Source: an uncultured Actinomycetota bacterium
Lineage (GTDB): Bacteria > Actinomycetota > Actinomycetes > Propionibacteriales > Nocardioidaceae
NCBI GenBank assembly: GCA_963728775.1
Contig: CAVSLP010000009.1
Coordinates: 1,429-65,428, forward strand
Direction of reading: 5' to 3'
Length of the DNA: 64,000 nt
Below the pieces are notes generated by a model that worked only from the letters and a program-made list of their open reading frames with translations, searched no databases and was not told the origin of the DNA. Every line of letters starts with the position of its first letter. Within the stretch, counting starts at the first letter, position 1. Shown piece by piece: positions 1-64,000 of this stretch. The position numbers and the translations under genes were made by a program.

Positions 1-775
1 TCGTGCGGACGGTGCGCTTGGCCCGCGGCTTGGTGACGTACGTCGGCAGGGTGACCGGCAGCGGGTCCCACAGCGAGCCGCCGTCCACGGTCGGGACCGC
101 GACCGCGTCGAGGACCGCCACCGGGATGGCCACGGTGTCCTCGTTCGGGTCCACCTCCTCGAAGCCCTGCTCGTTGCGGGCGACCTCGCGGGCGACCCGG
201 CGGGCGGCCGGCCCGCGCAGGCTCCCGTCCTGGGCCTCGACCCGGGCAGCGCGACGCGGGGTGACCCCGGTGTCGGCAGACCCGACGAGCTCGCGGTCCC
301 AGGCGGCGGCCTCCTCGCGGCGGACCTGGGTGCGGCACAGCACCAGGTAGAGCACCGTGAGCGCCACCGGAACGGTGACCGACCACCAAGAAAGCACGGC
401 CGCGGCGGCGAGGCCGGCGACGGCCAGGTCGAGCAGGGCCAGGAACGACAGGATCCGGCGACGGCGGCGGGCCGCGGCACGCGCGGCGGCCCGGCGGGCG
501 GCCGGGCGCGGCCCGGTAGGCACCGGCTGCGCGGCCGGCGTCTGCGCCTCGGGCACCAGCATCCGGGGGTTGTCCGCGGCGCGGGGCGGCGTGACCACCA
601 GGCGGGCGTCTCGCCGGTTCACCGGCTCGCGGCGGGCCAGCACCCGCATCGCGGTCGAGAACCGGTCGATGGAGCGGGTCCGCGCCACCTCGTCATGGTG
701 CCGGAGCGCCTTCGGAATCAGATAGACGGCCCACGCGACCGCGAGCACTACGAAGATGATTCCTGACAGGTCCAC
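1..775 (-). CDS. SepX/GlpR-like actinobacterial divisome membrane protein, 3' end cut by window edge (absent from supplied ORF track)
   Basis: Manual minus-strand translation from GTG at 775: VDLSGIIFVVLAVAWAVYLIPKALRHHDEVARTRSIDRFSTAMRVLARRE... The N-terminal TM helix plus RFSxAxR motif resemble SepX/GlpR. The frame stays open to base 1 with high GC3. It sits beside rimJ/moeA as in other actinobacteria. Confidence 0.6.
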   Translation of the reverse strand, partial: MDLSGIIFVVLAVAWAVYLIPKALRHHDEVARTRSIDRFSTAMRVLARREPVNRRDARLVVTPPRAADNPRMLVPEAQTPAAQPVPTGPRPAARRAAARAAARRRRRILSFLALLDLAVAGLAAAAVLSWWSVTVPVALTVLYLVLCRTQVRREEAAAWDRELVGSADTGVTPRRAARVEAQDGSLRGPAARRVAREVARNEQGFEEVDPNEDTVAIPVAVLDAVAVPTVDGGSLWDPLPVTLPTYVTKPRAKRTVRT

Positions 776-876
776 GCCTCAGACGATAGGAGCGGTGCGG
801 CAATCCGCCCCGCAAGTCAACCGGTGTGTCGCAAATGAACTCGTGTGACTGATGTGAAAGTTGCAGATCCGGAGCG

Positions 877-1410
877 TCAGGGCCCGGCGTCCCCGGCCTC
901 CTGGCCTCCGGCGAGCCGGAACCGGCGCAGCAGCCCACCCTCGCACTCCTCCACGGTGAGCGCGAACAGCCGGTGGTCCCGCCAGTCGCCGTCGATGTGC
1001 AGGTAGCGCCGCGCGTACCCGACCTCGGTGAACCCGAGCTTCTCCACCACGCGCAGGCTCGCGGTGTTCTCGGGCCGGATCGCCACCTCGATCCGGTGCA
1101 GGTTCATCTCGAACAGGCAGTAGTCCACGACCAGGGCCACCGCGGTCGGGATCACGTTCTGCCCCGCGTAGCGCTCGTCCACCCAGTAGCCCACCTGTCC
1201 CCAGCGCGCGGAGCCGCCGACGATGTTGGTGACCGTGAGCTGGCCGGCGAACACCCCGTCCACGGTGACCGCGAACGGCAGCGCCCGGCGTTCCCGGGCC
1301 TGCCGGCGCAGGTCGCGCACCAGCCCCCGGAAGTCGCGCGGCGCGGACTTGTCGCCCGGCGGCACGGTGGCCTCCCAGGGCTTCAGCCAGGCGGCGTTGC
1401 GGCGGCGCAC
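877..1410 (-). CDS. rimJ: GNAT family N-acetyltransferase (RimJ/RimL-like); the N-terminus appears to continue to 1459 in another frame
   Basis: ORF 877..1410 reads RRRNAAWLKPWEAT...FAGQLTVTNIVGGSARWGQVGYWVDERYAGQNV...HRIEVAIRPENTASLRVVEKLGF, a typical ribosomal-protein-alanine acetyltransferase pattern. Confidence 0.8.
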   Translation of the reverse strand: MRRRNAAWLKPWEATVPPGDKSAPRDFRGLVRDLRRQARERRALPFAVTVDGVFAGQLTVTNIVGGSARWGQVGYWVDERYAGQNVIPTAVALVVDYCLFEMNLHRIEVAIRPENTASLRVVEKLGFTEVGYARRYLHIDGDWRDHRLFALTVEECEGGLLRRFRLAGGQEAGDAGP

Positions 1411-1494
1411 CTCGGCCCAGGCGTTTCGCGTCGCGCATCCCGAGGGGACGCAGACCCACCCGCCCGGCCTGCAGCTCGACGCGCCAAGGGGGGT

Positions 1495-1965
1495 TCAGTG
1501 GTCGCTCCCGACGATCTGCTCCACGGCGTGCCGGAGCAGGGGCACGACGACCGCGAGCCCGTCCTTCACCCCGCCCCGCGACCCGGGCAGGTTCACCACG
1601 AGCGCCTGCCCGCTCACCCCGGCCAGCCCGCGGGACAGCGCCGCGGTGGGCACGCCGTGCGCGACGCCGTACGCGCGGATCGCCTCGGCGATGCCGGGGA
1701 CCTCGCGGTCCAGCAGCGGTCGGGTGGCCTCGGGGGTCAGGTCGGTCGGGGTCAGCCCCGTGCCGCCCGTGGTGAGCACCGCCCGCGCCCCGCCGGCGAC
1801 GGCGTCCCGGATCGCGTCCGCGACCGGCTGCCCGTCCGGTACGACGACCGGGCCGGTGACCTCGAAGCCGACCTCCCGCAGCGCCGCGACGATGACCGGT
1901 CCGCCGGTGTCCTCGTAGACGCCCGCGGCCGCCCGGTTGGACGCGGTGACGACCGTGGCCCTCAC
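1495..1965 (-). CDS. moaB: MoaB/Mog-family molybdenum cofactor biosynthesis protein
   Basis: From GTG at 1965 (GTGA overlap with the moaC stop): [23 protein letters not shown]...[18 protein letters not shown]...VNLPGSRGG, the MoCF-biosynthesis domain signature. Confidence 0.85.
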
Positions 1966-2450
1966 GGGTGCGCCCGGTGGTAGGGGCCGGACTTGCCTCC
2001 GGTCTTGGACTCGACCCGGACGTCGGTGATCACCGCGCCCTTGTCCACGGCCTTGACCATGTCCACCACGGTCAGCGCCGCCACGGACACCGAGGTCAGC
2101 GCCTCCATCTCCACGCCGGTGCGGTCGGTGGTGCGCACGGTGGCGGTGATCTCCACCGCGTCGTCGGCGACCAGCAGGTCGACGACGACCCCGGAGATCG
2201 CCAGCGGGTGGCACAGCGGGACCAGGTCGGGGGTGCGCTTCGCGGCCATGATGCCCGCGACCCGGGCCACCCCGAGCGCGTCGCCCTTCGGCACCCCCTC
2301 GCCGCGCAGCAGCGCCACCACGGCCGGCGAGACGAGCACCCGCCCGGTGGCGACCGCCTCCCGCCGGGTGACGTCCTTGGCGGACACGTCGACCATCCGG
2401 GCCGCGCCGGCCTCGTCGACATGGGTCAGCCGCGGCTCCTCGGCGGCCAT
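1962..2450 (-). CDS. moaC: cyclic pyranopterin monophosphate synthase MoaC
   Basis: 162-aa ORF: [25 protein letters not shown]...[14 protein letters not shown]...[26 protein letters not shown]. This is canonical MoaC. Confidence 0.93.
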
Positions 2451-2451
2451 C

Positions 2452-3702
2452 TCAGAAGTCCCGGTCCAGCACGAGCACCTGCACCTGGGAGCCGGGCGCC
2501 ACGCCGGTCACGTCCTCGGGCACCACGATCAGCGCGTTGGCCTCCGACAGGTCACCCATCAGGTGGGAGCCGTGGCCGCCGACGGGGGTGACGTGCGCGC
2601 CCTTGCCGTCGATCTCGAAGTGCGCGCGCACGAACTGGCGGCGGTCGGGCGCCGAGGAGAACCCCACGGACGTCAGCGCCCGCACCATCGGACGCCGGTA
2701 GGGAACCCGGCCCATCATCCGGCGGATCGCGGGCACCACGAACACCTCGAACGAGACGTACGACGAGACCGGGTTGCCGGGCAGCGTGATGATCGGTGTC
2801 GCGTCCTCGCCGACGAAGCCGAACCCCTGGGGCTTCCCGGGCTGCATCGCGACCTCGCCGAACGACACCGTCCCGAGCTCGGCGAGCACCTCCTTGACGA
2901 CGTCGTAGGCGCCCTTGCTCACCCCACCGCTGGTCACCACCATGTCGGCGCGGACCAGCTGGTCGGACAGTGCGTCGCGGAACTCCGAGGGGTCGTCGGA
3001 GACGATGCCGACCCGGTAGGCGATCGCGCCGGCGTTCCGCGCGGCCGCGGCCAGCATGTAGGAGTTCGCGTCGTAGATGGAGTCGTGGCCGAGCGGCGAG
3101 CCGGGCTCGCGCAGCTCCGAGCCGGTCGACATGATCACCACCCGCGGGCGCGGACGCGAACGCACCTGCGACCGGCCGACCGAGGCCAGCAGGCCGAGCT
3201 GCCGGGGGCCGAGCAGGGTGCCGTCCTCGAGGAGCACGTCGCCGACCTGCACGTCCTCGCCGCGGCGGCGCACGTGCTGGCCCCGGACCGGCGCCTGCGT
3301 GATGCGCACCGTGGCCACGCCGCCGTCGGTCCACTCGACCGGCACCACCGCGTCCGCGCCCTGCGGCACCGGCGCCCCGGTCATGATCCGCACCGAGGTG
3401 CCCGGGGAGAGCGCGAACAGCCGGGTCTGGCCGGCCGCCATCTCGCCCACCACGGGCAGGTGCACCGGGTGGTCGGTCGAGGCGGTCGCCACGTCGTCGA
3501 AGTAGACCGCGTAGCCGTCCATCGCCGAGTTGTCGAAGGACGGCAGGTCCATCGGCGCGGTGATGTCCTCGCACACCGGCAGGCCCATCGCCTCCAGCAG
3601 CGGCTGGTCGTAGGGGGGCAGCGGGACCAGCGACTCGAGGACCCGTTCGACGTGCTCGTCGACCGTGCTCATCCGGTCGCCCGGCATGAGGGGTGCGGAC
3701 AT
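2452..3702 (-). CDS. moeA: molybdopterin molybdenumtransferase MoeA (gephyrin-like); an alternative start at 3672 is possible
   Basis: 416-aa ORF with [15 protein letters not shown]..., [29 protein letters not shown] and LPGNPVSS motifs. Confidence 0.9.
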
Positions 3703-3718
3703 GCCTTGACCCTAACGC

Positions 3719-5095
3719 TCAGCCGACCGTGGCACCGGGTTGCACCCGCTCGGGCGCGCCCGGGTCGTCGAGCGCGGCCTCGCCGACCACGGTGACGTCG
3801 CGGCCGAACGTCCAGTCCCCGTTGACCACCAGGGCGCTCGCGTTGCGCAGCGACGGCGGCCCCGCGGGAAACCGGGCCTCGAAGTCCGCCACCAGCTTGT
3901 AGTGCGCCGGGTCGAGGTCGACGAACGGGACCTTGTCCGGGACCAGCTCGAGCACGTAGTCGTCGCGCACGTCGTAGCAGTCGGACCGCAGCACCAGCAG
4001 GTCGTTGGTGGTCTTGACCGGGACGAACCGGTCCCGGGTCACCTCGATGGTCCGGGCGCCGTCGAAGACCTCGATCGCGGCGCCCATCGCGGTCTCGATC
4101 TGGATGACCTGCGGGGTGGCCGGGTCGGCGGGGTCGACGGTCTTGGTGTTCTTGATCATCGCCAGCCCGAGGATCCCGTCGCGTCGCTCCAGCTCGTCGC
4201 GCATCGCCGCGACGTCGAACCAGAGGTTGTTCGTCGAGCAGTACTGGTGCCTGCCCAGGTCGCCCAGCGCCTCCTTGTCCTGCTCCAGCGTCTGGGCGCT
4301 CTCCCGCAGCACGATCCGGCCGTCGCTCTTGCGGGTCGCGAAGTGCCCGCCCTTCCGGTCCGAGGGGGTACGTCGCACCGCCTCGATCGCGAACGGCGCC
4401 CCGGACCGGGCGAACCAGCCGGCCACCCGCGGGTCCGGCACGGCACCGAGGTTGTCGGAGTTGGACACGAACACCTGGGTGAACCCGGCCGCGAGCATCC
4501 GCTCGAGCAGGCCGCTGCTGTGCAGGACGGTGTAGAGGTCCCCGTGCCCGGGCGGGCACCACTCCAGGGCGGGCTCCTTCTCCCAGGACACCGGGGTCAG
4601 GTCGTCGGCGCGCAGCTTCGGCTCCTTGTTCTGCAGGAACTCCAGCGGCAGTCCGTCGTACCCGAGGTCGTCGTAGCGCGCGAGCGCCGCCCGGGTGTCG
4701 GCGGAGGTGCGGAAGCTGTTCATGAACAGCAGCGGCAGCGCCGCGTCGTAGCGCTCCCGCAGCGCCAGCACCTGCCGGGCGATGACGTCGAGGAAGCTCA
4801 CCCCGTCGCGGACCTCGAGCAGCGACTTCGCCCGGTCCATGCCCATCGAGGTGCCCAGCCCGCCGTTCAGCTTGATCACCACCGTCTTGCCGATCGCCTC
4901 GCGGGCCACCTCGTCGGGTACGTCGGCGTCGGCGAGCGCGGGCATCTCCAGCGGCTCGATGCTGGACTCCGGGACCATCCCGGTCTCCCCCGACTCGACC
5001 AGCCGGTAGTAGTGCGCGAACACCTCGGTCGCGAGCGGGTCGACGCCCTCGGCGGCCATCTTCTCGCGTGCCTGCTGCAGTCCTTCGTCGCTCAT
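3719..5095 (-). CDS. UTP--glucose-1-phosphate uridylyltransferase (UDPGP/UGPase family)
   Basis: 458-aa ORF with VIKLNGGLGTSMGMDRAKSLLEVRDG and the downstream NSDNLGA motif, as in UDP-sugar pyrophosphorylases. Confidence 0.85.
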   Translation of the reverse strand: MSDEGLQQAREKMAAEGVDPLATEVFAHYYRLVESGETGMVPESSIEPLEMPALADADVPDEVAREAIGKTVVIKLNGGLGTSMGMDRAKSLLEVRDGVSFLDVIARQVLALRERYDAALPLLFMNSFRTSADTRAALARYDDLGYDGLPLEFLQNKEPKLRADDLTPVSWEKEPALEWCPPGHGDLYTVLHSSGLLERMLAAGFTQVFVSNSDNLGAVPDPRVAGWFARSGAPFAIEAVRRTPSDRKGGHFATRKSDGRIVLRESAQTLEQDKEALGDLGRHQYCSTNNLWFDVAAMRDELERRDGILGLAMIKNTKTVDPADPATPQVIQIETAMGAAIEVFDGARTIEVTRDRFVPVKTTNDLLVLRSDCYDVRDDYVLELVPDKVPFVDLDPAHYKLVADFEARFPAGPPSLRNASALVVNGDWTFGRDVTVVGEAALDDPGAPERVQPGATVG

Positions 5096-5134
5096 GCGCA
5101 GAGGTTATCCGGGTGGGGCGATAGCGTCGGGGGC

Positions 5135-5728
5135 GTGGACCCGATCGAGGCACAGAAGATCGCGCTGCGCGACCAGCTGGTCACCGCGCGGGGACGCCGA
5201 CCGCTGCTCGAGGTGAGCCGGGGCGCCCGGGCGATCGCCGAGCGGCTGCTGGAGACCCCGGAGGTACGACGGGCCGCGACCGTCGCGGCCTACGTCTCGA
5301 TCGGGACCGAGCCCGGGACCGGGCCGCTGCTGGACCTGCTCACCGCCGCCGGCAAGCGGGTGATCCTGCCGGTGCTCTTGCCCGACAACGACCTGGACTG
5401 GGCGCGCTACACCGGCCCGGTCGACCTGATGCCGGCGGGCCGCGGGCTGCTCGAGCCGCCCGGCCCGCACCTCGGGCCGGACGCGGTCGCCACCGCCGAC
5501 GTGGTGCTCGCCCCCGCGCTGGCCGTGGACGCCTCGGGCATGCGGCTCGGCCGCGGCGGCGGCTCCTACGACCGGGTGCTCGGCCGGGTCCCGGTCGGCA
5601 CCTTCGTGTGCACGCTGCTCTACGACGGGGAGCTGCTCACCGAGGTCCCCGCCGAGCGCCACGACCGCCGGGTCTCGGCGGTGGTGACCCCCGGCGGGGT
5701 CAGGAGGTTCTTTCCGGCACCAGGGTGA
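5135..5728 (+). CDS. 5-formyltetrahydrofolate cyclo-ligase
   Basis: In-frame GTG at 5135 inside the long ORF 3740..5728: VDPIEAQKIALRDQL...AAYVSIGTEPGT..LL...GKRVILPV...PALAVDASGMRLGRGGGSYDR. Confidence 0.85.
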   Translation: MDPIEAQKIALRDQLVTARGRRPLLEVSRGARAIAERLLETPEVRRAATVAAYVSIGTEPGTGPLLDLLTAAGKRVILPVLLPDNDLDWARYTGPVDLMPAGRGLLEPPGPHLGPDAVATADVVLAPALAVDASGMRLGRGGGSYDRVLGRVPVGTFVCTLLYDGELLTEVPAERHDRRVSAVVTPGGVRRFFPAPG

Positions 5729-8324
5729 GCCGGTCCTCGGCCGCGTCCTCGACGGCGGTGCGCGAGTACGGCCACGGCAGGTGCCGGCCGTCGACCCAGA
5801 GGTCGGTCTGGTCGGTGTAGTGGCCGTCGAACGCGTGCCCGGAGACCCCGGTCAGGTTCACCCAGGTGGAGTCGTCGAAGTTCCGCAGCGACACCACCAT
5901 CCGCATCGACGGCGCGACGGTCACGTCGTAGGAGTCGGTCGAGGCGTCCCAGTGGGTGGCGTCCACGATCTCGCCGCCGCCGCCGACCTGGTAGCCGCCC
6001 CGGTTGAACAGCCAGCGGACCAGCCCGACGTCGGACTGCCCGACGGTCTGGTTCTCCAGGTTCATCCGGTGCAGGTGCCCCCAGGTCCAGTCCACCGCGC
6101 GGCGTGCCTGCCGGCGGACCAGCTCGTCGCGGGCGTCGGACATCGCCTGGGCGAGGATGTCGTCGCGGGTCTCCACCACCCCGTCGGTGTCGGTGTTGTC
6201 CCACCACGGGCTGTTCGGATGCGCCAGCAGCCGCCGCATCACCTCGAACCAGCGCCCGTCGCCGTCCGGCCAGATGGACTGCTGCAGCTGGTCGTGGAAG
6301 GTCAGCGCCAGCGTGTTCTTCCAGACGGCGTTGTAGTAGGCCGCGGCGGCCGACCCGGGCCCCTCCTGGTAGTCCCAGTTCTCCAGCAGCCGCTGCCCGG
6401 CGGCCAGGTAGTCCGAGGGCAGGAAGATGTTCTCCAGGTAGGGCACGAAGGTGGGCGCGAACCCGTTGCGGGTGTCGAGCTGGATCGCGGACATGTCGGC
6501 GGGGCTGAGCCGGGCCTTGCGCTGCAGCAGCTCCACGATCCGCTGGCTGCGGTAGCCGTAGGACCACGAGTCCCCGAGGTAGTAGGGGTAGCTCTTGCCG
6601 ATCACCGCCTGGTTCGCGGTGGCCACGAACCCGTCCTTCGGGTCGAGCACGCTCGGCAGCGCGTCGAAGGGGACGTACTTGCCGGTCCAGTCGTGGGAGG
6701 GCTTCCAGCCCTCGGCCGGGTAGTCACCGGTGTTGCCCGACTTGCGGATCGGGATCAGCCCGGGTGCCTGGTAGCCGATGTGCCCGTCCCGGTCCGCGTA
6801 GACCAGGTTCTGCGAGGGCACCGCGAAGTCCTTGGCCGCGGCGCGGAACTGCTCCCAGTCGGTCGCCTTGTCGAACTCGAACACGGCGTCCGCGGTGTTG
6901 CTCGGCGTCAGCGCCGTCCAGGACAGCGCCACCGCGTAGCCGTTCCCGCGGGGCGGCGCGGGGCCGTCGACGGGTGCGTTGGCGCCGACCGTGGACAGCT
7001 GCGCCGAGACGTCCGAGAGCAGCGGCCCGTGCTTCGTGGAGCGCACGGTGAACCGGAACGGCTCGGTCTCCCCCTCGATCTTGATCGACTCGTCGTGCAT
7101 CCGCAGCGGCAGCCGTTTGCCGCCGTACTCGTAGGTCTTGCCGTCGACCTTCTCCAGGTACAGGTCGGTCACGTCCGGGCCCAGGTTGGTGAACCCCCAG
7201 GCGATCTGCTGGTTGTGCCCGATCACCACCCCCGGCATCCCGGAGAACGTGAACCCGGAGACGTCGAACGGGCAGGACGGGGTGAGCCGGGTGCAGTGCA
7301 GCCCCATCTGGTACCAGATGCCGGGGATCGAGGTGCCCAGGTGCGGGTCGTTGGCCAGCAGCGGCATCCCGGTCGTGGAGTGCGCGCCGTCCACCACCCA
7401 GGAGTTCGACCCGATCCCCGAACCGCGGCCGAGCATCTGCGGCAGGTGGGCGAGGCCGCGCTTCAGCTGGTCCAGCGCCCGGACCTCGCCGGCGTTCACC
7501 GGGGGCCGGGCCGGCTTGCGGGTGCCGCCCCGGGTGGCGTCCTGCTCGAAGACGCCGTCGACGACCGCGCCCTGGTCCACGATCGGCCGGTGCCGGCGGT
7601 AGGGGTAGCCGGGGTAGAGCTGCGCGATCTCGGCCGGGGTGTGGTGGGCCGAGGCGATGGCCCGGGTGATCTCGTCCTTCATGTTCTCGCGCAGGTCCCA
7701 CGCCATCGCCTTCATCCAGGCCAGCGAGTCCACCGGGGTCCAGTCCTCGGGCGCGTAGTTCAGCCCGTTCAGCGCGAGCACGGAGTACTCCAGCGACATC
7801 TGCGACGGGCTGTGCGAGTGGATGTAGGCGTTCACCCCGGCGCTGTAGGCGTCCAGGTAGCTCACCGTCTCGGGGTTGAGCAGGGCGAGCTCCCGCTCCG
7901 CGACCCGGCGCCAGCCCATCGTGCGGATGAACATGTCGGCCTTCAAGGTGGTGCGGCCGAACATCTCCGAGAGCCGCCCGGCGGTGATGTGCCGCCGCAC
8001 GTCCATCTCGAAGAACCGGTCCTGCGCCTGCACGAAACCCTGCGCGTAGAACAGGTCCTTCGCGGAGTCGGCGTACACCTGCGGGATGCCGTGGGCGTCG
8101 CGGAGCACGGTCACCTTCGACCCGAGCCCCGGCACCTCGATCTGGCCGGTGGTCTGCGGGAACGACTTGCGCACCACCACCACGCCCGCGACCAGGGCCG
8201 CTAGCACCACCAGCACGAGCACCACGACGCCGTACGTCGACCACCGCGCGGCTCGGGACCAGGACCGGAACGGCCGACGGGTCTCGCGGGGGGGCTCATC
8301 GGGACTGGCGGCGGCGTCGGACAC
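5700..8324 (-). CDS. penicillin acylase family protein (Ntn hydrolase), N-terminal membrane anchor or signal
   Basis: 874-aa ORF with a TM helix (VVVLVLVVLAALVAGVVVV), the catalytic-site context GSGIGSNSWVVDG..STTGMPLLANDPHLG, and the length typical of the family. Confidence 0.85.
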   Translation of the reverse strand: MSDAAASPDEPPRETRRPFRSWSRAARWSTYGVVVLVLVVLAALVAGVVVVRKSFPQTTGQIEVPGLGSKVTVLRDAHGIPQVYADSAKDLFYAQGFVQAQDRFFEMDVRRHITAGRLSEMFGRTTLKADMFIRTMGWRRVAERELALLNPETVSYLDAYSAGVNAYIHSHSPSQMSLEYSVLALNGLNYAPEDWTPVDSLAWMKAMAWDLRENMKDEITRAIASAHHTPAEIAQLYPGYPYRRHRPIVDQGAVVDGVFEQDATRGGTRKPARPPVNAGEVRALDQLKRGLAHLPQMLGRGSGIGSNSWVVDGAHSTTGMPLLANDPHLGTSIPGIWYQMGLHCTRLTPSCPFDVSGFTFSGMPGVVIGHNQQIAWGFTNLGPDVTDLYLEKVDGKTYEYGGKRLPLRMHDESIKIEGETEPFRFTVRSTKHGPLLSDVSAQLSTVGANAPVDGPAPPRGNGYAVALSWTALTPSNTADAVFEFDKATDWEQFRAAAKDFAVPSQNLVYADRDGHIGYQAPGLIPIRKSGNTGDYPAEGWKPSHDWTGKYVPFDALPSVLDPKDGFVATANQAVIGKSYPYYLGDSWSYGYRSQRIVELLQRKARLSPADMSAIQLDTRNGFAPTFVPYLENIFLPSDYLAAGQRLLENWDYQEGPGSAAAAYYNAVWKNTLALTFHDQLQQSIWPDGDGRWFEVMRRLLAHPNSPWWDNTDTDGVVETRDDILAQAMSDARDELVRRQARRAVDWTWGHLHRMNLENQTVGQSDVGLVRWLFNRGGYQVGGGGEIVDATHWDASTDSYDVTVAPSMRMVVSLRNFDDSTWVNLTGVSGHAFDGHYTDQTDLWVDGRHLPWPYSRTAVEDAAEDRLTLVPERTS

Positions 8325-8485
8325 GGCCGCAATTGTGCCCCACCGGGGTCCGCCGTCCCGCCGGAGCGCCCCCGATCGGGCGCGGGAAGTTTACGAAACG
8401 CCCCGCTGTTGGAATAATTGGCAGTCGAGCCCCCGGAGTGCCAATCGCTGCGCGGGGCCCTGGTCTGAGATCCCGTGGAGGACAC

Positions 8486-8809
8486 GTGCCCACCTATCAG
8501 TACGCCTGCACCGAGTGCGACCACGCGTTCGAGCAGTTCCAGAGCTTCAGCGAGGACTCACTGACGGTCTGCCCGCAGTGCGCGGGCCGGCTCCGCAAGG
8601 TGTTCAACGCGGTGGGCGTGGTCTTCAAGGGCTCGGGCTTCTACCGCACCGACAGCCGGACCGACAGCCGCACCGACAACGGCTCCGACGCGAAGCCCGC
8701 GGCGGCGAAGCCCGCCAAGGCCGAGTCGCCCTCCACGGACAGCGCCGGCTCGCCGGCGAAGGCCGAGTCGAGCAGCAGCACCACGAAGGCGGACTCCAGC
8801 GCCGCCTGA
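8486..8809 (+). CDS. FmdB-family zinc-ribbon putative regulatory protein with Ser/Ala/Lys-rich tail
   Basis: GTG at 8486: VPTYQYACTECDHAFEQFQSFSEDSLTVCPQCAGRLRKVFNAVGVVFKGSGFY. This is the CxxC...CxxC FmdB motif. Confidence 0.85.
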   Translation: MPTYQYACTECDHAFEQFQSFSEDSLTVCPQCAGRLRKVFNAVGVVFKGSGFYRTDSRTDSRTDNGSDAKPAAAKPAKAESPSTDSAGSPAKAESSSSTTKADSSAA

Positions 8810-8861
8810 GCCCTGTGGACAGCCGCCGACGCCGTCGGCGGAACTCTCCTAGCCTCGGGGG

Positions 8862-9488
8862 ATGACCCGCCTCGGACTCCTCCACCGCCGGATCCGCCGC
8901 ACGATCCTGGCCCGCCGCCGGCTGCTCGCCGCGCTCTGCGCCGGGCTCGCCGTGGCCGCCGCGCTGCAGGCGAACGCCGCACCGGCCGCGCCCCGGACCC
9001 CGGTGCTGGTGGCCGCGCGTGACCTGCCGGCGGCGGCGGTCCTCCGGGCCGGTGACCTGACCACCCGGGGCTTCGCGCCGGACAGTGTCCCGCACGGCGT
9101 CGTCGATCCGGCCGCCGCCGTGGGGCGTACGACGGTCGGCCCGGTGCGCGCCGGGGAGCCGGTGACCGACGCGCGCCTGCTCGGCCGCTCGCTGCTCGCC
9201 GGCTACCCGGGCGCGGTGGCCGCCCCCGTGCGGATCGGGGACCCGGGCGCCGCCGGGCTGCTCCGGGTCGGGGACCGCATCGACCTGATCGCCGCCGACC
9301 CGCAGGGGCGGACCGGGCCGCGGGTGCTGGCCCACGACGTCCCGGTGCTCGCCCTGCCCCACCGCGACGCCTCCGGCACCGACCTGGTCTCCGGCGCGCT
9401 GGTCGTGGTCGCGGTCCCGGAACCGACGGCGCAGGACCTGGCCGCCGCAGCGGTCTCGTCCTTCCTCTCCCTGACCATCAGCCGCTAG
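8862..9488 (+). CDS. SAF domain-containing protein (CpaB/RcpC-like)
   Basis: 208-aa ORF with an N-terminal TM or signal segment, then VLVAARDLPAAAVLRAGDL and GRTTVGPVRAGEPVTDARL patterns. It sits upstream of mscL, as is common in actinobacteria. Confidence 0.65.
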   Translation: MTRLGLLHRRIRRTILARRRLLAALCAGLAVAAALQANAAPAAPRTPVLVAARDLPAAAVLRAGDLTTRGFAPDSVPHGVVDPAAAVGRTTVGPVRAGEPVTDARLLGRSLLAGYPGAVAAPVRIGDPGAAGLLRVGDRIDLIAADPQGRTGPRVLAHDVPVLALPHRDASGTDLVSGALVVVAVPEPTAQDLAAAAVSSFLSLTISR

Positions 9489-9554
9489 CGTGAGCCCCGA
9501 CCGGCCACCGCGCGCAGCGCGCCGGCCGACCGACCCGCACGGAGGAGACCAGAC

Positions 9555-9953
9555 ATGCTCAAGGGGTTCAAGGAATTCATCATGCGCGGCAACCTGGTCG
9601 AGCTGGCCGTCGCGCTGATCATGGCGCTCGCGTTCACGGCGGTCGTGACCGCCACGGTCACCGTGATCATGGACCTGCTCGGCAAGATCGGCGGCACGCC
9701 GGACTTCTCCTCCTACGCACCGGGCGGGGTGCACGTCGGCGCGTGGATCACCGCGATCATCTCGTTCCTGATCCTGGCCGCCGTCGTCTACTTCCTGATC
9801 GTGCTGCCCTACAACACCCTGCAGGCGCGGATGGCCCGCGGGGAGGAGCCGGTCTCCCCGGCGCCCGACATCGCGCTGCTCACCGAGATCCGCGACCTGC
9901 TCGCCGGCGAGCGGGGCAGCGGCACCGTCTCCGGGGGTGGCGGTCTGAGCTGA
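9555..9953 (+). CDS. mscL: large-conductance mechanosensitive channel MscL
   Basis: MLKGFKEFIMRGNLVELAVALIMALAFTAVV... is the canonical MscL N-terminus, with two TM helices. Confidence 0.93.
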   Translation: MLKGFKEFIMRGNLVELAVALIMALAFTAVVTATVTVIMDLLGKIGGTPDFSSYAPGGVHVGAWITAIISFLILAAVVYFLIVLPYNTLQARMARGEEPVSPAPDIALLTEIRDLLAGERGSGTVSGGGGLS

Positions 9954-10024
9954 CCGGGGGGTCGAGGGGCGGGCCCCCGGCCGCCCGGGGGTCGGGGAGC
10001 GGACGCCGCGGAGGTCTCGGGACC

Positions 10025-10240
10025 TCAGCCGTGGTGCGGCGGCACCTCGCCGCGCAGCCACTCGTCGCTGCCCTGGTCGCGCTCGCCCCACCCGTCCGCG
10101 CGGTCGTCGCGGGTGCCCTCCGGGAGCACCTCGCCGAACACCCGGGCCCGGGCCCGGCGCCGGCGCCGCTCGGCCTCGCGAGCACGCCGCCCGGCCGACT
10201 CGTCGGCGGGACCCTGCGGCTCCGGGTCGCGCGGGGTCAC
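10025..10240 (-). CDS. small hypothetical protein (71 aa), translationally coupled to the upstream epimerase
   Basis: GTG at 10240 overlaps the epimerase stop (GTGA). Reads VTPRDPEPQGPADES...RVFGEVLPEGTRDDRADGWGERDQGSDEWLRGEVPPHHG, with near-100% GC3. Confidence 0.45.
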   Translation of the reverse strand: MTPRDPEPQGPADESAGRRAREAERRRRRARARVFGEVLPEGTRDDRADGWGERDQGSDEWLRGEVPPHHG

Positions 10241-11154
10241 GGGCACGCGCCGGAAGAGTCGCGCAGCACGTCGAACCAGCCCGCCCCGAAGCTGCCGCGA
10301 CCGGGCGTCCAGCCGCTGCCGGCGATGAACGCGTCGGAGCTGATCCGCAGCGAGCGGGCCAGCGGCTCGACGCGGGCGCCGGCGAGCCGCGTCATCAGGG
10401 GTCCCATGAAGTCGATGCTCTCGCGCCCGGCGGCCTCGGCGAAACCGCCCACCAGGTCGACCCGGCGGACCGGCTCGGCGCCGACGTTGTAGACCCCGCT
10501 GGGCGCGTGCAGCGCGCCCACCACGGCCGGCCCGAGGTCGTCGGTGTGCACCAGGTGCGCCCAGCCGTCGGGCGAGCCGAGCCCGATCGGGCGTCCGTGC
10601 CGGACGGCCCGCAGCTGGAAGCGGGTCAGCGGGTCGTCGCCGACGATGATGCCGAAGCGCAGCACCACCCCGGTCCGCGAGCCGCACGCGTAGTCCTGCA
10701 CGTGCGACTCCCCCACCGAGGCGGGCTCGGTGGCGCGGGTGATCGCCACCGGGGAGTCCTCGGTGATCCACTCGTCGCCCTGGTCGGCGTACAGGAAGGA
10801 GACGCTCTCCTGGACGAGGCGTCGGACCCCCGCGTCCCGGGCGGCCGCGACCACCCGCCGCACCCCCTCGGTGCGCAGCCGGTCGTGGGTCCGCCAGCGG
10901 GCCGGCCACAGGGCGGCGTACCCGACCGGGATGTTCGTGGCGAAGTTCGCGACCGCGTCGGCGCCGGTGAACATCGCGACCAGGCCGGCGTGGTCGCTGA
11001 GGCTGGTCAGCACCGGGGTGGCACCGAGGCCGGTCAGCAGCGCGGCCTTCTCGGGCGTGCGCGCCAGTCCCACGACCTCGTGCCCGGCGGCGACGAGCGC
11101 GGGGAGCGCGCTCCTGCCGATCACGCCGGTGGCACCGGTGACTGCGACCCTCAC
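10237..11154 (-). CDS. NAD-dependent epimerase/dehydratase family (extended SDR) protein
   Basis: GTG at 11154: VRVAVTGATGVIGRSALPALVAAGHEVVGLAR shows the Rossmann GxxGxxG motif. The remainder is in frame to 10237. Confidence 0.8.
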   Translation of the reverse strand: MRVAVTGATGVIGRSALPALVAAGHEVVGLARTPEKAALLTGLGATPVLTSLSDHAGLVAMFTGADAVANFATNIPVGYAALWPARWRTHDRLRTEGVRRVVAAARDAGVRRLVQESVSFLYADQGDEWITEDSPVAITRATEPASVGESHVQDYACGSRTGVVLRFGIIVGDDPLTRFQLRAVRHGRPIGLGSPDGWAHLVHTDDLGPAVVGALHAPSGVYNVGAEPVRRVDLVGGFAEAAGRESIDFMGPLMTRLAGARVEPLARSLRISSDAFIAGSGWTPGRGSFGAGWFDVLRDSSGACP

Positions 11155-11377
11155 GTGGCCTCTCTCGCTGTTCGACGTCTCCTCGACGGCCTGCCGGGCC
11201 AGTCCCTCACGTCCGCCGCCGCAGGGCGCGGCGCCGATTCCCGCCCGGGACAGTCTCCGATAACAGATCAGTAACGGCAACCCGTTCGCGGGTTCTGCCC
11301 GCGAGATCTTCGGGCCGCGACCCCGCCGGCGGGGGTTCTTGCGGGCCGGGGCCGGGCCCGGCCGGACGCGCCGCGAG

Positions 11378-12538
11378 TCAGCGCAGGCTCTGGTACAGCT
11401 CCACGGTGCGGGCCGCGATCGCGTCCCACCCGAAGTCGGCAACCGCCCGGGCACGGCCCGCCCGCCCCATCCTCGCGGCGAGCGCCGGGTCGGCCGCGAG
11501 GCGGTTCACCGCGGCGGCCAGGTCCGCCTCGAAGGACTCCGGGGCGGACTCCTCGTAGTCCACCAGCAGGCCGGTCTCGCCGTCGACCACGACCTCGGGG
11601 ATCCCGCCGACCCGGCTGGCCACGACCGCGGTCTCGCAGGCCATCGCCTCCAGGTTCACGATCCCCAGCGGCTCGTAGACCGACGGGCACAGGAAGGCCA
11701 GCGCGCCGGTCAGCACCTGCCGGACCTCCTCGCGCGGCAGCATCTCGGAGACCACGAAGACGCCGTCGCGGGCAGCCCGCAGGTCGGTGACCGCCGCGTC
11801 GGTCTCGGCCTTCAGCTCCGGGGTGTCGGCGGCCCCGGCGAGCAGCACCACCTGCAGGTCGGGGTCGAAGGACAGCCCGGCGCGGAGCAGGTGCGGCACG
11901 CCCTTCTGCCGGGTGATCCGGCCGACGAACGCCACGTAGGGCCGGGCCGGGTCCACCCCGATCCGCTCGAGCACCGCGCGGTCCGGGTCGGGGGCGTAGA
12001 AGTCGGTGTCGATGCCGTTGTAGACCACGTGCACCCGGTCCGGGTCCAGGTCCGGGTAGGCCGCCAGCACATCGGCGCGCATGCCGTTGCTGACCGCCAC
12101 CACGGCGTCCGCCGCCTCGTAGGCGGTGCGCTCGGCCCACGAGGACAGCCGGTAGCCGCCGCCGAGCTGCTCGGCCTTCCAGGGGCGTTGCGGCTCCAGC
12201 GAGTGCGCGGTGACGACGTGCGGGACGTCGTACAGCAGCTTGGACCAGTGCCCCGCCATGTTGGCGTACCAGGTGTGCGAGTGCACGACGTCGACGTGGC
12301 CGGAGCCGACCCCGGCGACCATCGCGAGATCCGTGGAGAGCACCTGCAGCGCCGGGTTCGCGCCGGCCAGCCGCGGCTCCTTCTCGGAGTGCGCGGTCGC
12401 GCCGTCCCGGGGCTCGCCCATGCAGTGCACGTCCACGTCGATCAGCCGGCGGAGCTCGCGGACCAGGAAGTCCACGTGCACCCCCGCCCCGCCGTACACG
12501 TCCGGGGGGAACTCGCGGGTCAGGATGGCAGCGCGCAT
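11378..12538 (-). CDS. glgA: GT4 glycogen synthase-like glycosyltransferase (actinobacterial GlgA/GlgM type)
   Basis: 386-aa ORF: MRAAILTREFPPDVYGGAGVHVDFLVRELRR...VTAHSLEP...C-terminal E..G.V.LEAMA motif. It is divergent from glgC. Confidence 0.85.
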   Translation of the reverse strand: MRAAILTREFPPDVYGGAGVHVDFLVRELRRLIDVDVHCMGEPRDGATAHSEKEPRLAGANPALQVLSTDLAMVAGVGSGHVDVVHSHTWYANMAGHWSKLLYDVPHVVTAHSLEPQRPWKAEQLGGGYRLSSWAERTAYEAADAVVAVSNGMRADVLAAYPDLDPDRVHVVYNGIDTDFYAPDPDRAVLERIGVDPARPYVAFVGRITRQKGVPHLLRAGLSFDPDLQVVLLAGAADTPELKAETDAAVTDLRAARDGVFVVSEMLPREEVRQVLTGALAFLCPSVYEPLGIVNLEAMACETAVVASRVGGIPEVVVDGETGLLVDYEESAPESFEADLAAAVNRLAADPALAARMGRAGRARAVADFGWDAIAARTVELYQSLR

Positions 12539-12585
12539 GGGACGAACCTATCGGCAACCGTCCCGGGTGGGACTAGGGTCGGCGC

Positions 12586-13800
12586 ATGGCGAAAGTACTG
12601 GCGATCGTCCTGGCCGGCGGCGAGGGCAAGCGACTGATGCCACTGACGGTCGACCGGGCCAAGCCCGCGGTCCCGTTCGGGGGCAGCTACCGACTGATCG
12701 ACTTCGCGCTGTCGAACCTCGTCAACGCGGGTTACCTGAAGTGCGCGGTGCTCACCCAGTACAAGTCGCACTCCCTGGACCGGCACATCTCGCTCACCTG
12801 GCGGATGTCCACGCTGCTGGGCAACTACGTCACCCCGGTGCCGGCGCAGCAGCGCCGCGGGCCGAAGTGGTACCAGGGCAGCGCGGACGCGATCTACCAG
12901 TCGATGAACCTGATCAACGACGAGCGGCCGGACACCATCGTGGTGTTCGGCGCCGACCACGTCTACCGGATGGACGCCTCGCAGATGGTGCAGGCGCACA
13001 TCGACTCCGGCGCCGGCGTCACGGTGGCCGGTATCCGGGTGCCGCGCAAGGAGGCCTGGCAGTTCGGGGTGATCAAGACCGCCGACGGGCTGCGGATCGA
13101 CGACTTCCTGGAGAAGCCGGCCGACCCGCCGGGGCTGCCGGACTCGCCCGACGAGGTGTACGCCTCGATGGGCAACTACGTGTTCACCGCGGACGCGCTC
13201 GTCGAGGCGCTCGAGCAGGACGCCGCGGACCCGAACTCGCGGCACGACATGGGCGGCGACATCATCCCCCGGCTGGTCGAGCAGCAGCAGGCCTGCGTCT
13301 ACGACTTCCGGCAGAACGTCGTGCCGGGCTCCACGCCCGGGGACCGCGACTACTGGCGCGACGTGGGCACCGTGGACTCCTACCACGAGGCGCACCTGGA
13401 CCTGGTCTCCGTGGAGCCGGTGTTCAACCTGTACAACACCGACTGGCCGATCTTCACCTCGCACCCGCAGCTGCCCGGCGCGAAGTTCGTCGAGAACGCG
13501 ACCGCCCGGGACTCGATCGTGTGCGCCGGCTCGATCGTGTCCGGCGCCACCGTGGACAGCTCCGTGATCGGCGCCCACGCCTACGTCGCGGACGGCGCCA
13601 ACGTGGAGCGCAGCGTGGTCTTCGACAACGTCACCATCGGCAAGGGCGCCGTGGTGCGCAACGCGATCCTGGACAAGAACGTGATCGTGCCCGACGGCGC
13701 CCAGATCGGCGTGGACCACGACGAGGACCGGCGCCGCGGGTTCACGGTCAGCGAGGGCGGGGTCACGGTGCTCGGGAAGTACCAGCTGGTCGTGCCCTGA
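12586..13800 (+). CDS. glgC: glucose-1-phosphate adenylyltransferase
   Basis: 404-aa ORF: [49 protein letters not shown]...QGSADAIYQ. This is canonical GlgC. Confidence 0.95.
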
Positions 13801-13890
13801 GGCTTTCGCGTCCCGGGCTTTCGCGTCCCGGGCTTTCGCGTCCCGGGCTTTCGCGTCCCGGGCTTTCGCGTCCTGGGGTTTACCGTCCCG
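13801..13890. repeat. 15-bp tandem repeat, 6 copies (GGCTTTCGCGTCCCG x4 perfect plus 2 degenerate)
   Basis: Read directly: four perfect units at 13801-13860, then ggctttcgcgtcctg and gggtttaccgtcccg. Each junction forms CCCGGG. It lies between the glgC stop and the pfpI-like start. Confidence 0.95.
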
Positions 13891-13940
13891 GTCGCTGGTT
13901 ACTGGACGGGCTCCAGACGTACGACGACAAGGAGCGTGTG

Positions 13941-14489
13941 ATGACCGACCAGACGTTGCAGGGCAAGACGATCGCGTTCCTGGTGGCCGCGGAGGGCATC
14001 GAGCAGGTCGAGCTGACCGAGCCGTGGAAGGCCGTCGCGGAGGCCGGCGGGACCCCGAAGCTGCTGTCCCCCGAGCCGGGCACCGTCCAGGCGTTCAACC
14101 ACCTGGACAAGGCGGACACGTTCCGCGTGGACGTGCCGGTCGCCGAGGCCGACCCGGGCCAGTTCGACGCGCTCGTGCTGCCGGGCGGGGTGGCGAACCC
14201 GGACGCCCTGCGCACCGACAAGGCAGCGGTCGACTTCGTCCGGACGTTCGTCGAGTCCGGCAAGACGGTCGCGGCGATCTGCCACGCCCCCTGGTCGCTG
14301 GCCGAGGCCGGCGTGCTCCAGGGTCGGCGGCTCACGTCGTGGCCGAGCCTGCAGACCGACCTGCGCAACGCGGGCGCCACCTGGGTCGACGAGGAGGTCG
14401 TGGTCGACGGGAACCTGGTCACCAGCCGCAACCCGCACGACCTGCCGGCCTTCAACGCCAAGCTGGTCGAGCTGGCCGCCGCCGGCTGA
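13941..14489 (+). CDS. DJ-1/PfpI family protein (type 1 glutamine amidotransferase-like)
   Basis: ATG at 13941: MTDQTLQGKTIAFLVAAEGIEQVELTEP...DALVLPGGVANPD...GKTVAAICHAPWSL has the nucleophile-elbow Cys-His context. Confidence 0.88.
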   Translation: MTDQTLQGKTIAFLVAAEGIEQVELTEPWKAVAEAGGTPKLLSPEPGTVQAFNHLDKADTFRVDVPVAEADPGQFDALVLPGGVANPDALRTDKAAVDFVRTFVESGKTVAAICHAPWSLAEAGVLQGRRLTSWPSLQTDLRNAGATWVDEEVVVDGNLVTSRNPHDLPAFNAKLVELAAAG

Positions 14490-14619
14490 GCGCGCGACCG
14501 CCCGCCCACCGCCCGGTCCCGCCGCCACAATTGTGCTGTTGTGACGGTCGTTCGGCCGGTTTCGGCGTCAGAACCGCACAATCGCGCGATTGCGGCCGGT
14601 GGGCAGCAGCGTCGACCGT

Positions 14620-15747
14620 CTACCGGGTGCCGGCGTTCTCCGGGATGAACGTCGGCACGCCTCGTTCTCCCACCCGCACGTCGAGGATGGCGTGGTGGGC
14701 GCGCTGCCCGAAGTAGGCCTGGTTCGCCACCAGGACCCGGCGGCCGAGGAAGGTGGCGCTCGAGGGCGTGTCGAACGGGACCGGGGACCCGTTGTCCCCG
14801 GTGCCCGGCGTCTGCGGGAACCGCTCCAGCTCGGTGCCGTCGCGCCCGACCACCACGATCTGGTTCGACAGGCCCGCCTCGGCGATGTAGATGCGGCCCG
14901 ACCGCGCCACCCCGAACCCGTCCGGGAGGTCACCGGGCCGGCTCTCCCAGAGCAGGTGCAACCGCCCGGGACGGCCCCCCGTGCGGATCGGCAGCCGGTA
15001 CAGCTTGCCGGTCGACGGGTCGGGTTCGGCCGGCGGCACCGCGGGGCCCATCGAGCTCTGCTGGGTGAGCAGCAGCGCGTGGTGGTCCGGGGCGAGCACC
15101 AGGCCCGCCGTACCGAACTGGCCGCCGTCGAGCTTGCGGCTGCTGAACCAGGCCCGGGGCCGACCACCGCCGGGCGGCACCGCCCAGATCACCGCCTGGC
15201 CGTAGTCGCTGACGTAGAGCCGGCCGTGCGGGCCCCAGGCGGCGTAGTTCGGGATCGCGGGGCCGTCGGCGGCGTTGGGTGTGCAGCCCGCCGCGCCGGC
15301 CGCGCCGGTGGGGCCGCAGGCCGGCAGGTCGGGCAGGGTGGCGTAGCGGCGGAACCGCCCCGTACGGGGGTTCAGCAGCAGCACCCGCGAGGTGGACTTC
15401 TCCAGCAGCACCAGCCGGCCGCGCGCGTCGCTGGTGGCGACCTGCACGCCGTGCTCGGAGTCGAGGTGCTGGCCCGGCACCCGCCACGACCGCAGCAGCG
15501 TGCCGTGCCGGGTCCACTCGAACACCCGGGAGGCGGTGTGGTCGCCGGCGGGGTTGGTGTAGGTGCCCGCGTAGACCCGGCCGTCGGGGTGCACGTAGGC
15601 GTACGCCGGAAACCCCGGCGGCGGCACCGACGCGAACACCCGCGTGTCCCAGCGGGGCCGGGTGCCGGCGGCCTGACCGGCCGCCACCGGGACGAGCGGC
15701 AGCAGCACCGCCAGCGCCGCGGCGAGCGCGCGGATCCGGCGCCTCAC
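14620..15747 (-). CDS. secreted beta-propeller protein (SMP-30/gluconolactonase/strictosidine-synthase-like)
   Basis: GTG at 15747 (GTGA overlap with the upstream oxidase stop): VRRRIRALAAALAVLLPLVPVAAGQAAG is a signal peptide. Repeated blades follow (GRVYAGTY, GRLYVSDYG, GRIYIAEAG). Confidence 0.55.
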   Translation of the reverse strand: MRRRIRALAAALAVLLPLVPVAAGQAAGTRPRWDTRVFASVPPPGFPAYAYVHPDGRVYAGTYTNPAGDHTASRVFEWTRHGTLLRSWRVPGQHLDSEHGVQVATSDARGRLVLLEKSTSRVLLLNPRTGRFRRYATLPDLPACGPTGAAGAAGCTPNAADGPAIPNYAAWGPHGRLYVSDYGQAVIWAVPPGGGRPRAWFSSRKLDGGQFGTAGLVLAPDHHALLLTQQSSMGPAVPPAEPDPSTGKLYRLPIRTGGRPGRLHLLWESRPGDLPDGFGVARSGRIYIAEAGLSNQIVVVGRDGTELERFPQTPGTGDNGSPVPFDTPSSATFLGRRVLVANQAYFGQRAHHAILDVRVGERGVPTFIPENAGTR

Positions 15748-17267
15748 GGCAGGTCCAGGACCTCGCGGGCGGCCCGCTCCCCCGCCCGCACTGCGCCGTC
15801 CATGTACCCCGACCAGTACGTCGACGTCTCGGTGCCGGCCCAGTGCGTGCGCCGGAACGGGGTGCGGATCGTGGACCCGTAGGCGGTGACCGCGCCGGGC
15901 ACCTGGATCGCCACCGGGCTGCCCTTGGTCCACTGCTCGTGGGTCCAGTCGTGCTCGACGTACTGGATCGGGTGCAACGCCTCGTCGCCGACGATCGCGG
16001 CGAAGCCCTCCAGCACCGCCTTGCGCCGCGCGGCACGCGACTGGGTGCCGTACTTCGCCCAGGTGGACCCGCCGACGAAGGCGAGCAGCACCCCGACCGA
16101 GGCGTCCGCGGGGCTGTTGTCGAAGGAGACCCGGACCGCGCCGTCGTCGTTCAGGCCGCTGCCGGAGAGCCCCTTGGCCCGCCAGAACGGCGTGTCGTAG
16201 ACGGCGTCGCACTTCATCAGCGCGCCCATCGGCATCCGCTGGAGCAGCTGCAGGCGTTTCGGCGGCAGCAGCGGCGCCCACTCGATCCCGACCACGGTCG
16301 GCGGCGGTGCCGCGACGATCACCCGGCGAGCGCGGACCTTGCCGCGGTCGCTGGTCACCTCCACGTGGTCGTGGTGCTGCTCGATGCGGCGCACCGCCGC
16401 CTCGAGCGCCACCGCGTCGCCGAGGTGCCGGGCCAGCCGCTGCGGGATCAGCCCGGACCCGCCGACGATCCGGGAGTCCTGGGCCGCACCCGCGGTCCCC
16501 GAGGAGCGTTCGAAGGTGCCGACATGGGTCTCGTCGCCGGCGGTGGCGATGTACCACAGGAAGTACAGCATCGACATGTCCAGCCCGTCGCTGCCGAAGC
16601 AGGGCTGCAGGTAGGACAGCAGCAGGTTCCGCACGTCGGGGTTGACGGTGTTCTCGCGGACCCACTGGTCGACGGAGTAGGCGTCCAGCTCGGCCGCGTT
16701 CTCGGCGGCCCAGGGCGCGTCCACCGGGATCTTGGCGGCCATGTCGTCGATGCGCGTCTGCAGCACCGCCGCGTCCGGGAGGATCAGCGGCGCCGGCGGG
16801 ACGGTCCCGGTGTACTCCATCTTCCCGGTCTTCGAGGACACGTAGACGTTCTTGCCCGCGTCGTACTCCTTGAAGGTGCGCACCCCGAGCTCCTTGGCAA
16901 GCCGCAGGATGTGGTTCTGGGTCGGGCCCACGAACGCGCCGCCCTCCTCGACCACCGAGCCGTTGCGCAGCTTGTGGTTGTGCACCCGCCCACCGACCCG
17001 GTCGCGGGCCTCGAGCACCAGGACCGAGCGGCCGGCGTGCCGCAGCTTGCGCGCGGCGACCAGCCCGGAGATGCCGGCGCCGACGACCACCACGTCGACC
17101 TTGCGCGGCAGCGAGCCCTGCAGGGTGGCCGCCTCGGCGGTGTCGGCCAGGCCGAGCCCGCCGGCCGCGGTGAGCGCTCCCCCGGCAGCCAGTCCACCGA
17201 GGAGCAGTCTCCTGCTCACGCCGTCGCCGACCGGACCGTTCCCGGGTGTCGGGCTTGTCGGGACCAT
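15744..17267 (-). CDS. FAD-dependent amine oxidase (flavin monoamine oxidase family) with Tat-type signal
   Basis: ATG at 17267 with GAGGAG 5 nt upstream. SRRLLLGGLAAGGALTAAGG is a twin-arginine leader. VDVVVVGAGISGLVAARKL and VLVLEARDRVGGR form the dinucleotide-binding motif. Confidence 0.8.
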   Translation of the reverse strand: MVPTSPTPGNGPVGDGVSRRLLLGGLAAGGALTAAGGLGLADTAEAATLQGSLPRKVDVVVVGAGISGLVAARKLRHAGRSVLVLEARDRVGGRVHNHKLRNGSVVEEGGAFVGPTQNHILRLAKELGVRTFKEYDAGKNVYVSSKTGKMEYTGTVPPAPLILPDAAVLQTRIDDMAAKIPVDAPWAAENAAELDAYSVDQWVRENTVNPDVRNLLLSYLQPCFGSDGLDMSMLYFLWYIATAGDETHVGTFERSSGTAGAAQDSRIVGGSGLIPQRLARHLGDAVALEAAVRRIEQHHDHVEVTSDRGKVRARRVIVAAPPPTVVGIEWAPLLPPKRLQLLQRMPMGALMKCDAVYDTPFWRAKGLSGSGLNDDGAVRVSFDNSPADASVGVLLAFVGGSTWAKYGTQSRAARRKAVLEGFAAIVGDEALHPIQYVEHDWTHEQWTKGSPVAIQVPGAVTAYGSTIRTPFRRTHWAGTETSTYWSGYMDGAVRAGERAAREVLDLP

Positions 17268-17399
17268 CTGCACTCCTCGTCGTCGGGTTCCTCGCACAGG
17301 CACAACGAGCGAACGTGTCCTAGGCCACGGGGTGTGACCCAGGACACGTCGAGGAGAGCGGCCGCCGGCGGTCCCGGCGAGGCCGCGACGGGCGGGCGG

Positions 17400-18599
17400 T
17401 CAGGCGCAGAGTCCGTTCTCGCGGGCCTGCTCGGCCTTCGCGGCGGCCTCGGCCTGCGACTGCTGGTCGCTGGGCGCGCTGGTACCGGCGCTCGGGCCGT
17501 TGTGCGGGCCGCCGTGGCCGGCCTTGCTGGCCTTGCCGTGGCCCTCGTCGGCCGCGGTGGTCACGCCGCTCATCATGTCCTTGGTGAGCGGCTTGTCGTG
17601 ACGGATCCGGTTCCACAGCTTGTCGGCCGACGAGGCCCAGATCAGCCGGTTCGGGTCCGGCTGGTAGGTCTCGAACGGGACGGTGAGGAACTGGATGTGG
17701 TCCAGCCCGACGCCCTGCATCGACTTCGCCAGGCTGGCCAGGTCCTTGAGGCTGGCCAGCGCGGGGTCGGTGGTCAGCGACTTGGTGGCCGCGTCCAGGA
17801 ACTTGTACAGGCGCACCGGGTTGATCAACGTGCCGGCCGAGATCGCCTTGTTCGCCATCGAGGCCAGGAACGCCTGCTGGCGCTTCATCCGGCCGATGTC
17901 GCCGTTGTTCGAGATCACGTGCCGGACGCGGACGTAGTTGAGCGCCTGGTCGCCCTTCACCTCGTAGCTGCCCGCGGGCAGGTCGATGTGGCCGGTGGTG
18001 TCGTGCACCGGCTCGGGGACGCAGACCGGGACGCCACCGAGGGCGTCGACCATGCTGCGGAAGCCGTTGAAGTCGACCACCACGAAGTGGTTGATCCGGA
18101 TCTGGGTCAGCTTCTCGACGGTCTTGATGGTGCACGCAGGCCCGCCGACCGCGTAGGCGGCGTTGAACATGCTCAGCCCGCCGGGGTCGACCCCGTTGCC
18201 GTCCTTGCGCTGGCACTCGGGCCGCTCGACCATCGCGTCGCGCGGCAGGCTGACGCCGTACGCCAGCTTCCGGTCCGCCGAGATGTGCATCAGGATCGTG
18301 GTGTCGGACAGGCCCGGGGTGTCCCCGCCGATGTGCCCGGTCTGCCCCTGGCGGGTGTCGGAGCCGAGCAGCAGGATGTTCATCGGCTTGTGCGGGACGT
18401 TGTCCTTGACGATCTCGGTGGGCCGGTCGCTGCCGAGCGCCTGGTCGACGTTCAGCGAGGTGATGTTGCCCTCGAGGTGCCGGTAGGCGAAGAACCCGCC
18501 GGTGACCACGACCAGCAGGACCACGGAGACCGAGATGGCCATGGCCCTGATGACGCGGTGCCGAGGCACCTCGTCGCGATGACGCGGCAAATCTGACAT
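17400..18599 (-). CDS. LCP (LytR-CpsA-Psr) family cell-envelope glycopolymer transferase
   Basis: ATG at 18599: MSDLPRHRDEV...TM helix...NILLLGSDTRQG...SDTTILMHISADR...SLPRD...IRINHFVVVDFNGF. Confidence 0.85.
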   Translation of the reverse strand: MSDLPRHRDEVPRHRVIRAMAISVSVVLLVVVTGGFFAYRHLEGNITSLNVDQALGSDRPTEIVKDNVPHKPMNILLLGSDTRQGQTGHIGGDTPGLSDTTILMHISADRKLAYGVSLPRDAMVERPECQRKDGNGVDPGGLSMFNAAYAVGGPACTIKTVEKLTQIRINHFVVVDFNGFRSMVDALGGVPVCVPEPVHDTTGHIDLPAGSYEVKGDQALNYVRVRHVISNNGDIGRMKRQQAFLASMANKAISAGTLINPVRLYKFLDAATKSLTTDPALASLKDLASLAKSMQGVGLDHIQFLTVPFETYQPDPNRLIWASSADKLWNRIRHDKPLTKDMMSGVTTAADEGHGKASKAGHGGPHNGPSAGTSAPSDQQSQAEAAAKAEQARENGLCA

Positions 18600-18826
18600 A
18601 GGTCCAACTGCGCTAGAACGGCGGCGGCCCTTCGACCCGGGCCGCCCTGAAGCGTAGGGGACCGTCCGAGATCCGGATGGCTCCCTCCCCCGTCGAGCCG
18701 CAGCCACGACGGCTCAGAGGCCACATTCTGCCCTGACCGGGCGGGTCGGACGAAATCGGCGCCTGAGAGACCGCTGAATATGTGACATACGGGCAGTATG
18801 CCCGCGCGGCTCCGGCGCTCGGTGGG

Positions 18827-18961
18827 TCAGTCGCCGTTGCCGGTGTCGGCGTCGACCTTGGCGTCCGGTGCGGAGCTCGGATGGATGAACACGTGGCCGC
18901 GACCGTCACAGTTGGGTCGGGCACAGGTGAGTGTTCCGCGCGGTGACCTTGCCTCGCACAT
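18827..18961 (-). CDS. small Cys-rich hypothetical protein (44 aa)
   Basis: ATG at 18961 preceded by GGGAGG 7 nt upstream: MCEARSPRGTLTCARPNCDGRGHVFIHPSSAPDAKVDADTGNGD. It has 3 Cys plus His and moderate GC3. Confidence 0.35.
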   Translation of the reverse strand: MCEARSPRGTLTCARPNCDGRGHVFIHPSSAPDAKVDADTGNGD

Positions 18962-19170
18962 GGCGTCGCCTCCCAGGTTCCCGCGGTGTCGGCCACCGCG
19001 GTGATGCGCCACCTTGATAGTTGCCACTCAGGGGGCGGGTGACACACTGGCACGGCGGCTACCCCGACCGTTCGACCGACGGACCTGGCCGGCGTGGCGT
19101 GGTCTACGCTTCTCGGTGCGTGGCTGGCCCTGGGTGCAGCGAGGTTTGCGGCGAGGTCCAGCCATGCTCC

Positions 19171-19243
19171 GCCCTCGTAGCTCAGGGGATAGAGCGTCGG
19201 TTTCCTAAACCGTGCGTCGCAGGTTCGAATCCTGCCGGGGGCA
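19171..19243 (+). tRNA. tRNA-Arg (anticodon CCT)
   Basis: Hand-folded cloverleaf. Acceptor GCCCTCG/CGGGGGC, D arm GCTC-AGGGGATA-GAGC, anticodon loop TTCCTAA (CCT), T arm GCAGG-TTCGAAT-CCTGC, discriminator A. CCA is not encoded. Confidence 0.92.
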
Positions 19244-19249
19244 CCCTGT

Positions 19250-19288
19250 GATGTCCCGGGACACCGTTGACAGGTGTCTCAGGACATC
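19250..19288. repeat. nested inverted repeat immediately 3' of tRNA-Arg (possible terminator or att-like site)
   Basis: GATGTCC cgg GACACC gttgaca GGTGTC tca GGACATC. The outer 7-bp and inner 6-bp arms are perfectly complementary. Confidence 0.7.
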
Positions 19289-19346
19289 GCGGCCATCTTC
19301 GGCCGCCTGGCCACGCTGGTGCGGTGCGGTTGGACAGACTGCGGCT

Positions 19347-20115
19347 GTGACGTTCCCACGGTCCAGGAGGGATCCGGTCCCCAGCGTCTGGCGCGGACTC
19401 GCTCTGGTCTGTGGAGCCGGTGTGATCTGGGGGACCATCGGCACTGCGGTCGACCTCGTGTACGGGCGGTCGTCACTGTCGGTGCTGATGATCGGTGCGT
19501 ACCGGGCGATAGCCGCGCTGGTCACCCCGGACACGAACGATCGCTGTCGGACTCCTCACCGCCGCGTTCCAGCTGCTGTTCCTGGTGGCCGTCGTGGCGA
19601 CCGGGGTCAGCATCGCCACCGTCGTGTGCCTCGGCTGCGCTCCGGTGCCCCTCCTCGTCCTGGGCAGCCTTCAACGACGGCGCGCACCGCGCGGGCGGGC
19701 GGCCTACGCAGCCTCTGCGGAGATCGGCGCCCCGATATCGAAGACGCACGACGCCCTTGTCGTCGCGAGCGCGACCATGATGGTCGCCGCCCTCGTGCTC
19801 GTGCCGGGCGGTCTCATCGTGGCCGTCACCAACGGCGAGGCGTTGGTGCCCACGGATGCGGGCGCGTGGCTGCTCCTTGCCTACCTCGGCGCCGTGACGA
19901 TGGCGCTGGCCTACACGCTGCTGTTCGCCGGTCTGCGGACCACCCCGAGCGGGACTGCGGTGATCGCGACCCTGCTCGAACCCGTCACGGCCGTCCTGAT
20001 CGCCGTCCTCTTCCTGGATGAGACCTTGACGCTCGTGGGCGCAGTCGGGGCACTGCTCCTCCTCGCGGCCATCGGCAGCCTCGGTCGGACGATGGAGGCC
20101 CGCGAGCCGCAGTAA
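19347..20115 (+). pseudogene. EamA/DMT family transporter, apparently frameshifted near 19515-19535
   Basis: The N-terminal TM1-2 (WRGLALVCGAGVIWGTIGTAVDLV...LMIGAYRAIAALV) is in frame 0. The rest (IAVGLLTAAFQLLFLVAVVATGVSIATVV...LAYLGAVTMALAYTLLFAGLRTTPSGTAVIATLLEPVTAVLIAVLFLDE) is in the +1 frame, which only opens after the stop at 19510-12. Confidence 0.6.
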
Positions 20116-20510
20116 GGTCCGGGTCGACGGCACACCGGTGAAGACCTGAGAGCGGAACGGGGTATGGCGGAGTCACCTTCGACCACTGATCGGCCCCGCA
20201 TGGCGGGCTGGGGATGCCTGGCGCAGCCAAGCAGGCGTGCTTCGACCGTGCGCCGGTGACCTGGGCTCCGCTGCGGGGCGTGCGGTTCGGCACTCGCGAT
20301 CTGAGCGCAGAGTACGAGCTGGCCGGCGCGGTCATCGCGCTGCTGTTCGCGGCTGCCCTGGTCGTCCTTGCTCGCCGATCCGCGCGTCGCCGCACCAACG
20401 GGTAGCACCACCATGCGCGCCGGGGGATGAACATCCCCCAAGACGTCGGGACCGACGTACTCCGGTGTCGGACCTTCGCCTCTGTCGGCGCATGCCCGTG
20501 GCGCCATGCG

Positions 20511-21443
20511 ATGGAACCGACGGAGGTGATCCTCGTGTTGTTCGACGTCTCGTACCGATGGCGCCCGCTGCTGTGGAGCATCTGGGTGGTCGGCGCGCTG
20601 CTGCTGCTCCCGGTCGGGGTCGGGCCCGTCTACTTTGCCCTGGTCGTCGGCAGCGGCCTGCTGCTCGCGATCCTCCCGGGGGCGTTGCCGCGTCGGCCGC
20701 GGCTGCGTGACTCGCGGGACCTGGTGGCCATCGGCCTGCTCTACCTGTCCGTGGTGGCACTCCTGCGGTTGGCGTTCGTGGTGTTCACCCCGGACCACGT
20801 CGTCGGCCTGTTCCTGTGCTTCGCGGCCGCGCTGCTGCTGGGCGTCGCCGGCCCGGTCTACTACACCGTCTGGATGCGTCGACGCCCGCTCGCCGACCTC
20901 GGCCTGCGCCGGGACAACCTCCGGGCGGCAGCGGGGCTCGCGGTGCTCTTCGGCGGCGTGCAGTTCGCCCTGACCCTGTGGCGTTACGACCTGCCCGCCC
21001 CCGCGGACTGGGTGCCGCTGCTGTGCATGGCCCTGGTCGTCGGCGTCTTCGAGTCGGTCTTCTTCCGGGGCTTCGTCCAGACCAGGCTGGAGTCACAGTT
21101 CGGCCCGGTCACGGGCGTGGCGGGCGCCGCCGCCTTGTACGGCGCCTACCACGTCGGGTACGGCATGGCCGGCGGCGAGCTGCTGTTCCTGACCGGGCTC
21201 GGCGGTGTGTACGCGGTGGCGTTCGCACTCGCGCGCAACCTGCTCGTGCTCTGGCCGCTGCTGACCCCGCTCGGCTCGTTCTACGCCAACGTCAAGGCCG
21301 GCGACATCGACCTGCCCTGGGCCTCCATCGCCGGGTTCGCCGACGTGCTCGGCCTGATGCTGCTGGCGTGGTGGCTCGCCGCCCGCCACCGGCGCCGCCT
21401 GGCGGGTCCGCCCACCCGCCACCGCACGCCGGCGCACACCTGA
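20511..21443 (+). CDS. CPBP family intramembrane glutamic endopeptidase (CAAX protease-like)
   Basis: Multi-TM ORF with VVGVFESVFFRGFVQ (EExxxR-type motif) and the later YGAYHV / LLVLWPLLTP motifs. ATG at 20511 is chosen over 20427. Confidence 0.7.
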   Translation: MEPTEVILVLFDVSYRWRPLLWSIWVVGALLLLPVGVGPVYFALVVGSGLLLAILPGALPRRPRLRDSRDLVAIGLLYLSVVALLRLAFVVFTPDHVVGLFLCFAAALLLGVAGPVYYTVWMRRRPLADLGLRRDNLRAAAGLAVLFGGVQFALTLWRYDLPAPADWVPLLCMALVVGVFESVFFRGFVQTRLESQFGPVTGVAGAAALYGAYHVGYGMAGGELLFLTGLGGVYAVAFALARNLLVLWPLLTPLGSFYANVKAGDIDLPWASIAGFADVLGLMLLAWWLAARHRRRLAGPPTRHRTPAHT

Positions 21444-21546
21444 GTCGGGCCTTTCTGCCCATGCGCGACCGGAGCCGGACCGCCAGCATGGTGACGACAC
21501 GAGGTTCCGACGTGCGGATCACACCAACCGACGCGAGGGGGTTCCC

Positions 21547-22023
21547 ATGCAACCCGTCAAGGACGCTGCCAGCGAGTTCCTGGCTCGCAAGCGCATCGCC
21601 GTCACCGGGGTGTCGCGCACCCCGGGAGGCCACGGCAGCAACGTCGTCTACCAGAGGCTCCGCGACCGCGGGTACGACGTGTTCGCGGTGAACCCCAATG
21701 CCACCGAGGTCGAAGGCGACCGGTGCTACCCGGACCTGGGCTCCATCCCCGGAGGGGTCGAGGCGGTGGTGATCGGCACCCGGCCGGAGCACGCCGAAGA
21801 GACGATCCATGAGTGTGACGACCTCGGGATCGCGCACGTGTGGATGCACCGGTCCTTCGGCGGCGGCAGCGTGTCCAGCGAGGCCGCCGACTACGGCCGC
21901 GCCCACGGGATGACCGTGATCGACGGCGGCTGCCCGCTGATGTTCGAGCCGACCTCCGACGGCGGACACCGCTTCATGCGGTGGGCATTCACCCTCAACG
22001 GTCACGTGCCACGCCGGGTCTGA
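21547..22023 (+). CDS. CoA-binding domain protein
   Basis: 158-aa ORF: KRIAVTGVSRTPGGHGSNVVYQRLRDRGYDVFAVNPNATEVEGDRCYPDLGSIPGGVEAVVI. This is the CoA_binding_2-like pattern. Confidence 0.75.
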   Translation: MQPVKDAASEFLARKRIAVTGVSRTPGGHGSNVVYQRLRDRGYDVFAVNPNATEVEGDRCYPDLGSIPGGVEAVVIGTRPEHAEETIHECDDLGIAHVWMHRSFGGGSVSSEAADYGRAHGMTVIDGGCPLMFEPTSDGGHRFMRWAFTLNGHVPRRV

Positions 22024-22187
22024 CCACGGCGCTCCCCGCACGGACCCTTGCGACGGTCACCCCCGAGCGTGACACTGCGAGACAACGGAGCGAACGGGAG
22101 CGACGTGCTGGCGGCGCCGCCACGCCGCGCCGGGGTCTCCCGATCCCGGGTCGTTCTCCCATAACCTCGCTGTTGGACTGAAAGCAG

Positions 22188-22646
22188 GTGGTCGCCATGC
22201 CGCTCGGGCAAGGCATCGGGGAAACATGGGAGGCGGTCCGGGACCGGATCGAGGTCGCGGGCCACGGCCCGACCTGGCAGATCACGGGAGGCTCGTTCGA
22301 GGGCGCGCTGGGCTACGCGCGCGAGAGGTTCGGCGACCCGTTCGTGCTGCGCCGCAAGGACCGGGACCGGTGGTGGCCGCGGGTCACGCTCACCGTCACG
22401 ACCGACCCGGCCCTGGCGACCGGGGCGCCCCCGCTCGAGGAGCTCGCCCGGCCGCCGGCCCCGGCTGCACCGCCGCCGCGGCCGTTGCCGTCGCCGGCGG
22501 ACCGGTCGGACTTCCGGGTCAGCACCGACCCGCTGCCCGCCTCGCTGGAGGCGATCTTCGCGCACCAGGAGCAGCAGCGGATGGCGCGGCACCGGATTCC
22601 CGAGCAGCGCACCCGGGCCGGCTCCACCGCCGACGCCGGGTCCTGA
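22188..22646 (+). CDS. hypothetical protein with Pro/Ala-rich C-terminal half
   Basis: 152-aa ORF with reasonable codon bias and no recognisable motif. A start at 22197 (MPLGQG) is also possible. Confidence 0.4.
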   Translation: MVAMPLGQGIGETWEAVRDRIEVAGHGPTWQITGGSFEGALGYARERFGDPFVLRRKDRDRWWPRVTLTVTTDPALATGAPPLEELARPPAPAAPPPRPLPSPADRSDFRVSTDPLPASLEAIFAHQEQQRMARHRIPEQRTRAGSTADAGS

Positions 22647-22690
22647 CCTTCCGCGCCGCGCGCCTTGACGGTCCGCGCGATGATGGGCGG

Positions 22691-23017
22691 ATGGACCAGG
22701 TTGCCACCACGCTGCACGCCAAGCGCGCCGAGATCGCCGAGCAGCTCACCCAGCTCACCGCGAAGCCCGACGAGCAGGGGTCGATCTCATTCGGCAAGCG
22801 GGTGGGCGAGGGTACGTCGATGGCGGTGGACCGGCTCTCCCAGGTGGCCGTGCACGACAAGCTCCAGATGACGATGGCCGACGTGGACCGGGCCCTGGCC
22901 AAGCTCGAGGACGGCAGCTACGGGACCTGCGACGCGTGCGGGCGGCCGATCGGCGCGGAGCGGCTCGAGGTGCTCCCGTGGGCAGTGCGGTGCGTGCAGG
23001 ACGCCGGCCGCCGCTGA
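22691..23017 (+). CDS. TraR/DksA family C4-type zinc-finger protein
   Basis: ATG at 22691: MDQVATTLHAKRAEIAEQLTQL...LEDGSYGTCDACGRPIGAERLEVLPWAVRCVQ. This shows the coiled coil plus CxxC-N17-C pattern. Confidence 0.8.
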   Translation: MDQVATTLHAKRAEIAEQLTQLTAKPDEQGSISFGKRVGEGTSMAVDRLSQVAVHDKLQMTMADVDRALAKLEDGSYGTCDACGRPIGAERLEVLPWAVRCVQDAGRR

Positions 23018-23039
23018 GCGCCCACGGTCGGACTTTCCG

Positions 23040-24467
23040 CTACCGGTTGGACAGCATGGTCTCGAACAGGTCGGCGTACTGGATCAGATGCCGGTCGCCG
23101 AGGAACCGGTCCTGGACCCGGGCCCGCGCGGCGGCGCCGAGGCGTTCGGCGGTCTCCGCGTCGTGCAGCAGCCGCGCGACGGCCTGCGCGAACGCGTCGA
23201 GGTCGTGCGGGTCCCGGAGCAGCAGACCACTGACCTCGTCGTCGATCTGGTCCTGGATCCCGCCCACCGCGGAGGCGACCACCGGACGCGCCTTCCACAT
23301 TGGCTCGGTCACGGTCAGCCCGAACCCCTCCACCAGGCTCTTCTGCACCACCACCGCCGCGTAGCGCTGCAGGGCGTTGACCAGGATCGCGTTCTCGTCG
23401 GTGTCGTCCATCGGGAGCGCGGCGAGATGCACCCGGTCCCGGACCCGTTCGGGCAGCCGTCGCCACAGCGACACGCACTCGGTCAGCACGGCGGCTCCCT
23501 CGGGGTCGTCGGTCACCCCCCAGGCGTCCGGGCCCACCAGCAGCAGGTGCGCGTCCTCGGGCATCTCGGTGACGTGCTCGCCGAAGCCGAGCAGCACCCC
23601 GGCCATGTCCTTGAGCCGGTCCCATCGGCTCACCTGCAGCACCACCCGGACGTCCCGAGGCACCGGCCCGCTCTCGATCACCAGGCTGTCCCGCTCCCGG
23701 ACCCGTCCGGGCAGGCCGCTGCGCCGCACGAAGTCCACGCTCCCCCCGTCCGGGGAGATGTCCACCAGTCCGGAGGTGCGCAGGGTCGCGGCGACGTCGG
23801 GCGGGCTCAGCACGGTGTTCTTCGTGCTGAACGGGTCGAGGGACGGCGGGATCACCCACAGCTTGTCCCGCGGCACCCAGGCCGGGGCGTACTGCCGCCG
23901 GGAGAAGATGAACGCGTCCGCACCCTCGACGAAGCCACGCAGGAACTCCCAGCCGACCGCGTCCAGGTCGTTGGGCTCGTCCCGCCCGATGTGACAGCGC
24001 CACACCACCTGGGCGCCCGCCGCCTGCAGCCCCGCGACCATGCCGGCGGTCTGCGGGTCGTGCAGCAGCACGAAGTCCCCGGCGCGCACCCGGCCCACCA
24101 GCGACCCGAGGTTGGCCTCCAGGACTTTGCGGTAGTGGGTCGTCTCGTCCGGCCCGAGCTTGCCGCCGTCACCCTTGTCCCCGTGCAGGAAGTTGTGCAG
24201 CCGCTTGGTGATCGTGAAGAACTCCTGGTCGCCGTCGAGCACCAGCCACCGGGTGTCCACGCCGGCCCCGCGCCCGTAGGCGATGATGGCCTGCAGCATC
24301 TCGGCGACGCCGCCGCCGTGCGCGGTGGCGTTGATGTTCCACACGATGGTGCCGCGCAGCAGCTCGCGCGCCCGCGCCGCGTAGCCGCGCAGACGTGCGG
24401 CACGATCCGGCTCCAGGAACTGCTCCAGCCGCTCGAGCTCCATCGCGTCCACCGCGACATCTCGCAT
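23040..24467 (-). CDS. GT4 glycosyltransferase, TreT-type trehalose synthase-like
   Basis: ATG at 24467: MRDVAVDAMELERL...IVWNINATAHGGGVAEMLQAIIAYGRGAGVDTRWLVLDGDQEFFTITKRLHNFLHG...VVQKSLVEGFGLTVTEPMWK. This pattern matches archaeal and actinobacterial TreT as I recall it. Confidence 0.7.
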   Translation of the reverse strand: MRDVAVDAMELERLEQFLEPDRAARLRGYAARARELLRGTIVWNINATAHGGGVAEMLQAIIAYGRGAGVDTRWLVLDGDQEFFTITKRLHNFLHGDKGDGGKLGPDETTHYRKVLEANLGSLVGRVRAGDFVLLHDPQTAGMVAGLQAAGAQVVWRCHIGRDEPNDLDAVGWEFLRGFVEGADAFIFSRRQYAPAWVPRDKLWVIPPSLDPFSTKNTVLSPPDVAATLRTSGLVDISPDGGSVDFVRRSGLPGRVRERDSLVIESGPVPRDVRVVLQVSRWDRLKDMAGVLLGFGEHVTEMPEDAHLLLVGPDAWGVTDDPEGAAVLTECVSLWRRLPERVRDRVHLAALPMDDTDENAILVNALQRYAAVVVQKSLVEGFGLTVTEPMWKARPVVASAVGGIQDQIDDEVSGLLLRDPHDLDAFAQAVARLLHDAETAERLGAAARARVQDRFLGDRHLIQYADLFETMLSNR

Positions 24468-24727
24468 GCCTCCATGCTGCCATTGCCGGGCAGCGGATCC
24501 GCCCGGAATGCGGACAGTCGTTTCGGAGGCCGCACACTCCCGCGGGAAGTGGGTAATGAGCGGCGGGGGCGCGCCGCGCTCCCGGACCGCACCCGACGAG
24601 GAGGGCGTGTGAGCACCGAGGCTGCCCCGCGCACCATCCGCGAGAACCCGCACCCCGACCACCGGACGGCGGGGCCGGTCGCCGTGCGGGCGGCGGCGCC
24701 GCGGGAGCACGAGCGCGCCGTCCTCCC

Positions 24728-25414
24728 ATGACCGGACGGAGCCCCGACTTCGACGCGATCTACGGGGCCAACCCGGACCCGTGGCAGGTGGGCACGTCCT
24801 GGTACGAGCGACGCAAGCTCGCGGTGCTGCTCGCCTCGCTGCCGCGCGAGCGCTACCCGACCGGCTGGGAGCCGGGCTGCGGGCCCGGGTTCGTGACCGC
24901 GGCGCTCGCCGGGCGCGTGGACGACCTGGTCGCCACCGACGGCTCGCGGGTGGCGGTCCGGCTGGCCCGGCAGCGCTGCCGGAGGGCGGACATCCGGGTG
25001 TCCGAGCTCCCCGAGGTGCCGCTGGGCACCCCCGTCGAGCTCGTCGTCGTGGCCGAGTTCCTCTACTACGTGCCCGACCTGGACGAGGAACGCGAGATGT
25101 CCACCGGGGGCGCACCGGGACCAACGTGGCCCACGAGCTTGACGGCGCCCCGGGTCATCGCGTCGAGCGCCACCAAGCCCGGCGGAGCGGGACGCCCACA
25201 CCCCGTAGGTTCCGGCCCGTGCGCACCCCGGCGATGGACGCGTCGCGCTCGTTCTCGGGCCCGGTGCGCCGCCGCCGACCAGGTGAGCACCAGCGCGCGG
25301 CTGGCACGCACACTGGCCGACCTCACGATCTACGTCCGCCAGCACCACCTCGACGACGAGCTCGAGCGGCTCGGCGGCCACGCCCTGCACAGCCACCGGG
25401 TGGTCGGCGGGTGA
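24728..25414 (+). CDS. SAM-dependent methyltransferase (NodS-like); only the N-terminal ~120 aa look genuine
   Basis: MTGRSPDFDAIYGANPDPWQVGTSWYERRKLAVLLASLPRERY..WEPGCGPGFVTAALAGRVDDLVATDGS..VVVAEFLYYVPD has the class I MT motif I. After about 25085 the translation turns Pro/Gly/Arg/Ser-rich with no MT-fold features. Confidence 0.5.
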   Translation: MTGRSPDFDAIYGANPDPWQVGTSWYERRKLAVLLASLPRERYPTGWEPGCGPGFVTAALAGRVDDLVATDGSRVAVRLARQRCRRADIRVSELPEVPLGTPVELVVVAEFLYYVPDLDEEREMSTGGAPGPTWPTSLTAPRVIASSATKPGGAGRPHPVGSGPCAPRRWTRRARSRARCAAADQVSTSARLARTLADLTIYVRQHHLDDELERLGGHALHSHRVVGG

Positions 25415-25638
25415 CGAGCCGAACGGTGGCCGGCGTCGCCGCCCACCGCCTCGCGGACGCCTGCGCGACAGGGGCCGACAGGCCCGTCGACGTGTGACCG
25501 GTGCGACCTGTGGGGGCCGCACGCCCCGGCGCGCAAGGTTTCTATCTCGAATGCCAAGTCTAGAGGTTTGCTGCCCGGGGCCAGGGGTACGCATCCGCAT
25601 TCGGGGAGACCGTGCACACAGTCTCGGAGGGAAGTGCC

Positions 25639-26469
25639 ATGAGTGCTGCGGGAAAGATTGCCCTAGGAGTCGCCAGCGGCTATCTGCTGGGGCGCACCAA
25701 GAAGCTCAGGCTCGCCATCACGGTAGGGAGCATGCTGGCGGGCAAGCGGATTGCCACGGACCCACGTGGCCTGATGCAACAAGGTTCCAAGCTCATCGAG
25801 AGCAACCCGGAGCTGGCCAAGCTGTCCGACCAGATCCGCAGCCAGCTGTTCGAGTCTGCCCGGGCGGCCGCGATGGCCACCGCGAGCAGCCGGATGAACG
25901 GGCTCAGCGACGCGATCCGGGACCGCTCGGAGCGGCTGGCGCTGCCTCCGGGTGAGGACGAGGACGCCTACGCCGACGTGGATGAGGACGCCGACGAGTA
26001 CGACGAGTACGACGAGGGGGAGCTCGACCAGGAGGAGCCCGACGAGGAGGCGCCGGAGGACGAGGCCCCGGACGAGGAGCCCGAGGAGGAGCCCGAGGAG
26101 GCACCACGCCGGAGACGGCCGGCGGCCAAGCGATCGGGTCGCTCCCGCGGGACCGGGGGCCGGGGGTCCGCGGCGAAGGCCTCGAGCAGCGCGCGCAGAT
26201 CCAGCCCGTCCTCGCGGTCCACCACCAAGAAGTCGAGCGCCGCGAAGCGGTCCAGCACCGCGAAGAAGGCCCCGGCCAAGAAGACCGCGGCAGCCAGGTC
26301 GTCGAGCGGCAGCGCCCGCAAGACGAGCCCGTCCTCGCGGTCCACCACCAAGAAGTCGACCTCCGCGAAGCGGTCGTCGACCGGAGGCGGGTCCTCCTCC
26401 ACGAGGAAGTCCTCGTCCAGCGCCGGGAAGCGCGCCTCGTCGCGCGGCCGGTCGACCAAGAAGGCGTGA
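25639..26469 (+). CDS. gvp-cluster-associated tripartite protein (helical N-domain, acidic linker, basic Ser/Thr/Lys-rich repeat tail)
   Basis: ATG at 25639 with GGAGGG 8 nt upstream and about 97% GC3. Its stop overlaps the next gene's GTG (GTGA). The sequence contains EDEDAYADVDEDADEYDEYDE...PRRRRPAAKR, then two 41-aa repeats (SSPSSRSTTKKS.AAKRSST). Confidence 0.7.
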   Translation: MSAAGKIALGVASGYLLGRTKKLRLAITVGSMLAGKRIATDPRGLMQQGSKLIESNPELAKLSDQIRSQLFESARAAAMATASSRMNGLSDAIRDRSERLALPPGEDEDAYADVDEDADEYDEYDEGELDQEEPDEEAPEDEAPDEEPEEEPEEAPRRRRPAAKRSGRSRGTGGRGSAAKASSSARRSSPSSRSTTKKSSAAKRSSTAKKAPAKKTAAARSSSGSARKTSPSSRSTTKKSTSAKRSSTGGGSSSTRKSSSSAGKRASSRGRSTKKA

Positions 26470-27624
26470 TCGCGATGGCGGACAACACCGACAACAACGG
26501 CAGCAACGGCACCGGTGTGCTGCGGGGGCTGCTCGACGAGCTCCCCGTCGACCGGCTCAAGGACGAGCTCCAGCAGAGCTTCTCGACGCTGAGCGGGAAG
26601 GCGCTCGAGACCGCGGGCGGCAAGATCGGCGACCTGTCCGACCGGCTCACCGACGTCGCCGACGGCGGCGGCTTCATGGGCAAGGCGGCCAAGGAAGGCA
26701 TGGAGGAGGCCGCCGAGGGTGGCTCCCCGGTCAAGGGTGCGCTCAAGGGTGGTCTCGGGGGCGTGAAGGACAAGGTCAAGGAGAAGCTCGGCGGCGGCAA
26801 GAGCGGCGGCGAGCAGGGCACCCGGTCGACGAACATCATCGAGGAGATCGACGTCGGTGTTCCGGTGCGGCTGGCGTACAACCAGTGGACCCAGTTCCAG
26901 GACTACTCGAACTTCATGAAGAAGGTCGACACCGTCGACCAGGAGGACGAGGTCAAGGTCAACTTCAAGGCCCAGGTGTTCTGGTCACACCGCAAGTGGG
27001 AGGCCACCATCCTGGAGCAGGTCCCGGACGAGAAGATCGTCTGGCGCTCCAAGGGAGAGAAGGGCCACGTCGACGGCGCGGTCACCTTCCACGAGCTGGC
27101 GCCGAACCTGACCCGGATCCTGGTCGTCCTCGAGTACTACCCCCAGGGGTTCTTCGAGCGCACCGGCAACCTGTGGCGGGCGCAGGGCCGACGGGCACGG
27201 CTGGAGCTCAAGCACTTCCGTCGGCACGTGATGACCCAGGTGGCCCAGAACCCGGACGAGGTCGAGGGCTGGCGTGGCGAGATCCACGACGGCGAGCTCG
27301 AGCGCGACCACGACGAGGTCGTGGCCGACGAGCAGGAGCGCGAGGAGTCGCCAGGGCTCCGAGGACTCCTACGACGAGCCCGACGACATCGACGAGGACG
27401 CCGGGGACGAGGAGTACGACGACGAGGCCGAGTACGACGAGGCCGAGCCGGAGGACGACTACGAGGAGCCGGACGCCGTCGACGAGGACGGCTACGACGA
27501 GCCCGTCGAAGACGAAGAAGCGGCCGACGAGTACGAGGAGGAGCCCGAGGACGAGTACGACGAGGAACCGGTCGACGAAGAGCCCGCTCCGCGCCGTCGA
27601 CGCCGCGCCGCCGGCAAGCGCTGA
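26466..27624 (+). CDS. SRPBCC (START / cyclase-dehydrase fold) protein with acidic tail; apparent +1 frameshift near 27355
   Basis: N-terminal G/K-rich region, then the SRPBCC core (IEEIDVGVPVRLAYNQWTQFQDYSNFMKKV...WEATILEQVPDEKIVWRS...VTFHELAPNLTRILVVLEY). After ...EQEREESPG the listed frame becomes poly-Arg. The +1 frame gives SEDSYDEPDDIDEDAGDEEYDDE...[13 protein letters not shown] and stops at 27624. Confidence 0.7.
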
Positions 27625-27657
27625 CCACCCCACCCTGACTGGAAGGATCACCGGAAC

Positions 27658-28080
27658 ATGACTGTTGCGACCTCACAACGCCGGGGCGGGGGCTACCTCG
27701 AGCGTCCGGCGCCCAGCGGCCTGGCCGACGTCATCGACATCATCCTGGACAAGGGCATCGTCATCGACGCCTACGTCCGGGTGTCGCTCGTCGGCATCGA
27801 GCTGCTCACCATCGACGCACGCATCGTGATCGCGTCCGTCGACACGTACCTGCGCTTCGCCGAGGCGACCAACCGCCTCGACCTCTACGAGCACGGCGGC
27901 AAGGACATCACCGAGGCGGTCGGCGACCTGCAGCAGGGTGGGGCCGCGAAGAAGACCAGCGGCGCGATCAAGGGCGTCAAGCAGGCCCTCACCAGCGGCG
28001 ACGACGGGGAGGACGGCGGGGGCTCCCGCCGACCCGCCAAGAAGTCGCCCGCCCGCCGACGCAGGACGCAGGAAGAGTGA
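27658..28080 (+). CDS. gvpA: gas vesicle structural protein GvpA (long-tailed actinobacterial type)
   Basis: [49 protein letters not shown] is the canonical GvpA core. GGAAGGA lies upstream. Confidence 0.93.
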
Positions 28081-28862
28081 GCCGGACGCAGACCCGGCGG
28101 GCCGGGCCGGTGACGGGCGACGAGCCTGCGGCTGACCTGGCCTGCTACGTGTACGGCGTCGTCGCCGGCGCGCAGCAGATCCCGGGCGACCTCGCCGGGG
28201 TCGACGACGGTGCGGTCGAGCTCGTCGGGCACGGCGACATCGCCGCGGTGGTGAGCGAGATCGAGGTCGAGCGGCCCCCGGGCCGCCGCAAGGACCTGGT
28301 CGCGCACGGCACGGTCGTCGACACCCTCGCCACGGCCGGCCCGGTGGTACCGGTCCGGTTCGGGTCCGTGCTGCCCGACCGGGCGTCGGTGGTCGAGCAG
28401 CTCCTGGCGCCCGACCACGACCGGTTCACGGGGCTGCTGGGCGAGCTCCGCGGCCGGGCGCAGCTCAACCTGCGCGCGACGTACAACGAGGCCGCGGTGC
28501 TGGCCGAGGTGGTCGCCGAGCAGCCGGAGATCGCCGAGCTCCGGGCCCGCACGCGTGACCTGACCGAGGAGGCCGGGTACGCCGACCGGGTGCGGCTCGG
28601 CGAGCTGGTCGCCCGCGCGATGGAGGCGAAGCGGGACCACGACGCCGGGATCATCCTCGACGCCACGCTGCCCCACGCCGCGGCGCACAACCCGCGCGCC
28701 GGCTCCGGGGTGGACCACCTGCTCGACGTGGCGTTCCTCGTCGACGACGACCGGCGTCAGGCGTTCGAGGACGCCCTCGAGTCGATGGCCGCGGCGATGC
28801 ACGAGCGCGCGCGGCTGCGGCTGTTCGGCCCGTTGGCGCCGTACGACTTCGTGGAGGGATGA
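28077..28862 (+). CDS. gvpF: gas vesicle protein GvpF/L family (first copy)
   Basis: GTGA overlap with gvpA. CYVYGVV...[16 protein letters not shown]...VVPVRFGSV...C-terminal [13 protein letters not shown] is typical of GvpF/L. Confidence 0.88.
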
Positions 28863-28865
28863 GGG

Positions 28866-29117
28866 ATGGGGCTGATCAGCGGGCTGCTCACGCTGCCTCT
28901 CGCGCCGGTGCGCGGGACGGCGTGGGTGGCCGACCAAGTCCTGCAGCAGGCCGAGGAGGAGCTCTACGATCCCGCGAAGATCCGGCGGCAGCTCGACGAC
29001 GTGGACCGGAGGCGTGAGAACGGGGAACTTACCGACGAGGAGGCGACCGCGATCGAGGACGAGCTCGTGGACCGCCTGCTCATCAGCAGGAGCCGACCTG
29101 GGACCCGGGAGGGGTAG
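28866..29117 (+). CDS. gvpG: gas vesicle protein GvpG
   Basis: MGLISGLLTLPLAPVRGTAWVADQVLQQAEEELYDPAKIRRQL..L....GELTDEE....EDEL is the GvpG pattern. Confidence 0.88.
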   Translation: MGLISGLLTLPLAPVRGTAWVADQVLQQAEEELYDPAKIRRQLDDVDRRRENGELTDEEATAIEDELVDRLLISRSRPGTREG

Positions 29118-29121
29118 CACC

Positions 29122-29517
29122 ATGGCGACCAACAAGACCAGCACCTCCGGGCGCGCGACGAAGAAGTCGTCGTCCGCGAACGGCGACGGGCAGGCGACCC
29201 GGAGCCGCTCGTCCGCGAGCCGGCAGCGCGCGGGGGCCCCGCGCGCGGCGGCACCGCGGACGATGAACGGGGCGGCCGTCGCCGCCGAGGCGTCCCGGCA
29301 GCTGCTGCAGCTGACCGGCCGGGCGGCCGAGGGGGTGACCGGGCTGGAGCGGACCGACGACGGGTGGAAGGTGCAGGTCGAGGTGGTCGAGGTCCGCCGG
29401 ATCCCGGACACCACCGATGTGCTGGCCGTCTACGAGATCGATGTCGACTCCGACGGTGACCTCGAGGGCTACCGGCGGCTGCGCCGCTACACCCGCGGTG
29501 TCGCCCGGGAGGAGTAG
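29122..29517 (+). CDS. gvpO: gas vesicle protein GvpO
   Basis: ATG at 29122. S/T/K/R-rich N-terminus, then AAEASRQLLQLTGRAAEGVTGLERTDDGWKVQVEVVEVRRIPDTTDVLAVYEIDVDSDGDLEGYRRLRRY. Confidence 0.85.
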   Translation: MATNKTSTSGRATKKSSSANGDGQATRSRSSASRQRAGAPRAAAPRTMNGAAVAAEASRQLLQLTGRAAEGVTGLERTDDGWKVQVEVVEVRRIPDTTDVLAVYEIDVDSDGDLEGYRRLRRYTRGVAREE

Positions 29518-29520
29518 CCG

Positions 29521-29877
29521 ATGACGGAGAGCCAGAGCCCCGCGACGACCTCGCGCCCGTACTCCGCGCCGATGGGCGCCTCGTCGCGGCCGCAGCCGGC
29601 CAGCCTGGCCGACATCCTCGAGCGGGTGCTGGACAAGGGCATCATCATCGCCGGCGACATCCGGGTGAACCTGCTCGACATCGAGCTGCTCACCATCAAG
29701 ATCCGGTTGCTGCTGGTGTCCGTCGACAAGGCCCAGGAGATGGGCATCGACTGGTGGCGCAACGACCCGATGCTCACCACCAGCGAGCAGGGCCTGGCCG
29801 ACGAGAACCGCCGGCTCCGCGAACGCATCGAGGCGTTGGAGTCCGGCGACGGCGCGAAGGCGGGCGGGCGTGGCTGA
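29521..29877 (+). CDS. gvpJ: gas vesicle protein GvpJ (GvpA/J family)
   Basis: SLADILERVLDKGIIIAGDIRVNLLDIELLTIKIRLLLVSVDKAQEMGIDWW. Confidence 0.9.
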   Translation: MTESQSPATTSRPYSAPMGASSRPQPASLADILERVLDKGIIIAGDIRVNLLDIELLTIKIRLLLVSVDKAQEMGIDWWRNDPMLTTSEQGLADENRRLRERIEALESGDGAKAGGRG

Positions 29878-30643
29878 GACCGGCCGGTACCTCTACGCGA
29901 TCTCGCGTGGCCTCGAGCCGACCGCGCTCGACACCACCCCGGGTCTGCGTGATGCCCCGCTCGCGGTGGTGGAGCACCGCGGCCTGTGCGCGGTGGTCAG
30001 CGACGTCGACCTCGACGAGTTCGGCGAGCAGGCGCTGCGACGCAACCTCGAGGACCTCGGGTGGCTGGAGTCCGTCGCCCGCGGCCACGACGCGGTGGTG
30101 CACGCGGTGGCCGGGCTCGGACCCACCGCACCGCTGCGGCTGGCCACCATCTGCCTCGACGAGGACGGCGTCCGGGCCCGCCTCGACGAGTGGTACGACG
30201 GGCTCACGGCTGCCCTGGACCGGGTGCAGGGACGTCGCGAGTGGAGCGTGAAGGCGTTCGCGCCCGTCGGGGAGCCGACCCCGGCACGGCCGGCCGGTGG
30301 GTCGAGCCGCGCCCCGGGCGCCGGCGCCGCCTACCTGCAGCGCAAGAAGGCCGAGACGTCGGCCCGGCAGCACGCCGAGCAGCACGCGCTCGACGTCGCC
30401 GAACACCTGCACGCTCGGCTGTCGGCGCTCTCGGTGGCCAGCCGCCGACTGCGTCCGCAGGACCCGCGGCTCACCGGCCACGAGGGCACGATGACCCTGA
30501 ACGGTGCGTACCTCGTCGAGGTCGACGAGGAGGCCGGCTTCGCGGCTGCCGCCGACGCGCTCGCCGCCGGCCTTCCCGAGGCGCGAGTGCTGGTGCAGGG
30601 GCCCTGGCCGCCGTACTCCTTCGCCACCCTGGAGTGCCCGTGA
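29870..30643 (+). CDS. gvpL: gas vesicle protein GvpF/L family (second copy)
   Basis: GTG at 29870 overlaps the gvpJ end by 8 nt. RYLYAISRG...LAVVEHRGLCAVVSDVDLDEF...C-terminal VQGPWPPYSF. Confidence 0.88.
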   Translation: MAETGRYLYAISRGLEPTALDTTPGLRDAPLAVVEHRGLCAVVSDVDLDEFGEQALRRNLEDLGWLESVARGHDAVVHAVAGLGPTAPLRLATICLDEDGVRARLDEWYDGLTAALDRVQGRREWSVKAFAPVGEPTPARPAGGSSRAPGAGAAYLQRKKAETSARQHAEQHALDVAEHLHARLSALSVASRRLRPQDPRLTGHEGTMTLNGAYLVEVDEEAGFAAAADALAAGLPEARVLVQGPWPPYSFATLECP

Positions 30644-30846
30644 CCGAGATGGCGGTGGACCCCGACGACCGGCCCGCCGGGCAGATCGCCCTGGTCGACC
30701 TGCTCGACCGGCTGCTCGGCACCGGCGTCGTGCTGGCCGGGGACGTGGTGATCTCGCTGTCCGGGGTGGACCTGGTCCAGGTCCGGCTGCATGCCCTGAT
30801 CAGCTCGGTCCGGGCCGACATGGTGGGGCTGGTGGGCGAACGGTGA
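30640..30846 (+). CDS. gvpS: gas vesicle protein GvpS (small GvpA/J family member)
   Basis: GTGA overlap with gvpL. IALVDLLDRLLGTGVVLAGDVVISLSGVDLVQVRLHALISSV. An ATG at 30649 is an alternative start. Confidence 0.85.
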   Translation: MTEMAVDPDDRPAGQIALVDLLDRLLGTGVVLAGDVVISLSGVDLVQVRLHALISSVRADMVGLVGER

Positions 30847-31136
30847 CCGAGGAGCCACGGCTGTTCCCGCAGCGCCTGGAGACCGACCCCGAGTCGGTCG
30901 AGCGGGACCTGTTCAAGCTGGTGCTGACCGTCATCGAGCTGATCCGCCAGCTCATGGAGAAGCAGGCGCTGCGGCGCGTGGACGAGGGCGACCTCACCGA
31001 CGAGCAGATCGAGGGCCTCGGGGTCGGCCTGATGCACCTCGAGGAGGCGATGACCGAGCTCAAGGACCGCTACGGACTCACCACCGCCGACCTGAACATC
31101 GACCTCGGCCCGCTGGGCACCTTGCTCTCCGACTGA
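30843..31136 (+). CDS. gvpK: gas vesicle protein GvpK
   Basis: GTGA overlap with gvpS. DPESVERDLFKLVLTVIELIRQLMEKQALRRVDEGDLTDEQIEGLGVGLMHLEEAMTELKDRYGL. Confidence 0.9.
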   Translation: MTEEPRLFPQRLETDPESVERDLFKLVLTVIELIRQLMEKQALRRVDEGDLTDEQIEGLGVGLMHLEEAMTELKDRYGLTTADLNIDLGPLGTLLSD

Positions 31137-31236
31137 CGCATCCGCCGGGCCGGCGGGACCTGCGACCCCTCGCCGACGACGAAGGTCCCTCGACGGCGGG
31201 TTCCCCCGCGGCGCACGCTCGAAGCATCAGACGGGG

Positions 31237-31626
31237 ATGCGGTTTGGAGGCGTCATGATCGTGATCGGGATGTTGCTGGTCGCCCTCCTCGCGGTCGGGG
31301 CGATCGTCGCCCTCGGGCTGCGCAGGTGGACACTCGACGAGGCTCGGACCGAGGGCCGGCTCCACCAGCCGGGCGCACACGCCCTGACCTACGCGGTGCC
31401 GGCGGGGCAGGACCCGGCCATCGTGGCCGCGGCGCTGTCGCACGAGCACTTCACCACGGTGACGGACTACGAGGGGGGCCACGAGCGACTGCTGGTGGCC
31501 GCCGACGAGCAGGACCGGGCGCGCGTGCGCGACATCATCGAGCACGTCGACCGGGCGGGCATCGACGGGCCCGAGATGCACGTCGCCCACGTGCGGTTCG
31601 AGGACGAGACGCCCGAGCCCGCGTAG
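31237..31626 (+). CDS. hypothetical membrane-anchored protein downstream of gvpK
   Basis: 129-aa ORF with one N-terminal TM helix (VMIVIGMLLVALLAVGAIVALGL) and a soluble domain. No recognisable motif. Confidence 0.5.
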   Translation: MRFGGVMIVIGMLLVALLAVGAIVALGLRRWTLDEARTEGRLHQPGAHALTYAVPAGQDPAIVAAALSHEHFTTVTDYEGGHERLLVAADEQDRARVRDIIEHVDRAGIDGPEMHVAHVRFEDETPEPA

Positions 31627-31650
31627 CGGCGCCCGGGACGGCGGCCCTCC

Positions 31651-33147
31651 TCAGGCGCCGGCGACCTCCGCCTGCTCCTCGCACTCGGGGGTCGCCTCGC
31701 AGGAGCGGCGAGCCCGCAGCTCGCGCACCGCGAGCACCAGGGCCACCAGCACGAACCCGACCGCGCAGCCGAAGGTGACCGTCACCGACCGGGCCAGGTC
31801 GTGCGCCGCCGAGAACGTGATCCGGTACGCCGCGGCGAGCACCGCCGCCCCCACCGCGCTGCCGATCCGCTGCCCCGTCTGCAGTGCCCCTCCGGCCGCA
31901 CCGCCCATCCGCGGCGGCACCGAGGCCAGCGTCATCGTGATGTTCGGGGAGATCACCGCGCCGCTGCCCAGCCCCGCTACCAGCAGCGGGGCGACCAGCA
32001 CCAGTGCCGGGTGGCCGGGCAGGGTCGCCGGGACCACGACGATGATCGCGGCGAAGCCCACGGTGACCAGGGTCAGCCCGGCCACCGTGACCCAGCGGCC
32101 GAACCGCTCCACCAGCCGTCCGGCGAGCACCGAGCTCACCGACGACCCCACCGCGAACGGGGTCACCGCGAGACCGGACTGGAACGGGCTGAAGCCCAGG
32201 CCCTCCTGGAAGAACAGCGCGAGCACCAGCCAGATCCCGCTGAACCCGCAGAAGTACACCAGGCCGAGCACGATCCCGGACGCGTAGCCGGGCGTGTGCT
32301 GGAACAGCGCCACGTCCAGCAGTGGGCTGCGCCCGCGACGCAGCAACCGCCGCTCCCACCGCACGAAGGCGACGCCGAACGCCGGGGCGAGCGCCACCAG
32401 CGCCCACAGCCAGGTGCCGGGGTCGCCCATCGCCGCGACCAGCGGCAGCAGCACGCAGAGCACCCCCAGGCCGAGCAGCAGCGCGCCGGTCCCGTCGAGC
32501 TGCCGCCGCAGCGGCTCGTCGCGCGGCTCGGCGGGCGGGAGCCAGCGGGCGGCCAGCACCGTCGCCACCAGACCCAGCGGGACGTTGACGAAGAACACGT
32601 AGCGCCAGCCGTCCTGCTCGCCGAACGTCGCGAGGATCACCCCGCCCAGGATCGGCCCGGAGGCCGCGGAGATCCCCACGGTGGTGCCGAAGATGCCGAA
32701 CGCGCGGGCCCGCTCGTCCCCGCTGAACAGCTGCTGGATCAGCCCGGACGCTTGCGGGGTGAGCAGCCCCGCGGCCGCACCTTGGAGCAGCCGGGCCACC
32801 ACGACCAGGTGCTCGGTCGGCGCCGCCCCGGCCGCCGCGCTGGTCAGCGTGAAGGCCACCAGCCCGACCAGGAACATCCGGCGCCGGCCGACCACGTCAC
32901 CGATCCGGCCGCCGGCCACCAGGGTGAGCCCGAAGGTGAGCGCGTAGCCGGAGACGATCCACTGCACGGCCTGGGCCGAGGCGCCCAGGCCGGCCTCGAT
33001 GGAGGGCACCGCGACGTTGACGATGGTCACGTCCAGCAGGCCCATGAAGCCGACGAGCAGCGTCACCGACAGGGCCCGCCAACGGTCCCGGTGCCCGGGT
33101 GTCCGGGCACCGGGGGCGGCGTCGGTTTGCTCGTGGAGGGTAGGCAT
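31651..33147 (-). CDS. MFS transporter, DHA2 (EmrB/QacA, 14-TM) type
   Basis: ATG at 33147: MPTLHEQT...LLVGFMGLLDVTIVNVAVPSI...WIVSGYALTFGLTLVAGGRIGDVVGRRRMFLVGL is the canonical DHA2 N-terminus. Confidence 0.85.
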   Translation of the reverse strand: MPTLHEQTDAAPGARTPGHRDRWRALSVTLLVGFMGLLDVTIVNVAVPSIEAGLGASAQAVQWIVSGYALTFGLTLVAGGRIGDVVGRRRMFLVGLVAFTLTSAAAGAAPTEHLVVVARLLQGAAAGLLTPQASGLIQQLFSGDERARAFGIFGTTVGISAASGPILGGVILATFGEQDGWRYVFFVNVPLGLVATVLAARWLPPAEPRDEPLRRQLDGTGALLLGLGVLCVLLPLVAAMGDPGTWLWALVALAPAFGVAFVRWERRLLRRGRSPLLDVALFQHTPGYASGIVLGLVYFCGFSGIWLVLALFFQEGLGFSPFQSGLAVTPFAVGSSVSSVLAGRLVERFGRWVTVAGLTLVTVGFAAIIVVVPATLPGHPALVLVAPLLVAGLGSGAVISPNITMTLASVPPRMGGAAGGALQTGQRIGSAVGAAVLAAAYRITFSAAHDLARSVTVTFGCAVGFVLVALVLAVRELRARRSCEATPECEEQAEVAGA

Positions 33148-33199
33148 GGCACGAGACGGGTACCCGCGCCCGTACAACGGAAACCGGAAGGGAGCCCAG

Positions 33200-34057
33200 A
33201 TGACCGACCAGCCCACCGTCGCACTCCTCGGCACCGGCGTGATGGGGGCCGGCATGGCGCGCAACGTCGCGGCCGCCGGCATCCCGCTGCGGGTGTGGAA
33301 CCGCAGCCCCGAGAAGGCCGTCCCGCTCGCCGACTCCGGCGCCACCGTCTGTGCCAGCGCCGCCGAGGCGGTCGAGGGCGCCGACGTCGTCGTCACGATG
33401 CTGTTCGACACCGACAGCGTGGCCGGCACGATGCGCGCGGCCGCCGAGGCCCTGAAGCCGGGCACGGTGTGGCTGCAGATGGCCACCGTGGGCGTGGACG
33501 GCTGCGCGACGCTGGCCGGGCTCGCCGACGAGCTCGGTGTCCGGTACGTCGACGCGCCGGTGCTCGGCACCCGCAAGCCGGCCGAGGACGGGGCACTGGT
33601 GGTGCTCGCCTCCGGGCCGGACGACGTGCACGACCTCCTCGCACCGGTCCTGGACGCGGTGGCGTCGCGGGTGATGTGGCTCGGCGCGGCCGGCAACGGC
33701 AGCCGGCTCAAGCTGGTGGCGAACTCCTGGGTGCTCACCGTCGTGGAGGGGATCGCGGAGTCGCTGACGCTGGCCCGGGCCCTCGGCCTGGATCCGCAGC
33801 AGTTCCTCGACGTGGTCAAGGGCGGCGCGATGGACGCGCCGTACGTCCAGCTGAAGGGGTCCGCGATGCTCGCCGGCGACTTCGCCACCGCGTTCGGCCT
33901 GGACGGGGCGGCCAAGGACGCGGAGCTGATCGTGCAGGCGGCCCGGGACGCGGGCGCGGACCTCGCGGTGATCGAGGCGGTGCGCGACCACTTCGTCCGG
34001 GCCCGGGAGGCGGGTCACGGCGACAAGGACATGGCGGCGACCATCCTCGCGCACTGA
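33200..34057 (+). CDS. NAD(P)-dependent oxidoreductase (3-hydroxyisobutyrate / 6-phosphogluconate dehydrogenase-like)
   Basis: ATG at 33200: MTDQPTVALLGTGVMGAGMARNVAAAGIPLRVWNRSPEK...DAPVLGT...G.GSRLKLVAN. Confidence 0.85.
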   Translation: MTDQPTVALLGTGVMGAGMARNVAAAGIPLRVWNRSPEKAVPLADSGATVCASAAEAVEGADVVVTMLFDTDSVAGTMRAAAEALKPGTVWLQMATVGVDGCATLAGLADELGVRYVDAPVLGTRKPAEDGALVVLASGPDDVHDLLAPVLDAVASRVMWLGAAGNGSRLKLVANSWVLTVVEGIAESLTLARALGLDPQQFLDVVKGGAMDAPYVQLKGSAMLAGDFATAFGLDGAAKDAELIVQAARDAGADLAVIEAVRDHFVRAREAGHGDKDMAATILAH

Positions 34058-34106
34058 GCTTGCTGTGGCCCGGCCCACACCGGGATGACCCGGCGGGACG
34101 TCGCTG

Positions 34107-34140
34107 TTAGGCTGCCCTTACTTAGGAAAGCCTTACCTTC
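34107..34140. promoter_or_regulatory. two overlapping IdeR/DtxR iron-box-like sites upstream of efeU
   Basis: TTAGGCTGCCCTTACTTAG matches the TTAGGTTAGGCTAACCTAA consensus at 12/19. TTAGGAAAGCCTTACCTTC matches at 13/19. Both lie in a locally AT-richer patch 14-47 nt upstream of the efeU GTG. Confidence 0.4.
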
Positions 34141-34153
34141 ACGTCTCTGCGAG

Positions 34154-35008
34154 GTGCCCGTGCTGGCGAACTACCTGATCGGCCTGCGCGAGGGCCTCGA
34201 GGCCAGCCTGGTCGTGGTCATCCTGGTCGCCTACCTGGTCAGGTCCGGGCGCCGCACCCTGCTGCCCCGGGTCTGGGCCGGGGTCGCGATCGCCGTCGGG
34301 GCCTCGCTGGCCTTCGGCGCGCTGCTCACCTTCGGCCCGCAGGGGCTGAGCTTCCGGGCCCAGGAGGGCATCGGCGGCACCCTCTCGATCGTCGCGGTCG
34401 GGTTCGTCACCTGGATGGTGCTGTGGATGGCCCGCTCCGCCCGCGGGCTGTCCGGGGAGCTGCGTGGCCAGCTCGACCGGGCCGCCGAGGCCGGCTGGGC
34501 CAGCCTGGTGCTGGTGGCCGTGCTGGCCGTCGGCCGGGAGGGACTCGAGACCGCGTTGTTCCTGTGGGCCGCGACCCAGGCGGCCGCCGGCACCGCCGCG
34601 CCGCTGGCCGGTGCCGCGCTCGGCCTGCTCACCGCGGTCGGGCTCGGGTTCGGGATCTACCGGGGCGCGCTCCGGCTGAACCTGGCCCGGTTCTTCGCCT
34701 GGACCGGCGGGGTGCTGATCCTGGTCGCGGGCGGGGTGCTCGCCTACGGCGTGCACGACCTGCAGGAGGCCGGCCTGCTGCCGGGCCTGCACAGCCTCGC
34801 CTTCGACGTGAGCACCGTGGTCGACCCGGCCTCGTGGGTCGGGGCGCTGCTCAAGGGCACCGTCAACTTCTCCCCCGCCACCACCTGGCTGCAGGCCGGG
34901 GCGTGGCTGCTCTACGTGGTCCCGACGATGACGCTGTTCTACCGCCGGATCCACCTGAGCAGGCAGCCCACGGAGGCGGCGCGCGTGCCCGCCGGCGCGG
35001 CGCGCTGA
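34154..35008 (+). CDS. efeU: iron permease EfeU (FTR1 family)
   Basis: Two REGLE motifs (IGLREGLEASL, VGREGLETALF) and 7 TM segments. GTG at 34154 or 34160. Confidence 0.88.
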   Translation: MPVLANYLIGLREGLEASLVVVILVAYLVRSGRRTLLPRVWAGVAIAVGASLAFGALLTFGPQGLSFRAQEGIGGTLSIVAVGFVTWMVLWMARSARGLSGELRGQLDRAAEAGWASLVLVAVLAVGREGLETALFLWAATQAAAGTAAPLAGAALGLLTAVGLGFGIYRGALRLNLARFFAWTGGVLILVAGGVLAYGVHDLQEAGLLPGLHSLAFDVSTVVDPASWVGALLKGTVNFSPATTWLQAGAWLLYVVPTMTLFYRRIHLSRQPTEAARVPAGAAR

Positions 35009-35038
35009 CCCGTCCCGAACACCGAGAAGGAACCACCC

Positions 35039-36205
35039 GTGAACCGACGGACGCTGAGTCTTGCCCTGGTGCCCGTGCTGGGCCTGCCACTGGCCGCGTG
35101 CGCCTCGAACGCCGACCCGGACCCGGGCGACGCCGGCGTGGTCACCGTGTCGGCCACCGACGACGGCTGCGCGCTCTCGACCGACCGGGCCCCCGCGGGC
35201 AACCTGGTCTTCGAGGTCAGCAACGACGGCGGCAAGGTGACGGAGTTCTACCTCTACGCCGCCGACGGCGTCCGGATCGTCGGCGAGGTGGAGAACATCG
35301 GTCCGGGGCTGAGCCGCCGGCTGGTGCTCAAGGCCCGGCCCGGCCGCTACCTGACCGCCTGCAAGCCCGGGATGACCGGCGACGGGATCCGGGCCCGGTT
35401 CACCGTCATCGGCGCCGACGCCGACGCGCCGCTGACCGGTGCGCAGCGGCGGCTGGTGGACGCCGCGAACGCGGGCTACCGCCGCTACGTGCGGGAGCAG
35501 ACCGACGCGCTGCTGGCCGGCACCCGGCGGTTCGTCCGCGCCTACCGGCACGGCCGCGACGACCGGGCCCGGCACCTGTACCCCAGGGTGCGCGTGCACT
35601 GGGAGCGGATCGAGCCCGTCGCCGAGTCCTTCGGCGACCTCGACCCGCGGATGGACGCCCGCGAGGCGGACCTCGAGCCGGGGCAGCAGTGGACCGGCTG
35701 GCACCGGATCGAGAAGGACCTGTGGCCGCCGCGCGGCCGGGGCTACCGGCCGCTCGGCGCGGAGCGGCGCGCCGGCTACGCCAGCCGCCTGCTCGACGAC
35801 ACCGTCACGCTGCACGCGCGGGTGCGGAAGCTGAGCTTCACCGAGGACCAGGTCGCCAACGGCGCCAAGAGCCTGCTGGACGAGGTGGCCACCGGCAAGG
35901 TCACCGGCGAGGAGGAGATCTGGTCGCACACCGACCTGTTCGACTTCCAGGCCAACGTGCACGGCGCCCGGGTGGCGTTCGACGGGCTGCGCGCGGTGCT
36001 CGAACGGAGGGACCCGGCGCTGGCGCGGCTGATCGCGCGCCGGTTCGCTCAGCTGCAGCGGCTGCTGGACCGCTACCGGACCGGCCCGGACGGCTTCGTG
36101 GGCTACGACAGCCTGCGCACCGGCCAGGTCCGGGAGCTCTCCGACGCGGTCAACGCGTTGTCCGAGCCGCTGTCCCGGCTGACCGCCGCGGTGGTGGCGT
36201 CATGA
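35039..36205 (+). CDS. efeO: iron uptake system component EfeO (cupredoxin-like N-domain plus imelysin/M75 domain), lipoprotein
   Basis: Lipobox LPLAAC, N-terminal cupredoxin-like VTVSATDDGC...FEVSNDGGKVTEFYL, and a C-terminal imelysin-like region. Its position between efeU and efeB fits. Confidence 0.85.
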   Translation: MNRRTLSLALVPVLGLPLAACASNADPDPGDAGVVTVSATDDGCALSTDRAPAGNLVFEVSNDGGKVTEFYLYAADGVRIVGEVENIGPGLSRRLVLKARPGRYLTACKPGMTGDGIRARFTVIGADADAPLTGAQRRLVDAANAGYRRYVREQTDALLAGTRRFVRAYRHGRDDRARHLYPRVRVHWERIEPVAESFGDLDPRMDAREADLEPGQQWTGWHRIEKDLWPPRGRGYRPLGAERRAGYASRLLDDTVTLHARVRKLSFTEDQVANGAKSLLDEVATGKVTGEEEIWSHTDLFDFQANVHGARVAFDGLRAVLERRDPALARLIARRFAQLQRLLDRYRTGPDGFVGYDSLRTGQVRELSDAVNALSEPLSRLTAAVVAS

Positions 36206-37473
36206 GGGGGGCGCCCGGGGCGGGCGGGCTGAGCCGGCGCGGCCTGCTCGGCGTCGCCGGCGCCGGGGCGACCGCGGGGGTGGCGGGCTTCGCCGGTGGC
36301 CGGCAGACCGCCGGTGACGCGGAGCCGGGGCCCGCGTCGGGCCGCTACCCGTTCCACGGGCCGCACCAGGCCGGCATCGTCACCCCGGCACAGGACCGAC
36401 TGCACTTCGCCGCCTTCGACGTCACCGCCGCCGGCCGCGGCGAGCTGGTCCGGCTGCTGCGGGCGTGGACCGCGGCGGCCGCGGCGATGACCCGCGGCCG
36501 TCCGGTGGGCGGCGGCACCGCGCTGCCGTACGACGCGCCACCCGCCGACACCGGCGAGGCGACCGGGCTGCCGGCCGCCGGGCTCACGCTGACCTTCGGC
36601 TTCGGGCCCTCGCTGTTCCGCGACGCGCACGGCAGCGACCGGTTCGGCATCGCGGACCGCCGGCCCGCGGCGCTGCGCCGGCTCCCGCACTTCCCCGGCG
36701 ACATGCTGGAGGAGGCCCGCAGCGACGGGGACCTGTGCGTGCAGGCGTGCGCCGACGACCCCCAGGTGGCGGTGCACGCGATCCGCAACCTGTCCCGGAT
36801 CGGCTTCGGCACCGCGGCCCTGCGCTGGGCGCAGCTCGGCTTCGGGCGTACGTCGTCCACGTCGACGTCGCAGGCCACGCCGCGCAACCTGCTCGGGTTC
36901 AAGGACGGCACCGCCAACCTGAAGGCCGAGCAGGCCGACCTGGTCGACGAGCACGTCTGGGTCGCGCCGGGCGACGACCCGGGCGCGGAGTGGCTGGCCG
37001 GCGGGTCCTACCTGGTCGCGCGCCGGATCAACATGACCATCGAGACCTGGGACCGGGCGTCGCTGCGCGAGCAGGAGGGTCTGGTCGGCCGGGACCGGGC
37101 ACACGGGGCACCGCTCTCGGGCGGCGGGGAGTTCACCGCTCCCGACTTCACCCGCAGGGGCGCCGACGGGACGCCGCTGATCCCGATGGACGCGCACGTC
37201 CGGCTGGCGCACCCGAGCCGCAACCACGGCGCGCGGCTGCTGCGCCGGGGCTACAACTTCACCGACGGGAACGACCCGCTCGGCCGGCTGGACGCCGGGC
37301 TGTTCTTCCTCGCCTACGTCCGGGACCCGGACACCCAGTACCTCCCGATGCAGACCCGGCTGGCCCGCGACGACGGTCTCGCCGAGTACCTCCGGCACAC
37401 CGGGTCGGGGCTGTTCGCGGTGCCGCCCGGCGTGCGCCCGGGCGGCTTCGTCGGCGAGCCCCTGTTCGCTTGA
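36202..37473 (+). CDS. efeB: Dyp-type peroxidase / deferrochelatase EfeB with Tat signal
   Basis: ATGA overlap with efeO. SRRGLLGVAGAGA is a Tat leader. FHGPHQAGIVTP, FKDGTANL and LLRRGYNF are Dyp motifs. Confidence 0.9.
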   Translation: MRGAPGAGGLSRRGLLGVAGAGATAGVAGFAGGRQTAGDAEPGPASGRYPFHGPHQAGIVTPAQDRLHFAAFDVTAAGRGELVRLLRAWTAAAAAMTRGRPVGGGTALPYDAPPADTGEATGLPAAGLTLTFGFGPSLFRDAHGSDRFGIADRRPAALRRLPHFPGDMLEEARSDGDLCVQACADDPQVAVHAIRNLSRIGFGTAALRWAQLGFGRTSSTSTSQATPRNLLGFKDGTANLKAEQADLVDEHVWVAPGDDPGAEWLAGGSYLVARRINMTIETWDRASLREQEGLVGRDRAHGAPLSGGGEFTAPDFTRRGADGTPLIPMDAHVRLAHPSRNHGARLLRRGYNFTDGNDPLGRLDAGLFFLAYVRDPDTQYLPMQTRLARDDGLAEYLRHTGSGLFAVPPGVRPGGFVGEPLFA

Positions 37474-37480
37474 CGCCCCC

Positions 37481-37528
37481 GGACGTCATACGAACTGGTC
37501 GCTATGACAGCCACCTCGTATGACGTCC
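37481..37528. repeat. palindromic intergenic element, family GGACGTCATA-N28-TATGACGTCC (copy A)
   Basis: 10-bp perfect arms with a 28-nt spacer, between the convergent efeB and transglycosylase stops. The arms are identical and the spacer is 22/28 identical to the copy at 58996-59043. Confidence 0.9.
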
Positions 37529-37539
37529 CGTGGCGCGGC

Positions 37540-38976
37540 TCAGTGCGGGAAGGAGCCGTCGGCGTTGCGGTAGCCGGTGCCGTTGATGGTGTAGACGACC
37601 GCCGGGGCCGTGCCCTTGCCGACCTGCAGGTCCACCGTGCTGCCGACCAGCCCGGCCAGCTCGGCCAGGTTGGACTCCACGGTCCCGTCACCATCCAGGT
37701 CGGCGACCGCCGTGGCGGCCAGCTGCGCGTCGGGCCCGAGGTCCAGGGTGGTCGTGCCGACGCACCAGGTCGGCCCGCACGCCGTCAGCGGACCCGACAG
37801 CCCGACCAGCACCGGCGCCGGCTGTGACGGAGAGGGCGACGGGGACTTGCTCGGCGACGGCGTCTTGCTCGGCGACGGGGTCGAGGTCTTCGTGGGCGAC
37901 GGCTTGGGCGAGGCGGTCTTCACCTGCGGCGTGGTCTGGGACTTGGCCGTCGGCTTCGACGCGGCCTTGTGGTGGGCCTTCCGGGTGTGCCGGTGCACGG
38001 CGTGCTTCGCGTGCTTCTTGGCGTGCCGCTTCGGGTGCTGGTGGTGCGCCTTCACCGCGGCCGCGGGGGGCGCCGGCGGGGACGGGATCACGAACACACC
38101 GGTGCGGTAGCCGCGCTCGAACGCCATCACCAGCGCGACGTAGTAGTCCGACGGGTTGTAGCGGAAGATCGCGGCCCGCATCCCCGCGTCGGTCAGCACG
38201 CTGCCCGAGCCGGAGCACAGGTAGTACGCGGCGGCCAGCGCCGCGTCGTCGATGTCGTTGGGGTCCGCGACGCCGTTGCCGTCACCGTCGCGCCCGGCGT
38301 AGGCCCAGGTCGAGGGGATGAACTGCATCGGCCCGACCGCCCGGTCCCACACCTTGTCGTGGTCGAACCGGCCGTTGTCGGTGTCGTGGATCGCCGCGAC
38401 CGGGCCGCGGCCGTTCAGGGCCACGCCGATGATCGTCGGGCGGGGCACCCCGTCGTTGCCGAGCACCGCGCCGCCGTACCGGCCGTGGTCGGACTCCACC
38501 CGCCCGATGCCGGCCAGCAGCGTCCAGGGCAGCTGGCACGCGGGATCCGCGACCGCCAGCTTGGCCGCGGCGTTCTTGTAGGCGCGCATCGCGGCCGACG
38601 GCAGGTCGTGCTCGGCGAGCGCGCTCGCGGTCCACACGTGCCCGCCCCGGGGCCCCTCGATCCGGATCTTGCGCCTGCTGTTGGCACGCAGCCGCCCCTC
38701 GATCACGGTCTGCGGCTCGATCTGCTGCGGCGGCGGGTGGTCCCCGAACCGGGAGCTGCGGTCGACGGTCTCCATGCCGGGACCGACCGGCAGCGTCCGC
38801 CCGTCCGCCGACGGGTCCAGCAGCGGCGCCGTCCGCATCGTGGCGTGACCCACGACGCCGGCACGACCCGCCGTGCTGTCCGTCACCGACGTGGCCACCG
38901 GGCCGACCGCCAGGGGTGCCAGCGTGACCGCCAGCGCCGTCGTCAACCGCGCGCCGACGCGCATCCGCAACCGCAT
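37540..38976 (-). CDS. secreted lytic transglycosylase (MltB/SLT_2-like) with His/Lys-rich, Pro/Ser/Thr-rich and unknown C-terminal modules
   Basis: Signal peptide, then LLAGIGRVESDHGRYGG...AVGPMQFIPSTW..YG.D.DGNG..DP.DIDDAALAAAYYL is the catalytic domain. The C-terminal 173 aa are non-catalytic. Confidence 0.85.
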   Translation of the reverse strand: MRLRMRVGARLTTALAVTLAPLAVGPVATSVTDSTAGRAGVVGHATMRTAPLLDPSADGRTLPVGPGMETVDRSSRFGDHPPPQQIEPQTVIEGRLRANSRRKIRIEGPRGGHVWTASALAEHDLPSAAMRAYKNAAAKLAVADPACQLPWTLLAGIGRVESDHGRYGGAVLGNDGVPRPTIIGVALNGRGPVAAIHDTDNGRFDHDKVWDRAVGPMQFIPSTWAYAGRDGDGNGVADPNDIDDAALAAAYYLCSGSGSVLTDAGMRAAIFRYNPSDYYVALVMAFERGYRTGVFVIPSPPAPPAAAVKAHHQHPKRHAKKHAKHAVHRHTRKAHHKAASKPTAKSQTTPQVKTASPKPSPTKTSTPSPSKTPSPSKSPSPSPSQPAPVLVGLSGPLTACGPTWCVGTTTLDLGPDAQLAATAVADLDGDGTVESNLAELAGLVGSTVDLQVGKGTAPAVVYTINGTGYRNADGSFPH

Positions 38977-39084
38977 GAGCCCGTGTCCCTCGTCAAGTAC
39001 CCCGATGGCTCAAGGCTAAAGGGAGGCCGGCGGACCGAAGCGCCGGATTCGCGACAATGACCCGAACGGGTCAGGGGCGGCTGC

Positions 39085-40284
39085 TCAGCCGACCGGTTCG
39101 TCCCTGGTCACCGTGAAGGTGATCCCGGCCTTCACCAGCCGGCGGACCAGGTTGTCGCCCATCGCCGCCGCGGTGGTGACCTGGCCCGCGGTCGCCGGGT
39201 TGTCGTCGAACGCCAGCGAGAGCGCCGACTCGGCCAGCATCTTCGCCGTCTCGGTGTAGCCCGGGTCGCCGCCGGCCACCTCCGTGCACACCCGGCGGCC
39301 GCCGCCCTCGCCGATGAACTGCACGGTGAACCACGACCTCGCCCGGCGCTCCTCGCTGGGCCCCTGGCCCTGCGGGACCCGGCTGAGCAGCAGCTTGCGC
39401 AGCGGCGGCAGCTGGGCCGCGGCGGCCAGCGCCCCGACCCCGGCGATGCCGGCGACCAGGGTCGGCAGCCGCTTCACGGCCGCGTAGTGGGAGTAGGTGA
39501 AGTCCGGCCCGTAGCGCTCGAGCGCCGCGGCGGAGCGCTTCACCACGAACGGGTCGATGGTCGGCAGCGGCACCAGCCAGTAGCCGGCCTCCGCGTCGTG
39601 GTGCGGGCGGCGGGCCGTGGTGTGCACCTTGCGTCCCTCCGGTCGCGGCTCGACCCGGCGGCGCTCGGCCATCGCCCGCTTCATCTGCGGCCCCCGGGAC
39701 ATCGCGGTCATCGCCGAGGCGAACGTGCCGCCGGAGAACGTCGCGTTGCTGCGGACGTAGCCGCGCACCCGCAGGGGCACCCCCTCGGGCAGCTGCTCGA
39801 CGGTGAACAGCGCGCCGAGGTCGTGCGGGATCGAGTCGAACCCGCAGGCGTGCACGATCCGGGCGCCCGAGTCCACCGCCTGCTGGTGGTGGCGGACATA
39901 CATCCGGTCCACGAACTCCGGCTCACCGGTCAGGTCCACGTAGTCCGTGCCCGCGGCCGCGCAGGCGGCCACCAGCGGCTCGCCGTGCTCGAGGTAGGGG
40001 CCCACGGTGGTGATCACCACCCGCGCCCGGTCCGCGACCTCCCGGAGGGAGGCGGGCTCGGCCGCGTCGGCGTGCAGCAGCGGCAGGTCGGCCAGCCCGG
40101 GGTCGACGGTCGCCAACCGGTCGCGCACCGCCTCGAGCCGGGCCTGGTTGCGGCCGGCGAGCGCCCACCGGCAGCCGGCGGGGACGTTGCCCGCGAGGTA
40201 GTCCGCGGTCAGGCCACCGGTGTAGCCGGTGGCGCCGAACAGCACGATGTCGAAGTCACGGCCGGTCGTCGACTGGTCGGGCAC
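39085..40284 (-). CDS. saccharopine dehydrogenase family NAD(P)-binding protein (trans-acting enoyl reductase-like)
   Basis: GTG at 40284 with GGAGGAG upstream: VPDQSTTGRDFDIVLFGATGYTGGLTADYL... This is only the C-terminal 399 codons of the 1895-aa track ORF. Confidence 0.8.
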   Translation of the reverse strand: MPDQSTTGRDFDIVLFGATGYTGGLTADYLAGNVPAGCRWALAGRNQARLEAVRDRLATVDPGLADLPLLHADAAEPASLREVADRARVVITTVGPYLEHGEPLVAACAAAGTDYVDLTGEPEFVDRMYVRHHQQAVDSGARIVHACGFDSIPHDLGALFTVEQLPEGVPLRVRGYVRSNATFSGGTFASAMTAMSRGPQMKRAMAERRRVEPRPEGRKVHTTARRPHHDAEAGYWLVPLPTIDPFVVKRSAAALERYGPDFTYSHYAAVKRLPTLVAGIAGVGALAAAAQLPPLRKLLLSRVPQGQGPSEERRARSWFTVQFIGEGGGRRVCTEVAGGDPGYTETAKMLAESALSLAFDDNPATAGQVTTAAAMGDNLVRRLVKAGITFTVTRDEPVG

Positions 40285-40389
40285 GTCGCTCTCCTCCGGG
40301 GCTCGGGGTGGTCCGCCCACTCTGCCAGGGGAACCGGCCGGCGGATACGTGCGTCCCATCACAGCAACCGCTGCAGGACGGAGACCGTG

Positions 40390-42315
40390 ATGACCACTCG
40401 ACGCACCGTGGCCGGGCTCGGGCTCGGCGCCACCGCCCTCGCCACCTGCGCCCTGCTCGCCACCGGCACGGTCGGCGGCACGGTCGGCGGCGCGGGCCTG
40501 CAGGCGCGGACCGGGGGTCTGCTCGGCGCGCCCGCCGCGGTCGCCGACGAGCTGCCGGCCTTCGCCGACTGCGCCCGGCTGCGGCAGTGGTACGTCGACC
40601 GTGCGCTGCCGCACGTCGGCCCGTGGGGGTTCGACGTCGGCGGGCCGGTGGCCTACCTGGACGGGACGCGCACGGCCGCCCCGGTGCCCGGCCAGGCGGT
40701 GCCGCTCGCCGGCGCGGCCACCGGCACCACCGGCCCCGCGGGCACCGAGCGGGCCGTCGGCAGCAGCCCGACCGGCACCAACGTGCAGGAGGCCGGGGTC
40801 GACGAGCCGGACACCGCCAAGACCGACGGGACGGTCCTGGTCCGGGTCCGGGGCCGGTCCGTGGTGGTGGCCGACGTCGCCTCGGACCGGCCCCGCGAGC
40901 TGTCCCGGCTGCGGATCCCGGGGCCGCGGCTGCAGAACCCGGAGCTGCTGCTGGTCGGGCACACGGTGCTGGTGCTCGGCGACGAGCAGACCTTCTGGGG
41001 CGGGCCGGTGCCGCTGCTCCGCTCCGCGCCCGACCGTCCCGCCCCGGCCCCCGGGCGGGTCGCGCTGCCGGTCCGGCCGCAGCCCGGCCGCGTGCACCTG
41101 GTGAGCATCGACATCACCGACCCGGCCGCCCCGCGGGTGACCAGCGACCAGCGCGTCGACGGCGGGCTGGTCAGCGCCCGCGAGTACGGCGACGGCACCG
41201 TGCGCGCGGTGCTGAGCACCGGGTTCCCGCCGCTCGACTTCGTCTACCCCAACCGGGACCGCACCCGCCGCGAGGCCCGCCGGGAGAACCGCCGGATCGT
41301 CCGGGCCGCCCCGCTCGACGCCTGGCTGCCCGGGATCCGGTCCGCCGGCGGCCCGCGGCACCCGCTGCTCGGCTGCCCGGAGGTGCGGCACCCGCGGCAC
41401 CGCTCCGGCTTCGGCACGATCAGCGTGCTCACCCTCGACCCGGCCGCCCCGACGTCGTACACCGCCACCGCGGTGACCGCCGCCGGCGACCTGGCCTACT
41501 CCTCCGCGACCCGGCTCTACGTGGCGACCGCCGGCGGTCCGGGCACCCAGGTGCACGCGTTCGCGCTCGACGGCGGCTCGACGTCGTACCTCACCAGCGG
41601 GACGGTGCCCGGCACCGTGCGCGACCGCTGGTCGTTCTCCGAGTACGACGGGCACCTGCGCGTCGCGACGGCGCTCGGGGGCGGGTGGCAGCCCCGGGAG
41701 AACGCGGTGGTCGTGCTCGACGGCGCGCTGCGCGTCGTGGGCCGGGTCGGCGGCCTCGGGCGCGGGGAGCGGATCCAGTCGGTGCGCTGGTTCGACGACC
41801 TCGCGGTGCTGGTGACCTTCCGGCAGACCGACCCGCTCTACACCCTCGACCTGTCCTCGCCCACCCGCCCGCGGCTGGTCGGGACGTTGCGGATCCCCGG
41901 GTACTCCAGCTACCTGCACCCGCTCGGCGGCGACCTGCTGCTCGGCGTCGGCCAGGACGCCACGGGCTCGGGGCGGGTCCTCGGCGCGCAGGCCGCCACC
42001 TTCGACCTGCGCGACCCGCGCCGGGTCCGCCGGACGGCGGTGCTGGGTCTCGGGGCGGGCACCGAGTCGGTGGTCGGCGCGGACCCGCGGGCGTTCACCT
42101 ACCTGCCCGGACCGCGGGTGGCGCTGCTGCCGGTCACCCGGTGGCGCGACGGGTCGACCCGGGTCGTCGCGGTCACGGTCGGCGCCGACGGGTCGCTGCG
42201 GGCGGGCCGGTCCTGGCCGGTGCGAGGCTGGCAGGCGGGGGTGCGCGCCCTCCCGCTCGGTGGGGACCGGGTGGCGCTCGTGGCCGGCGGGATCCGGGTG
42301 CTGCACGTCGGATGA
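40390..42315 (+). CDS. secreted beta-propeller domain protein (Beta_propel family-like)
   Basis: ATG at 40390, signal peptide, TNVQEAGVDEPD..KTDG, and ...VRWFDDLAVLVTFRQTDPLYTLDLSSPTRPRLVGTLRIPGYSSYLHPLG, typical of that family. Confidence 0.75.
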   Translation: MTTRRTVAGLGLGATALATCALLATGTVGGTVGGAGLQARTGGLLGAPAAVADELPAFADCARLRQWYVDRALPHVGPWGFDVGGPVAYLDGTRTAAPVPGQAVPLAGAATGTTGPAGTERAVGSSPTGTNVQEAGVDEPDTAKTDGTVLVRVRGRSVVVADVASDRPRELSRLRIPGPRLQNPELLLVGHTVLVLGDEQTFWGGPVPLLRSAPDRPAPAPGRVALPVRPQPGRVHLVSIDITDPAAPRVTSDQRVDGGLVSAREYGDGTVRAVLSTGFPPLDFVYPNRDRTRREARRENRRIVRAAPLDAWLPGIRSAGGPRHPLLGCPEVRHPRHRSGFGTISVLTLDPAAPTSYTATAVTAAGDLAYSSATRLYVATAGGPGTQVHAFALDGGSTSYLTSGTVPGTVRDRWSFSEYDGHLRVATALGGGWQPRENAVVVLDGALRVVGRVGGLGRGERIQSVRWFDDLAVLVTFRQTDPLYTLDLSSPTRPRLVGTLRIPGYSSYLHPLGGDLLLGVGQDATGSGRVLGAQAATFDLRDPRRVRRTAVLGLGAGTESVVGADPRAFTYLPGPRVALLPVTRWRDGSTRVVAVTVGADGSLRAGRSWPVRGWQAGVRALPLGGDRVALVAGGIRVLHVG

Positions 42316-42331
42316 GTCGTAGGCTCGGGGC

Positions 42332-42598
42332 ATGTGCCGCAACATCCGTACCCTGCACAACTTCGAGCCGCCGGCCACCCACGACGAGGTGGCGGCGGCG
42401 GCGCTGCAGTACGTCCGCAAGGTCAGCGGGGCCGCGCGCCCCTCGGCGGCCAACCAGGCCGCGTTCGACCGCGGGGTGGCCGAGGTGGCCGCCGCGACGC
42501 AGCGACTGCTCGAAAGCCTCACCACGACCGCACCGCCGAAGGACCGCGCGGTGGAGGCCGCCAAGGCGAAGGCCCGCTCGGCGGCCCGGTTCGGCTGA
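42332..42598 (+). CDS. DUF2277-like small protein
   Basis: MCRNIRTLHNFEPPATHDEVAAAALQYVRKVSG is a conserved actinobacterial small-protein pattern. Confidence 0.7.
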   Translation: MCRNIRTLHNFEPPATHDEVAAAALQYVRKVSGAARPSAANQAAFDRGVAEVAAATQRLLESLTTTAPPKDRAVEAAKAKARSAARFG

Positions 42599-43200
42599 TG
42601 CCGGACCCGGGCGCCTCGGACCGGGTCGCGGCGGCCCTCGCCGCCGTGCCGCGCCGCGCGTTCCTGCCGCGCGAGCAGGTCCGGTTCGCCGCCCTGGACC
42701 GACCGCTGCCGATCGGGCACGGGCAGACCAACAGCCAGCCGACCACGGTGCGCGAGATGCTCGCGCTGCTCGACGTGCGACCCGGGCAGCGGGTGCTCGA
42801 CGTGGGCTGCGGCTCCGGGTGGACCACGGCGCTGCTCGCCCACCTCGTCGGCCCGGCCGGCACGGTGCGCGGCGTCGAGATCGTGCCCGGGCTCGTGGAC
42901 CTCGGGCGCACCCACCTGGCCGCCCTGCCCCGTGCCGACGACCGTGGGGCGGCCGTCATCAGCCGGGCGGCCCCGGGCGTGCTCGGCCTGCCGGACGAGG
43001 CGCCGTTCGACCGGATCCTGGTCTCGGCCGGGGCCGCCGCGCTTCCCCGGGAGCTGGTCGACCAGCTCCGCGTCGGCGGCGTGCTCGTGGCACCGGTCGC
43101 CGGCTGCATGACGCGGGTCCGTCGCGGCGAGACCGACCTGGACGTCGTACGGCTGGGGGCGTACTCGTTCGTGCCGCTCCTTGACGGACCGGCGGGCTAG
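42598..43200 (+). CDS. pcm: protein-L-isoaspartate O-methyltransferase
   Basis: ATG overlaps the previous stop (TGATG). PRRAFLP...IGHGQTNSQPTTVREMLALLDVRPGQRVLDVGCGSGWTTALLAHLVG...ILVSAGA...P..L..QL..GG.LV.PV. Confidence 0.85.
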   Translation: MPDPGASDRVAAALAAVPRRAFLPREQVRFAALDRPLPIGHGQTNSQPTTVREMLALLDVRPGQRVLDVGCGSGWTTALLAHLVGPAGTVRGVEIVPGLVDLGRTHLAALPRADDRGAAVISRAAPGVLGLPDEAPFDRILVSAGAAALPRELVDQLRVGGVLVAPVAGCMTRVRRGETDLDVVRLGAYSFVPLLDGPAG

Positions 43201-43847
43201 AAGACCGGCTGCCGCTCGAGCTCGCGCTTGTGCTCGGCGGAGACCGCGGCGGTCGCGACGCCGGTGAAGCCGACCGCCAGGGCGAGCACCTGGACCGCCA
43301 TCCCGACGCGGCCGAGGTGCGCGTTGAACGGCGCGAGCAGCAGGAAGAGCAGGAACAGGCCCGGCACCCACTTGGGCGTCTTGCGGGAGACGAACAGGGC
43401 GATCGCCACCAGCAGCACGCCGAGGTAGAAGCCGCCGATCCAGCCGTACAGGAAGATGCTCAGCCCGGCGTCGTGCGTCATCTGGTCGAGGTTCTTGCCC
43501 TTCAGCAGGTCCTCGTTGACCAGCGCGCGGAAGAACACCATCAGCATCGAGTAGCCGGACAGCCCGATCGCGCCGACCGCGAAGACCCCGACCGCGAGCA
43601 GCCCCAGCCTGCGCCCGCGCCGCGCGAACAGCGACAGCAGCGCGGGCAGCCCGAGGGCGAGGGTGATCGAGGCGAGGAAGAACATCACGGCCATCCCGAG
43701 CCAGCGGCCCCCGGAGTTCTCCACCACGCGCAGCGTCGCGCCCGCGTCCTGGCTGCCCGACGCCGGGTTGAGCAGGGTGCCGAGCACCAGCGACATCGCG
43801 CCGATCACCAAGGCAGACGCGGAGATCGGGAGCCAGTCGGTGCGCAT
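43197..43847 (-). CDS. hypothetical integral membrane protein (about 6 TM)
   Basis: ATG at 43847: MRTDWLPISASALVIGAMSLVLGTLL... It is hydrophobic throughout with high GC3. Confidence 0.6.
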   Translation of the reverse strand: MRTDWLPISASALVIGAMSLVLGTLLNPASGSQDAGATLRVVENSGGRWLGMAVMFFLASITLALGLPALLSLFARRGRRLGLLAVGVFAVGAIGLSGYSMLMVFFRALVNEDLLKGKNLDQMTHDAGLSIFLYGWIGGFYLGVLLVAIALFVSRKTPKWVPGLFLLFLLLAPFNAHLGRVGMAVQVLALAVGFTGVATAAVSAEHKRELERQPVF

Positions 43848-43974
43848 GCGGCAAGGGTATGGCCGCGCTTCGCGCGGAACAGACACGTCGCCGACCAAAC
43901 GGCCCCGGTGGACGCCAATTGAACCCGATATGACTATGTTCTTCCCACCCGACTGGGGTCGTACCCTGGTCCCG

Positions 43975-44841
43975 ATGGTCCAGTCCACTGTGCCCAGCAC
44001 CGCCGCCCATGACGTCCAGGCGGCGATAGCCCTTCTGCGCGGGCGACCGATCCTGGCGCTGACCGGCGCCGGGATCAGCACCGACTCCGGCATCCCGGAC
44101 TACCGCGGCCCGGGCTCGCCGGCGCGGACCCCGATGACCTACCAGGAGTTCGCGTCCGGGGCGGCCGCGCAGCAGCGCTACTGGGCCCGCTCGCACCTCG
44201 GCTGGACCCGGATGGCCCGCGCGGCCCCGAACCCCGGCCACCACGCGGTCGCCCGGCTGGAGGCCGCGGGCCGGGTCCGGATGCTGATCACCCAGAACGT
44301 CGACGGCCTGCACGAGTCCGCCGGGTCGCGGGCGGTGTGCGCGCTGCACGGCCGGATCGCCGACGTGGTCTGCCTGGGCTGCCGGTCGCGCACCGCCCGC
44401 GCGGCGCTGCACCGGCGGCTCGCGCTGCTCAACCCCGGGTGGGCCGAGCGGCACGCGGGCGCCGAGGTCCGCCCGGACGGGGACGTGCAGCTCGACGACG
44501 TGGCGGGGTTCGCGGTGCCCGGCTGCGAGTCCTGCGGCGGGGTGCTCAAACCCGACGTGGTGTTCTTCGGCGAGAACGTCCCGAAGGAGCGGGTGCTCCG
44601 CTGCTACGCCGCGGTCGAGCAGCTGCCGGCCGTCGGCGGGGCGCTGCTGGTGCTCGGGTCGTCGCTCACGGTGATGTCCGGCTTCCGGTTCGTGCGGCAC
44701 GCCGCCAAGCTCGACGTACCGGTGGTGATCGTCAACCGGGGCGCCACCCGCGCCGACGCCCTGGCCACTCACAAGCTCGACGTCGGCACCACCCCCTTCC
44801 TCGCCGAGTTGTCAGGCGCTGAGCACGCCGGGGCGGGCTGA
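43975..44841 (+). CDS. Sir2-family NAD-dependent protein deacylase
   Basis: ALTGAGISTDSGIPDYRGP, ITQNVDGLH, HG, C..C...C..C and GSSL motifs. ATG at 43975, with 43930 as an alternative. Confidence 0.88.
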   Translation: MVQSTVPSTAAHDVQAAIALLRGRPILALTGAGISTDSGIPDYRGPGSPARTPMTYQEFASGAAAQQRYWARSHLGWTRMARAAPNPGHHAVARLEAAGRVRMLITQNVDGLHESAGSRAVCALHGRIADVVCLGCRSRTARAALHRRLALLNPGWAERHAGAEVRPDGDVQLDDVAGFAVPGCESCGGVLKPDVVFFGENVPKERVLRCYAAVEQLPAVGGALLVLGSSLTVMSGFRFVRHAAKLDVPVVIVNRGATRADALATHKLDVGTTPFLAELSGAEHAGAG

Positions 44842-44857
44842 GCGCCTGACAACTCGG
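44804..44857. repeat. palindromic element CCGAGTTGTCAGGCGCT-N20-AGCGCCTGACAACTCGG (copy 1)
   Basis: 17-bp perfect stem with a 20-nt loop. It overlaps the last 12 codons and the stop of the Sir2 gene. A near-identical copy lies at 45845-45898. Confidence 0.92.
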
Positions 44858-44921
44858 TGGGTTGTCCACAGCTGGCCGGTGTCCCCTGGCGGTACGTCGA
44901 CCCGCGACCGATCGTGGCCGG

Positions 44922-45848
44922 ATGAACCGACCCCCGCTCGCTCCCCCCGCCGCACCGTTCCGGGACCAGGCCGGGGTGGCCACGATCGACCAGCTCGTCG
45001 CGGCGGGGTGGACCCGGTCCGGCGTGGCAGCGCAGACGGCGGCTCGCCGGTGGCAGCGGGTCGGCAGCCGCTGCGTGGTCGCGCACAACTCCGAGCTGAC
45101 CCGGGCCCAGTGGGCCTGGGTCGCGCTCCTCGACCCGCAGGCACCCACCGCCCTCGCCGGGTTCACCGCCCTGGAGGTCGGCGGGTTCCGCTACTTCGGC
45201 GACGAGCCGGAGCCGATCCACGTGGTCGTGCAACGCGGCGCCCGCTACCACCGGTTCCCCGGCGTGCAGGTCCACGAGTCCCGCCGCTTCCACCCCGGGG
45301 ACGTCGTGCGCTCCCACGGGGTGCCGCACCTGCCCTTCGCCAGGTCGGCGCTCGACGCCGGGGCGTGGCAGCCCCGGACCCGCTACGCGTGCGGCGTGCT
45401 GGCGGCCGTCGTACAGCAGCGGATCTGCACCGCCGGCGAGGTATCCGAGGCACTCCCCCGGGTCGGCCGGATCCGGCACAAGCAGGCGATGCGGTTGGCG
45501 CTGCTCGACATCGCCGGGGGCGCGGAGGCGCTCGGCGAGATCGACGTCGCGGCGCTGTGCCGGACGTTCGGCCTGGCGCCGCCGCACCGGCAGACGGTTC
45601 GCCGGGACCGGCACGGGCGCAGGCGCTTCCTCGACTGCGAGTGGGACCTGCCGAGCGGCGCCGTCGTGGTGCTGGAGGTCGACGGCAGCCACCACCTGCT
45701 CGTCGAGCACTGGGAGGCCGACATCAAACGCGAGCGCGGGCTCGTGGTCGGCGGCCGGACGGTGCTGCGCGCGACGGCGCACGAGGTGCGCTACGAGCAG
45801 GGCGACGTCGCCGCCGACCTGCTCGCCGCGGGCGTCCCGCCTCTCTGA
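44922..45848 (+). CDS. DUF559/Vsr-fold endonuclease-like protein with AbiEi-like N-terminal region
   Basis: ATG at 44922: ...GVATIDQLVAAGWTRSGVAAQTAARRWQRVGSRCVV... C-terminal FLDCEWDLPSGAVVVLEVDGSHH....W.AD..RE..L...G..VLR is the DUF559-like core. Confidence 0.65.
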   Translation: MNRPPLAPPAAPFRDQAGVATIDQLVAAGWTRSGVAAQTAARRWQRVGSRCVVAHNSELTRAQWAWVALLDPQAPTALAGFTALEVGGFRYFGDEPEPIHVVVQRGARYHRFPGVQVHESRRFHPGDVVRSHGVPHLPFARSALDAGAWQPRTRYACGVLAAVVQQRICTAGEVSEALPRVGRIRHKQAMRLALLDIAGGAEALGEIDVAALCRTFGLAPPHRQTVRRDRHGRRRFLDCEWDLPSGAVVVLEVDGSHHLLVEHWEADIKRERGLVVGGRTVLRATAHEVRYEQGDVAADLLAAGVPPL

Positions 45849-45898
45849 GTTGTCAGGCGCTGTGAACGCCATGGCGCGCGCAGCGCCTGACAACTCGG
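45845..45898. repeat. palindromic element (copy 2) GAGTTGTCAGGCGCT-N20-AGCGCCTGACAACTC
   Basis: 15-17-bp stem with a 20-nt loop whose 5' part resembles copy 1 (gTgAacgcc vs gAgCacgcc). It sits between the DUF559-like stop and the ABC-2 permease stop. Confidence 0.92.
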
Positions 45899-46687
45899 TC
45901 AGGTGATGTCGCGGCGGGTGGACAGCGCGACGCCGAGCGCCGCGAACAGCACCGCGTAGCCGAGCAGCACCAGGCCGCCGGCCCACCAGTCCAGGTAGTG
46001 CAGCAGCGTGCCCGGGGGACTGGTCAGCGCCGCCGACGCGTTGCTGGGCAGCCACTTGCCGACCCAGTCCAGGTCCAGCGCGTCCAGCCCGAGGCTGGCC
46101 AGCGGCTCGAGCAGGAGGGTGATGAAGACCGCGATCAGGATCGCCGCGACCTGGTTGCGGACCAGCGTGCCGATGCCGATGCCGAGCACCGTCCACAGGG
46201 CGACCGCGACCACCGCGAGCAGGGCCGCCCGCCACAGTCCCGGCGTGCCCAGCCCGAGGCCGTGGCCGCGGACCGCGATCACCACGGCACCCACCACCAG
46301 CGCCGCGGCCAGCGCGACCACCCCGTAGAGCACGCCCATCACCAGGTGCGCGCCCATCTTCGCCACCACCACCCGGCTGCGGCGCGGCGAGGCCAGGAAG
46401 GTCGACGTCACCGTCTGGTAGCGGTACTCCCCGGTCATCCCGGTGATCCCGAGGATCATCGCGAACACGTAGGTCCCGGTGACCACCGAGCCGGCGTAGA
46501 TGCCGCGCAGCGCCTGCGGCGAGTCCAGCCCGGGTGTCCGGGGCTGGCCGGCCCCGGGGTTCATCCCCGCCAGGGCCGCGGAGGCGCCCGCCTGGATCAC
46601 CGTGTAGACGACCGCGCCGATCAGCAGCCCCCACCACAGCCGGGTGGAGCCGATCTTGCGCAGCTCGGAGCGCACCAGTGCGGTCAC
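45899..46687 (-). CDS. ABC-2 type transporter permease
   Basis: GTG at 46687 (GTGA overlap with the ATPase stop): VTALVRSELRKIGSTRLWWGLLIGAVVY..., with 6 TM segments. Confidence 0.8.
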   Translation of the reverse strand: MTALVRSELRKIGSTRLWWGLLIGAVVYTVIQAGASAALAGMNPGAGQPRTPGLDSPQALRGIYAGSVVTGTYVFAMILGITGMTGEYRYQTVTSTFLASPRRSRVVVAKMGAHLVMGVLYGVVALAAALVVGAVVIAVRGHGLGLGTPGLWRAALLAVVAVALWTVLGIGIGTLVRNQVAAILIAVFITLLLEPLASLGLDALDLDWVGKWLPSNASAALTSPPGTLLHYLDWWAGGLVLLGYAVLFAALGVALSTRRDIT

Positions 46688-47586
46688 GAGGGCACCACCG
46701 CCTCCGAGGTCATCTCCAGGAACAGCCGCTCCAGGTCGCCGGCCTCCGGGGTCAGCTCGTGCAGCTCGACACCGTGCAGGTGCGCGAGGTGGCCGACCTG
46801 GTCCGTCGTACACCCGCTGACCCGCAGGCGGCCGTCCACGGCGGTCTCCACCTGGTACGACGCGAGCGCCGCCCGCAGCTGCTCGGGCTGCGGGGTGCGC
46901 ACCAGGACGGCGCGCGGGCCGGTGTCGAGGTCGGCGAGGCGGCCCTGGCGCACCAGCCGCCCGCGGGCGATCACCACCACGTCGTCGACGGTCTGCTGCA
47001 CCTCGGCCAGCACGTGGCTGGAGACCAGCACGGTGCGGCCCTCGGCGGCCAGCGAGCGCAGAAAGCCGCGCAGCCAGGCGATGCCGGCCGGGTCGAGCCC
47101 GTTGGCGGGCTCGTCGAGCAGCAGCACCGGCGGGTCGCCGAGCAGTGCCTGGGCCAGCGCCAGCCGCTGCCGCATGCCGAGGGAGAACCCGCCGACGCGG
47201 CGGTCGGCGACCTCGGTGAGCCCGACCAGCCCCAGCAGCCGGTCGGCGCGGGCGACGTCGATGCGCGCGGCGAGCGCGAGCACCTGCAGGTGGGCCCGGG
47301 CGGAGCGGCCCGGGTGGAAGCCGGACGCCTCGAGGGCGGCACCGACGACGTGCAGCGGGTCCTCGAGGTCGCGGTAGCGCCGGCCGTCGATGGTCGCGGT
47401 GCCGCCGCTGGGCGTGACCAGCCCGAGCAGGCAGCGCAGCGTGGTGGTCTTGCCGGAGCCGTTCGGCCCGAGGAAGCCGGTCACCACGCCGGGCCGCACC
47501 GAGAACGTGAGGTCGTCGAGCGCGGTCACGGTGCCGAACCGCTTGGTCAGCCCGACCACGTCGATCCGGTGCCCCAGGGTCCCCAT
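46684..47586 (-). CDS. ABC transporter ATP-binding protein
   Basis: Walker A GPNGSGKTT, signature FSLGMRQRL, Walker B LLLDEP. ATG at 47586 (the track start at 47598 is TTG). Confidence 0.9.
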   Translation of the reverse strand: MGTLGHRIDVVGLTKRFGTVTALDDLTFSVRPGVVTGFLGPNGSGKTTTLRCLLGLVTPSGGTATIDGRRYRDLEDPLHVVGAALEASGFHPGRSARAHLQVLALAARIDVARADRLLGLVGLTEVADRRVGGFSLGMRQRLALAQALLGDPPVLLLDEPANGLDPAGIAWLRGFLRSLAAEGRTVLVSSHVLAEVQQTVDDVVVIARGRLVRQGRLADLDTGPRAVLVRTPQPEQLRAALASYQVETAVDGRLRVSGCTTDQVGHLAHLHGVELHELTPEAGDLERLFLEMTSEAVVPS

Positions 47587-47647
47587 GGCTCCATCCAACC
47601 AAACCGGGCCGGGTGTCCGTCCGGAAACCGAGGCGTGGCGCCGGCCG

Positions 47648-48337
47648 CTACAGCCTGCGGACGAAGAGGTGCTGGGCGAGCTCGACGTCGATCTCGGCGG
47701 TCTCCCCGCCGCTGCCGAGCAGCACGCCCCCGGCCCCGGCGGTCACCGTGACGACCTTGTCGGGCAGCGCCCCGATGCGCCGCAGGGCGGCCATCATCGT
47801 CTCGTCCTTCTGCATCTCCTCGCTGATCCGGCGCACCAGCACCCGGACCTGGGCGGCACCGTCGACGACCGCGTCCAGCGGCTCGACGTCGGCCATGAAA
47901 TCCTCGCCGTCGCCGTTCTCGCCGAGCTCGTGCAGGCCGGGGATCGGGTTGCCGTAGGGCGACTCGGTGGGGTGGTCGAGCAGCGCCACGAGCCGACGCT
48001 CGACGGTCTCCGACATCACGTGCTCCCACCGGCAGGCCTCGGCGTGCACCAGCTCCCAGTCCAGGCCGATCACGTCGGTGAGCAGCCGCTCGGCGAGCCG
48101 GTGCTTGCGCATCACCCGGGTGGCGAGCCGGTGTCCCTCGTCGGTGAGCTCGAGGTGCCGGTCCCCCTCGACGGTGAGCAGCCCGTCCCGCTCCATCCGG
48201 GCCACCGTCTGGCTGACCGTCGGGCCGCTCTGGTGCAGCCGCTCGGCGATCCGGGCACGCAGCGGCACGATGCCCTCCTCGACCAGCTCATAGATGGTGC
48301 GGAGGTACATCTCGGTGGTGTCGATGAGGTCACTCAC
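47648..48337 (-). CDS. ideR: iron-dependent transcriptional repressor IdeR/DtxR
   Basis: GTG at 48337: VSDLIDTTEMYLRTIYELVEEGIVPLRARIAERLHQSGPTVSQTVARMERDGLL...HRLAERLL..V.GL.W..VH.EACRWEHVMS. A C-terminal SH3-like domain follows. Confidence 0.92.
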   Translation of the reverse strand: MSDLIDTTEMYLRTIYELVEEGIVPLRARIAERLHQSGPTVSQTVARMERDGLLTVEGDRHLELTDEGHRLATRVMRKHRLAERLLTDVIGLDWELVHAEACRWEHVMSETVERRLVALLDHPTESPYGNPIPGLHELGENGDGEDFMADVEPLDAVVDGAAQVRVLVRRISEEMQKDETMMAALRRIGALPDKVVTVTAGAGGVLLGSGGETAEIDVELAQHLFVRRL

Positions 48338-48397
48338 CCCTCCATTGTGGCGCACGGTGCGGCCCGGCCCTCCCCGCCCACCTGGCACAGTGGACGC

Positions 48398-49753
48398 GTG
48401 GGTGCGACGAGCGTGATGTGGTTCCGGCGGGACCTGCGGCTGGCCGACAACCCGGCCCTGGTCGAGGCCACCGCCTCGGCCGGCGTGCTCCCGTTGTTCG
48501 TGCTCGACCCCGCGCTGTGGGGGCCCGCCGGGGCCCCGCGAAGGGCCTACCTGTGCGCGTCGCTGCGCGCCCTGGACGCGTCCCTGCGCCGCCGGCGCAC
48601 CCGGCTGTCGGTGCTGCGCGGCGACCCGGTCCGCCAGGTGCTGCGCGCGGCCCGGGAGGTGGGCGCGACCCGGGTCCACGTGGCGGCCGACTTCGGGCCC
48701 TACGGCCGCCGGCGCGACGCCGAGGTGGCCCGCGCCCTGGCCGAGCACGGCATCGAGCTGGTGCGCACCGGGTCGCCGTACGCCGTGGCACCGGGTCGGG
48801 TCAGCAACGGCTCGGGGGACCCCTACCGGGTGTTCACGCCGTTCTCCCGGGCCTGGGCCGAGCACGGCTGGCGGCAGCCGATCGACGCGCCCACCGGCGG
48901 CCACTGGCTGCAGGTCGACGGCGTCGACGTCCCCGAGCCGCGGCTGCCCGGGGGCCTCGAGCTCCCCGAGGCCGGTGAGCGGGCCGCCGCCCGCCGCTGG
49001 TCCGGGTACGTCGACTCCGCGCTCGGCGACTACGCGGAGCACCGGGACCGCCCCGACCTGGACGCCACCTCGCGGATGTCGGTGCACCTGAAGTGGGGGG
49101 AGATCCACCCCCGCACGATGCTGGCCGACCTCGCCCGCCACCGCGGCACGGGCGCCGCGGCCTACCGCACCGAGCTGGCCTGGCGCGAGTTCTACGCCGA
49201 CGTGCTCTTCCACCGGCCGGAGACCGCCCGGGAGTACCTGCGCCCGGAGTTCGCCGCGATGCCGTACGACGAGCCGGGCGCGCGTCTCGACGCCTGGCGC
49301 GAGGGTCGCACCGGCTACCCGGTGGTGGACGCGGGGATGCGCCAGCTGCGGGCCCGCGGCTGGATGCACAACCGGGTGCGGATGATCGTGGCCAGCTTCC
49401 TGGTCAAGGACCTGCACCTGGAGTGGCAGCACGGGGCGCGGCACTTCATGCGCTGGCTGGTCGACGGGGACCTGGCCTCCAACCAGCACGGGTGGCAGTG
49501 GACCGCCGGGTGCGGCACCGACGCGGCGCCGTACTTCCGGGTGTTCAACCCGGTCACCCAGGGCGCGAAGTTCGACCCCGACGGTGACTACGTGCGACGG
49601 TGGGTCCCCGAGCTCGCGGACGTGCCGACCAGGTACGTCCACGAGCCGTGGGAGAGCCCCGGCGGCACGCCGACGGGCTACCCCGACCCGATCGTGGACC
49701 ACAAGCAGGAGCGCCGCGAGGCGCTGGAACGGTACGAGCACCTCAAGCGATGA
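48398..49753 (+). CDS. phr: deoxyribodipyrimidine photo-lyase (CPD photolyase)
   Basis: VMWFRRDLRLADNPAL...TSRMSVHLKWGEI...WREFY...GYPVVDAGMRQL...GWMHNRVRMIVASFL...WQWTAG.G.DAAPYFR.FNP. An ATG at 48416 is an alternative start. Confidence 0.92.
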   Translation: MGATSVMWFRRDLRLADNPALVEATASAGVLPLFVLDPALWGPAGAPRRAYLCASLRALDASLRRRRTRLSVLRGDPVRQVLRAAREVGATRVHVAADFGPYGRRRDAEVARALAEHGIELVRTGSPYAVAPGRVSNGSGDPYRVFTPFSRAWAEHGWRQPIDAPTGGHWLQVDGVDVPEPRLPGGLELPEAGERAAARRWSGYVDSALGDYAEHRDRPDLDATSRMSVHLKWGEIHPRTMLADLARHRGTGAAAYRTELAWREFYADVLFHRPETAREYLRPEFAAMPYDEPGARLDAWREGRTGYPVVDAGMRQLRARGWMHNRVRMIVASFLVKDLHLEWQHGARHFMRWLVDGDLASNQHGWQWTAGCGTDAAPYFRVFNPVTQGAKFDPDGDYVRRWVPELADVPTRYVHEPWESPGGTPTGYPDPIVDHKQERREALERYEHLKR

Positions 49754-50532
49754 ACACCACGCCCGACGAGCTGAGCATCCCCCAGCGCTACCGCGGACCC
49801 GCCAGGTCCGGCAACGGCGGCTTCACCGCCGGCACCCTTGCCGAGCAGCTGCCCGCCGGCGACACGCCCAGCACCGTCGAGGTGACGCTGCGCCGGCCGC
49901 CGCCGCTCGAGGTGGCGATGGCCGTGCGCCACCTCGCGGCCGACGACCCGGACAACGCGGGCGACGCACCGCTGACCGTGCTGTCCACCGACGGCGAGCG
50001 GGTCGCCGAGGCGCGGGTGGTCGACCGGGAGCTCACCCCGGTCGAGGCGGTGACCGCCGACGCCGCGGGGGCGGCGATGGCGAGCTACGCGGGGCTGCGG
50101 CAACACCCGTTCGGGGGCTGCTTCGCCTGCGGTCCGGACCGCGCGGAGGGCGACGGGCTGCGGATCTTCCCCGGGCCGGTCGCGCCGGACACGGTGGCCT
50201 CGCTGTGGTCGCCGCACGAGAGCCTGGCCGAGTCCAGCGACCTGCTCGACGGCGGGCTCGCCCGGGTCGGGGTCGGCACCACCTGGGCGGCGCTGGACTG
50301 CGTCGGCGGCTGGTCGGAGGACCTCGAGGGCCGGCCGATGGTGCTCGGCCGGATGACCGCACGGGTGGACGCGCTGCCGGTCGTCGGCGAGCAGCACGTC
50401 GTGGTCGGCCGCCGGCTGCGCGCGGACGGCCGCAAGACGTTCACCGCGAGCACCCTCTACGACTCCGACGGCCGGGTGGTGGCCACCGCCGAGCACGTCT
50501 GGATCGCGGTCGACCCCGACGCGTTCAACTGA
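49750..50532 (+). CDS. hotdog-fold (PaaI thioesterase-like) protein
   Basis: ATGA overlap with the phr stop. HPFGGCFACGPDRAEGDGLRIFPG... is a typical zinc-ribbon-like insert plus hotdog pattern. Confidence 0.55.
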   Translation: MNTTPDELSIPQRYRGPARSGNGGFTAGTLAEQLPAGDTPSTVEVTLRRPPPLEVAMAVRHLAADDPDNAGDAPLTVLSTDGERVAEARVVDRELTPVEAVTADAAGAAMASYAGLRQHPFGGCFACGPDRAEGDGLRIFPGPVAPDTVASLWSPHESLAESSDLLDGGLARVGVGTTWAALDCVGGWSEDLEGRPMVLGRMTARVDALPVVGEQHVVVGRRLRADGRKTFTASTLYDSDGRVVATAEHVWIAVDPDAFN

Positions 50533-50713
50533 CCCCGCCCACGGTGGTACCGCGGCTGCCCCTGTCCAGCCACGGGCCCACGCGTCCTTGACGGTGCACC
50601 CCCGCGGTACCCCGGCCTCGCCGGCCTAATCACCGGTTCCCGGACGCAGTTCGGCGACCCGATCCCGGGTGTACGACGTGCAATCGACTGCTCCGGGATG
50701 TAGAAAGTGACCC

Positions 50714-51355
50714 ATGGACCAGAGCCCGATCCGAGTGTTCCTCCTCGACGACCACGAGGTGGTGCGGCGAGGGCTGCGCGACCTGCTCGAGGGCGAGGGC
50801 GACATCGAGGTCGTCGGGGAGGCCGGCACGGCCTCCGAGGCGACCGCCCGGATCCCGGCGCTGCGGCCGCACGTGGCCGTCCTGGACGCCCGGCTGCCCG
50901 ACGGCAGCGGCATCGACGTGTGCCGCGACGTCCGCTCGGTGGACCCGACGATCAAGGCGCTGATCCTGACCAGCTACGACGACGACGAGGCGCTGTTCGC
51001 GGCGATCCTGGCCGGCGCCGCCGGCTACGTGCTCAAGCAGATCGGCAGCAACGACCTGATCGAGGGTGTCCGCCGGGTCGCCGCCGGGCAGTCGCTGATC
51101 GACCCGGCGCTCACCGCGCGGGTGCTCGACCGGGTCCGCAACGGGCCGGAGGAGCACGAGGAGCTGTCCGGGCTCACCGACCAGGAACGCAAGATCCTGG
51201 CGCTGATCGCCGAGGGCCTGACCAACCGGCAGATCGGCGAGCGGATGTTCCTCGCCGAGAAGACGGTCAAGAACTACGTCTCGAGCATCCTCGCGAAGCT
51301 CGGCCTGGAGCGGCGCACCCAGGCCGCGGTGCTCGCCTCCAAGCTGCTGCGCTGA
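50714..51355 (+). CDS. LuxR/NarL-family two-component response regulator, DosR/DevR-like
   Basis: [20 protein letters not shown]...[18 protein letters not shown] is the receiver domain. [44 protein letters not shown] is the LuxR HTH. Confidence 0.88.
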
Positions 51356-51369
51356 GGGACCAACGTCCC
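51356..51369. promoter_or_regulatory. DosR-box-like palindrome GGGAC-CAAC-GTCCC
   Basis: Perfect 5-bp arms with a 4-nt spacer, immediately after the regulator stop and 88 nt upstream of the DoxX-USP operon start. The core matches the mycobacterial DosR motif GGGAC-TWWA-GTCCC as I recall it. Confidence 0.5.
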
Positions 51370-51456
51370 AGACACTGGTGCCCGTCGACCCTGAACCGGT
51401 CGGTCCTCCCGGCGAGACGCTGAGCGCGTCAGAAGGTAGTAACCGGGAGGCACACC

Positions 51457-52062
51457 ATGAGTACCATTCCTCGCCGCCATGAAGCCGAGCTGGCCAACGT
51501 CATGCTCGAGAGCGACGTCGTCACCCACTCCGCGGCCCGCAAGGGGCTGGCCGCGCTGCGCATCGCCTACGGGCTCACGTTCCTGTGGGCGTTCTTCGAC
51601 AAGCTGCTCGCGCTCGGCTTCCACACCGGCGCGATCACCAACGACGCCGGCGTGAAGACCGGGGTCGACTACTTTGGTCCCGCCGCGTGGATCAACGGTG
51701 GCAGCCCCACCGAGGGCTTCTTGAAGTTCGGCGTGCAGGACAGCAACCCGTTCCAGGGCTTCTACAACAGCATCGGTGGCACCTGGGGTGCCGACTGGCT
51801 GTTCATGATCGGCCTGCTCGGCATCGGCCTGGCCCTGACCTTCGGGTTCGGCATGCGGGTGGCCGCCGCCACCGGCGCGCTGCTCTACCTCCTGATGTGG
51901 ACCGCCAGCCTGCCGCTGGAAACCAACCCGGTCATCGACGACCACGTCATCGGCTTCATCGTGGTGATCGTCCTCGCGCTGACCCTGGCGGGCGACACCT
52001 GGGGCGTCGGCAAGCGGTGGGCGCAGACCCACCTGGTCCGGCGGTACCCGGTACTGCGGTGA
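51457..52062 (+). CDS. DoxX-like membrane protein
   Basis: GGGAGG SD. LAALRIAYGLTFLWAFFDKLLALGF..., about 4 TM segments. Confidence 0.6.
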   Translation: MSTIPRRHEAELANVMLESDVVTHSAARKGLAALRIAYGLTFLWAFFDKLLALGFHTGAITNDAGVKTGVDYFGPAAWINGGSPTEGFLKFGVQDSNPFQGFYNSIGGTWGADWLFMIGLLGIGLALTFGFGMRVAAATGALLYLLMWTASLPLETNPVIDDHVIGFIVVIVLALTLAGDTWGVGKRWAQTHLVRRYPVLR

Positions 52063-52961
52063 CCGAGACCACGCTCGACCCGACGACCGACGAGTGGGCG
52101 AACCACTCGCCGGTCGTCGTCGGCGTCGACGGGTCCGAGCACAACCGCGCCGCCGTGGCCTGGGCCGCCCATGAGGCCGCGCGCACCGGGGCCGAGCTGG
52201 TGCTGGTGACCGCCGTCCACGGGGACGGCCCGCGGCTGCGCCCGTCGGTCCGCGCCGTGGAGCGCAACGCCCGCACGATGCTGGACCGGGCCGCGGACAA
52301 GCTGACCGAGACCGTTCCGGTCGAGCGGCTGGACAGCCAGGTGGTGTCCGGCCGTCCCGAGGAGGTCCTGCTCACCCGGTTCCCCGAGGCCCGGCTGGTC
52401 GTGGTCGGCAAGCGCGGGCTGGGGGCGATCTCCCGCCTGATCGTCGGATCCACCTCCCTGGCCGTCGCCGGCCGGTCGCACTCCGTGGTCGCGGTCGTGC
52501 CGGACACCTGGACCCAGCACGGCCACGAGCGGCTGCCGCTCGTGGTGGGCCTGGACCCCTACCGCCCGCACCACCGGCTGATGCACCTGGCGTTCCGCAG
52601 GGCCGAGCACCTCGACGTACCCCTGGTCGCCGTGCACGGGTGGGAGACACCCGCGTCCTCGCTGATGGGCGGGCCGGCCGTCGACGAGGGGGTGGCGCAG
52701 TGGAAGGCCGACGCGCGCGCGGAGTTCGACGAGGTCGTGGAGGCCTGGGCCAAACGCTTCCCGCACGTCCGGCTGAGCACCGTGCGGTCCGACCTGCACC
52801 CGGCGACGGCGGTGCTCGAGGCCGCCGAGCGCGCCCAGCTGCTGATCCTCGGCCGGCACGCGAGCAGCCGGTTCTCCGGCTTCGCGTTCGGCTCGGTCAC
52901 CCGTGCGGTGCTGCACTACGCCGACTGTCCGGTGCTGGTGGTGCCCACCGACGAGCTCTGA
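52059..52961 (+). CDS. universal stress protein, tandem USP domains
   Basis: GTGA overlap with the previous gene. PVVVGVDGSEHNRAAVAWAAHEA...LVVVGKRGLGAISRLIVGSTS...second domain ...LLILGRHASSRFSGFAFGSVTRAVLHYADCPVLVVP. Confidence 0.85.
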   Translation: MTETTLDPTTDEWANHSPVVVGVDGSEHNRAAVAWAAHEAARTGAELVLVTAVHGDGPRLRPSVRAVERNARTMLDRAADKLTETVPVERLDSQVVSGRPEEVLLTRFPEARLVVVGKRGLGAISRLIVGSTSLAVAGRSHSVVAVVPDTWTQHGHERLPLVVGLDPYRPHHRLMHLAFRRAEHLDVPLVAVHGWETPASSLMGGPAVDEGVAQWKADARAEFDEVVEAWAKRFPHVRLSTVRSDLHPATAVLEAAERAQLLILGRHASSRFSGFAFGSVTRAVLHYADCPVLVVPTDEL

Positions 52962-52970
52962 GCATCCTGC

Positions 52971-54557
52971 TCAGCTCTCGAGCGGGACCTGCCACTCGAC
53001 GCGGGTGCCGTGCGGCTCCTCCGGGAGCATCCGCACGGCGCCCCCGTGCTCGACGGCGCGCCGCCGCACGTTGCGCAGCCCGCTCTCGTGCCGCTCCTCG
53101 GGCAGCCCCTTGCCGTTGTCGGTGACCCGGAGCACCAGCTGGCCGTCGGTGGTCTCGACCTCCACGACCGCCGCGCTCGCCTCGGCGTGCCGGGCCACGT
53201 TGGACAGCGCCTCGCGCAGCACCGCGAGCAGCTGCTCGCCGAGCTTGCGCGGGACCGCGGAGTCCAACGGGCCGGTGGTGCGCACCAGTGGCGTGAAGCC
53301 CAGCACCGGGACGTACTCCTTGGCCACCCCGCGCACGTCCGCGCGCAGGGACAGCTCGTGGCTGTGCTGCAGCTCGAAGATCGTGGACCGGATGTCGCGG
53401 ATCGTGACGTCGAGCTCGCCCACCGCGGAGTCCAGCCGCTCCTTGACCTCGTCGCTGAGCGCGATCCGCCGGGCCCCCTGCAGCTGCAGCCCGGTCGCGA
53501 AGAGCCGCTGGATGACCAGGTCGTGCAGGTCCCGCGCGATCCGGTCCCGGTCGGCGACCAGCATCAGCTCCTGGCGGTCCGACAGCGCCTGTGCCCGGTC
53601 CAGGGCCAGCGACGCCTGGTCCGCGAACGACGACAGCAGCTCGGCCTCCTCGGCCTCCAGCGCACCGCGGCCGCCCTCGAGGACGACCAGCAGCACACCG
53701 TTGACGGCCACGTGGGCACGCAGCGGCACCAGGACCACGGTGCGCTCGCTGCCCCGGGGCACCACGACCAGGTCACCGTCCTCCTCGGCGCGCTCGATGT
53801 GCTCGGCGAACGCGTCCACGAGCGGAGCGATCTGACCACCCCCGGCCCCGTCCACCGCGGCCACGGTGAACGCCCCGTTGGTGCCCTGCACCACGCCGAC
53901 GCTGGTCGCCCCGGACGCGCGGCGGGCGCCGATCGCGATCTGCCGCAGGGCGTCGTCGAGCCGGATCGGCGGCTGCAGCGCGTCGGCGATGTGGGCGGAC
54001 GCCTCCAGCCACTGCCGGCGACGCTCGCTCTGGGCGTAGGCACGGGCGTTCTCGATCACGAAGCCGGCGGTCTTCGCGAGCGCCTCCACCAGCCGCTCGT
54101 CGTGCTCGGTGAACTCCTCGCCCTCCGGCTTCTCGGTCAGGTAGAGGTTGCCGAAGACGGTGCCGCGGATCCGCACCGGCACCCCGAGGAAGCTGTCCAT
54201 CGGCGGGTGGTTCGCCGGGAAGCCGTAGGACCTCGGGTGCTCCGCGAGGTGCTTGAGCCGCAGCGGCTCGGGGTGGTCGATGAGCAGGCCGAGGATGCCG
54301 TGCCCGCGTGGCAGGTCCCCGATCGCCGCGTGCGCGGCGGCGTCGATCCCGGTGGTGACGAAGTCGACCAGCCCGCCGGCGTTGCCGAGCACCCCGAGGG
54401 CGCCGTACCGGGCGCCGGTGATCTCACAGGCCGCCTCCACGATCCGGTCCAGCACGCTGTGCAGGTCCAGGTCCGAGCTGATCGCCATCACGGCGTCGAG
54501 CAGGGCCTGGGCGTTGCGGGGCAGGTCCAGGCCGTCGGTGGTCACCACGTCGTCCAT
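52971..54557 (-). CDS. GAF-GAF sensor histidine kinase, DevS/DosS/DosT-like
   Basis: Two GAF-like regions (ITGARYGALGVL...FPANHPPMDSFLGVPVRIRGTVFGNLYLTEK), HisKA_3 (DRDRIARDLHDLVIQRLFATGLQL), and HATPase (LREALSNVARHA...DNGKG). Confidence 0.88.
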   Translation of the reverse strand: MDDVVTTDGLDLPRNAQALLDAVMAISSDLDLHSVLDRIVEAACEITGARYGALGVLGNAGGLVDFVTTGIDAAAHAAIGDLPRGHGILGLLIDHPEPLRLKHLAEHPRSYGFPANHPPMDSFLGVPVRIRGTVFGNLYLTEKPEGEEFTEHDERLVEALAKTAGFVIENARAYAQSERRRQWLEASAHIADALQPPIRLDDALRQIAIGARRASGATSVGVVQGTNGAFTVAAVDGAGGGQIAPLVDAFAEHIERAEEDGDLVVVPRGSERTVVLVPLRAHVAVNGVLLVVLEGGRGALEAEEAELLSSFADQASLALDRAQALSDRQELMLVADRDRIARDLHDLVIQRLFATGLQLQGARRIALSDEVKERLDSAVGELDVTIRDIRSTIFELQHSHELSLRADVRGVAKEYVPVLGFTPLVRTTGPLDSAVPRKLGEQLLAVLREALSNVARHAEASAAVVEVETTDGQLVLRVTDNGKGLPEERHESGLRNVRRRAVEHGGAVRMLPEEPHGTRVEWQVPLES

Positions 54558-54627
54558 GAGCCGCAGCCTAGTTGCTCGGCGGCGCCCCGAGGCGCGGCCG
54601 GGACGGAAGCCCGGGGTCAGCGCGGGG

Positions 54628-55092
54628 TCAGACAGTGCGGCGGACCGGCATCAGCGACTCGCGGTCCCAGTCGCCACCGAGCCGCCGGCCGGTGATGTCG
54701 CGCCAGGTGATCTTCATGTACAGGTTGCGCTGCCCGCCGGCCCACGGCCTCGGGTCCCACCCGTCGCGGATCTCCCGCAGCTCCTCGGGGTCCTCGACCA
54801 GCTCGGCCCGACCGAGCACCACGACGCTCCAGCCCTGGTGCTTGTCGTAGTCGATGTGGTCGACCTCGAACGCGAGGTCGGTGTTCCAGCCGTAGGTCCC
54901 GAGCTCGCTGTACGGCGCGGTGCGGAAGACGATCGCCTCACCGTGCATCGCGTAGTTCACCGGGACGATGCGCGGGCCCACCGGGGTCGCCAGTGCCACC
55001 CGCCCGATCACGCCGCCGGAGAGCAGCTCGAGGCACTCCTCGACGCTGAGCTCGACTGGTGCGGTCATCTCGTCCTCCTCACGTTGGGTCAA
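54628..55092 (-). CDS. pyridoxamine 5'-phosphate oxidase family protein (PPOX class, possibly F420-dependent)
   Basis: LSVEECLELLSGGVIGRVALATPVGPRIVPVNYAMHGEAIVFRTAPYSELG...WSVVVLGRAELVEDPEE. An alternative start lies at 55068. Confidence 0.75.
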   Translation of the reverse strand: MTQREEDEMTAPVELSVEECLELLSGGVIGRVALATPVGPRIVPVNYAMHGEAIVFRTAPYSELGTYGWNTDLAFEVDHIDYDKHQGWSVVVLGRAELVEDPEELREIRDGWDPRPWAGGQRNLYMKITWRDITGRRLGGDWDRESLMPVRRTV

Positions 55093-55120
55093 TCGTCCGG
55101 GAGGACCACGGATCCAGGAT

Positions 55121-55134
55121 GGGTCTTTGGTCCC
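55121..55134. promoter_or_regulatory. DosR-box-like site GGGTC-TTTG-GTCCC in the divergent PPOX/USP promoter region
   Basis: Its reverse complement GGGACCAAAGACCC matches the box at 51356 (GGGACCAACGTCCC) at 12/14. A looser site, GGGAC-ATACG-GTCCC, is at 55218-55232. Confidence 0.45.
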
Positions 55135-55252
55135 CTAGATCGTGGCCGTTGCGCCCTGAGCCGACCGCGCCGGCGCCCGCACCATGGAAGTGCCGGACAC
55201 GCCGGCTGGCCCGCACCGGGACATACGGTCCCTGGCCGAGGAGGAGGACGTC

Positions 55253-55669
55253 ATGACTCGAGGACGCATCGTGGTGTTCGGCGACCACACCCCGGCCGCG
55301 ACCCGGGCCCTGCGCTGGGCCGTCGCCGCGGCCGAGCGCCGCGGCGCGATGGTCGTGGTGGTCCGCCCGTTCGACCGGAGCCGGTCCGACCTCGCGTTCG
55401 AGTCCGACCTCGACCGGGCGCGCCGCGACAGCAGGTACCGGACCCAGTGCTGGGTGATCGAGGCGGTCGCCGACCTCGACACCTCCGCTCCGGTGGCGGT
55501 CTCGACCCCCGACGGGTCGCCGGCCCAGGCGCTGGTCACGGCCGCCCAGGGCGCGGACCTGGTCGTGGTCGGGGCCGACGGGCCGGCCGCCGAGGAGCTC
55601 GCGGCGACGGTGCGCGCGATGTGCGAGTGCCCCGTCCAGGTGGGTGTGGAGGAGGTCACCCCCGCCTGA
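55253..55669 (+). CDS. universal stress protein (single domain)
   Basis: ATG at 55253 with GAGGAGGA upstream: MTRGRIVVFGDHTPAATRALRWAVAAAERRGAMVVVV...GADLVVVGADG. Confidence 0.7.
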   Translation: MTRGRIVVFGDHTPAATRALRWAVAAAERRGAMVVVVRPFDRSRSDLAFESDLDRARRDSRYRTQCWVIEAVADLDTSAPVAVSTPDGSPAQALVTAAQGADLVVVGADGPAAEELAATVRAMCECPVQVGVEEVTPA

Positions 55670-55720
55670 GGGCCGCCGCCCGAGTTGACAGCACCCGGCC
55701 GCTGCCCGTGGGATTGGATC

Positions 55721-57277
55721 GTGCAAATCGAACCGTGGTGGCGGCACGCCGTCTGTTACCAGATCTATGTCCGCAGCTTCGCCGACGCCGACGGCGACGG
55801 GGTCGGCGACATGGCCGGCATCGAGCAGCGGCTGCCCTACCTGGCGGAGCTCGGTGTCGACGCGGTGTGGATCACCCCGTTCTACACCTCCCCGCAGCAC
55901 GACCACGGGTACGACGTGGCCGACTACCGCGACGTGGACCCGCTGTTCGGCACGCTGGCCGACTTCGACCGGATGCTCGCCCACGCACACCGGCTCGGCA
56001 TCCGGGTGATCGTGGACCTGGTGCCCAACCACACCTCCTCGGAGCATCCCTGGTTCCGGGCCGCGCTCGCGGCCGGGCGGGGGTCCCGCGAGCGGGATCG
56101 CTACGTGTTCCGGGACGGCCGCGGCCGCGACGGCGGCTCTCCGCCGAACAACTGGCAGTCGATCTTCGGGGGCCCGGCCTGGACCCGGGTCGAGGACGGC
56201 CAGTGGTACCTGCACATGTTCGACCGCAGCCAGCCGGACCTGAACTGGTGGAACCCCGAGGTCGGCGACGAGTTCGAGTCGGTGCTGCGGTTCTGGCTGG
56301 ACCGGGGCGTGGACGGCTTCCGCGTCGACGTCGCGCACGGCCTGTACAAGAAGGCCGACCTGGCCGACCTGCGCCGGTTCGAGGGCCTGGTGATGTGGGA
56401 CCAGCCCGAGGTGCACGACGTCTACCGCCGCTGGCACCGGATCCTCGCCGAGTACGACGGTGACCGGATGGCGGTCGCCGAGGCGTGGACCGACTCCCCG
56501 GAGGCCACCGCGCGGTACGTCCGCTCCGACGAGCTGCAGCAGGCGTTCAACTTCCACTGGCTCAGCGCGGCCTGGTCAGCGGCCGGGTTCCGCCGGGTGC
56601 TCACCTCCACCCTGCACGCCGTGGGCCTGGTCGACGGCTCGCCCACCTGGGTGCTGAGCAACCACGACGTGGTGCGGCACGCCACCCGCTACGGCGGCGG
56701 CGAGACCGGGCTGGCCCGGGCCCGGGCCGCGGTGCAGACGATGATGGCGCTGCCGGGCTCCGCCTACGTCTACCAGGGCGAGGAGCTCGGCCTGGAGCAG
56801 GTGCAGGTGCCGCCGGCGCACCGCCAGGACCCGGCGTTCTTCCGCGGCGGCGAGGTCGGCCGGGACGGCTGCCGGGTGCCGATCCCGTGGTCGGGGGACG
56901 CTCCCCCGTTCGGCTTCGGCCCCGGTACGGCGCAGCCGTGGCTGCCGCAGCCGGAGTCCTGGTCGGAGCTGACCGTCGAGCGGCAGCAGAAGGACCCGGA
57001 CTCGACGCTGGCGTTCTACCGCGGGCTGCTCGCGCTGCGCCGCGAGGTGGCCGTCCCGGCCGGCGACGAGGTGACGCTGCTGGCCGGCGCGCCGGGGACC
57101 CTGGCCTTCCGGCGCGGGGACAGCCTGGTCTGCATGGTCAACTGCGGGTCGCGCGCGCTCAAGGTCCCGGACGAGGCGGGCGAGCTGCTGATGTCCAGCG
57201 GCGCCGCCCTGGTGCGCGGCCGGGACGGTGTCCGGCGGCTGCCGCCCGACACCGCCGCCTGGTTCCGCAGCGCCTGA
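55721..57277 (+). CDS. GH13 alpha-glucosidase / oligo-1,6-glucosidase-like
   Basis: WWRHAVCYQIYVRSFADADGDGVGDMAGI...LGVDAVWITPFYTSPQHDHGYDVADYRDVDPLFGT..DFD...GIRVIVDLVPNHTS.EHPWF...GFRVDVAH. The start (55721 GTG vs 55685 TTG) is uncertain. Confidence 0.9.
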   Translation: MQIEPWWRHAVCYQIYVRSFADADGDGVGDMAGIEQRLPYLAELGVDAVWITPFYTSPQHDHGYDVADYRDVDPLFGTLADFDRMLAHAHRLGIRVIVDLVPNHTSSEHPWFRAALAAGRGSRERDRYVFRDGRGRDGGSPPNNWQSIFGGPAWTRVEDGQWYLHMFDRSQPDLNWWNPEVGDEFESVLRFWLDRGVDGFRVDVAHGLYKKADLADLRRFEGLVMWDQPEVHDVYRRWHRILAEYDGDRMAVAEAWTDSPEATARYVRSDELQQAFNFHWLSAAWSAAGFRRVLTSTLHAVGLVDGSPTWVLSNHDVVRHATRYGGGETGLARARAAVQTMMALPGSAYVYQGEELGLEQVQVPPAHRQDPAFFRGGEVGRDGCRVPIPWSGDAPPFGFGPGTAQPWLPQPESWSELTVERQQKDPDSTLAFYRGLLALRREVAVPAGDEVTLLAGAPGTLAFRRGDSLVCMVNCGSRALKVPDEAGELLMSSGAALVRGRDGVRRLPPDTAAWFRSA

Positions 57278-57388
57278 CCGGGGTCGCGCCCCGGGTGCGG
57301 ATCCGCGGTCTGCACACCTGGCACCTGCTCCGGGCCGGAGATGGTGCCAGACGTGCAGAACACGACCGGGTTGCGACGTGGTCGGACC

Positions 57389-58666
57389 TCACGGGGTCGG
57401 GTCGGCGGCGTCGTAGCGCAGGAAGCGCCGCTGCACGGCACTCGCGAGCAGCACGCCGGTGACGCACGCCGCGCCGCCGATCACCAGCGCCGCGCGTTCA
57501 CCGACCGCGCTGGCCACCGACCCGGCCAGGAAGTCGCCCGCCCGCGGCCCGCCCGCGACCACCACGATGAACACGCCCTGGATCCGGCCGCGGAGATGGT
57601 CGGGCGCGGCGACCTGCAGGATCGTGGACCGGTAGGCCGCGCTGACCATGTCGGCCATCCCCGACATCGCCAGGAACAGCACCCCGACCCAGAGCACGTC
57701 GGTGAGCCCCACCGAGCCCACCACGGTCCCGTAGGCCAGGACCGCGACCACGATGGCCAGCCCCTGGAGCCGGACCCGGCTCACCCAGCCGGAGAGCAGG
57801 AAGGCCACCACCGCCCCCGCGGCCGGCGCCGACTGCAGCAGGCCCACGACGCCGGCCCCGCCGCCGTACACCTTGTAGGCCAGCGCCGGGAACAGCGCCC
57901 GCGGCTGGGCGAGCACCATCGCGCACAGGTCCAGCACGAAGGTCATCCGCAGGTTCGGCGCGCCCCGCAGGAACCGCAGCCCGTCGGCGACCGAGCGCAG
58001 CCCGGCGCGCGGGCTGTTGACCAGCGGGGGCATCCGCGGCATCCGGACCAGCGCGTAGTAGGCCGCGGAGAAGGTGACCACGTCGACGGTGTACGCCGCC
58101 CCGAACCCGTGCCACTTGATCACCAGCGCACCGAGCATCGGGCCGAAGGTGAACCCCAGGTTGAACGACGCCATGTTCAGCGCCCCGGCCGCCGGCATCA
58201 GCTCCTTGTCGAGCAGCCGCGGCACCATCGCGCTGCGGGCCGGGTTGTTCACCGCGTAGAAGCCGGACTGCACCGCGATGCACCCGAACAGGAACCACAC
58301 CGACCCCAGGCCGACGAACGCCTGCACCGCCAGCGCGATCGAGACGGCCCACAGCCCGGCCGAGGCGAGCAGCGCGAGGGTACGACGGTCGACCGCGTCG
58401 GCGATGGCGCCGCCGTACAGGCCGAGCAGCACCAGCGGGCCGAGCGCGAACACCCCGACGAGGCCGACGTAGAACGAGGAGTGCGTCAGCGCGTACACCT
58501 GGATCGCCACCGCGACGTTGGTCATCTGCTGGCCGAGCTGGGCCACGGTGTTGCCGAAGAACAGCCGCCGGTAGGGCGCCGAGACCTGCAGCGGGCGGAT
58601 GTCGGTGACGACCACGCGCACCCAGCGCGGCAGCCTGGACCGCCCGGGCGTGAGCTTCTCCTGCAC
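57389..58666 (-). CDS. MFS transporter (EntS/enterobactin-exporter-like, 12 TM)
   Basis: APYRRLFFGNTVAQLGQQMTNVAVAIQVY...GAIADAVDRR. The start is uncertain (GTG at 58666 or in-frame GTGs downstream). Confidence 0.8.
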   Translation of the reverse strand: MQEKLTPGRSRLPRWVRVVVTDIRPLQVSAPYRRLFFGNTVAQLGQQMTNVAVAIQVYALTHSSFYVGLVGVFALGPLVLLGLYGGAIADAVDRRTLALLASAGLWAVSIALAVQAFVGLGSVWFLFGCIAVQSGFYAVNNPARSAMVPRLLDKELMPAAGALNMASFNLGFTFGPMLGALVIKWHGFGAAYTVDVVTFSAAYYALVRMPRMPPLVNSPRAGLRSVADGLRFLRGAPNLRMTFVLDLCAMVLAQPRALFPALAYKVYGGGAGVVGLLQSAPAAGAVVAFLLSGWVSRVRLQGLAIVVAVLAYGTVVGSVGLTDVLWVGVLFLAMSGMADMVSAAYRSTILQVAAPDHLRGRIQGVFIVVVAGGPRAGDFLAGSVASAVGERAALVIGGAACVTGVLLASAVQRRFLRYDAADPTP

Positions 58667-58976
58667 CCGCCAACTTTCGCACCACCGAAAAAAGCCTTGT
58701 TCGGGGACATGCCCGGGACGTACCTTTGTCGCACACGGGAAAGGAGGTGGTCCAGAAGTGAATTCTTTACGGACTCGTGAGGTGGCTGCTAGCTAGCAGT
58801 GCACCGTCCAGCACCGCTGTGTCGCAGTGCGCGCTGGAAATACCGAGCAGTCACCCGGCCCGTGGGCGCTCCGGCCAGTCCGACCGGAGAGCGGGCCCCT
58901 CCACCCGAGGGGACACCGCAACGCCCACGGGTCGTCCTCGTTATGCCCCCCTCCGCGAACGCCATACCTCCCCGGC

Positions 58977-59043
58977 GGACGTCATACCCCGCCGCGGACG
59001 TCATACGAACTGGTCGCCATGGCAGCCAGAACCTATGACGTCC
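58977..59043. repeat. palindromic element GGACGTCATA-N28-TATGACGTCC (copy B) plus an extra upstream half-site
   Basis: Arms at 58996-59005 and 59034-59043 with a 28-nt spacer. An additional GGACGTCATAC lies at 58977-58987. It is just downstream of the ABC exporter stop (59054). Confidence 0.9.
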
Positions 59044-59053
59044 CGGGGCCGGG

Positions 59054-61096
59054 TCAGACGCCGGCGAGCTCCTCGGGGTCCACGGCGGCATCCGTCGCGG
59101 CCGCGGCGAACTGCGCGTTGTACAGCGCCGCGTAGGCGCCGTCGGCGAGCAGCAGCTCGTCGTGGGTGCCCTGCTCGACGATCCGGCCGGACTCCATCAC
59201 CAGGATCAGGTCCGCGTCGCGGATCGTGGACAGCCGGTGCGCGATCACGAAGCTGGTCCGGTCGGTCCGCAGCGCCGCCATCGCGTGCTGCAGCAGCAGC
59301 TCGGTGCGGGTGTCGACCGAGCTGGTCGCCTCGTCGAGGATCAGCAGCGCGGGGTCGGCGAGGAACGCGCGCGCGATGGTGACCAGCTGCCGCTCCCCCG
59401 CGCTGATGTTGCTGCCCTCCTCGTCGACCCGGGTGTCGTAGCCGTCCGGCAGGTTGTGCACGAACCGGTCCACGAAGGTGGCCCGGGCCGCCTCCTGGAT
59501 CTCCTCGTCGGTGGCGTCCGGCCGCCCGTAGGCGATGTTGTCGCGGAGAGTGCCCTCGAACAGCCAGGTGTCCTGCAGCACCATCCCGATCCGGCCGCGC
59601 AGGTCGCCGCGCCGCATGGTCGCGATGTCCACCCCGTCGAGCGTGATCCGGCCGGCGTCGACGTCGTAGAACCGCATCACCAGGTTGACCAGGGTGGTCT
59701 TCCCCGCGCCGGTGGGTCCGACGATCGCCACCGTCTGCCCGGGGTGCGCCACCAGCGAGAGGTCCTCGATCAGCGGCTCGTCGGGCTCGTAGCGGAAGGA
59801 CACGTCCTCGAACACCACCGTGCCGCGCCCGCCCTCGGCCAGCGGGGCGGCCTCCTCGACCGGCTCCTCCTCCGCGTCGAGCAGCTCGAAGACCCGCTCG
59901 GCGGAGGCGACACCGGACTGCAGCAGGTTCATCATGGACGCCACCTGGGTGAGCGGCTGGGTGAACTGGCGGGAGTACTGGATGAACGCCTGCACGTCGC
60001 CCAGGCTCATCGACCCGTTGGCGACCCGGACCCCGCCGAGGACCGCGATCACGACGTAGTTGAGGTTCCCGATGAACATCATCATCGGCATGATCAGCCC
60101 GGAGACGAACTGGGCGCCGAACGACGCCTTGAACAGCTCGTCGTTCTCCTCGGCGAAGACCTGCTCGACCTCGTGCTGGCGGCCGAACACCTTGACCAGC
60201 GCGTGCCCGGTGAACGCCTCCTCGATGTGCGCGTTGAGCCTGCCGGTCCGCCGCCACTGGGCGATGAACAGCCCCTGCGAGCGCTTCATGATCATCCCGG
60301 TGACGACCATGGTCAGCGGCACCGTGACCAGCGCGACCAGCGCGAGCACCGGCGAGATGTAGAACATCATCGTGAGCACGCCGACCACGGTGAGCACCGC
60401 GAACAGCAGCTGGCTCATCGTCTGCTGCAGGGTCTGGCTGATGTTGTCGATGTCGTTGGTGACCCGGCTCAGCAGCTCGCCGCGCGGCTGCTTGTCGAAG
60501 TAGCGCAGCGGCAGCCGGTTGATCTTCTCCTCGACGTCCCGGCGCATCCGGCGCACGGTGTTCTGGGTGACGTCGTTGAGCAGGAAGCCCTGCAACCACG
60601 ACAGCACCGAGGACGCGACGTAGACGCCGAGCACGATCAGCAGCACCCGCCCGACCGCGCCGAAGTCGACGCCCTGACCCGGCACCACGTTCATCTGGGA
60701 GAGCATGTCCGCGAGCCGGCCCTGGCCCTGGGCCTGCAGGGCGTGCACGGCCTGCTCCTTGGTGACGCCGGCGGGGATCCGCCGGCCGAACAGCCCGGAG
60801 AAGATCAGGTCGGTGGCGTGGCCGAGGATCTTCGGCCCGATGGAGGCCAGCGCGACGCTGACCACCGCGAGCAGCACCGTGGCGACCGCCTTGCCCCGGT
60901 CGGGCCGCATCCGGCCGAGCAGGCGGCGCGCCGACGGCCCGAAGTTCATCGACTTCTGGCCGACCATGCCGCCGCCGAACGGCCCGCGACCGTGCCCCGG
61001 GCCGCTGGCCTGCACCCGCTCGGTCTCCTTCATGGTCCCGGCCGGGCCGGCACCGTTCGGCTTGGTGGGCCCGCCGGGCCGGACCACCCCGCTCAT
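59054..61096 (-). CDS. ABC exporter, fused permease-ATPase (heterodimer subunit B)
   Basis: 6-TM ABC_membrane region, then Walker A GPTGAGKTT, signature NISAGERQL, Walker B LILDEATS. ATGA overlap with the upstream subunit. Confidence 0.9.
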   Translation of the reverse strand: MSGVVRPGGPTKPNGAGPAGTMKETERVQASGPGHGRGPFGGGMVGQKSMNFGPSARRLLGRMRPDRGKAVATVLLAVVSVALASIGPKILGHATDLIFSGLFGRRIPAGVTKEQAVHALQAQGQGRLADMLSQMNVVPGQGVDFGAVGRVLLIVLGVYVASSVLSWLQGFLLNDVTQNTVRRMRRDVEEKINRLPLRYFDKQPRGELLSRVTNDIDNISQTLQQTMSQLLFAVLTVVGVLTMMFYISPVLALVALVTVPLTMVVTGMIMKRSQGLFIAQWRRTGRLNAHIEEAFTGHALVKVFGRQHEVEQVFAEENDELFKASFGAQFVSGLIMPMMMFIGNLNYVVIAVLGGVRVANGSMSLGDVQAFIQYSRQFTQPLTQVASMMNLLQSGVASAERVFELLDAEEEPVEEAAPLAEGGRGTVVFEDVSFRYEPDEPLIEDLSLVAHPGQTVAIVGPTGAGKTTLVNLVMRFYDVDAGRITLDGVDIATMRRGDLRGRIGMVLQDTWLFEGTLRDNIAYGRPDATDEEIQEAARATFVDRFVHNLPDGYDTRVDEEGSNISAGERQLVTIARAFLADPALLILDEATSSVDTRTELLLQHAMAALRTDRTSFVIAHRLSTIRDADLILVMESGRIVEQGTHDELLLADGAYAALYNAQFAAAATDAAVDPEELAGV

Positions 61097-62826
61097 GCGG
61101 CCTCCTCCGCGCTCAGCTGGGACTCGACGATCTCCTGGTAGGTCGGGCAGGTCTCCAGCAGCTCCCGGTGGCTGCCGCGTCCGACCACCGCGCCGTCCTC
61201 GAGCACCAGGATCTGGTCGGAGTCGATGATCGTGGACACCCGCTGGGCGACGATCACCACGGTCGCCTCCGTGGTGACCGGCCGCAGCGCCGCGCGCAGC
61301 CGCGCGTCGGTGGCCAGGTCGAGCGCCGAGAACGAGTCGTCGAACAGGTAGATCTCCGGGCGCCGGATCAGCGCCCGCGCGATCGCGAGCCGCTGCCGCT
61401 GCCCGCCGGAGACGTTGGTGCCACCCTGCGAGATCGGCGCGTGCAGCCCCTCGGGCATGGCCTCCACGAAGTCACGCGCCTGCGCCACCTCGAGGGCCGC
61501 CCACATCTCCTCCTCGGTGGCGTCGGGGTTGCCGTAGCGCAGGTTGCTGGCCACCGTCCCGCTGAACAGGAAGGCCTTCTGCGGGACCAGCCCGATCCGG
61601 CTCCACAACAGCTCCGGGTCCAGCCCCCGTACGTCGACCCCGTCGACGTACACGCCCCCGACGGTGGCGTCGAACAGCCGGGGCACCAGGTTGAGCAGGG
61701 TGGTCTTGCCGGCGCCGGTGGAGCCGATGATCGCCAGCGTCGTGCCGGGACGGGCGGTCAGGCTGATGTCCCGGAGCACCGGCGCCTCGGCCCCGGGGTA
61801 GCTGAACTCCACGCCCCGCATCTCGAGCTCGCCGTGCACGCCGACGGTGGTCACCGGCTCGGCCGGGGGTACGACGGACGACTCGGTGTCGAGCACCTCG
61901 CCGATCCGGTCCGCGCACACGGAGGCGCGCGGGACCATCACCAGCATGAACGTCGCCATCATCACCGACATCAGGATCTGCATCAGGTAGGTCAGGAACG
62001 CGGTCAGCGCGCCGACCTGCATCTGGCCGGAGTCCACGCGGTGGCCGCCGAACCAGAGCACGGCGACGCTGGAGACGTTCAGCACCAGCATCACCGAGGG
62101 GAACATCGTGGCCATCCACCGCCCGGTGCGCACCGCCACCTCGGTGAGTTCGCCGTTGGCGCCCGCGAACCGCTTGCTCTCGAAGGGTTCGCGGACGAAC
62201 GCGCGGACCACCCGGATGCCGGTGATCTGCTCGCGCAGGATCCGGTTCACGGCGTCGATGCGCACCTGCATCAGCCGGAAGCCGGGCACCATCCGGGAGA
62301 TGATCAGGCCGACCACCAGGAACAGCGCCGGCACACAGACCGCGAGCAGCCAGGACAGTCCGAGGTCCTCGCGCATCGCCATCAGCACGCCGCCGACCAT
62401 CATGATCGGCGCGGCCACCATCATCGTGGCGGTCATCATCACCAGCATCTGCACCTGCTGCACGTCGTTGGTGTTGCGGGTGATCAGCGAGGGCGCGCCG
62501 AACTTCGCGACCTCACGGCTGGAGAACGAGCCGACCCGGTGGAAGATGGCGGCGCGCAGGTCCCGCCCGAAGCCCATCGCGGTGCGCGCGCCGACGAAGA
62601 CCGCGCTGCCGCTGCACAGGATCTGCACGACCGAGACGCCGAGCATCACCGCCCCGGTCCGGACGATGTAGGTGGTGTCGCCCTTGGCGACGCCGTTGTC
62701 GATGATGTTCGCGTTCAGGCTGGGCAGGTACAGCGCGGCCATGGTGCCGACGAACTGGAGCGCGACGATCACGCCGAGCGGGCCCCGGTAGGGCTGCAGG
62801 AACTTCTTCAACAGCCGGAGCAGCAT
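61093..62826 (-). CDS. ABC exporter, fused permease-ATPase (heterodimer subunit A)
   Basis: ATG at 62826: MLLRLLKKFLQPYRGPL.... Walker A GSTGAGKTT, signature VSGGQRQRL, Walker B YLFDDSFSALD. Confidence 0.9.
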   Translation of the reverse strand: MLLRLLKKFLQPYRGPLGVIVALQFVGTMAALYLPSLNANIIDNGVAKGDTTYIVRTGAVMLGVSVVQILCSGSAVFVGARTAMGFGRDLRAAIFHRVGSFSSREVAKFGAPSLITRNTNDVQQVQMLVMMTATMMVAAPIMMVGGVLMAMREDLGLSWLLAVCVPALFLVVGLIISRMVPGFRLMQVRIDAVNRILREQITGIRVVRAFVREPFESKRFAGANGELTEVAVRTGRWMATMFPSVMLVLNVSSVAVLWFGGHRVDSGQMQVGALTAFLTYLMQILMSVMMATFMLVMVPRASVCADRIGEVLDTESSVVPPAEPVTTVGVHGELEMRGVEFSYPGAEAPVLRDISLTARPGTTLAIIGSTGAGKTTLLNLVPRLFDATVGGVYVDGVDVRGLDPELLWSRIGLVPQKAFLFSGTVASNLRYGNPDATEEEMWAALEVAQARDFVEAMPEGLHAPISQGGTNVSGGQRQRLAIARALIRRPEIYLFDDSFSALDLATDARLRAALRPVTTEATVVIVAQRVSTIIDSDQILVLEDGAVVGRGSHRELLETCPTYQEIVESQLSAEEAA

Positions 62827-62827
62827 C

Positions 62828-63478
62828 TCAGCACCCGCCCTTCGCGGAACGACGTCGGATCCCGTCGAGCAGCGCGTCGGCAATGTCGTCGGGGGTGAGG
62901 ATCTCCTCCTGGTCGGCGCCGGGGTGTCGCACCCCGAGGACCAGCGTGCGCAGCAGCAGCGCCGCGGTCCGGGGCTCGACGGTCAGCTCGGCGCGGTGCG
63001 GCTCGAACACCTCGGTCAGCCGGTCCAGCACGGCGCGATGGGAGTCGAGCACGAACTGCGGCGGCCCGGGGCGGTGGTCCTGGTGCTGCTGCTCGTCCCG
63101 CGGGTCCCACACCCCGCGCAGGGCCATCAGCACCGCCATCACCTTCTCCGACCGGTCGTTCAGGCGCTCGGCGGTGACGAGCACCCGCTCGCGCAGGTCG
63201 GTGAGTCCCTCGAGCGCCGCCGCGAGCTCGGCGTGGCCCGAGCTCGGGTTCATCGTCTCCTCGGCCACGGCCATCAGCAACGCGGCCTTGTCGGGGAAGA
63301 CCCGGAAGATCGTGCCCTCGGCGATCCCCGCTGCCTCGGCTATCTGCCGGGTGGTCACGCCGGCACCCTGGCTGAGTAGCAGCGGCACCACGACGTCGAT
63401 GATGGCGCGGCGGCGTTCGTCCGGCGCCATCGGTGCGGCCCGGCCGGAGCGGGGTGCCTGGGAGGAGGAGATGTTCAC
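62828..63478 (-). CDS. TetR/AcrR family transcriptional regulator
   Basis: HTH RRRAIIDVVVPLLLSQGAGVTTRQIAEAAGIAEGTIFRVFPDK. GTG at 63478 is chosen because codons upstream lose the GC3 bias. ATG at 63430 is also possible. Confidence 0.85.
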   Translation of the reverse strand: MNISSSQAPRSGRAAPMAPDERRRAIIDVVVPLLLSQGAGVTTRQIAEAAGIAEGTIFRVFPDKAALLMAVAEETMNPSSGHAELAAALEGLTDLRERVLVTAERLNDRSEKVMAVLMALRGVWDPRDEQQHQDHRPGPPQFVLDSHRAVLDRLTEVFEPHRAELTVEPRTAALLLRTLVLGVRHPGADQEEILTPDDIADALLDGIRRRSAKGGC

Positions 63479-63493
63479 AGCTGCGACTGTAAA

Positions 63494-63511
63494 TGAGTGA
63501 GCACTCACTCA
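63494..63511. promoter_or_regulatory. putative TetR operator palindrome TGAGTGAG-CA-CTCACTCA
   Basis: Perfect 8-bp arms 16 nt upstream of the chosen tetR start, in a locally AT-richer patch. Confidence 0.5.
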
Positions 63512-63550
63512 CAAGCGGTTTTCCGAAACCAGGCAACGCCCCGACGGCCC

Positions 63551-63656
63551 CCGGGGCGCGTCGGGGCCGAAGGTGCGCACGTGCGCAGTCACGGCCCCTC
63601 ACCCAGGGGCGCCCCCGGGCCGCAAGCGCGCACGTGCGCAGTTACCGCCCCACGAC
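63551..63656. repeat. imperfect 53-bp tandem duplication, each unit carrying the 12-bp palindrome GCGCACGTGCGC
   Basis: Units 63551-63603 and 63604-63656 are about 77% identical by hand alignment. The palindromes at 63575-63586 and 63628-63639 are exactly 53 bp apart. Confidence 0.8.
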
Positions 63657-63672
63657 GGCGGGGGCCGGCGGG

Positions 63673-63942
63673 TCAGGCGGGGGCCGGCGGGGCCGCCGGC
63701 GGACGAACCCCGACCCTCTCCTCCGCGGGCATCAGGATCCACAGGACCGGGTACACCAGGATCTGGCTGCCCGGGATGGCCAGCAGCACCAGCACGAAGA
63801 GGATCCGTGCGGCCCACGGTCCGATGCCGAGGCGTCGGCCGAGGCCGGCACACACGCCGCCCAGGACCCGCCCCTCCCGCGGCCGGACCAGACCCTGCCG
63901 GGCGAAGCTCTGGTGGATGTCGTTCATGTTCGTATCCTTCAC
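63673..63942 (-). CDS. PspC domain-containing membrane protein
   Basis: LVRPREGRVLGGVCAGLGRRLGIGPWAARILFVLVLLAIPGSQILVYPVLWILMP is the canonical PspC domain. An alternative start lies at 63927. Confidence 0.85.
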   Translation of the reverse strand: MKDTNMNDIHQSFARQGLVRPREGRVLGGVCAGLGRRLGIGPWAARILFVLVLLAIPGSQILVYPVLWILMPAEERVGVRPPAAPPAPA

Positions 63943-64000
63943 GTCGGTCTCCAGGGCCGTCCCCTGGTCCTCCCACTCTGCTTCGCGGAGCGGTCCGGCG

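Follow-up and report, generated by a model that had tools for sequence, protein, structure and literature searches.

The window, meaning the whole 64-kb stretch of DNA that we analysed, encodes ten tightly packed, co-directional genes on the + strand at 25639-31136, preceded by a candidate promoter motif. Matches to Pfam profiles were judged against the curated cut-offs.

25566..25590, + strand: candidate sigmaB/sigmaF-type promoter motif GTTTGC-N13-GGGTAC, 49 nt upstream of the first start codon
25639-26469, + strand: X (gvpY-like), 276 aa, without Pfam match above cut-off
26475..27624, + strand: SRPBCC gene (gvpZ-like), frame-corrected; Pfam Polyketide_cyc (PF03364), 5.1e-14
26475 (or GTG 26466) to 27638, + strand: SRPBCC gene, open frame as deposited, with an Arg-rich tail
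27658-28080, + strand: gvpA, PF00741 (Gas_vesicle), 1e-13; 140 aa, apparently of the long actinomycete type
28077-28862, + strand: gvpF, PF06386 (GvpL_GvpF), 3.7e-62
28866-29117, + strand: gvpG, PF05120, 2.1e-27
29122-29517, + strand: gvpO, PF05800, 1.4e-31
29521-29877, + strand: gvpJ, PF00741, 1.8e-14
29870-30643, + strand: gvpL, PF06386, 2.8e-54
30640-30846, + strand: gvpS (small GvpA/J/M-family protein), PF00741, 2e-13; NCBIfam GvpM/J/A-type matches
30843-31136, + strand: gvpK, PF05121, 3.1e-35

The placement of these genes on the + strand by an earlier, sequence-only reading agrees with their coordinates and with a GC3 frame plot, which backs the + strand frames, and the GvpA peptide that it quoted occurs in the gvpA translation. 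GTGA overlaps link A/F, L/S and S/K, the J/L junction is an 8-nt overlap, and F/G, G/O and O/J are separated by gaps of 3-4 nt. Tight coupling, with gaps of at most 4 nt, had been claimed for the cluster; it holds at these junctions but not between the SRPBCC gene and gvpA, which are 19-33 nt apart. No terminator-like sites were found on the + strand inside the ten-gene cluster. Given the overlaps and short gaps, the cluster is compact and apparently forms a single operon, as had been proposed.

Eight of the ten genes belong to Gvp families (A, F, G, O, J, L, S and K), with Pfam scores far above the curated cut-offs, so that the profile search suggested in the sequence-only reading supports all eight of its assignments. 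There are three GvpA-family paralogues (A, J and S, by PF00741) and two GvpF/L paralogues (PF06386), plus GvpG, GvpK and GvpO. GvpA matches NF006872 (long GvpA, PRK09368 subfamily) over residues 11-138 of 140 (E 7.7e-44) at 149.2 bits, just below the curated cut-off of 151; it carries a C-terminal extension, as in the long actinomycete type, and is 79-91% identical to other actinomycete GvpA. All families of the actinomycete-type gvp set (O/A/F/G/Y/Z/J/L/S/K) are represented at 25639-31136. Very probably, the cluster is an ordinary gas-vesicle operon of the actinomycete type, gvpY-Z-A-F-G-O-J-L-S-K, from a Nocardioides-like organism.

The two leader genes had been described as unusual and as possibly lineage-specific. 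They are indeed actinomycete-specific accessory genes, but they are not unusual, as their homologues fill the Streptomyces gvpY/gvpZ slot. By position and by homology to genes of S. rimosus and a second Streptomyces, X and the SRPBCC gene are the likely counterparts of gvpY and gvpZ. In the gvpY-like protein, a helical domain at the N terminus (1-100) is followed by an acidic tract (net -32), a PRRRR motif and a histone-H1-like basic tail (net +37) that is rich in Ser, Lys and Arg; the acidic and basic tails are disordered. The helical domain shares 43% identity (E 6e-23) with the S. rimosus Y-position gene, and the family comprises 1278 cluster representatives. The gvpZ-like protein has an SRPBCC domain at about residues 119-262 (PF03364, 53 bits against a gathering cut-off of 23.4) and, once frame-corrected, a long acidic tail ending in RRRRRAAGKR. 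In an AlphaFold model the SRPBCC core has a helix-grip-like strand and helix arrangement (pLDDT 70-85) and the N-terminal helices are of low confidence. The Streptomyces Z-position gene likewise encodes an SRPBCC protein with an acidic tail. Between Nocardioides and Rhodococcus the SRPBCC domain is 70% identical, whereas GvpF, G and L reach 39-45%. Because its conservation is about equal to that of GvpA and GvpK, we infer that the SRPBCC protein is a core accessory factor.

The gvpZ-like gene carries a +1 frameshift at 27345..27361 relative to all homologues. Four homologues align in frame 1 to 27344-27353 and then in frame 2 from 27352-27361, and the GC3 frame switch coincides with this site; the cause is probably one extra G in the run 27354-27356. 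The shift turns an acidic tail (net -58) into an Arg-rich one (+45). This feature was missed in the sequence-only reading. The frameshift is either a sequencing or assembly error or a real lesion. It is possible, if somewhat doubtful, that the cluster is decaying in this strain, with a real +1 mutation disabling gvpZ and so a core accessory protein. The frame change does stand in the deposited sequence, for which the public annotation gives an aberrant 387-aa product (P0001), and the acidic tail is present in all gvpZ homologues examined. Against decay, there is a single lesion, at a short G run, the other nine genes are intact with high GC3, the shifted frame is open only through its composition, and an assembly error is equally likely. 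Should the frameshift be genuine, this strain may have a defective operon.

Only two sites in the 64 kb strictly match the consensus GTTT(N)-N12-14-GGG(T/A)A(C/T), derived from SigB-homologue promoters (PMC8346170), and the motif at 25566-25590 is one of them. Of 58 related loci, 20 carry a relaxed version ahead of the X gene, as against 0.8% of background 250-nt windows, a roughly 44-fold enrichment; it was absent within 250 nt upstream in the other 38 loci. In S. coelicolor the gvp operon is SigB-regulated and stress-induced (PMC5733086, PMC3123327). The consensus match suggests sigmaB/sigmaF control of the operon described here, with a single transcript that would start from this general-stress promoter. 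Because of this putative promoter, induction by osmotic or other stress may be expected, as for the SigB-dependent S. coelicolor operon. A search for the DosR-box palindrome (GGGAC-N4-GTCCC core) gave no match upstream of the operon (25415-25638); the only matches, at 51356 and 55121, are close to the DosRS-like genes, and their total is below chance expectation. The stress-themed neighbours named in the sequence-only reading (TreT, DksA/TraR and DosRS-like genes) were confirmed in the window, which also encodes trehalose and glycogen genes, MscL and USP/DosRS-like genes.

In gas vesicles, the ribbed shell is a polymer of GvpA; GvpJ and GvpS, which resemble GvpA, are minor components with a structural or seeding role, and GvpF, L, G, K and O form an accessory complex required early in assembly. 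By family knowledge, the proteins encoded here would divide the work in the same way. The cluster lacks genes for the AAA+ GvpN and the outer-surface GvpC, as do all described actinomycete clusters. Vesicle formation is predicted from the gene content of the cluster. It is fairly unlikely that the Gvp-like proteins of soil actinomycetes instead form a stress module, serving osmotic or desiccation protection or nitrogen storage rather than buoyancy, with the charged, disordered Y and Z acting in a hydrophilin-like manner. The stress-sigma promoter motif, the extreme charge tracts in Y and Z and the nearby trehalose/glycogen, MscL and USP/DosRS-like genes are all consistent with such a role, as are the Y-Z pairs of L035, L036 and L041, three loci in which no gvp genes adjoin them. 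In S. coelicolor, induction is by salt and cell-envelope stress, gvp deletion gave no buoyancy phenotype, at least as summarised in PMC5839063, and a nitrogen-storage function has been proposed in print (PMC5839063, PMC3123327). However, the full shell and assembly set is under purifying selection, with the high GvpA identity maintained between genera, which is hard to explain without a shell, and Streptomyces sp. CB03234-S is reported to contain gas vesicles, according to a citation in PMC7376271.

Within the gas-vesicle interpretation, GvpY and GvpZ could be essential core assembly factors of actinomycete vesicles that replace the jobs of GvpC or GvpN, a proposal that we consider unlikely. 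The pocket of the SRPBCC domain might, for example, cover the hydrophobic side of GvpA until it is inserted, and the very large acidic tails might bind the Arg-rich extension at the C terminus of actinomycete GvpA as well as the basic tails of Y and O. That the SRPBCC domain is more strongly conserved than GvpF, G and L fits this proposal; our literature search found no experiments on Y or Z.

The exact order X-SRPBCC-A-F-G-O-J-L-S-K occurs in 42 of 63 species loci from more than 15 genera, including Nocardioides, Rhodococcus, Nocardia, Mycobacterium, Micromonospora, Nonomuraea, Amycolatopsis and Kitasatospora, and most of the remaining loci end early at contig ends. Nocardioides iriomotensis has the identical ten-gene order. 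The position of gvpO between G and J had been considered unusual; this survey, and the order gvpAFGOJLMK in print for Nocardia (PMC7600791), contradict that claim. Streptomyces rimosus and the second Streptomyces have O-A-F-G-X-SRPBCC-J-L-S-K, in line with the published Streptomyces order gvpO-A-F-G-Y-Z-J-L-S-K (PMC5839063). No GvpN/AAA+-like or GvpC-like protein is encoded in the 64-kb window, as judged from Pfam, a Walker-A scan and tblastn with bona fide GvpN, and no GvpN was found across 84 related loci (1.6 Mb in total). The reported absence of gvpN and gvpC from the window is therefore correct; its description as unusual is not, as their absence is the norm for actinomycete clusters (PMC9501494) and extends to every related locus examined. 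That this is an atypical gvp cluster, set apart by gene order, by the lack of GvpN and GvpC and by two novel leader genes, is hardly credible: the order does differ from that of S. coelicolor and X has no Pfam family, but most species loci and the Nocardia clusters share the order, the leader genes have homologues at the Streptomyces Y/Z slot, and no related locus has gvpN.

The ordinary actinomycete-type operon described here is one more Nocardioides-type example of a class known since 2005, with a layout that is normal for soil actinomycetes. The F-G-O-J-L..K block also occurs on an alphaproteobacterial plasmid and the Y-Z-first order is that of the majority; thus, the O-first Streptomyces order is the exception. 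The layout with Y-Z first and O between G and J is the common actinomycete form, and the textbook Streptomyces order is derived. GvpZ ranks with the most strongly conserved products of the operon, and the sigmaB/sigmaF-type motif recurs upstream of such operons in several genera. For reconstituting actinomycete vesicles, or explaining their assembly without GvpN and GvpC, Y and Z belong in the set; the gvpZ reading frame in this strain calls for a check.

Clusters with GvpN, and in some lineages gvpC, also occur in Bacillus megaterium, cyanobacteria and haloarchaea. The GvpN-containing cluster on the Octadecabacter arcticus plasmid pOA238_160 shares the F-G-O-J-L..K block with the cluster described here, and both types have A, F/L, G, J/S(M), K and O as core families. 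Clusters of the GvpN type have gvpN and often Hsp20 and lack the Y and SRPBCC Z genes, whereas the cluster in the window has Y and Z and no gvpN. The nearest solved SRPBCC structure is that of Deinococcus DR_A0006 (3ggn/2kcz), with marginal sequence similarity (E 1e-3); Z also has a helical, Gly/Lys-rich region at its N terminus and an acidic tail of ~110 residues, both missing from typical SRPBCC proteins.

The S. coelicolor gvp clusters I and II (SCO6499-6508 and SCO0649-0657), reportedly described by van Keulen et al. in 2005, have the same ten families as the cluster described here, including, probably, the actinomycete-specific pair. Both systems lack gvpN and gvpC, and the GvpA here appears to be of the long type that S. 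coelicolor has. The stress-sigma (SigB) promoter is published for S. coelicolor, whereas here it is represented by a motif match. In S. coelicolor O comes first, with Y-Z between G and J, whereas here Y-Z come first, with O between G and J; judged from gene order, this swap of the O module and the Y-Z module is the sole difference in layout from Streptomyces. The Nocardia clusters have the same A-F-G-O-J-L-S(M)-K order as the window, and in N. abscessus (L042) X and the SRPBCC gene also precede the gvp genes; the two presumably belong to the three ORFs left unnamed between nar and gvp (PMC7600791). The Nocardia clusters adjoin narGHIJ, an adjacency seen in only four of the loci examined, whereas the neighbours here are TreT and a methyltransferase.

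From the ORF list, a GC3 frame plot and inspection of start codons, we called ten co-directional + strand genes in the window, which has a G+C content of about 73%. Every Gvp gene has a Pfam score well over the gathering score.

25639-26469, + strand, X (first leader gene), 276 aa
from ATG at 26475, + strand, SRPBCC gene (second leader gene), Pfam Polyketide_cyc 5.1e-14
27658-28080, + strand, gvpA, Pfam Gas_vesicle 1e-13
28077-28862, + strand, gvpF, Pfam GvpL_GvpF 3.7e-62
28866-29117, + strand, gvpG, Pfam GvpG 2.1e-27
29122-29517, + strand, gvpO, Pfam GvpO 1.4e-31
29521-29877, + strand, gvpJ, Pfam Gas_vesicle 1.8e-14
29870-30643, + strand, gvpL, Pfam GvpL_GvpF 2.8e-54
30640-30846, + strand, gvpS, Pfam Gas_vesicle 2e-13
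30843-31136, + strand, gvpK, Pfam GvpK 3e-35

GTGA overlaps were identified at A/F, L/S and S/K, an 8-nt overlap at J/L, and gaps of 3-4 nt at F/G, G/O and O/J. The tight packing described in the sequence-only reading thus holds at the gvp junctions, but not between the SRPBCC gene and gvpA, where the widest junction (19-33 nt) is found. An alternative GTG start of the SRPBCC gene at 26466 would give a GTGA overlap with X. There are no + strand terminator-like sites within the cluster, and an Rfam search returned zero matches. Given the Pfam matches, the junctions and the lack of an internal terminator-like site, the earlier description of a compact ten-gene cluster with eight Gvp families is correct, and the cluster is genuine, with its limits correctly placed. 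GvpA scores 149.2 bits against the long PRK09368 subfamily (NCBIfam), slightly below the 151-bit cut-off. A 129-aa protein with an N-terminal membrane helix, encoded on the same strand at 31237-31626, 100 nt past the end of gvpK, was rejected as a cluster member, as it has no homologue in related loci and no Pfam family.

In S. coelicolor the genes are arranged gvpO-A-F-G-Y-Z-J-L-S-K, and both Y and Z carry a hypothetical-protein annotation (PMC5839063, PMC9501494). A tblastn map of the loci from S. rimosus and a second Streptomyces shows O-A-F-G-X-SRPBCC-J-L-S-K. The gene in the Y position shares 43% identity with X over the N-terminal 91 residues (E 6e-23), and that in the Z position has N-terminal helices, an SRPBCC domain (PF03364 5e-18) and an acidic tail, the three parts of the window's second gene. 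By way of these species other than S. coelicolor, X is very probably GvpY-like and the SRPBCC protein GvpZ-like (hereafter Y and Z). The names are unrelated to those of the gvpY and gvpZ genes of Serratia. In Nonomuraea and Actinomadura (loci L035, L036 and L041), the Y-Z pair, or Z alone in L036, is not followed by any gvp gene in the next 10 kb; thus, the pair can stand apart from gvp genes, or these genomes keep gvp elsewhere. The Y tail of L035 is built of GDAKP(R/G) repeats.

The sequence-only reading overlooked a change of reading frame in the gvpZ-like gene, which is evident from a GC3 switch near 27250-27300 and from homologue alignments. All ten fetched homologues have an SRPBCC domain followed by an Asp/Glu tail of about 100 residues with the end ..PRRRR..; the acidic tail in the window lies one frame over and ends at 27624. 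Four homologues match the translation of frame 1 as far as 27344-27353, then that of frame 2 from 27352-27361 onward to 27612, and the +1 frameshift site, relative to all homologues examined, is 27345-27361. The frameshift is probably an extra G in the GGG at 27354-27356, and deleting one G there yields a normal 382-aa protein. As sequenced, the frame is open to 27638 and encodes a 94-residue tail with 45 Arg/Lys that replaces a tail of net charge -58. The public annotation of this gene (P0001, 387 aa) is the wrong-frame product with the Arg-rich tail. Either a sequencing error or a real lesion could account for the frameshift. Neither is favored because no second, independent assembly spanning the site was found; a Logan contig (1.8 kb, exact GvpF) stops short of gvpZ. 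A second frameshift, in the methyltransferase gene at 24728-25414, was rejected, as the GC position pattern fits a single + strand frame throughout. Metagenomic Y-Z fusions (P0310 and P0373) were rejected as Rosetta-stone evidence, given that their middle sections resemble out-of-frame translation. Artefacts of gene calling across GA-rich, stop-poor acidic tracts are the probable cause, and this frame trouble is of the same type as that in the window's gvpZ.

The Y family includes 1278 representatives at 50% clustering and is without a Pfam model. Its N-terminal 100 residues are conserved (G14, Y15, L17, G18 and R19 are invariant) and predicted with low confidence to form four helices (AlphaFold, pLDDT 59). 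Beyond this region are an acidic tract (net -32), a PRRRR motif and a Ser/Thr/Lys/Arg-rich tail (net +37). In 7 of 34 homologues the basic tail matches the HC2 (histone-H1-like) profile, a match that is probably compositional. The N-terminal region of Z is Gly/Lys-rich and helical in a low-confidence prediction, and its SRPBCC core is predicted with pLDDT 70-85 (whole-model means for Y and Z are 58-59, insufficient for a fold search). The sole relative of Z among solved structures by sequence search is the uncharacterized DR_A0006, at a marginal E of 1e-3. Between the window and Rhodococcus jostii, identity of the SRPBCC domain (70%) is near that of GvpA (79%) and GvpK (68%) and above that of GvpF/G/L (39-45%), which argues for a constrained domain with a core role, the nature of which is a matter of speculation. 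Our literature search found no paper linking SRPBCC proteins with gvp clusters. A Rhodococcus koreensis plasmid (L003, 4305-5918) encodes a 537-aa GvpZ homologue whose acidic tail is followed by four tandem repeats of PPARRGRPRKTAAKSASEDK, an AT-hook-like RGRP motif; the gvp cluster of this plasmid has two GvpA-like genes and ends after gvpG.

The motif GTTTGC-N13-GGGTAC at 25566-25590, 49 nt 5' of the X start codon, is at the level of consensus a putative sigmaB/sigmaF-type promoter for the gvp operon. The 64 kb contain only one other strict match, and the motif fits promoters of S. coelicolor SigB homologues such as SCO3557p, GTTTGC-N14-GGGTAC (PMC8346170). Published work reports SigB control of the S. 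coelicolor gvp operon and its induction under salt and cell-envelope stress (PMC5733086, PMC3123327). Among 58 related loci, 20, from several genera, carry a relaxed motif, G.TT-N14-18-GGGTA, in the 250 nt preceding X, against a background of 0.8% of 250-nt windows. The other strict match (GTTTCC-N13-GGGTAC, 33184-33160, - strand) lies about 45 nt before the probable start of an MFS transporter gene that flanks the gvp cluster. A sigma-70 promoter scan gave zero matches. Control of the operon by DosR was rejected, as no DosR-box core precedes it and the window as a whole has fewer matches than chance predicts.

Genes surrounding the cluster include:

9555-9953, MscL (Pfam)
11378-13800, GlgA-like GT4 / GlgC divergent pair (Pfam)
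22691-23017, DksA/TraR zinc-finger protein (Pfam)
23040-24710, - strand, TreT (Pfam)
50714-51355, response regulator (Pfam)
52971-54557, - strand, GAF-GAF histidine kinase (Pfam)
55721-57277, alpha-amylase-family enzyme

Also present is a DJ-1 gene (Pfam). Pfam confirms the TreT, DksA/TraR and DosR-like neighbors noted earlier, the last being a DosRS-like set of the response regulator, USPs, the GAF-GAF histidine kinase and a pyridoxamine-oxidase-like protein. Beside these genes are DosR-box-like palindromes at 51356-51369 (GGGACCAACGTCCC, perfect core) and 55121-55134 (GGGTCTTTGGTCCC), consistent with a local DosRS-type regulon, with a window-wide count not above chance. Glucan and trehalose genes (GlgA-like/GlgC, TreT and the alpha-amylase-family enzyme) are dispersed across the window, and an EfeU (FTR1)/EfeO-like (imelysin)/Dyp-peroxidase (EfeB) iron-uptake operon lies at 34154-37473, a few kb downstream of the cluster. 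This context is not kept beside the gvp cluster in other genomes. Synteny of nar and gvp genes as a general rule was rejected, as narG adjoins only 4 related loci and not the window's cluster.

One Streptomyces strain is reported to form gas vesicles (cited in PMC7376271), and S. coelicolor deleted for its gvp clusters showed no buoyancy phenotype (as summarized in PMC5839063).

The absence of gvpN and gvpC in or beside the cluster was borne out within the 64-kb window. Genes called by codon-position G+C and scanned against Pfam include no AAA+/AAA_5/GvpN-like or Gas_vesicle_C protein, and among Walker-A proteins just two ABC transporters (59054-62826) have nucleotide-binding domains. When the bona fide GvpN of an Octadecabacter arcticus plasmid was searched by tblastn against the window and 84 related loci (1.6 Mb), the best match had E = 0.02.

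Close relatives of the SRPBCC protein number in the thousands. Those nearest among the named ones come from Nocardioides and Nocardioidaceae, which makes this group the most likely origin of the window. The ten-gene order of Nocardioides iriomotensis is identical to that of the window. Scanning the SRPBCC alignment against one genome per species gave at least 592 matching places, of which 80 were kept, and the window's ten proteins were mapped onto these loci by tblastn. The exact order X-SRPBCC-A-F-G-O-J-L-S-K occurs in 42 of 63 loci with a full-length relative, the others being mostly broken off at contig ends. Genera with this order include Nocardioides, Rhodococcus, Prescottella, Nocardia, Mycobacterium, Micromonospora, Nonomuraea, Streptosporangium, Amycolatopsis, Saccharomonospora, Prauserella, Lentzea, Kitasatospora, Thermoactinospora and Sinosporangium. 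Rearranged or duplicated clusters occur in an uncultured Actinomycetota MAG (L033; O-A-F-G-J-L-S-K lacking Y-Z, with a separate X-SRPBCC-F group about 5 kb further downstream) and a Mycobacteriales MAG (L062; O-J-L-J-K-A-F-G-X-SRPBCC).

The Solirubrobacterales layout is SRPBCC-A-F-G-O-J-L-S-L-K. The proteobacterial cluster on Octadecabacter arcticus plasmid pOA238_160, with IS elements on its flanks, reads N-Hsp20-F-G-O-J-L-L-S-L-K, and has the G-O-J block in common with the actinomycete layout. Because G-O-J recurs across the surveyed actinomycetes, Solirubrobacterales and this plasmid, the arrangement is widespread and looks ancestral. The gvpAFGOJLMK order of Nocardia is already published (PMC7600791). 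Thus, gvpO between G and J, the missing GvpN/GvpC and the leader pair, taken as unusual from the sequence alone, are each a normal trait of actinomycete gvp clusters. The window's cluster is a routine member of this class, with most features already in the literature. One Streptomyces plasmid cluster (O-A-F-G-J-L-S-K) is without Y-Z. As the leader genes are homologues of those in the Y/Z slot of Streptomyces, the sole difference from the Streptomyces order is that the O and Y-Z modules are swapped.
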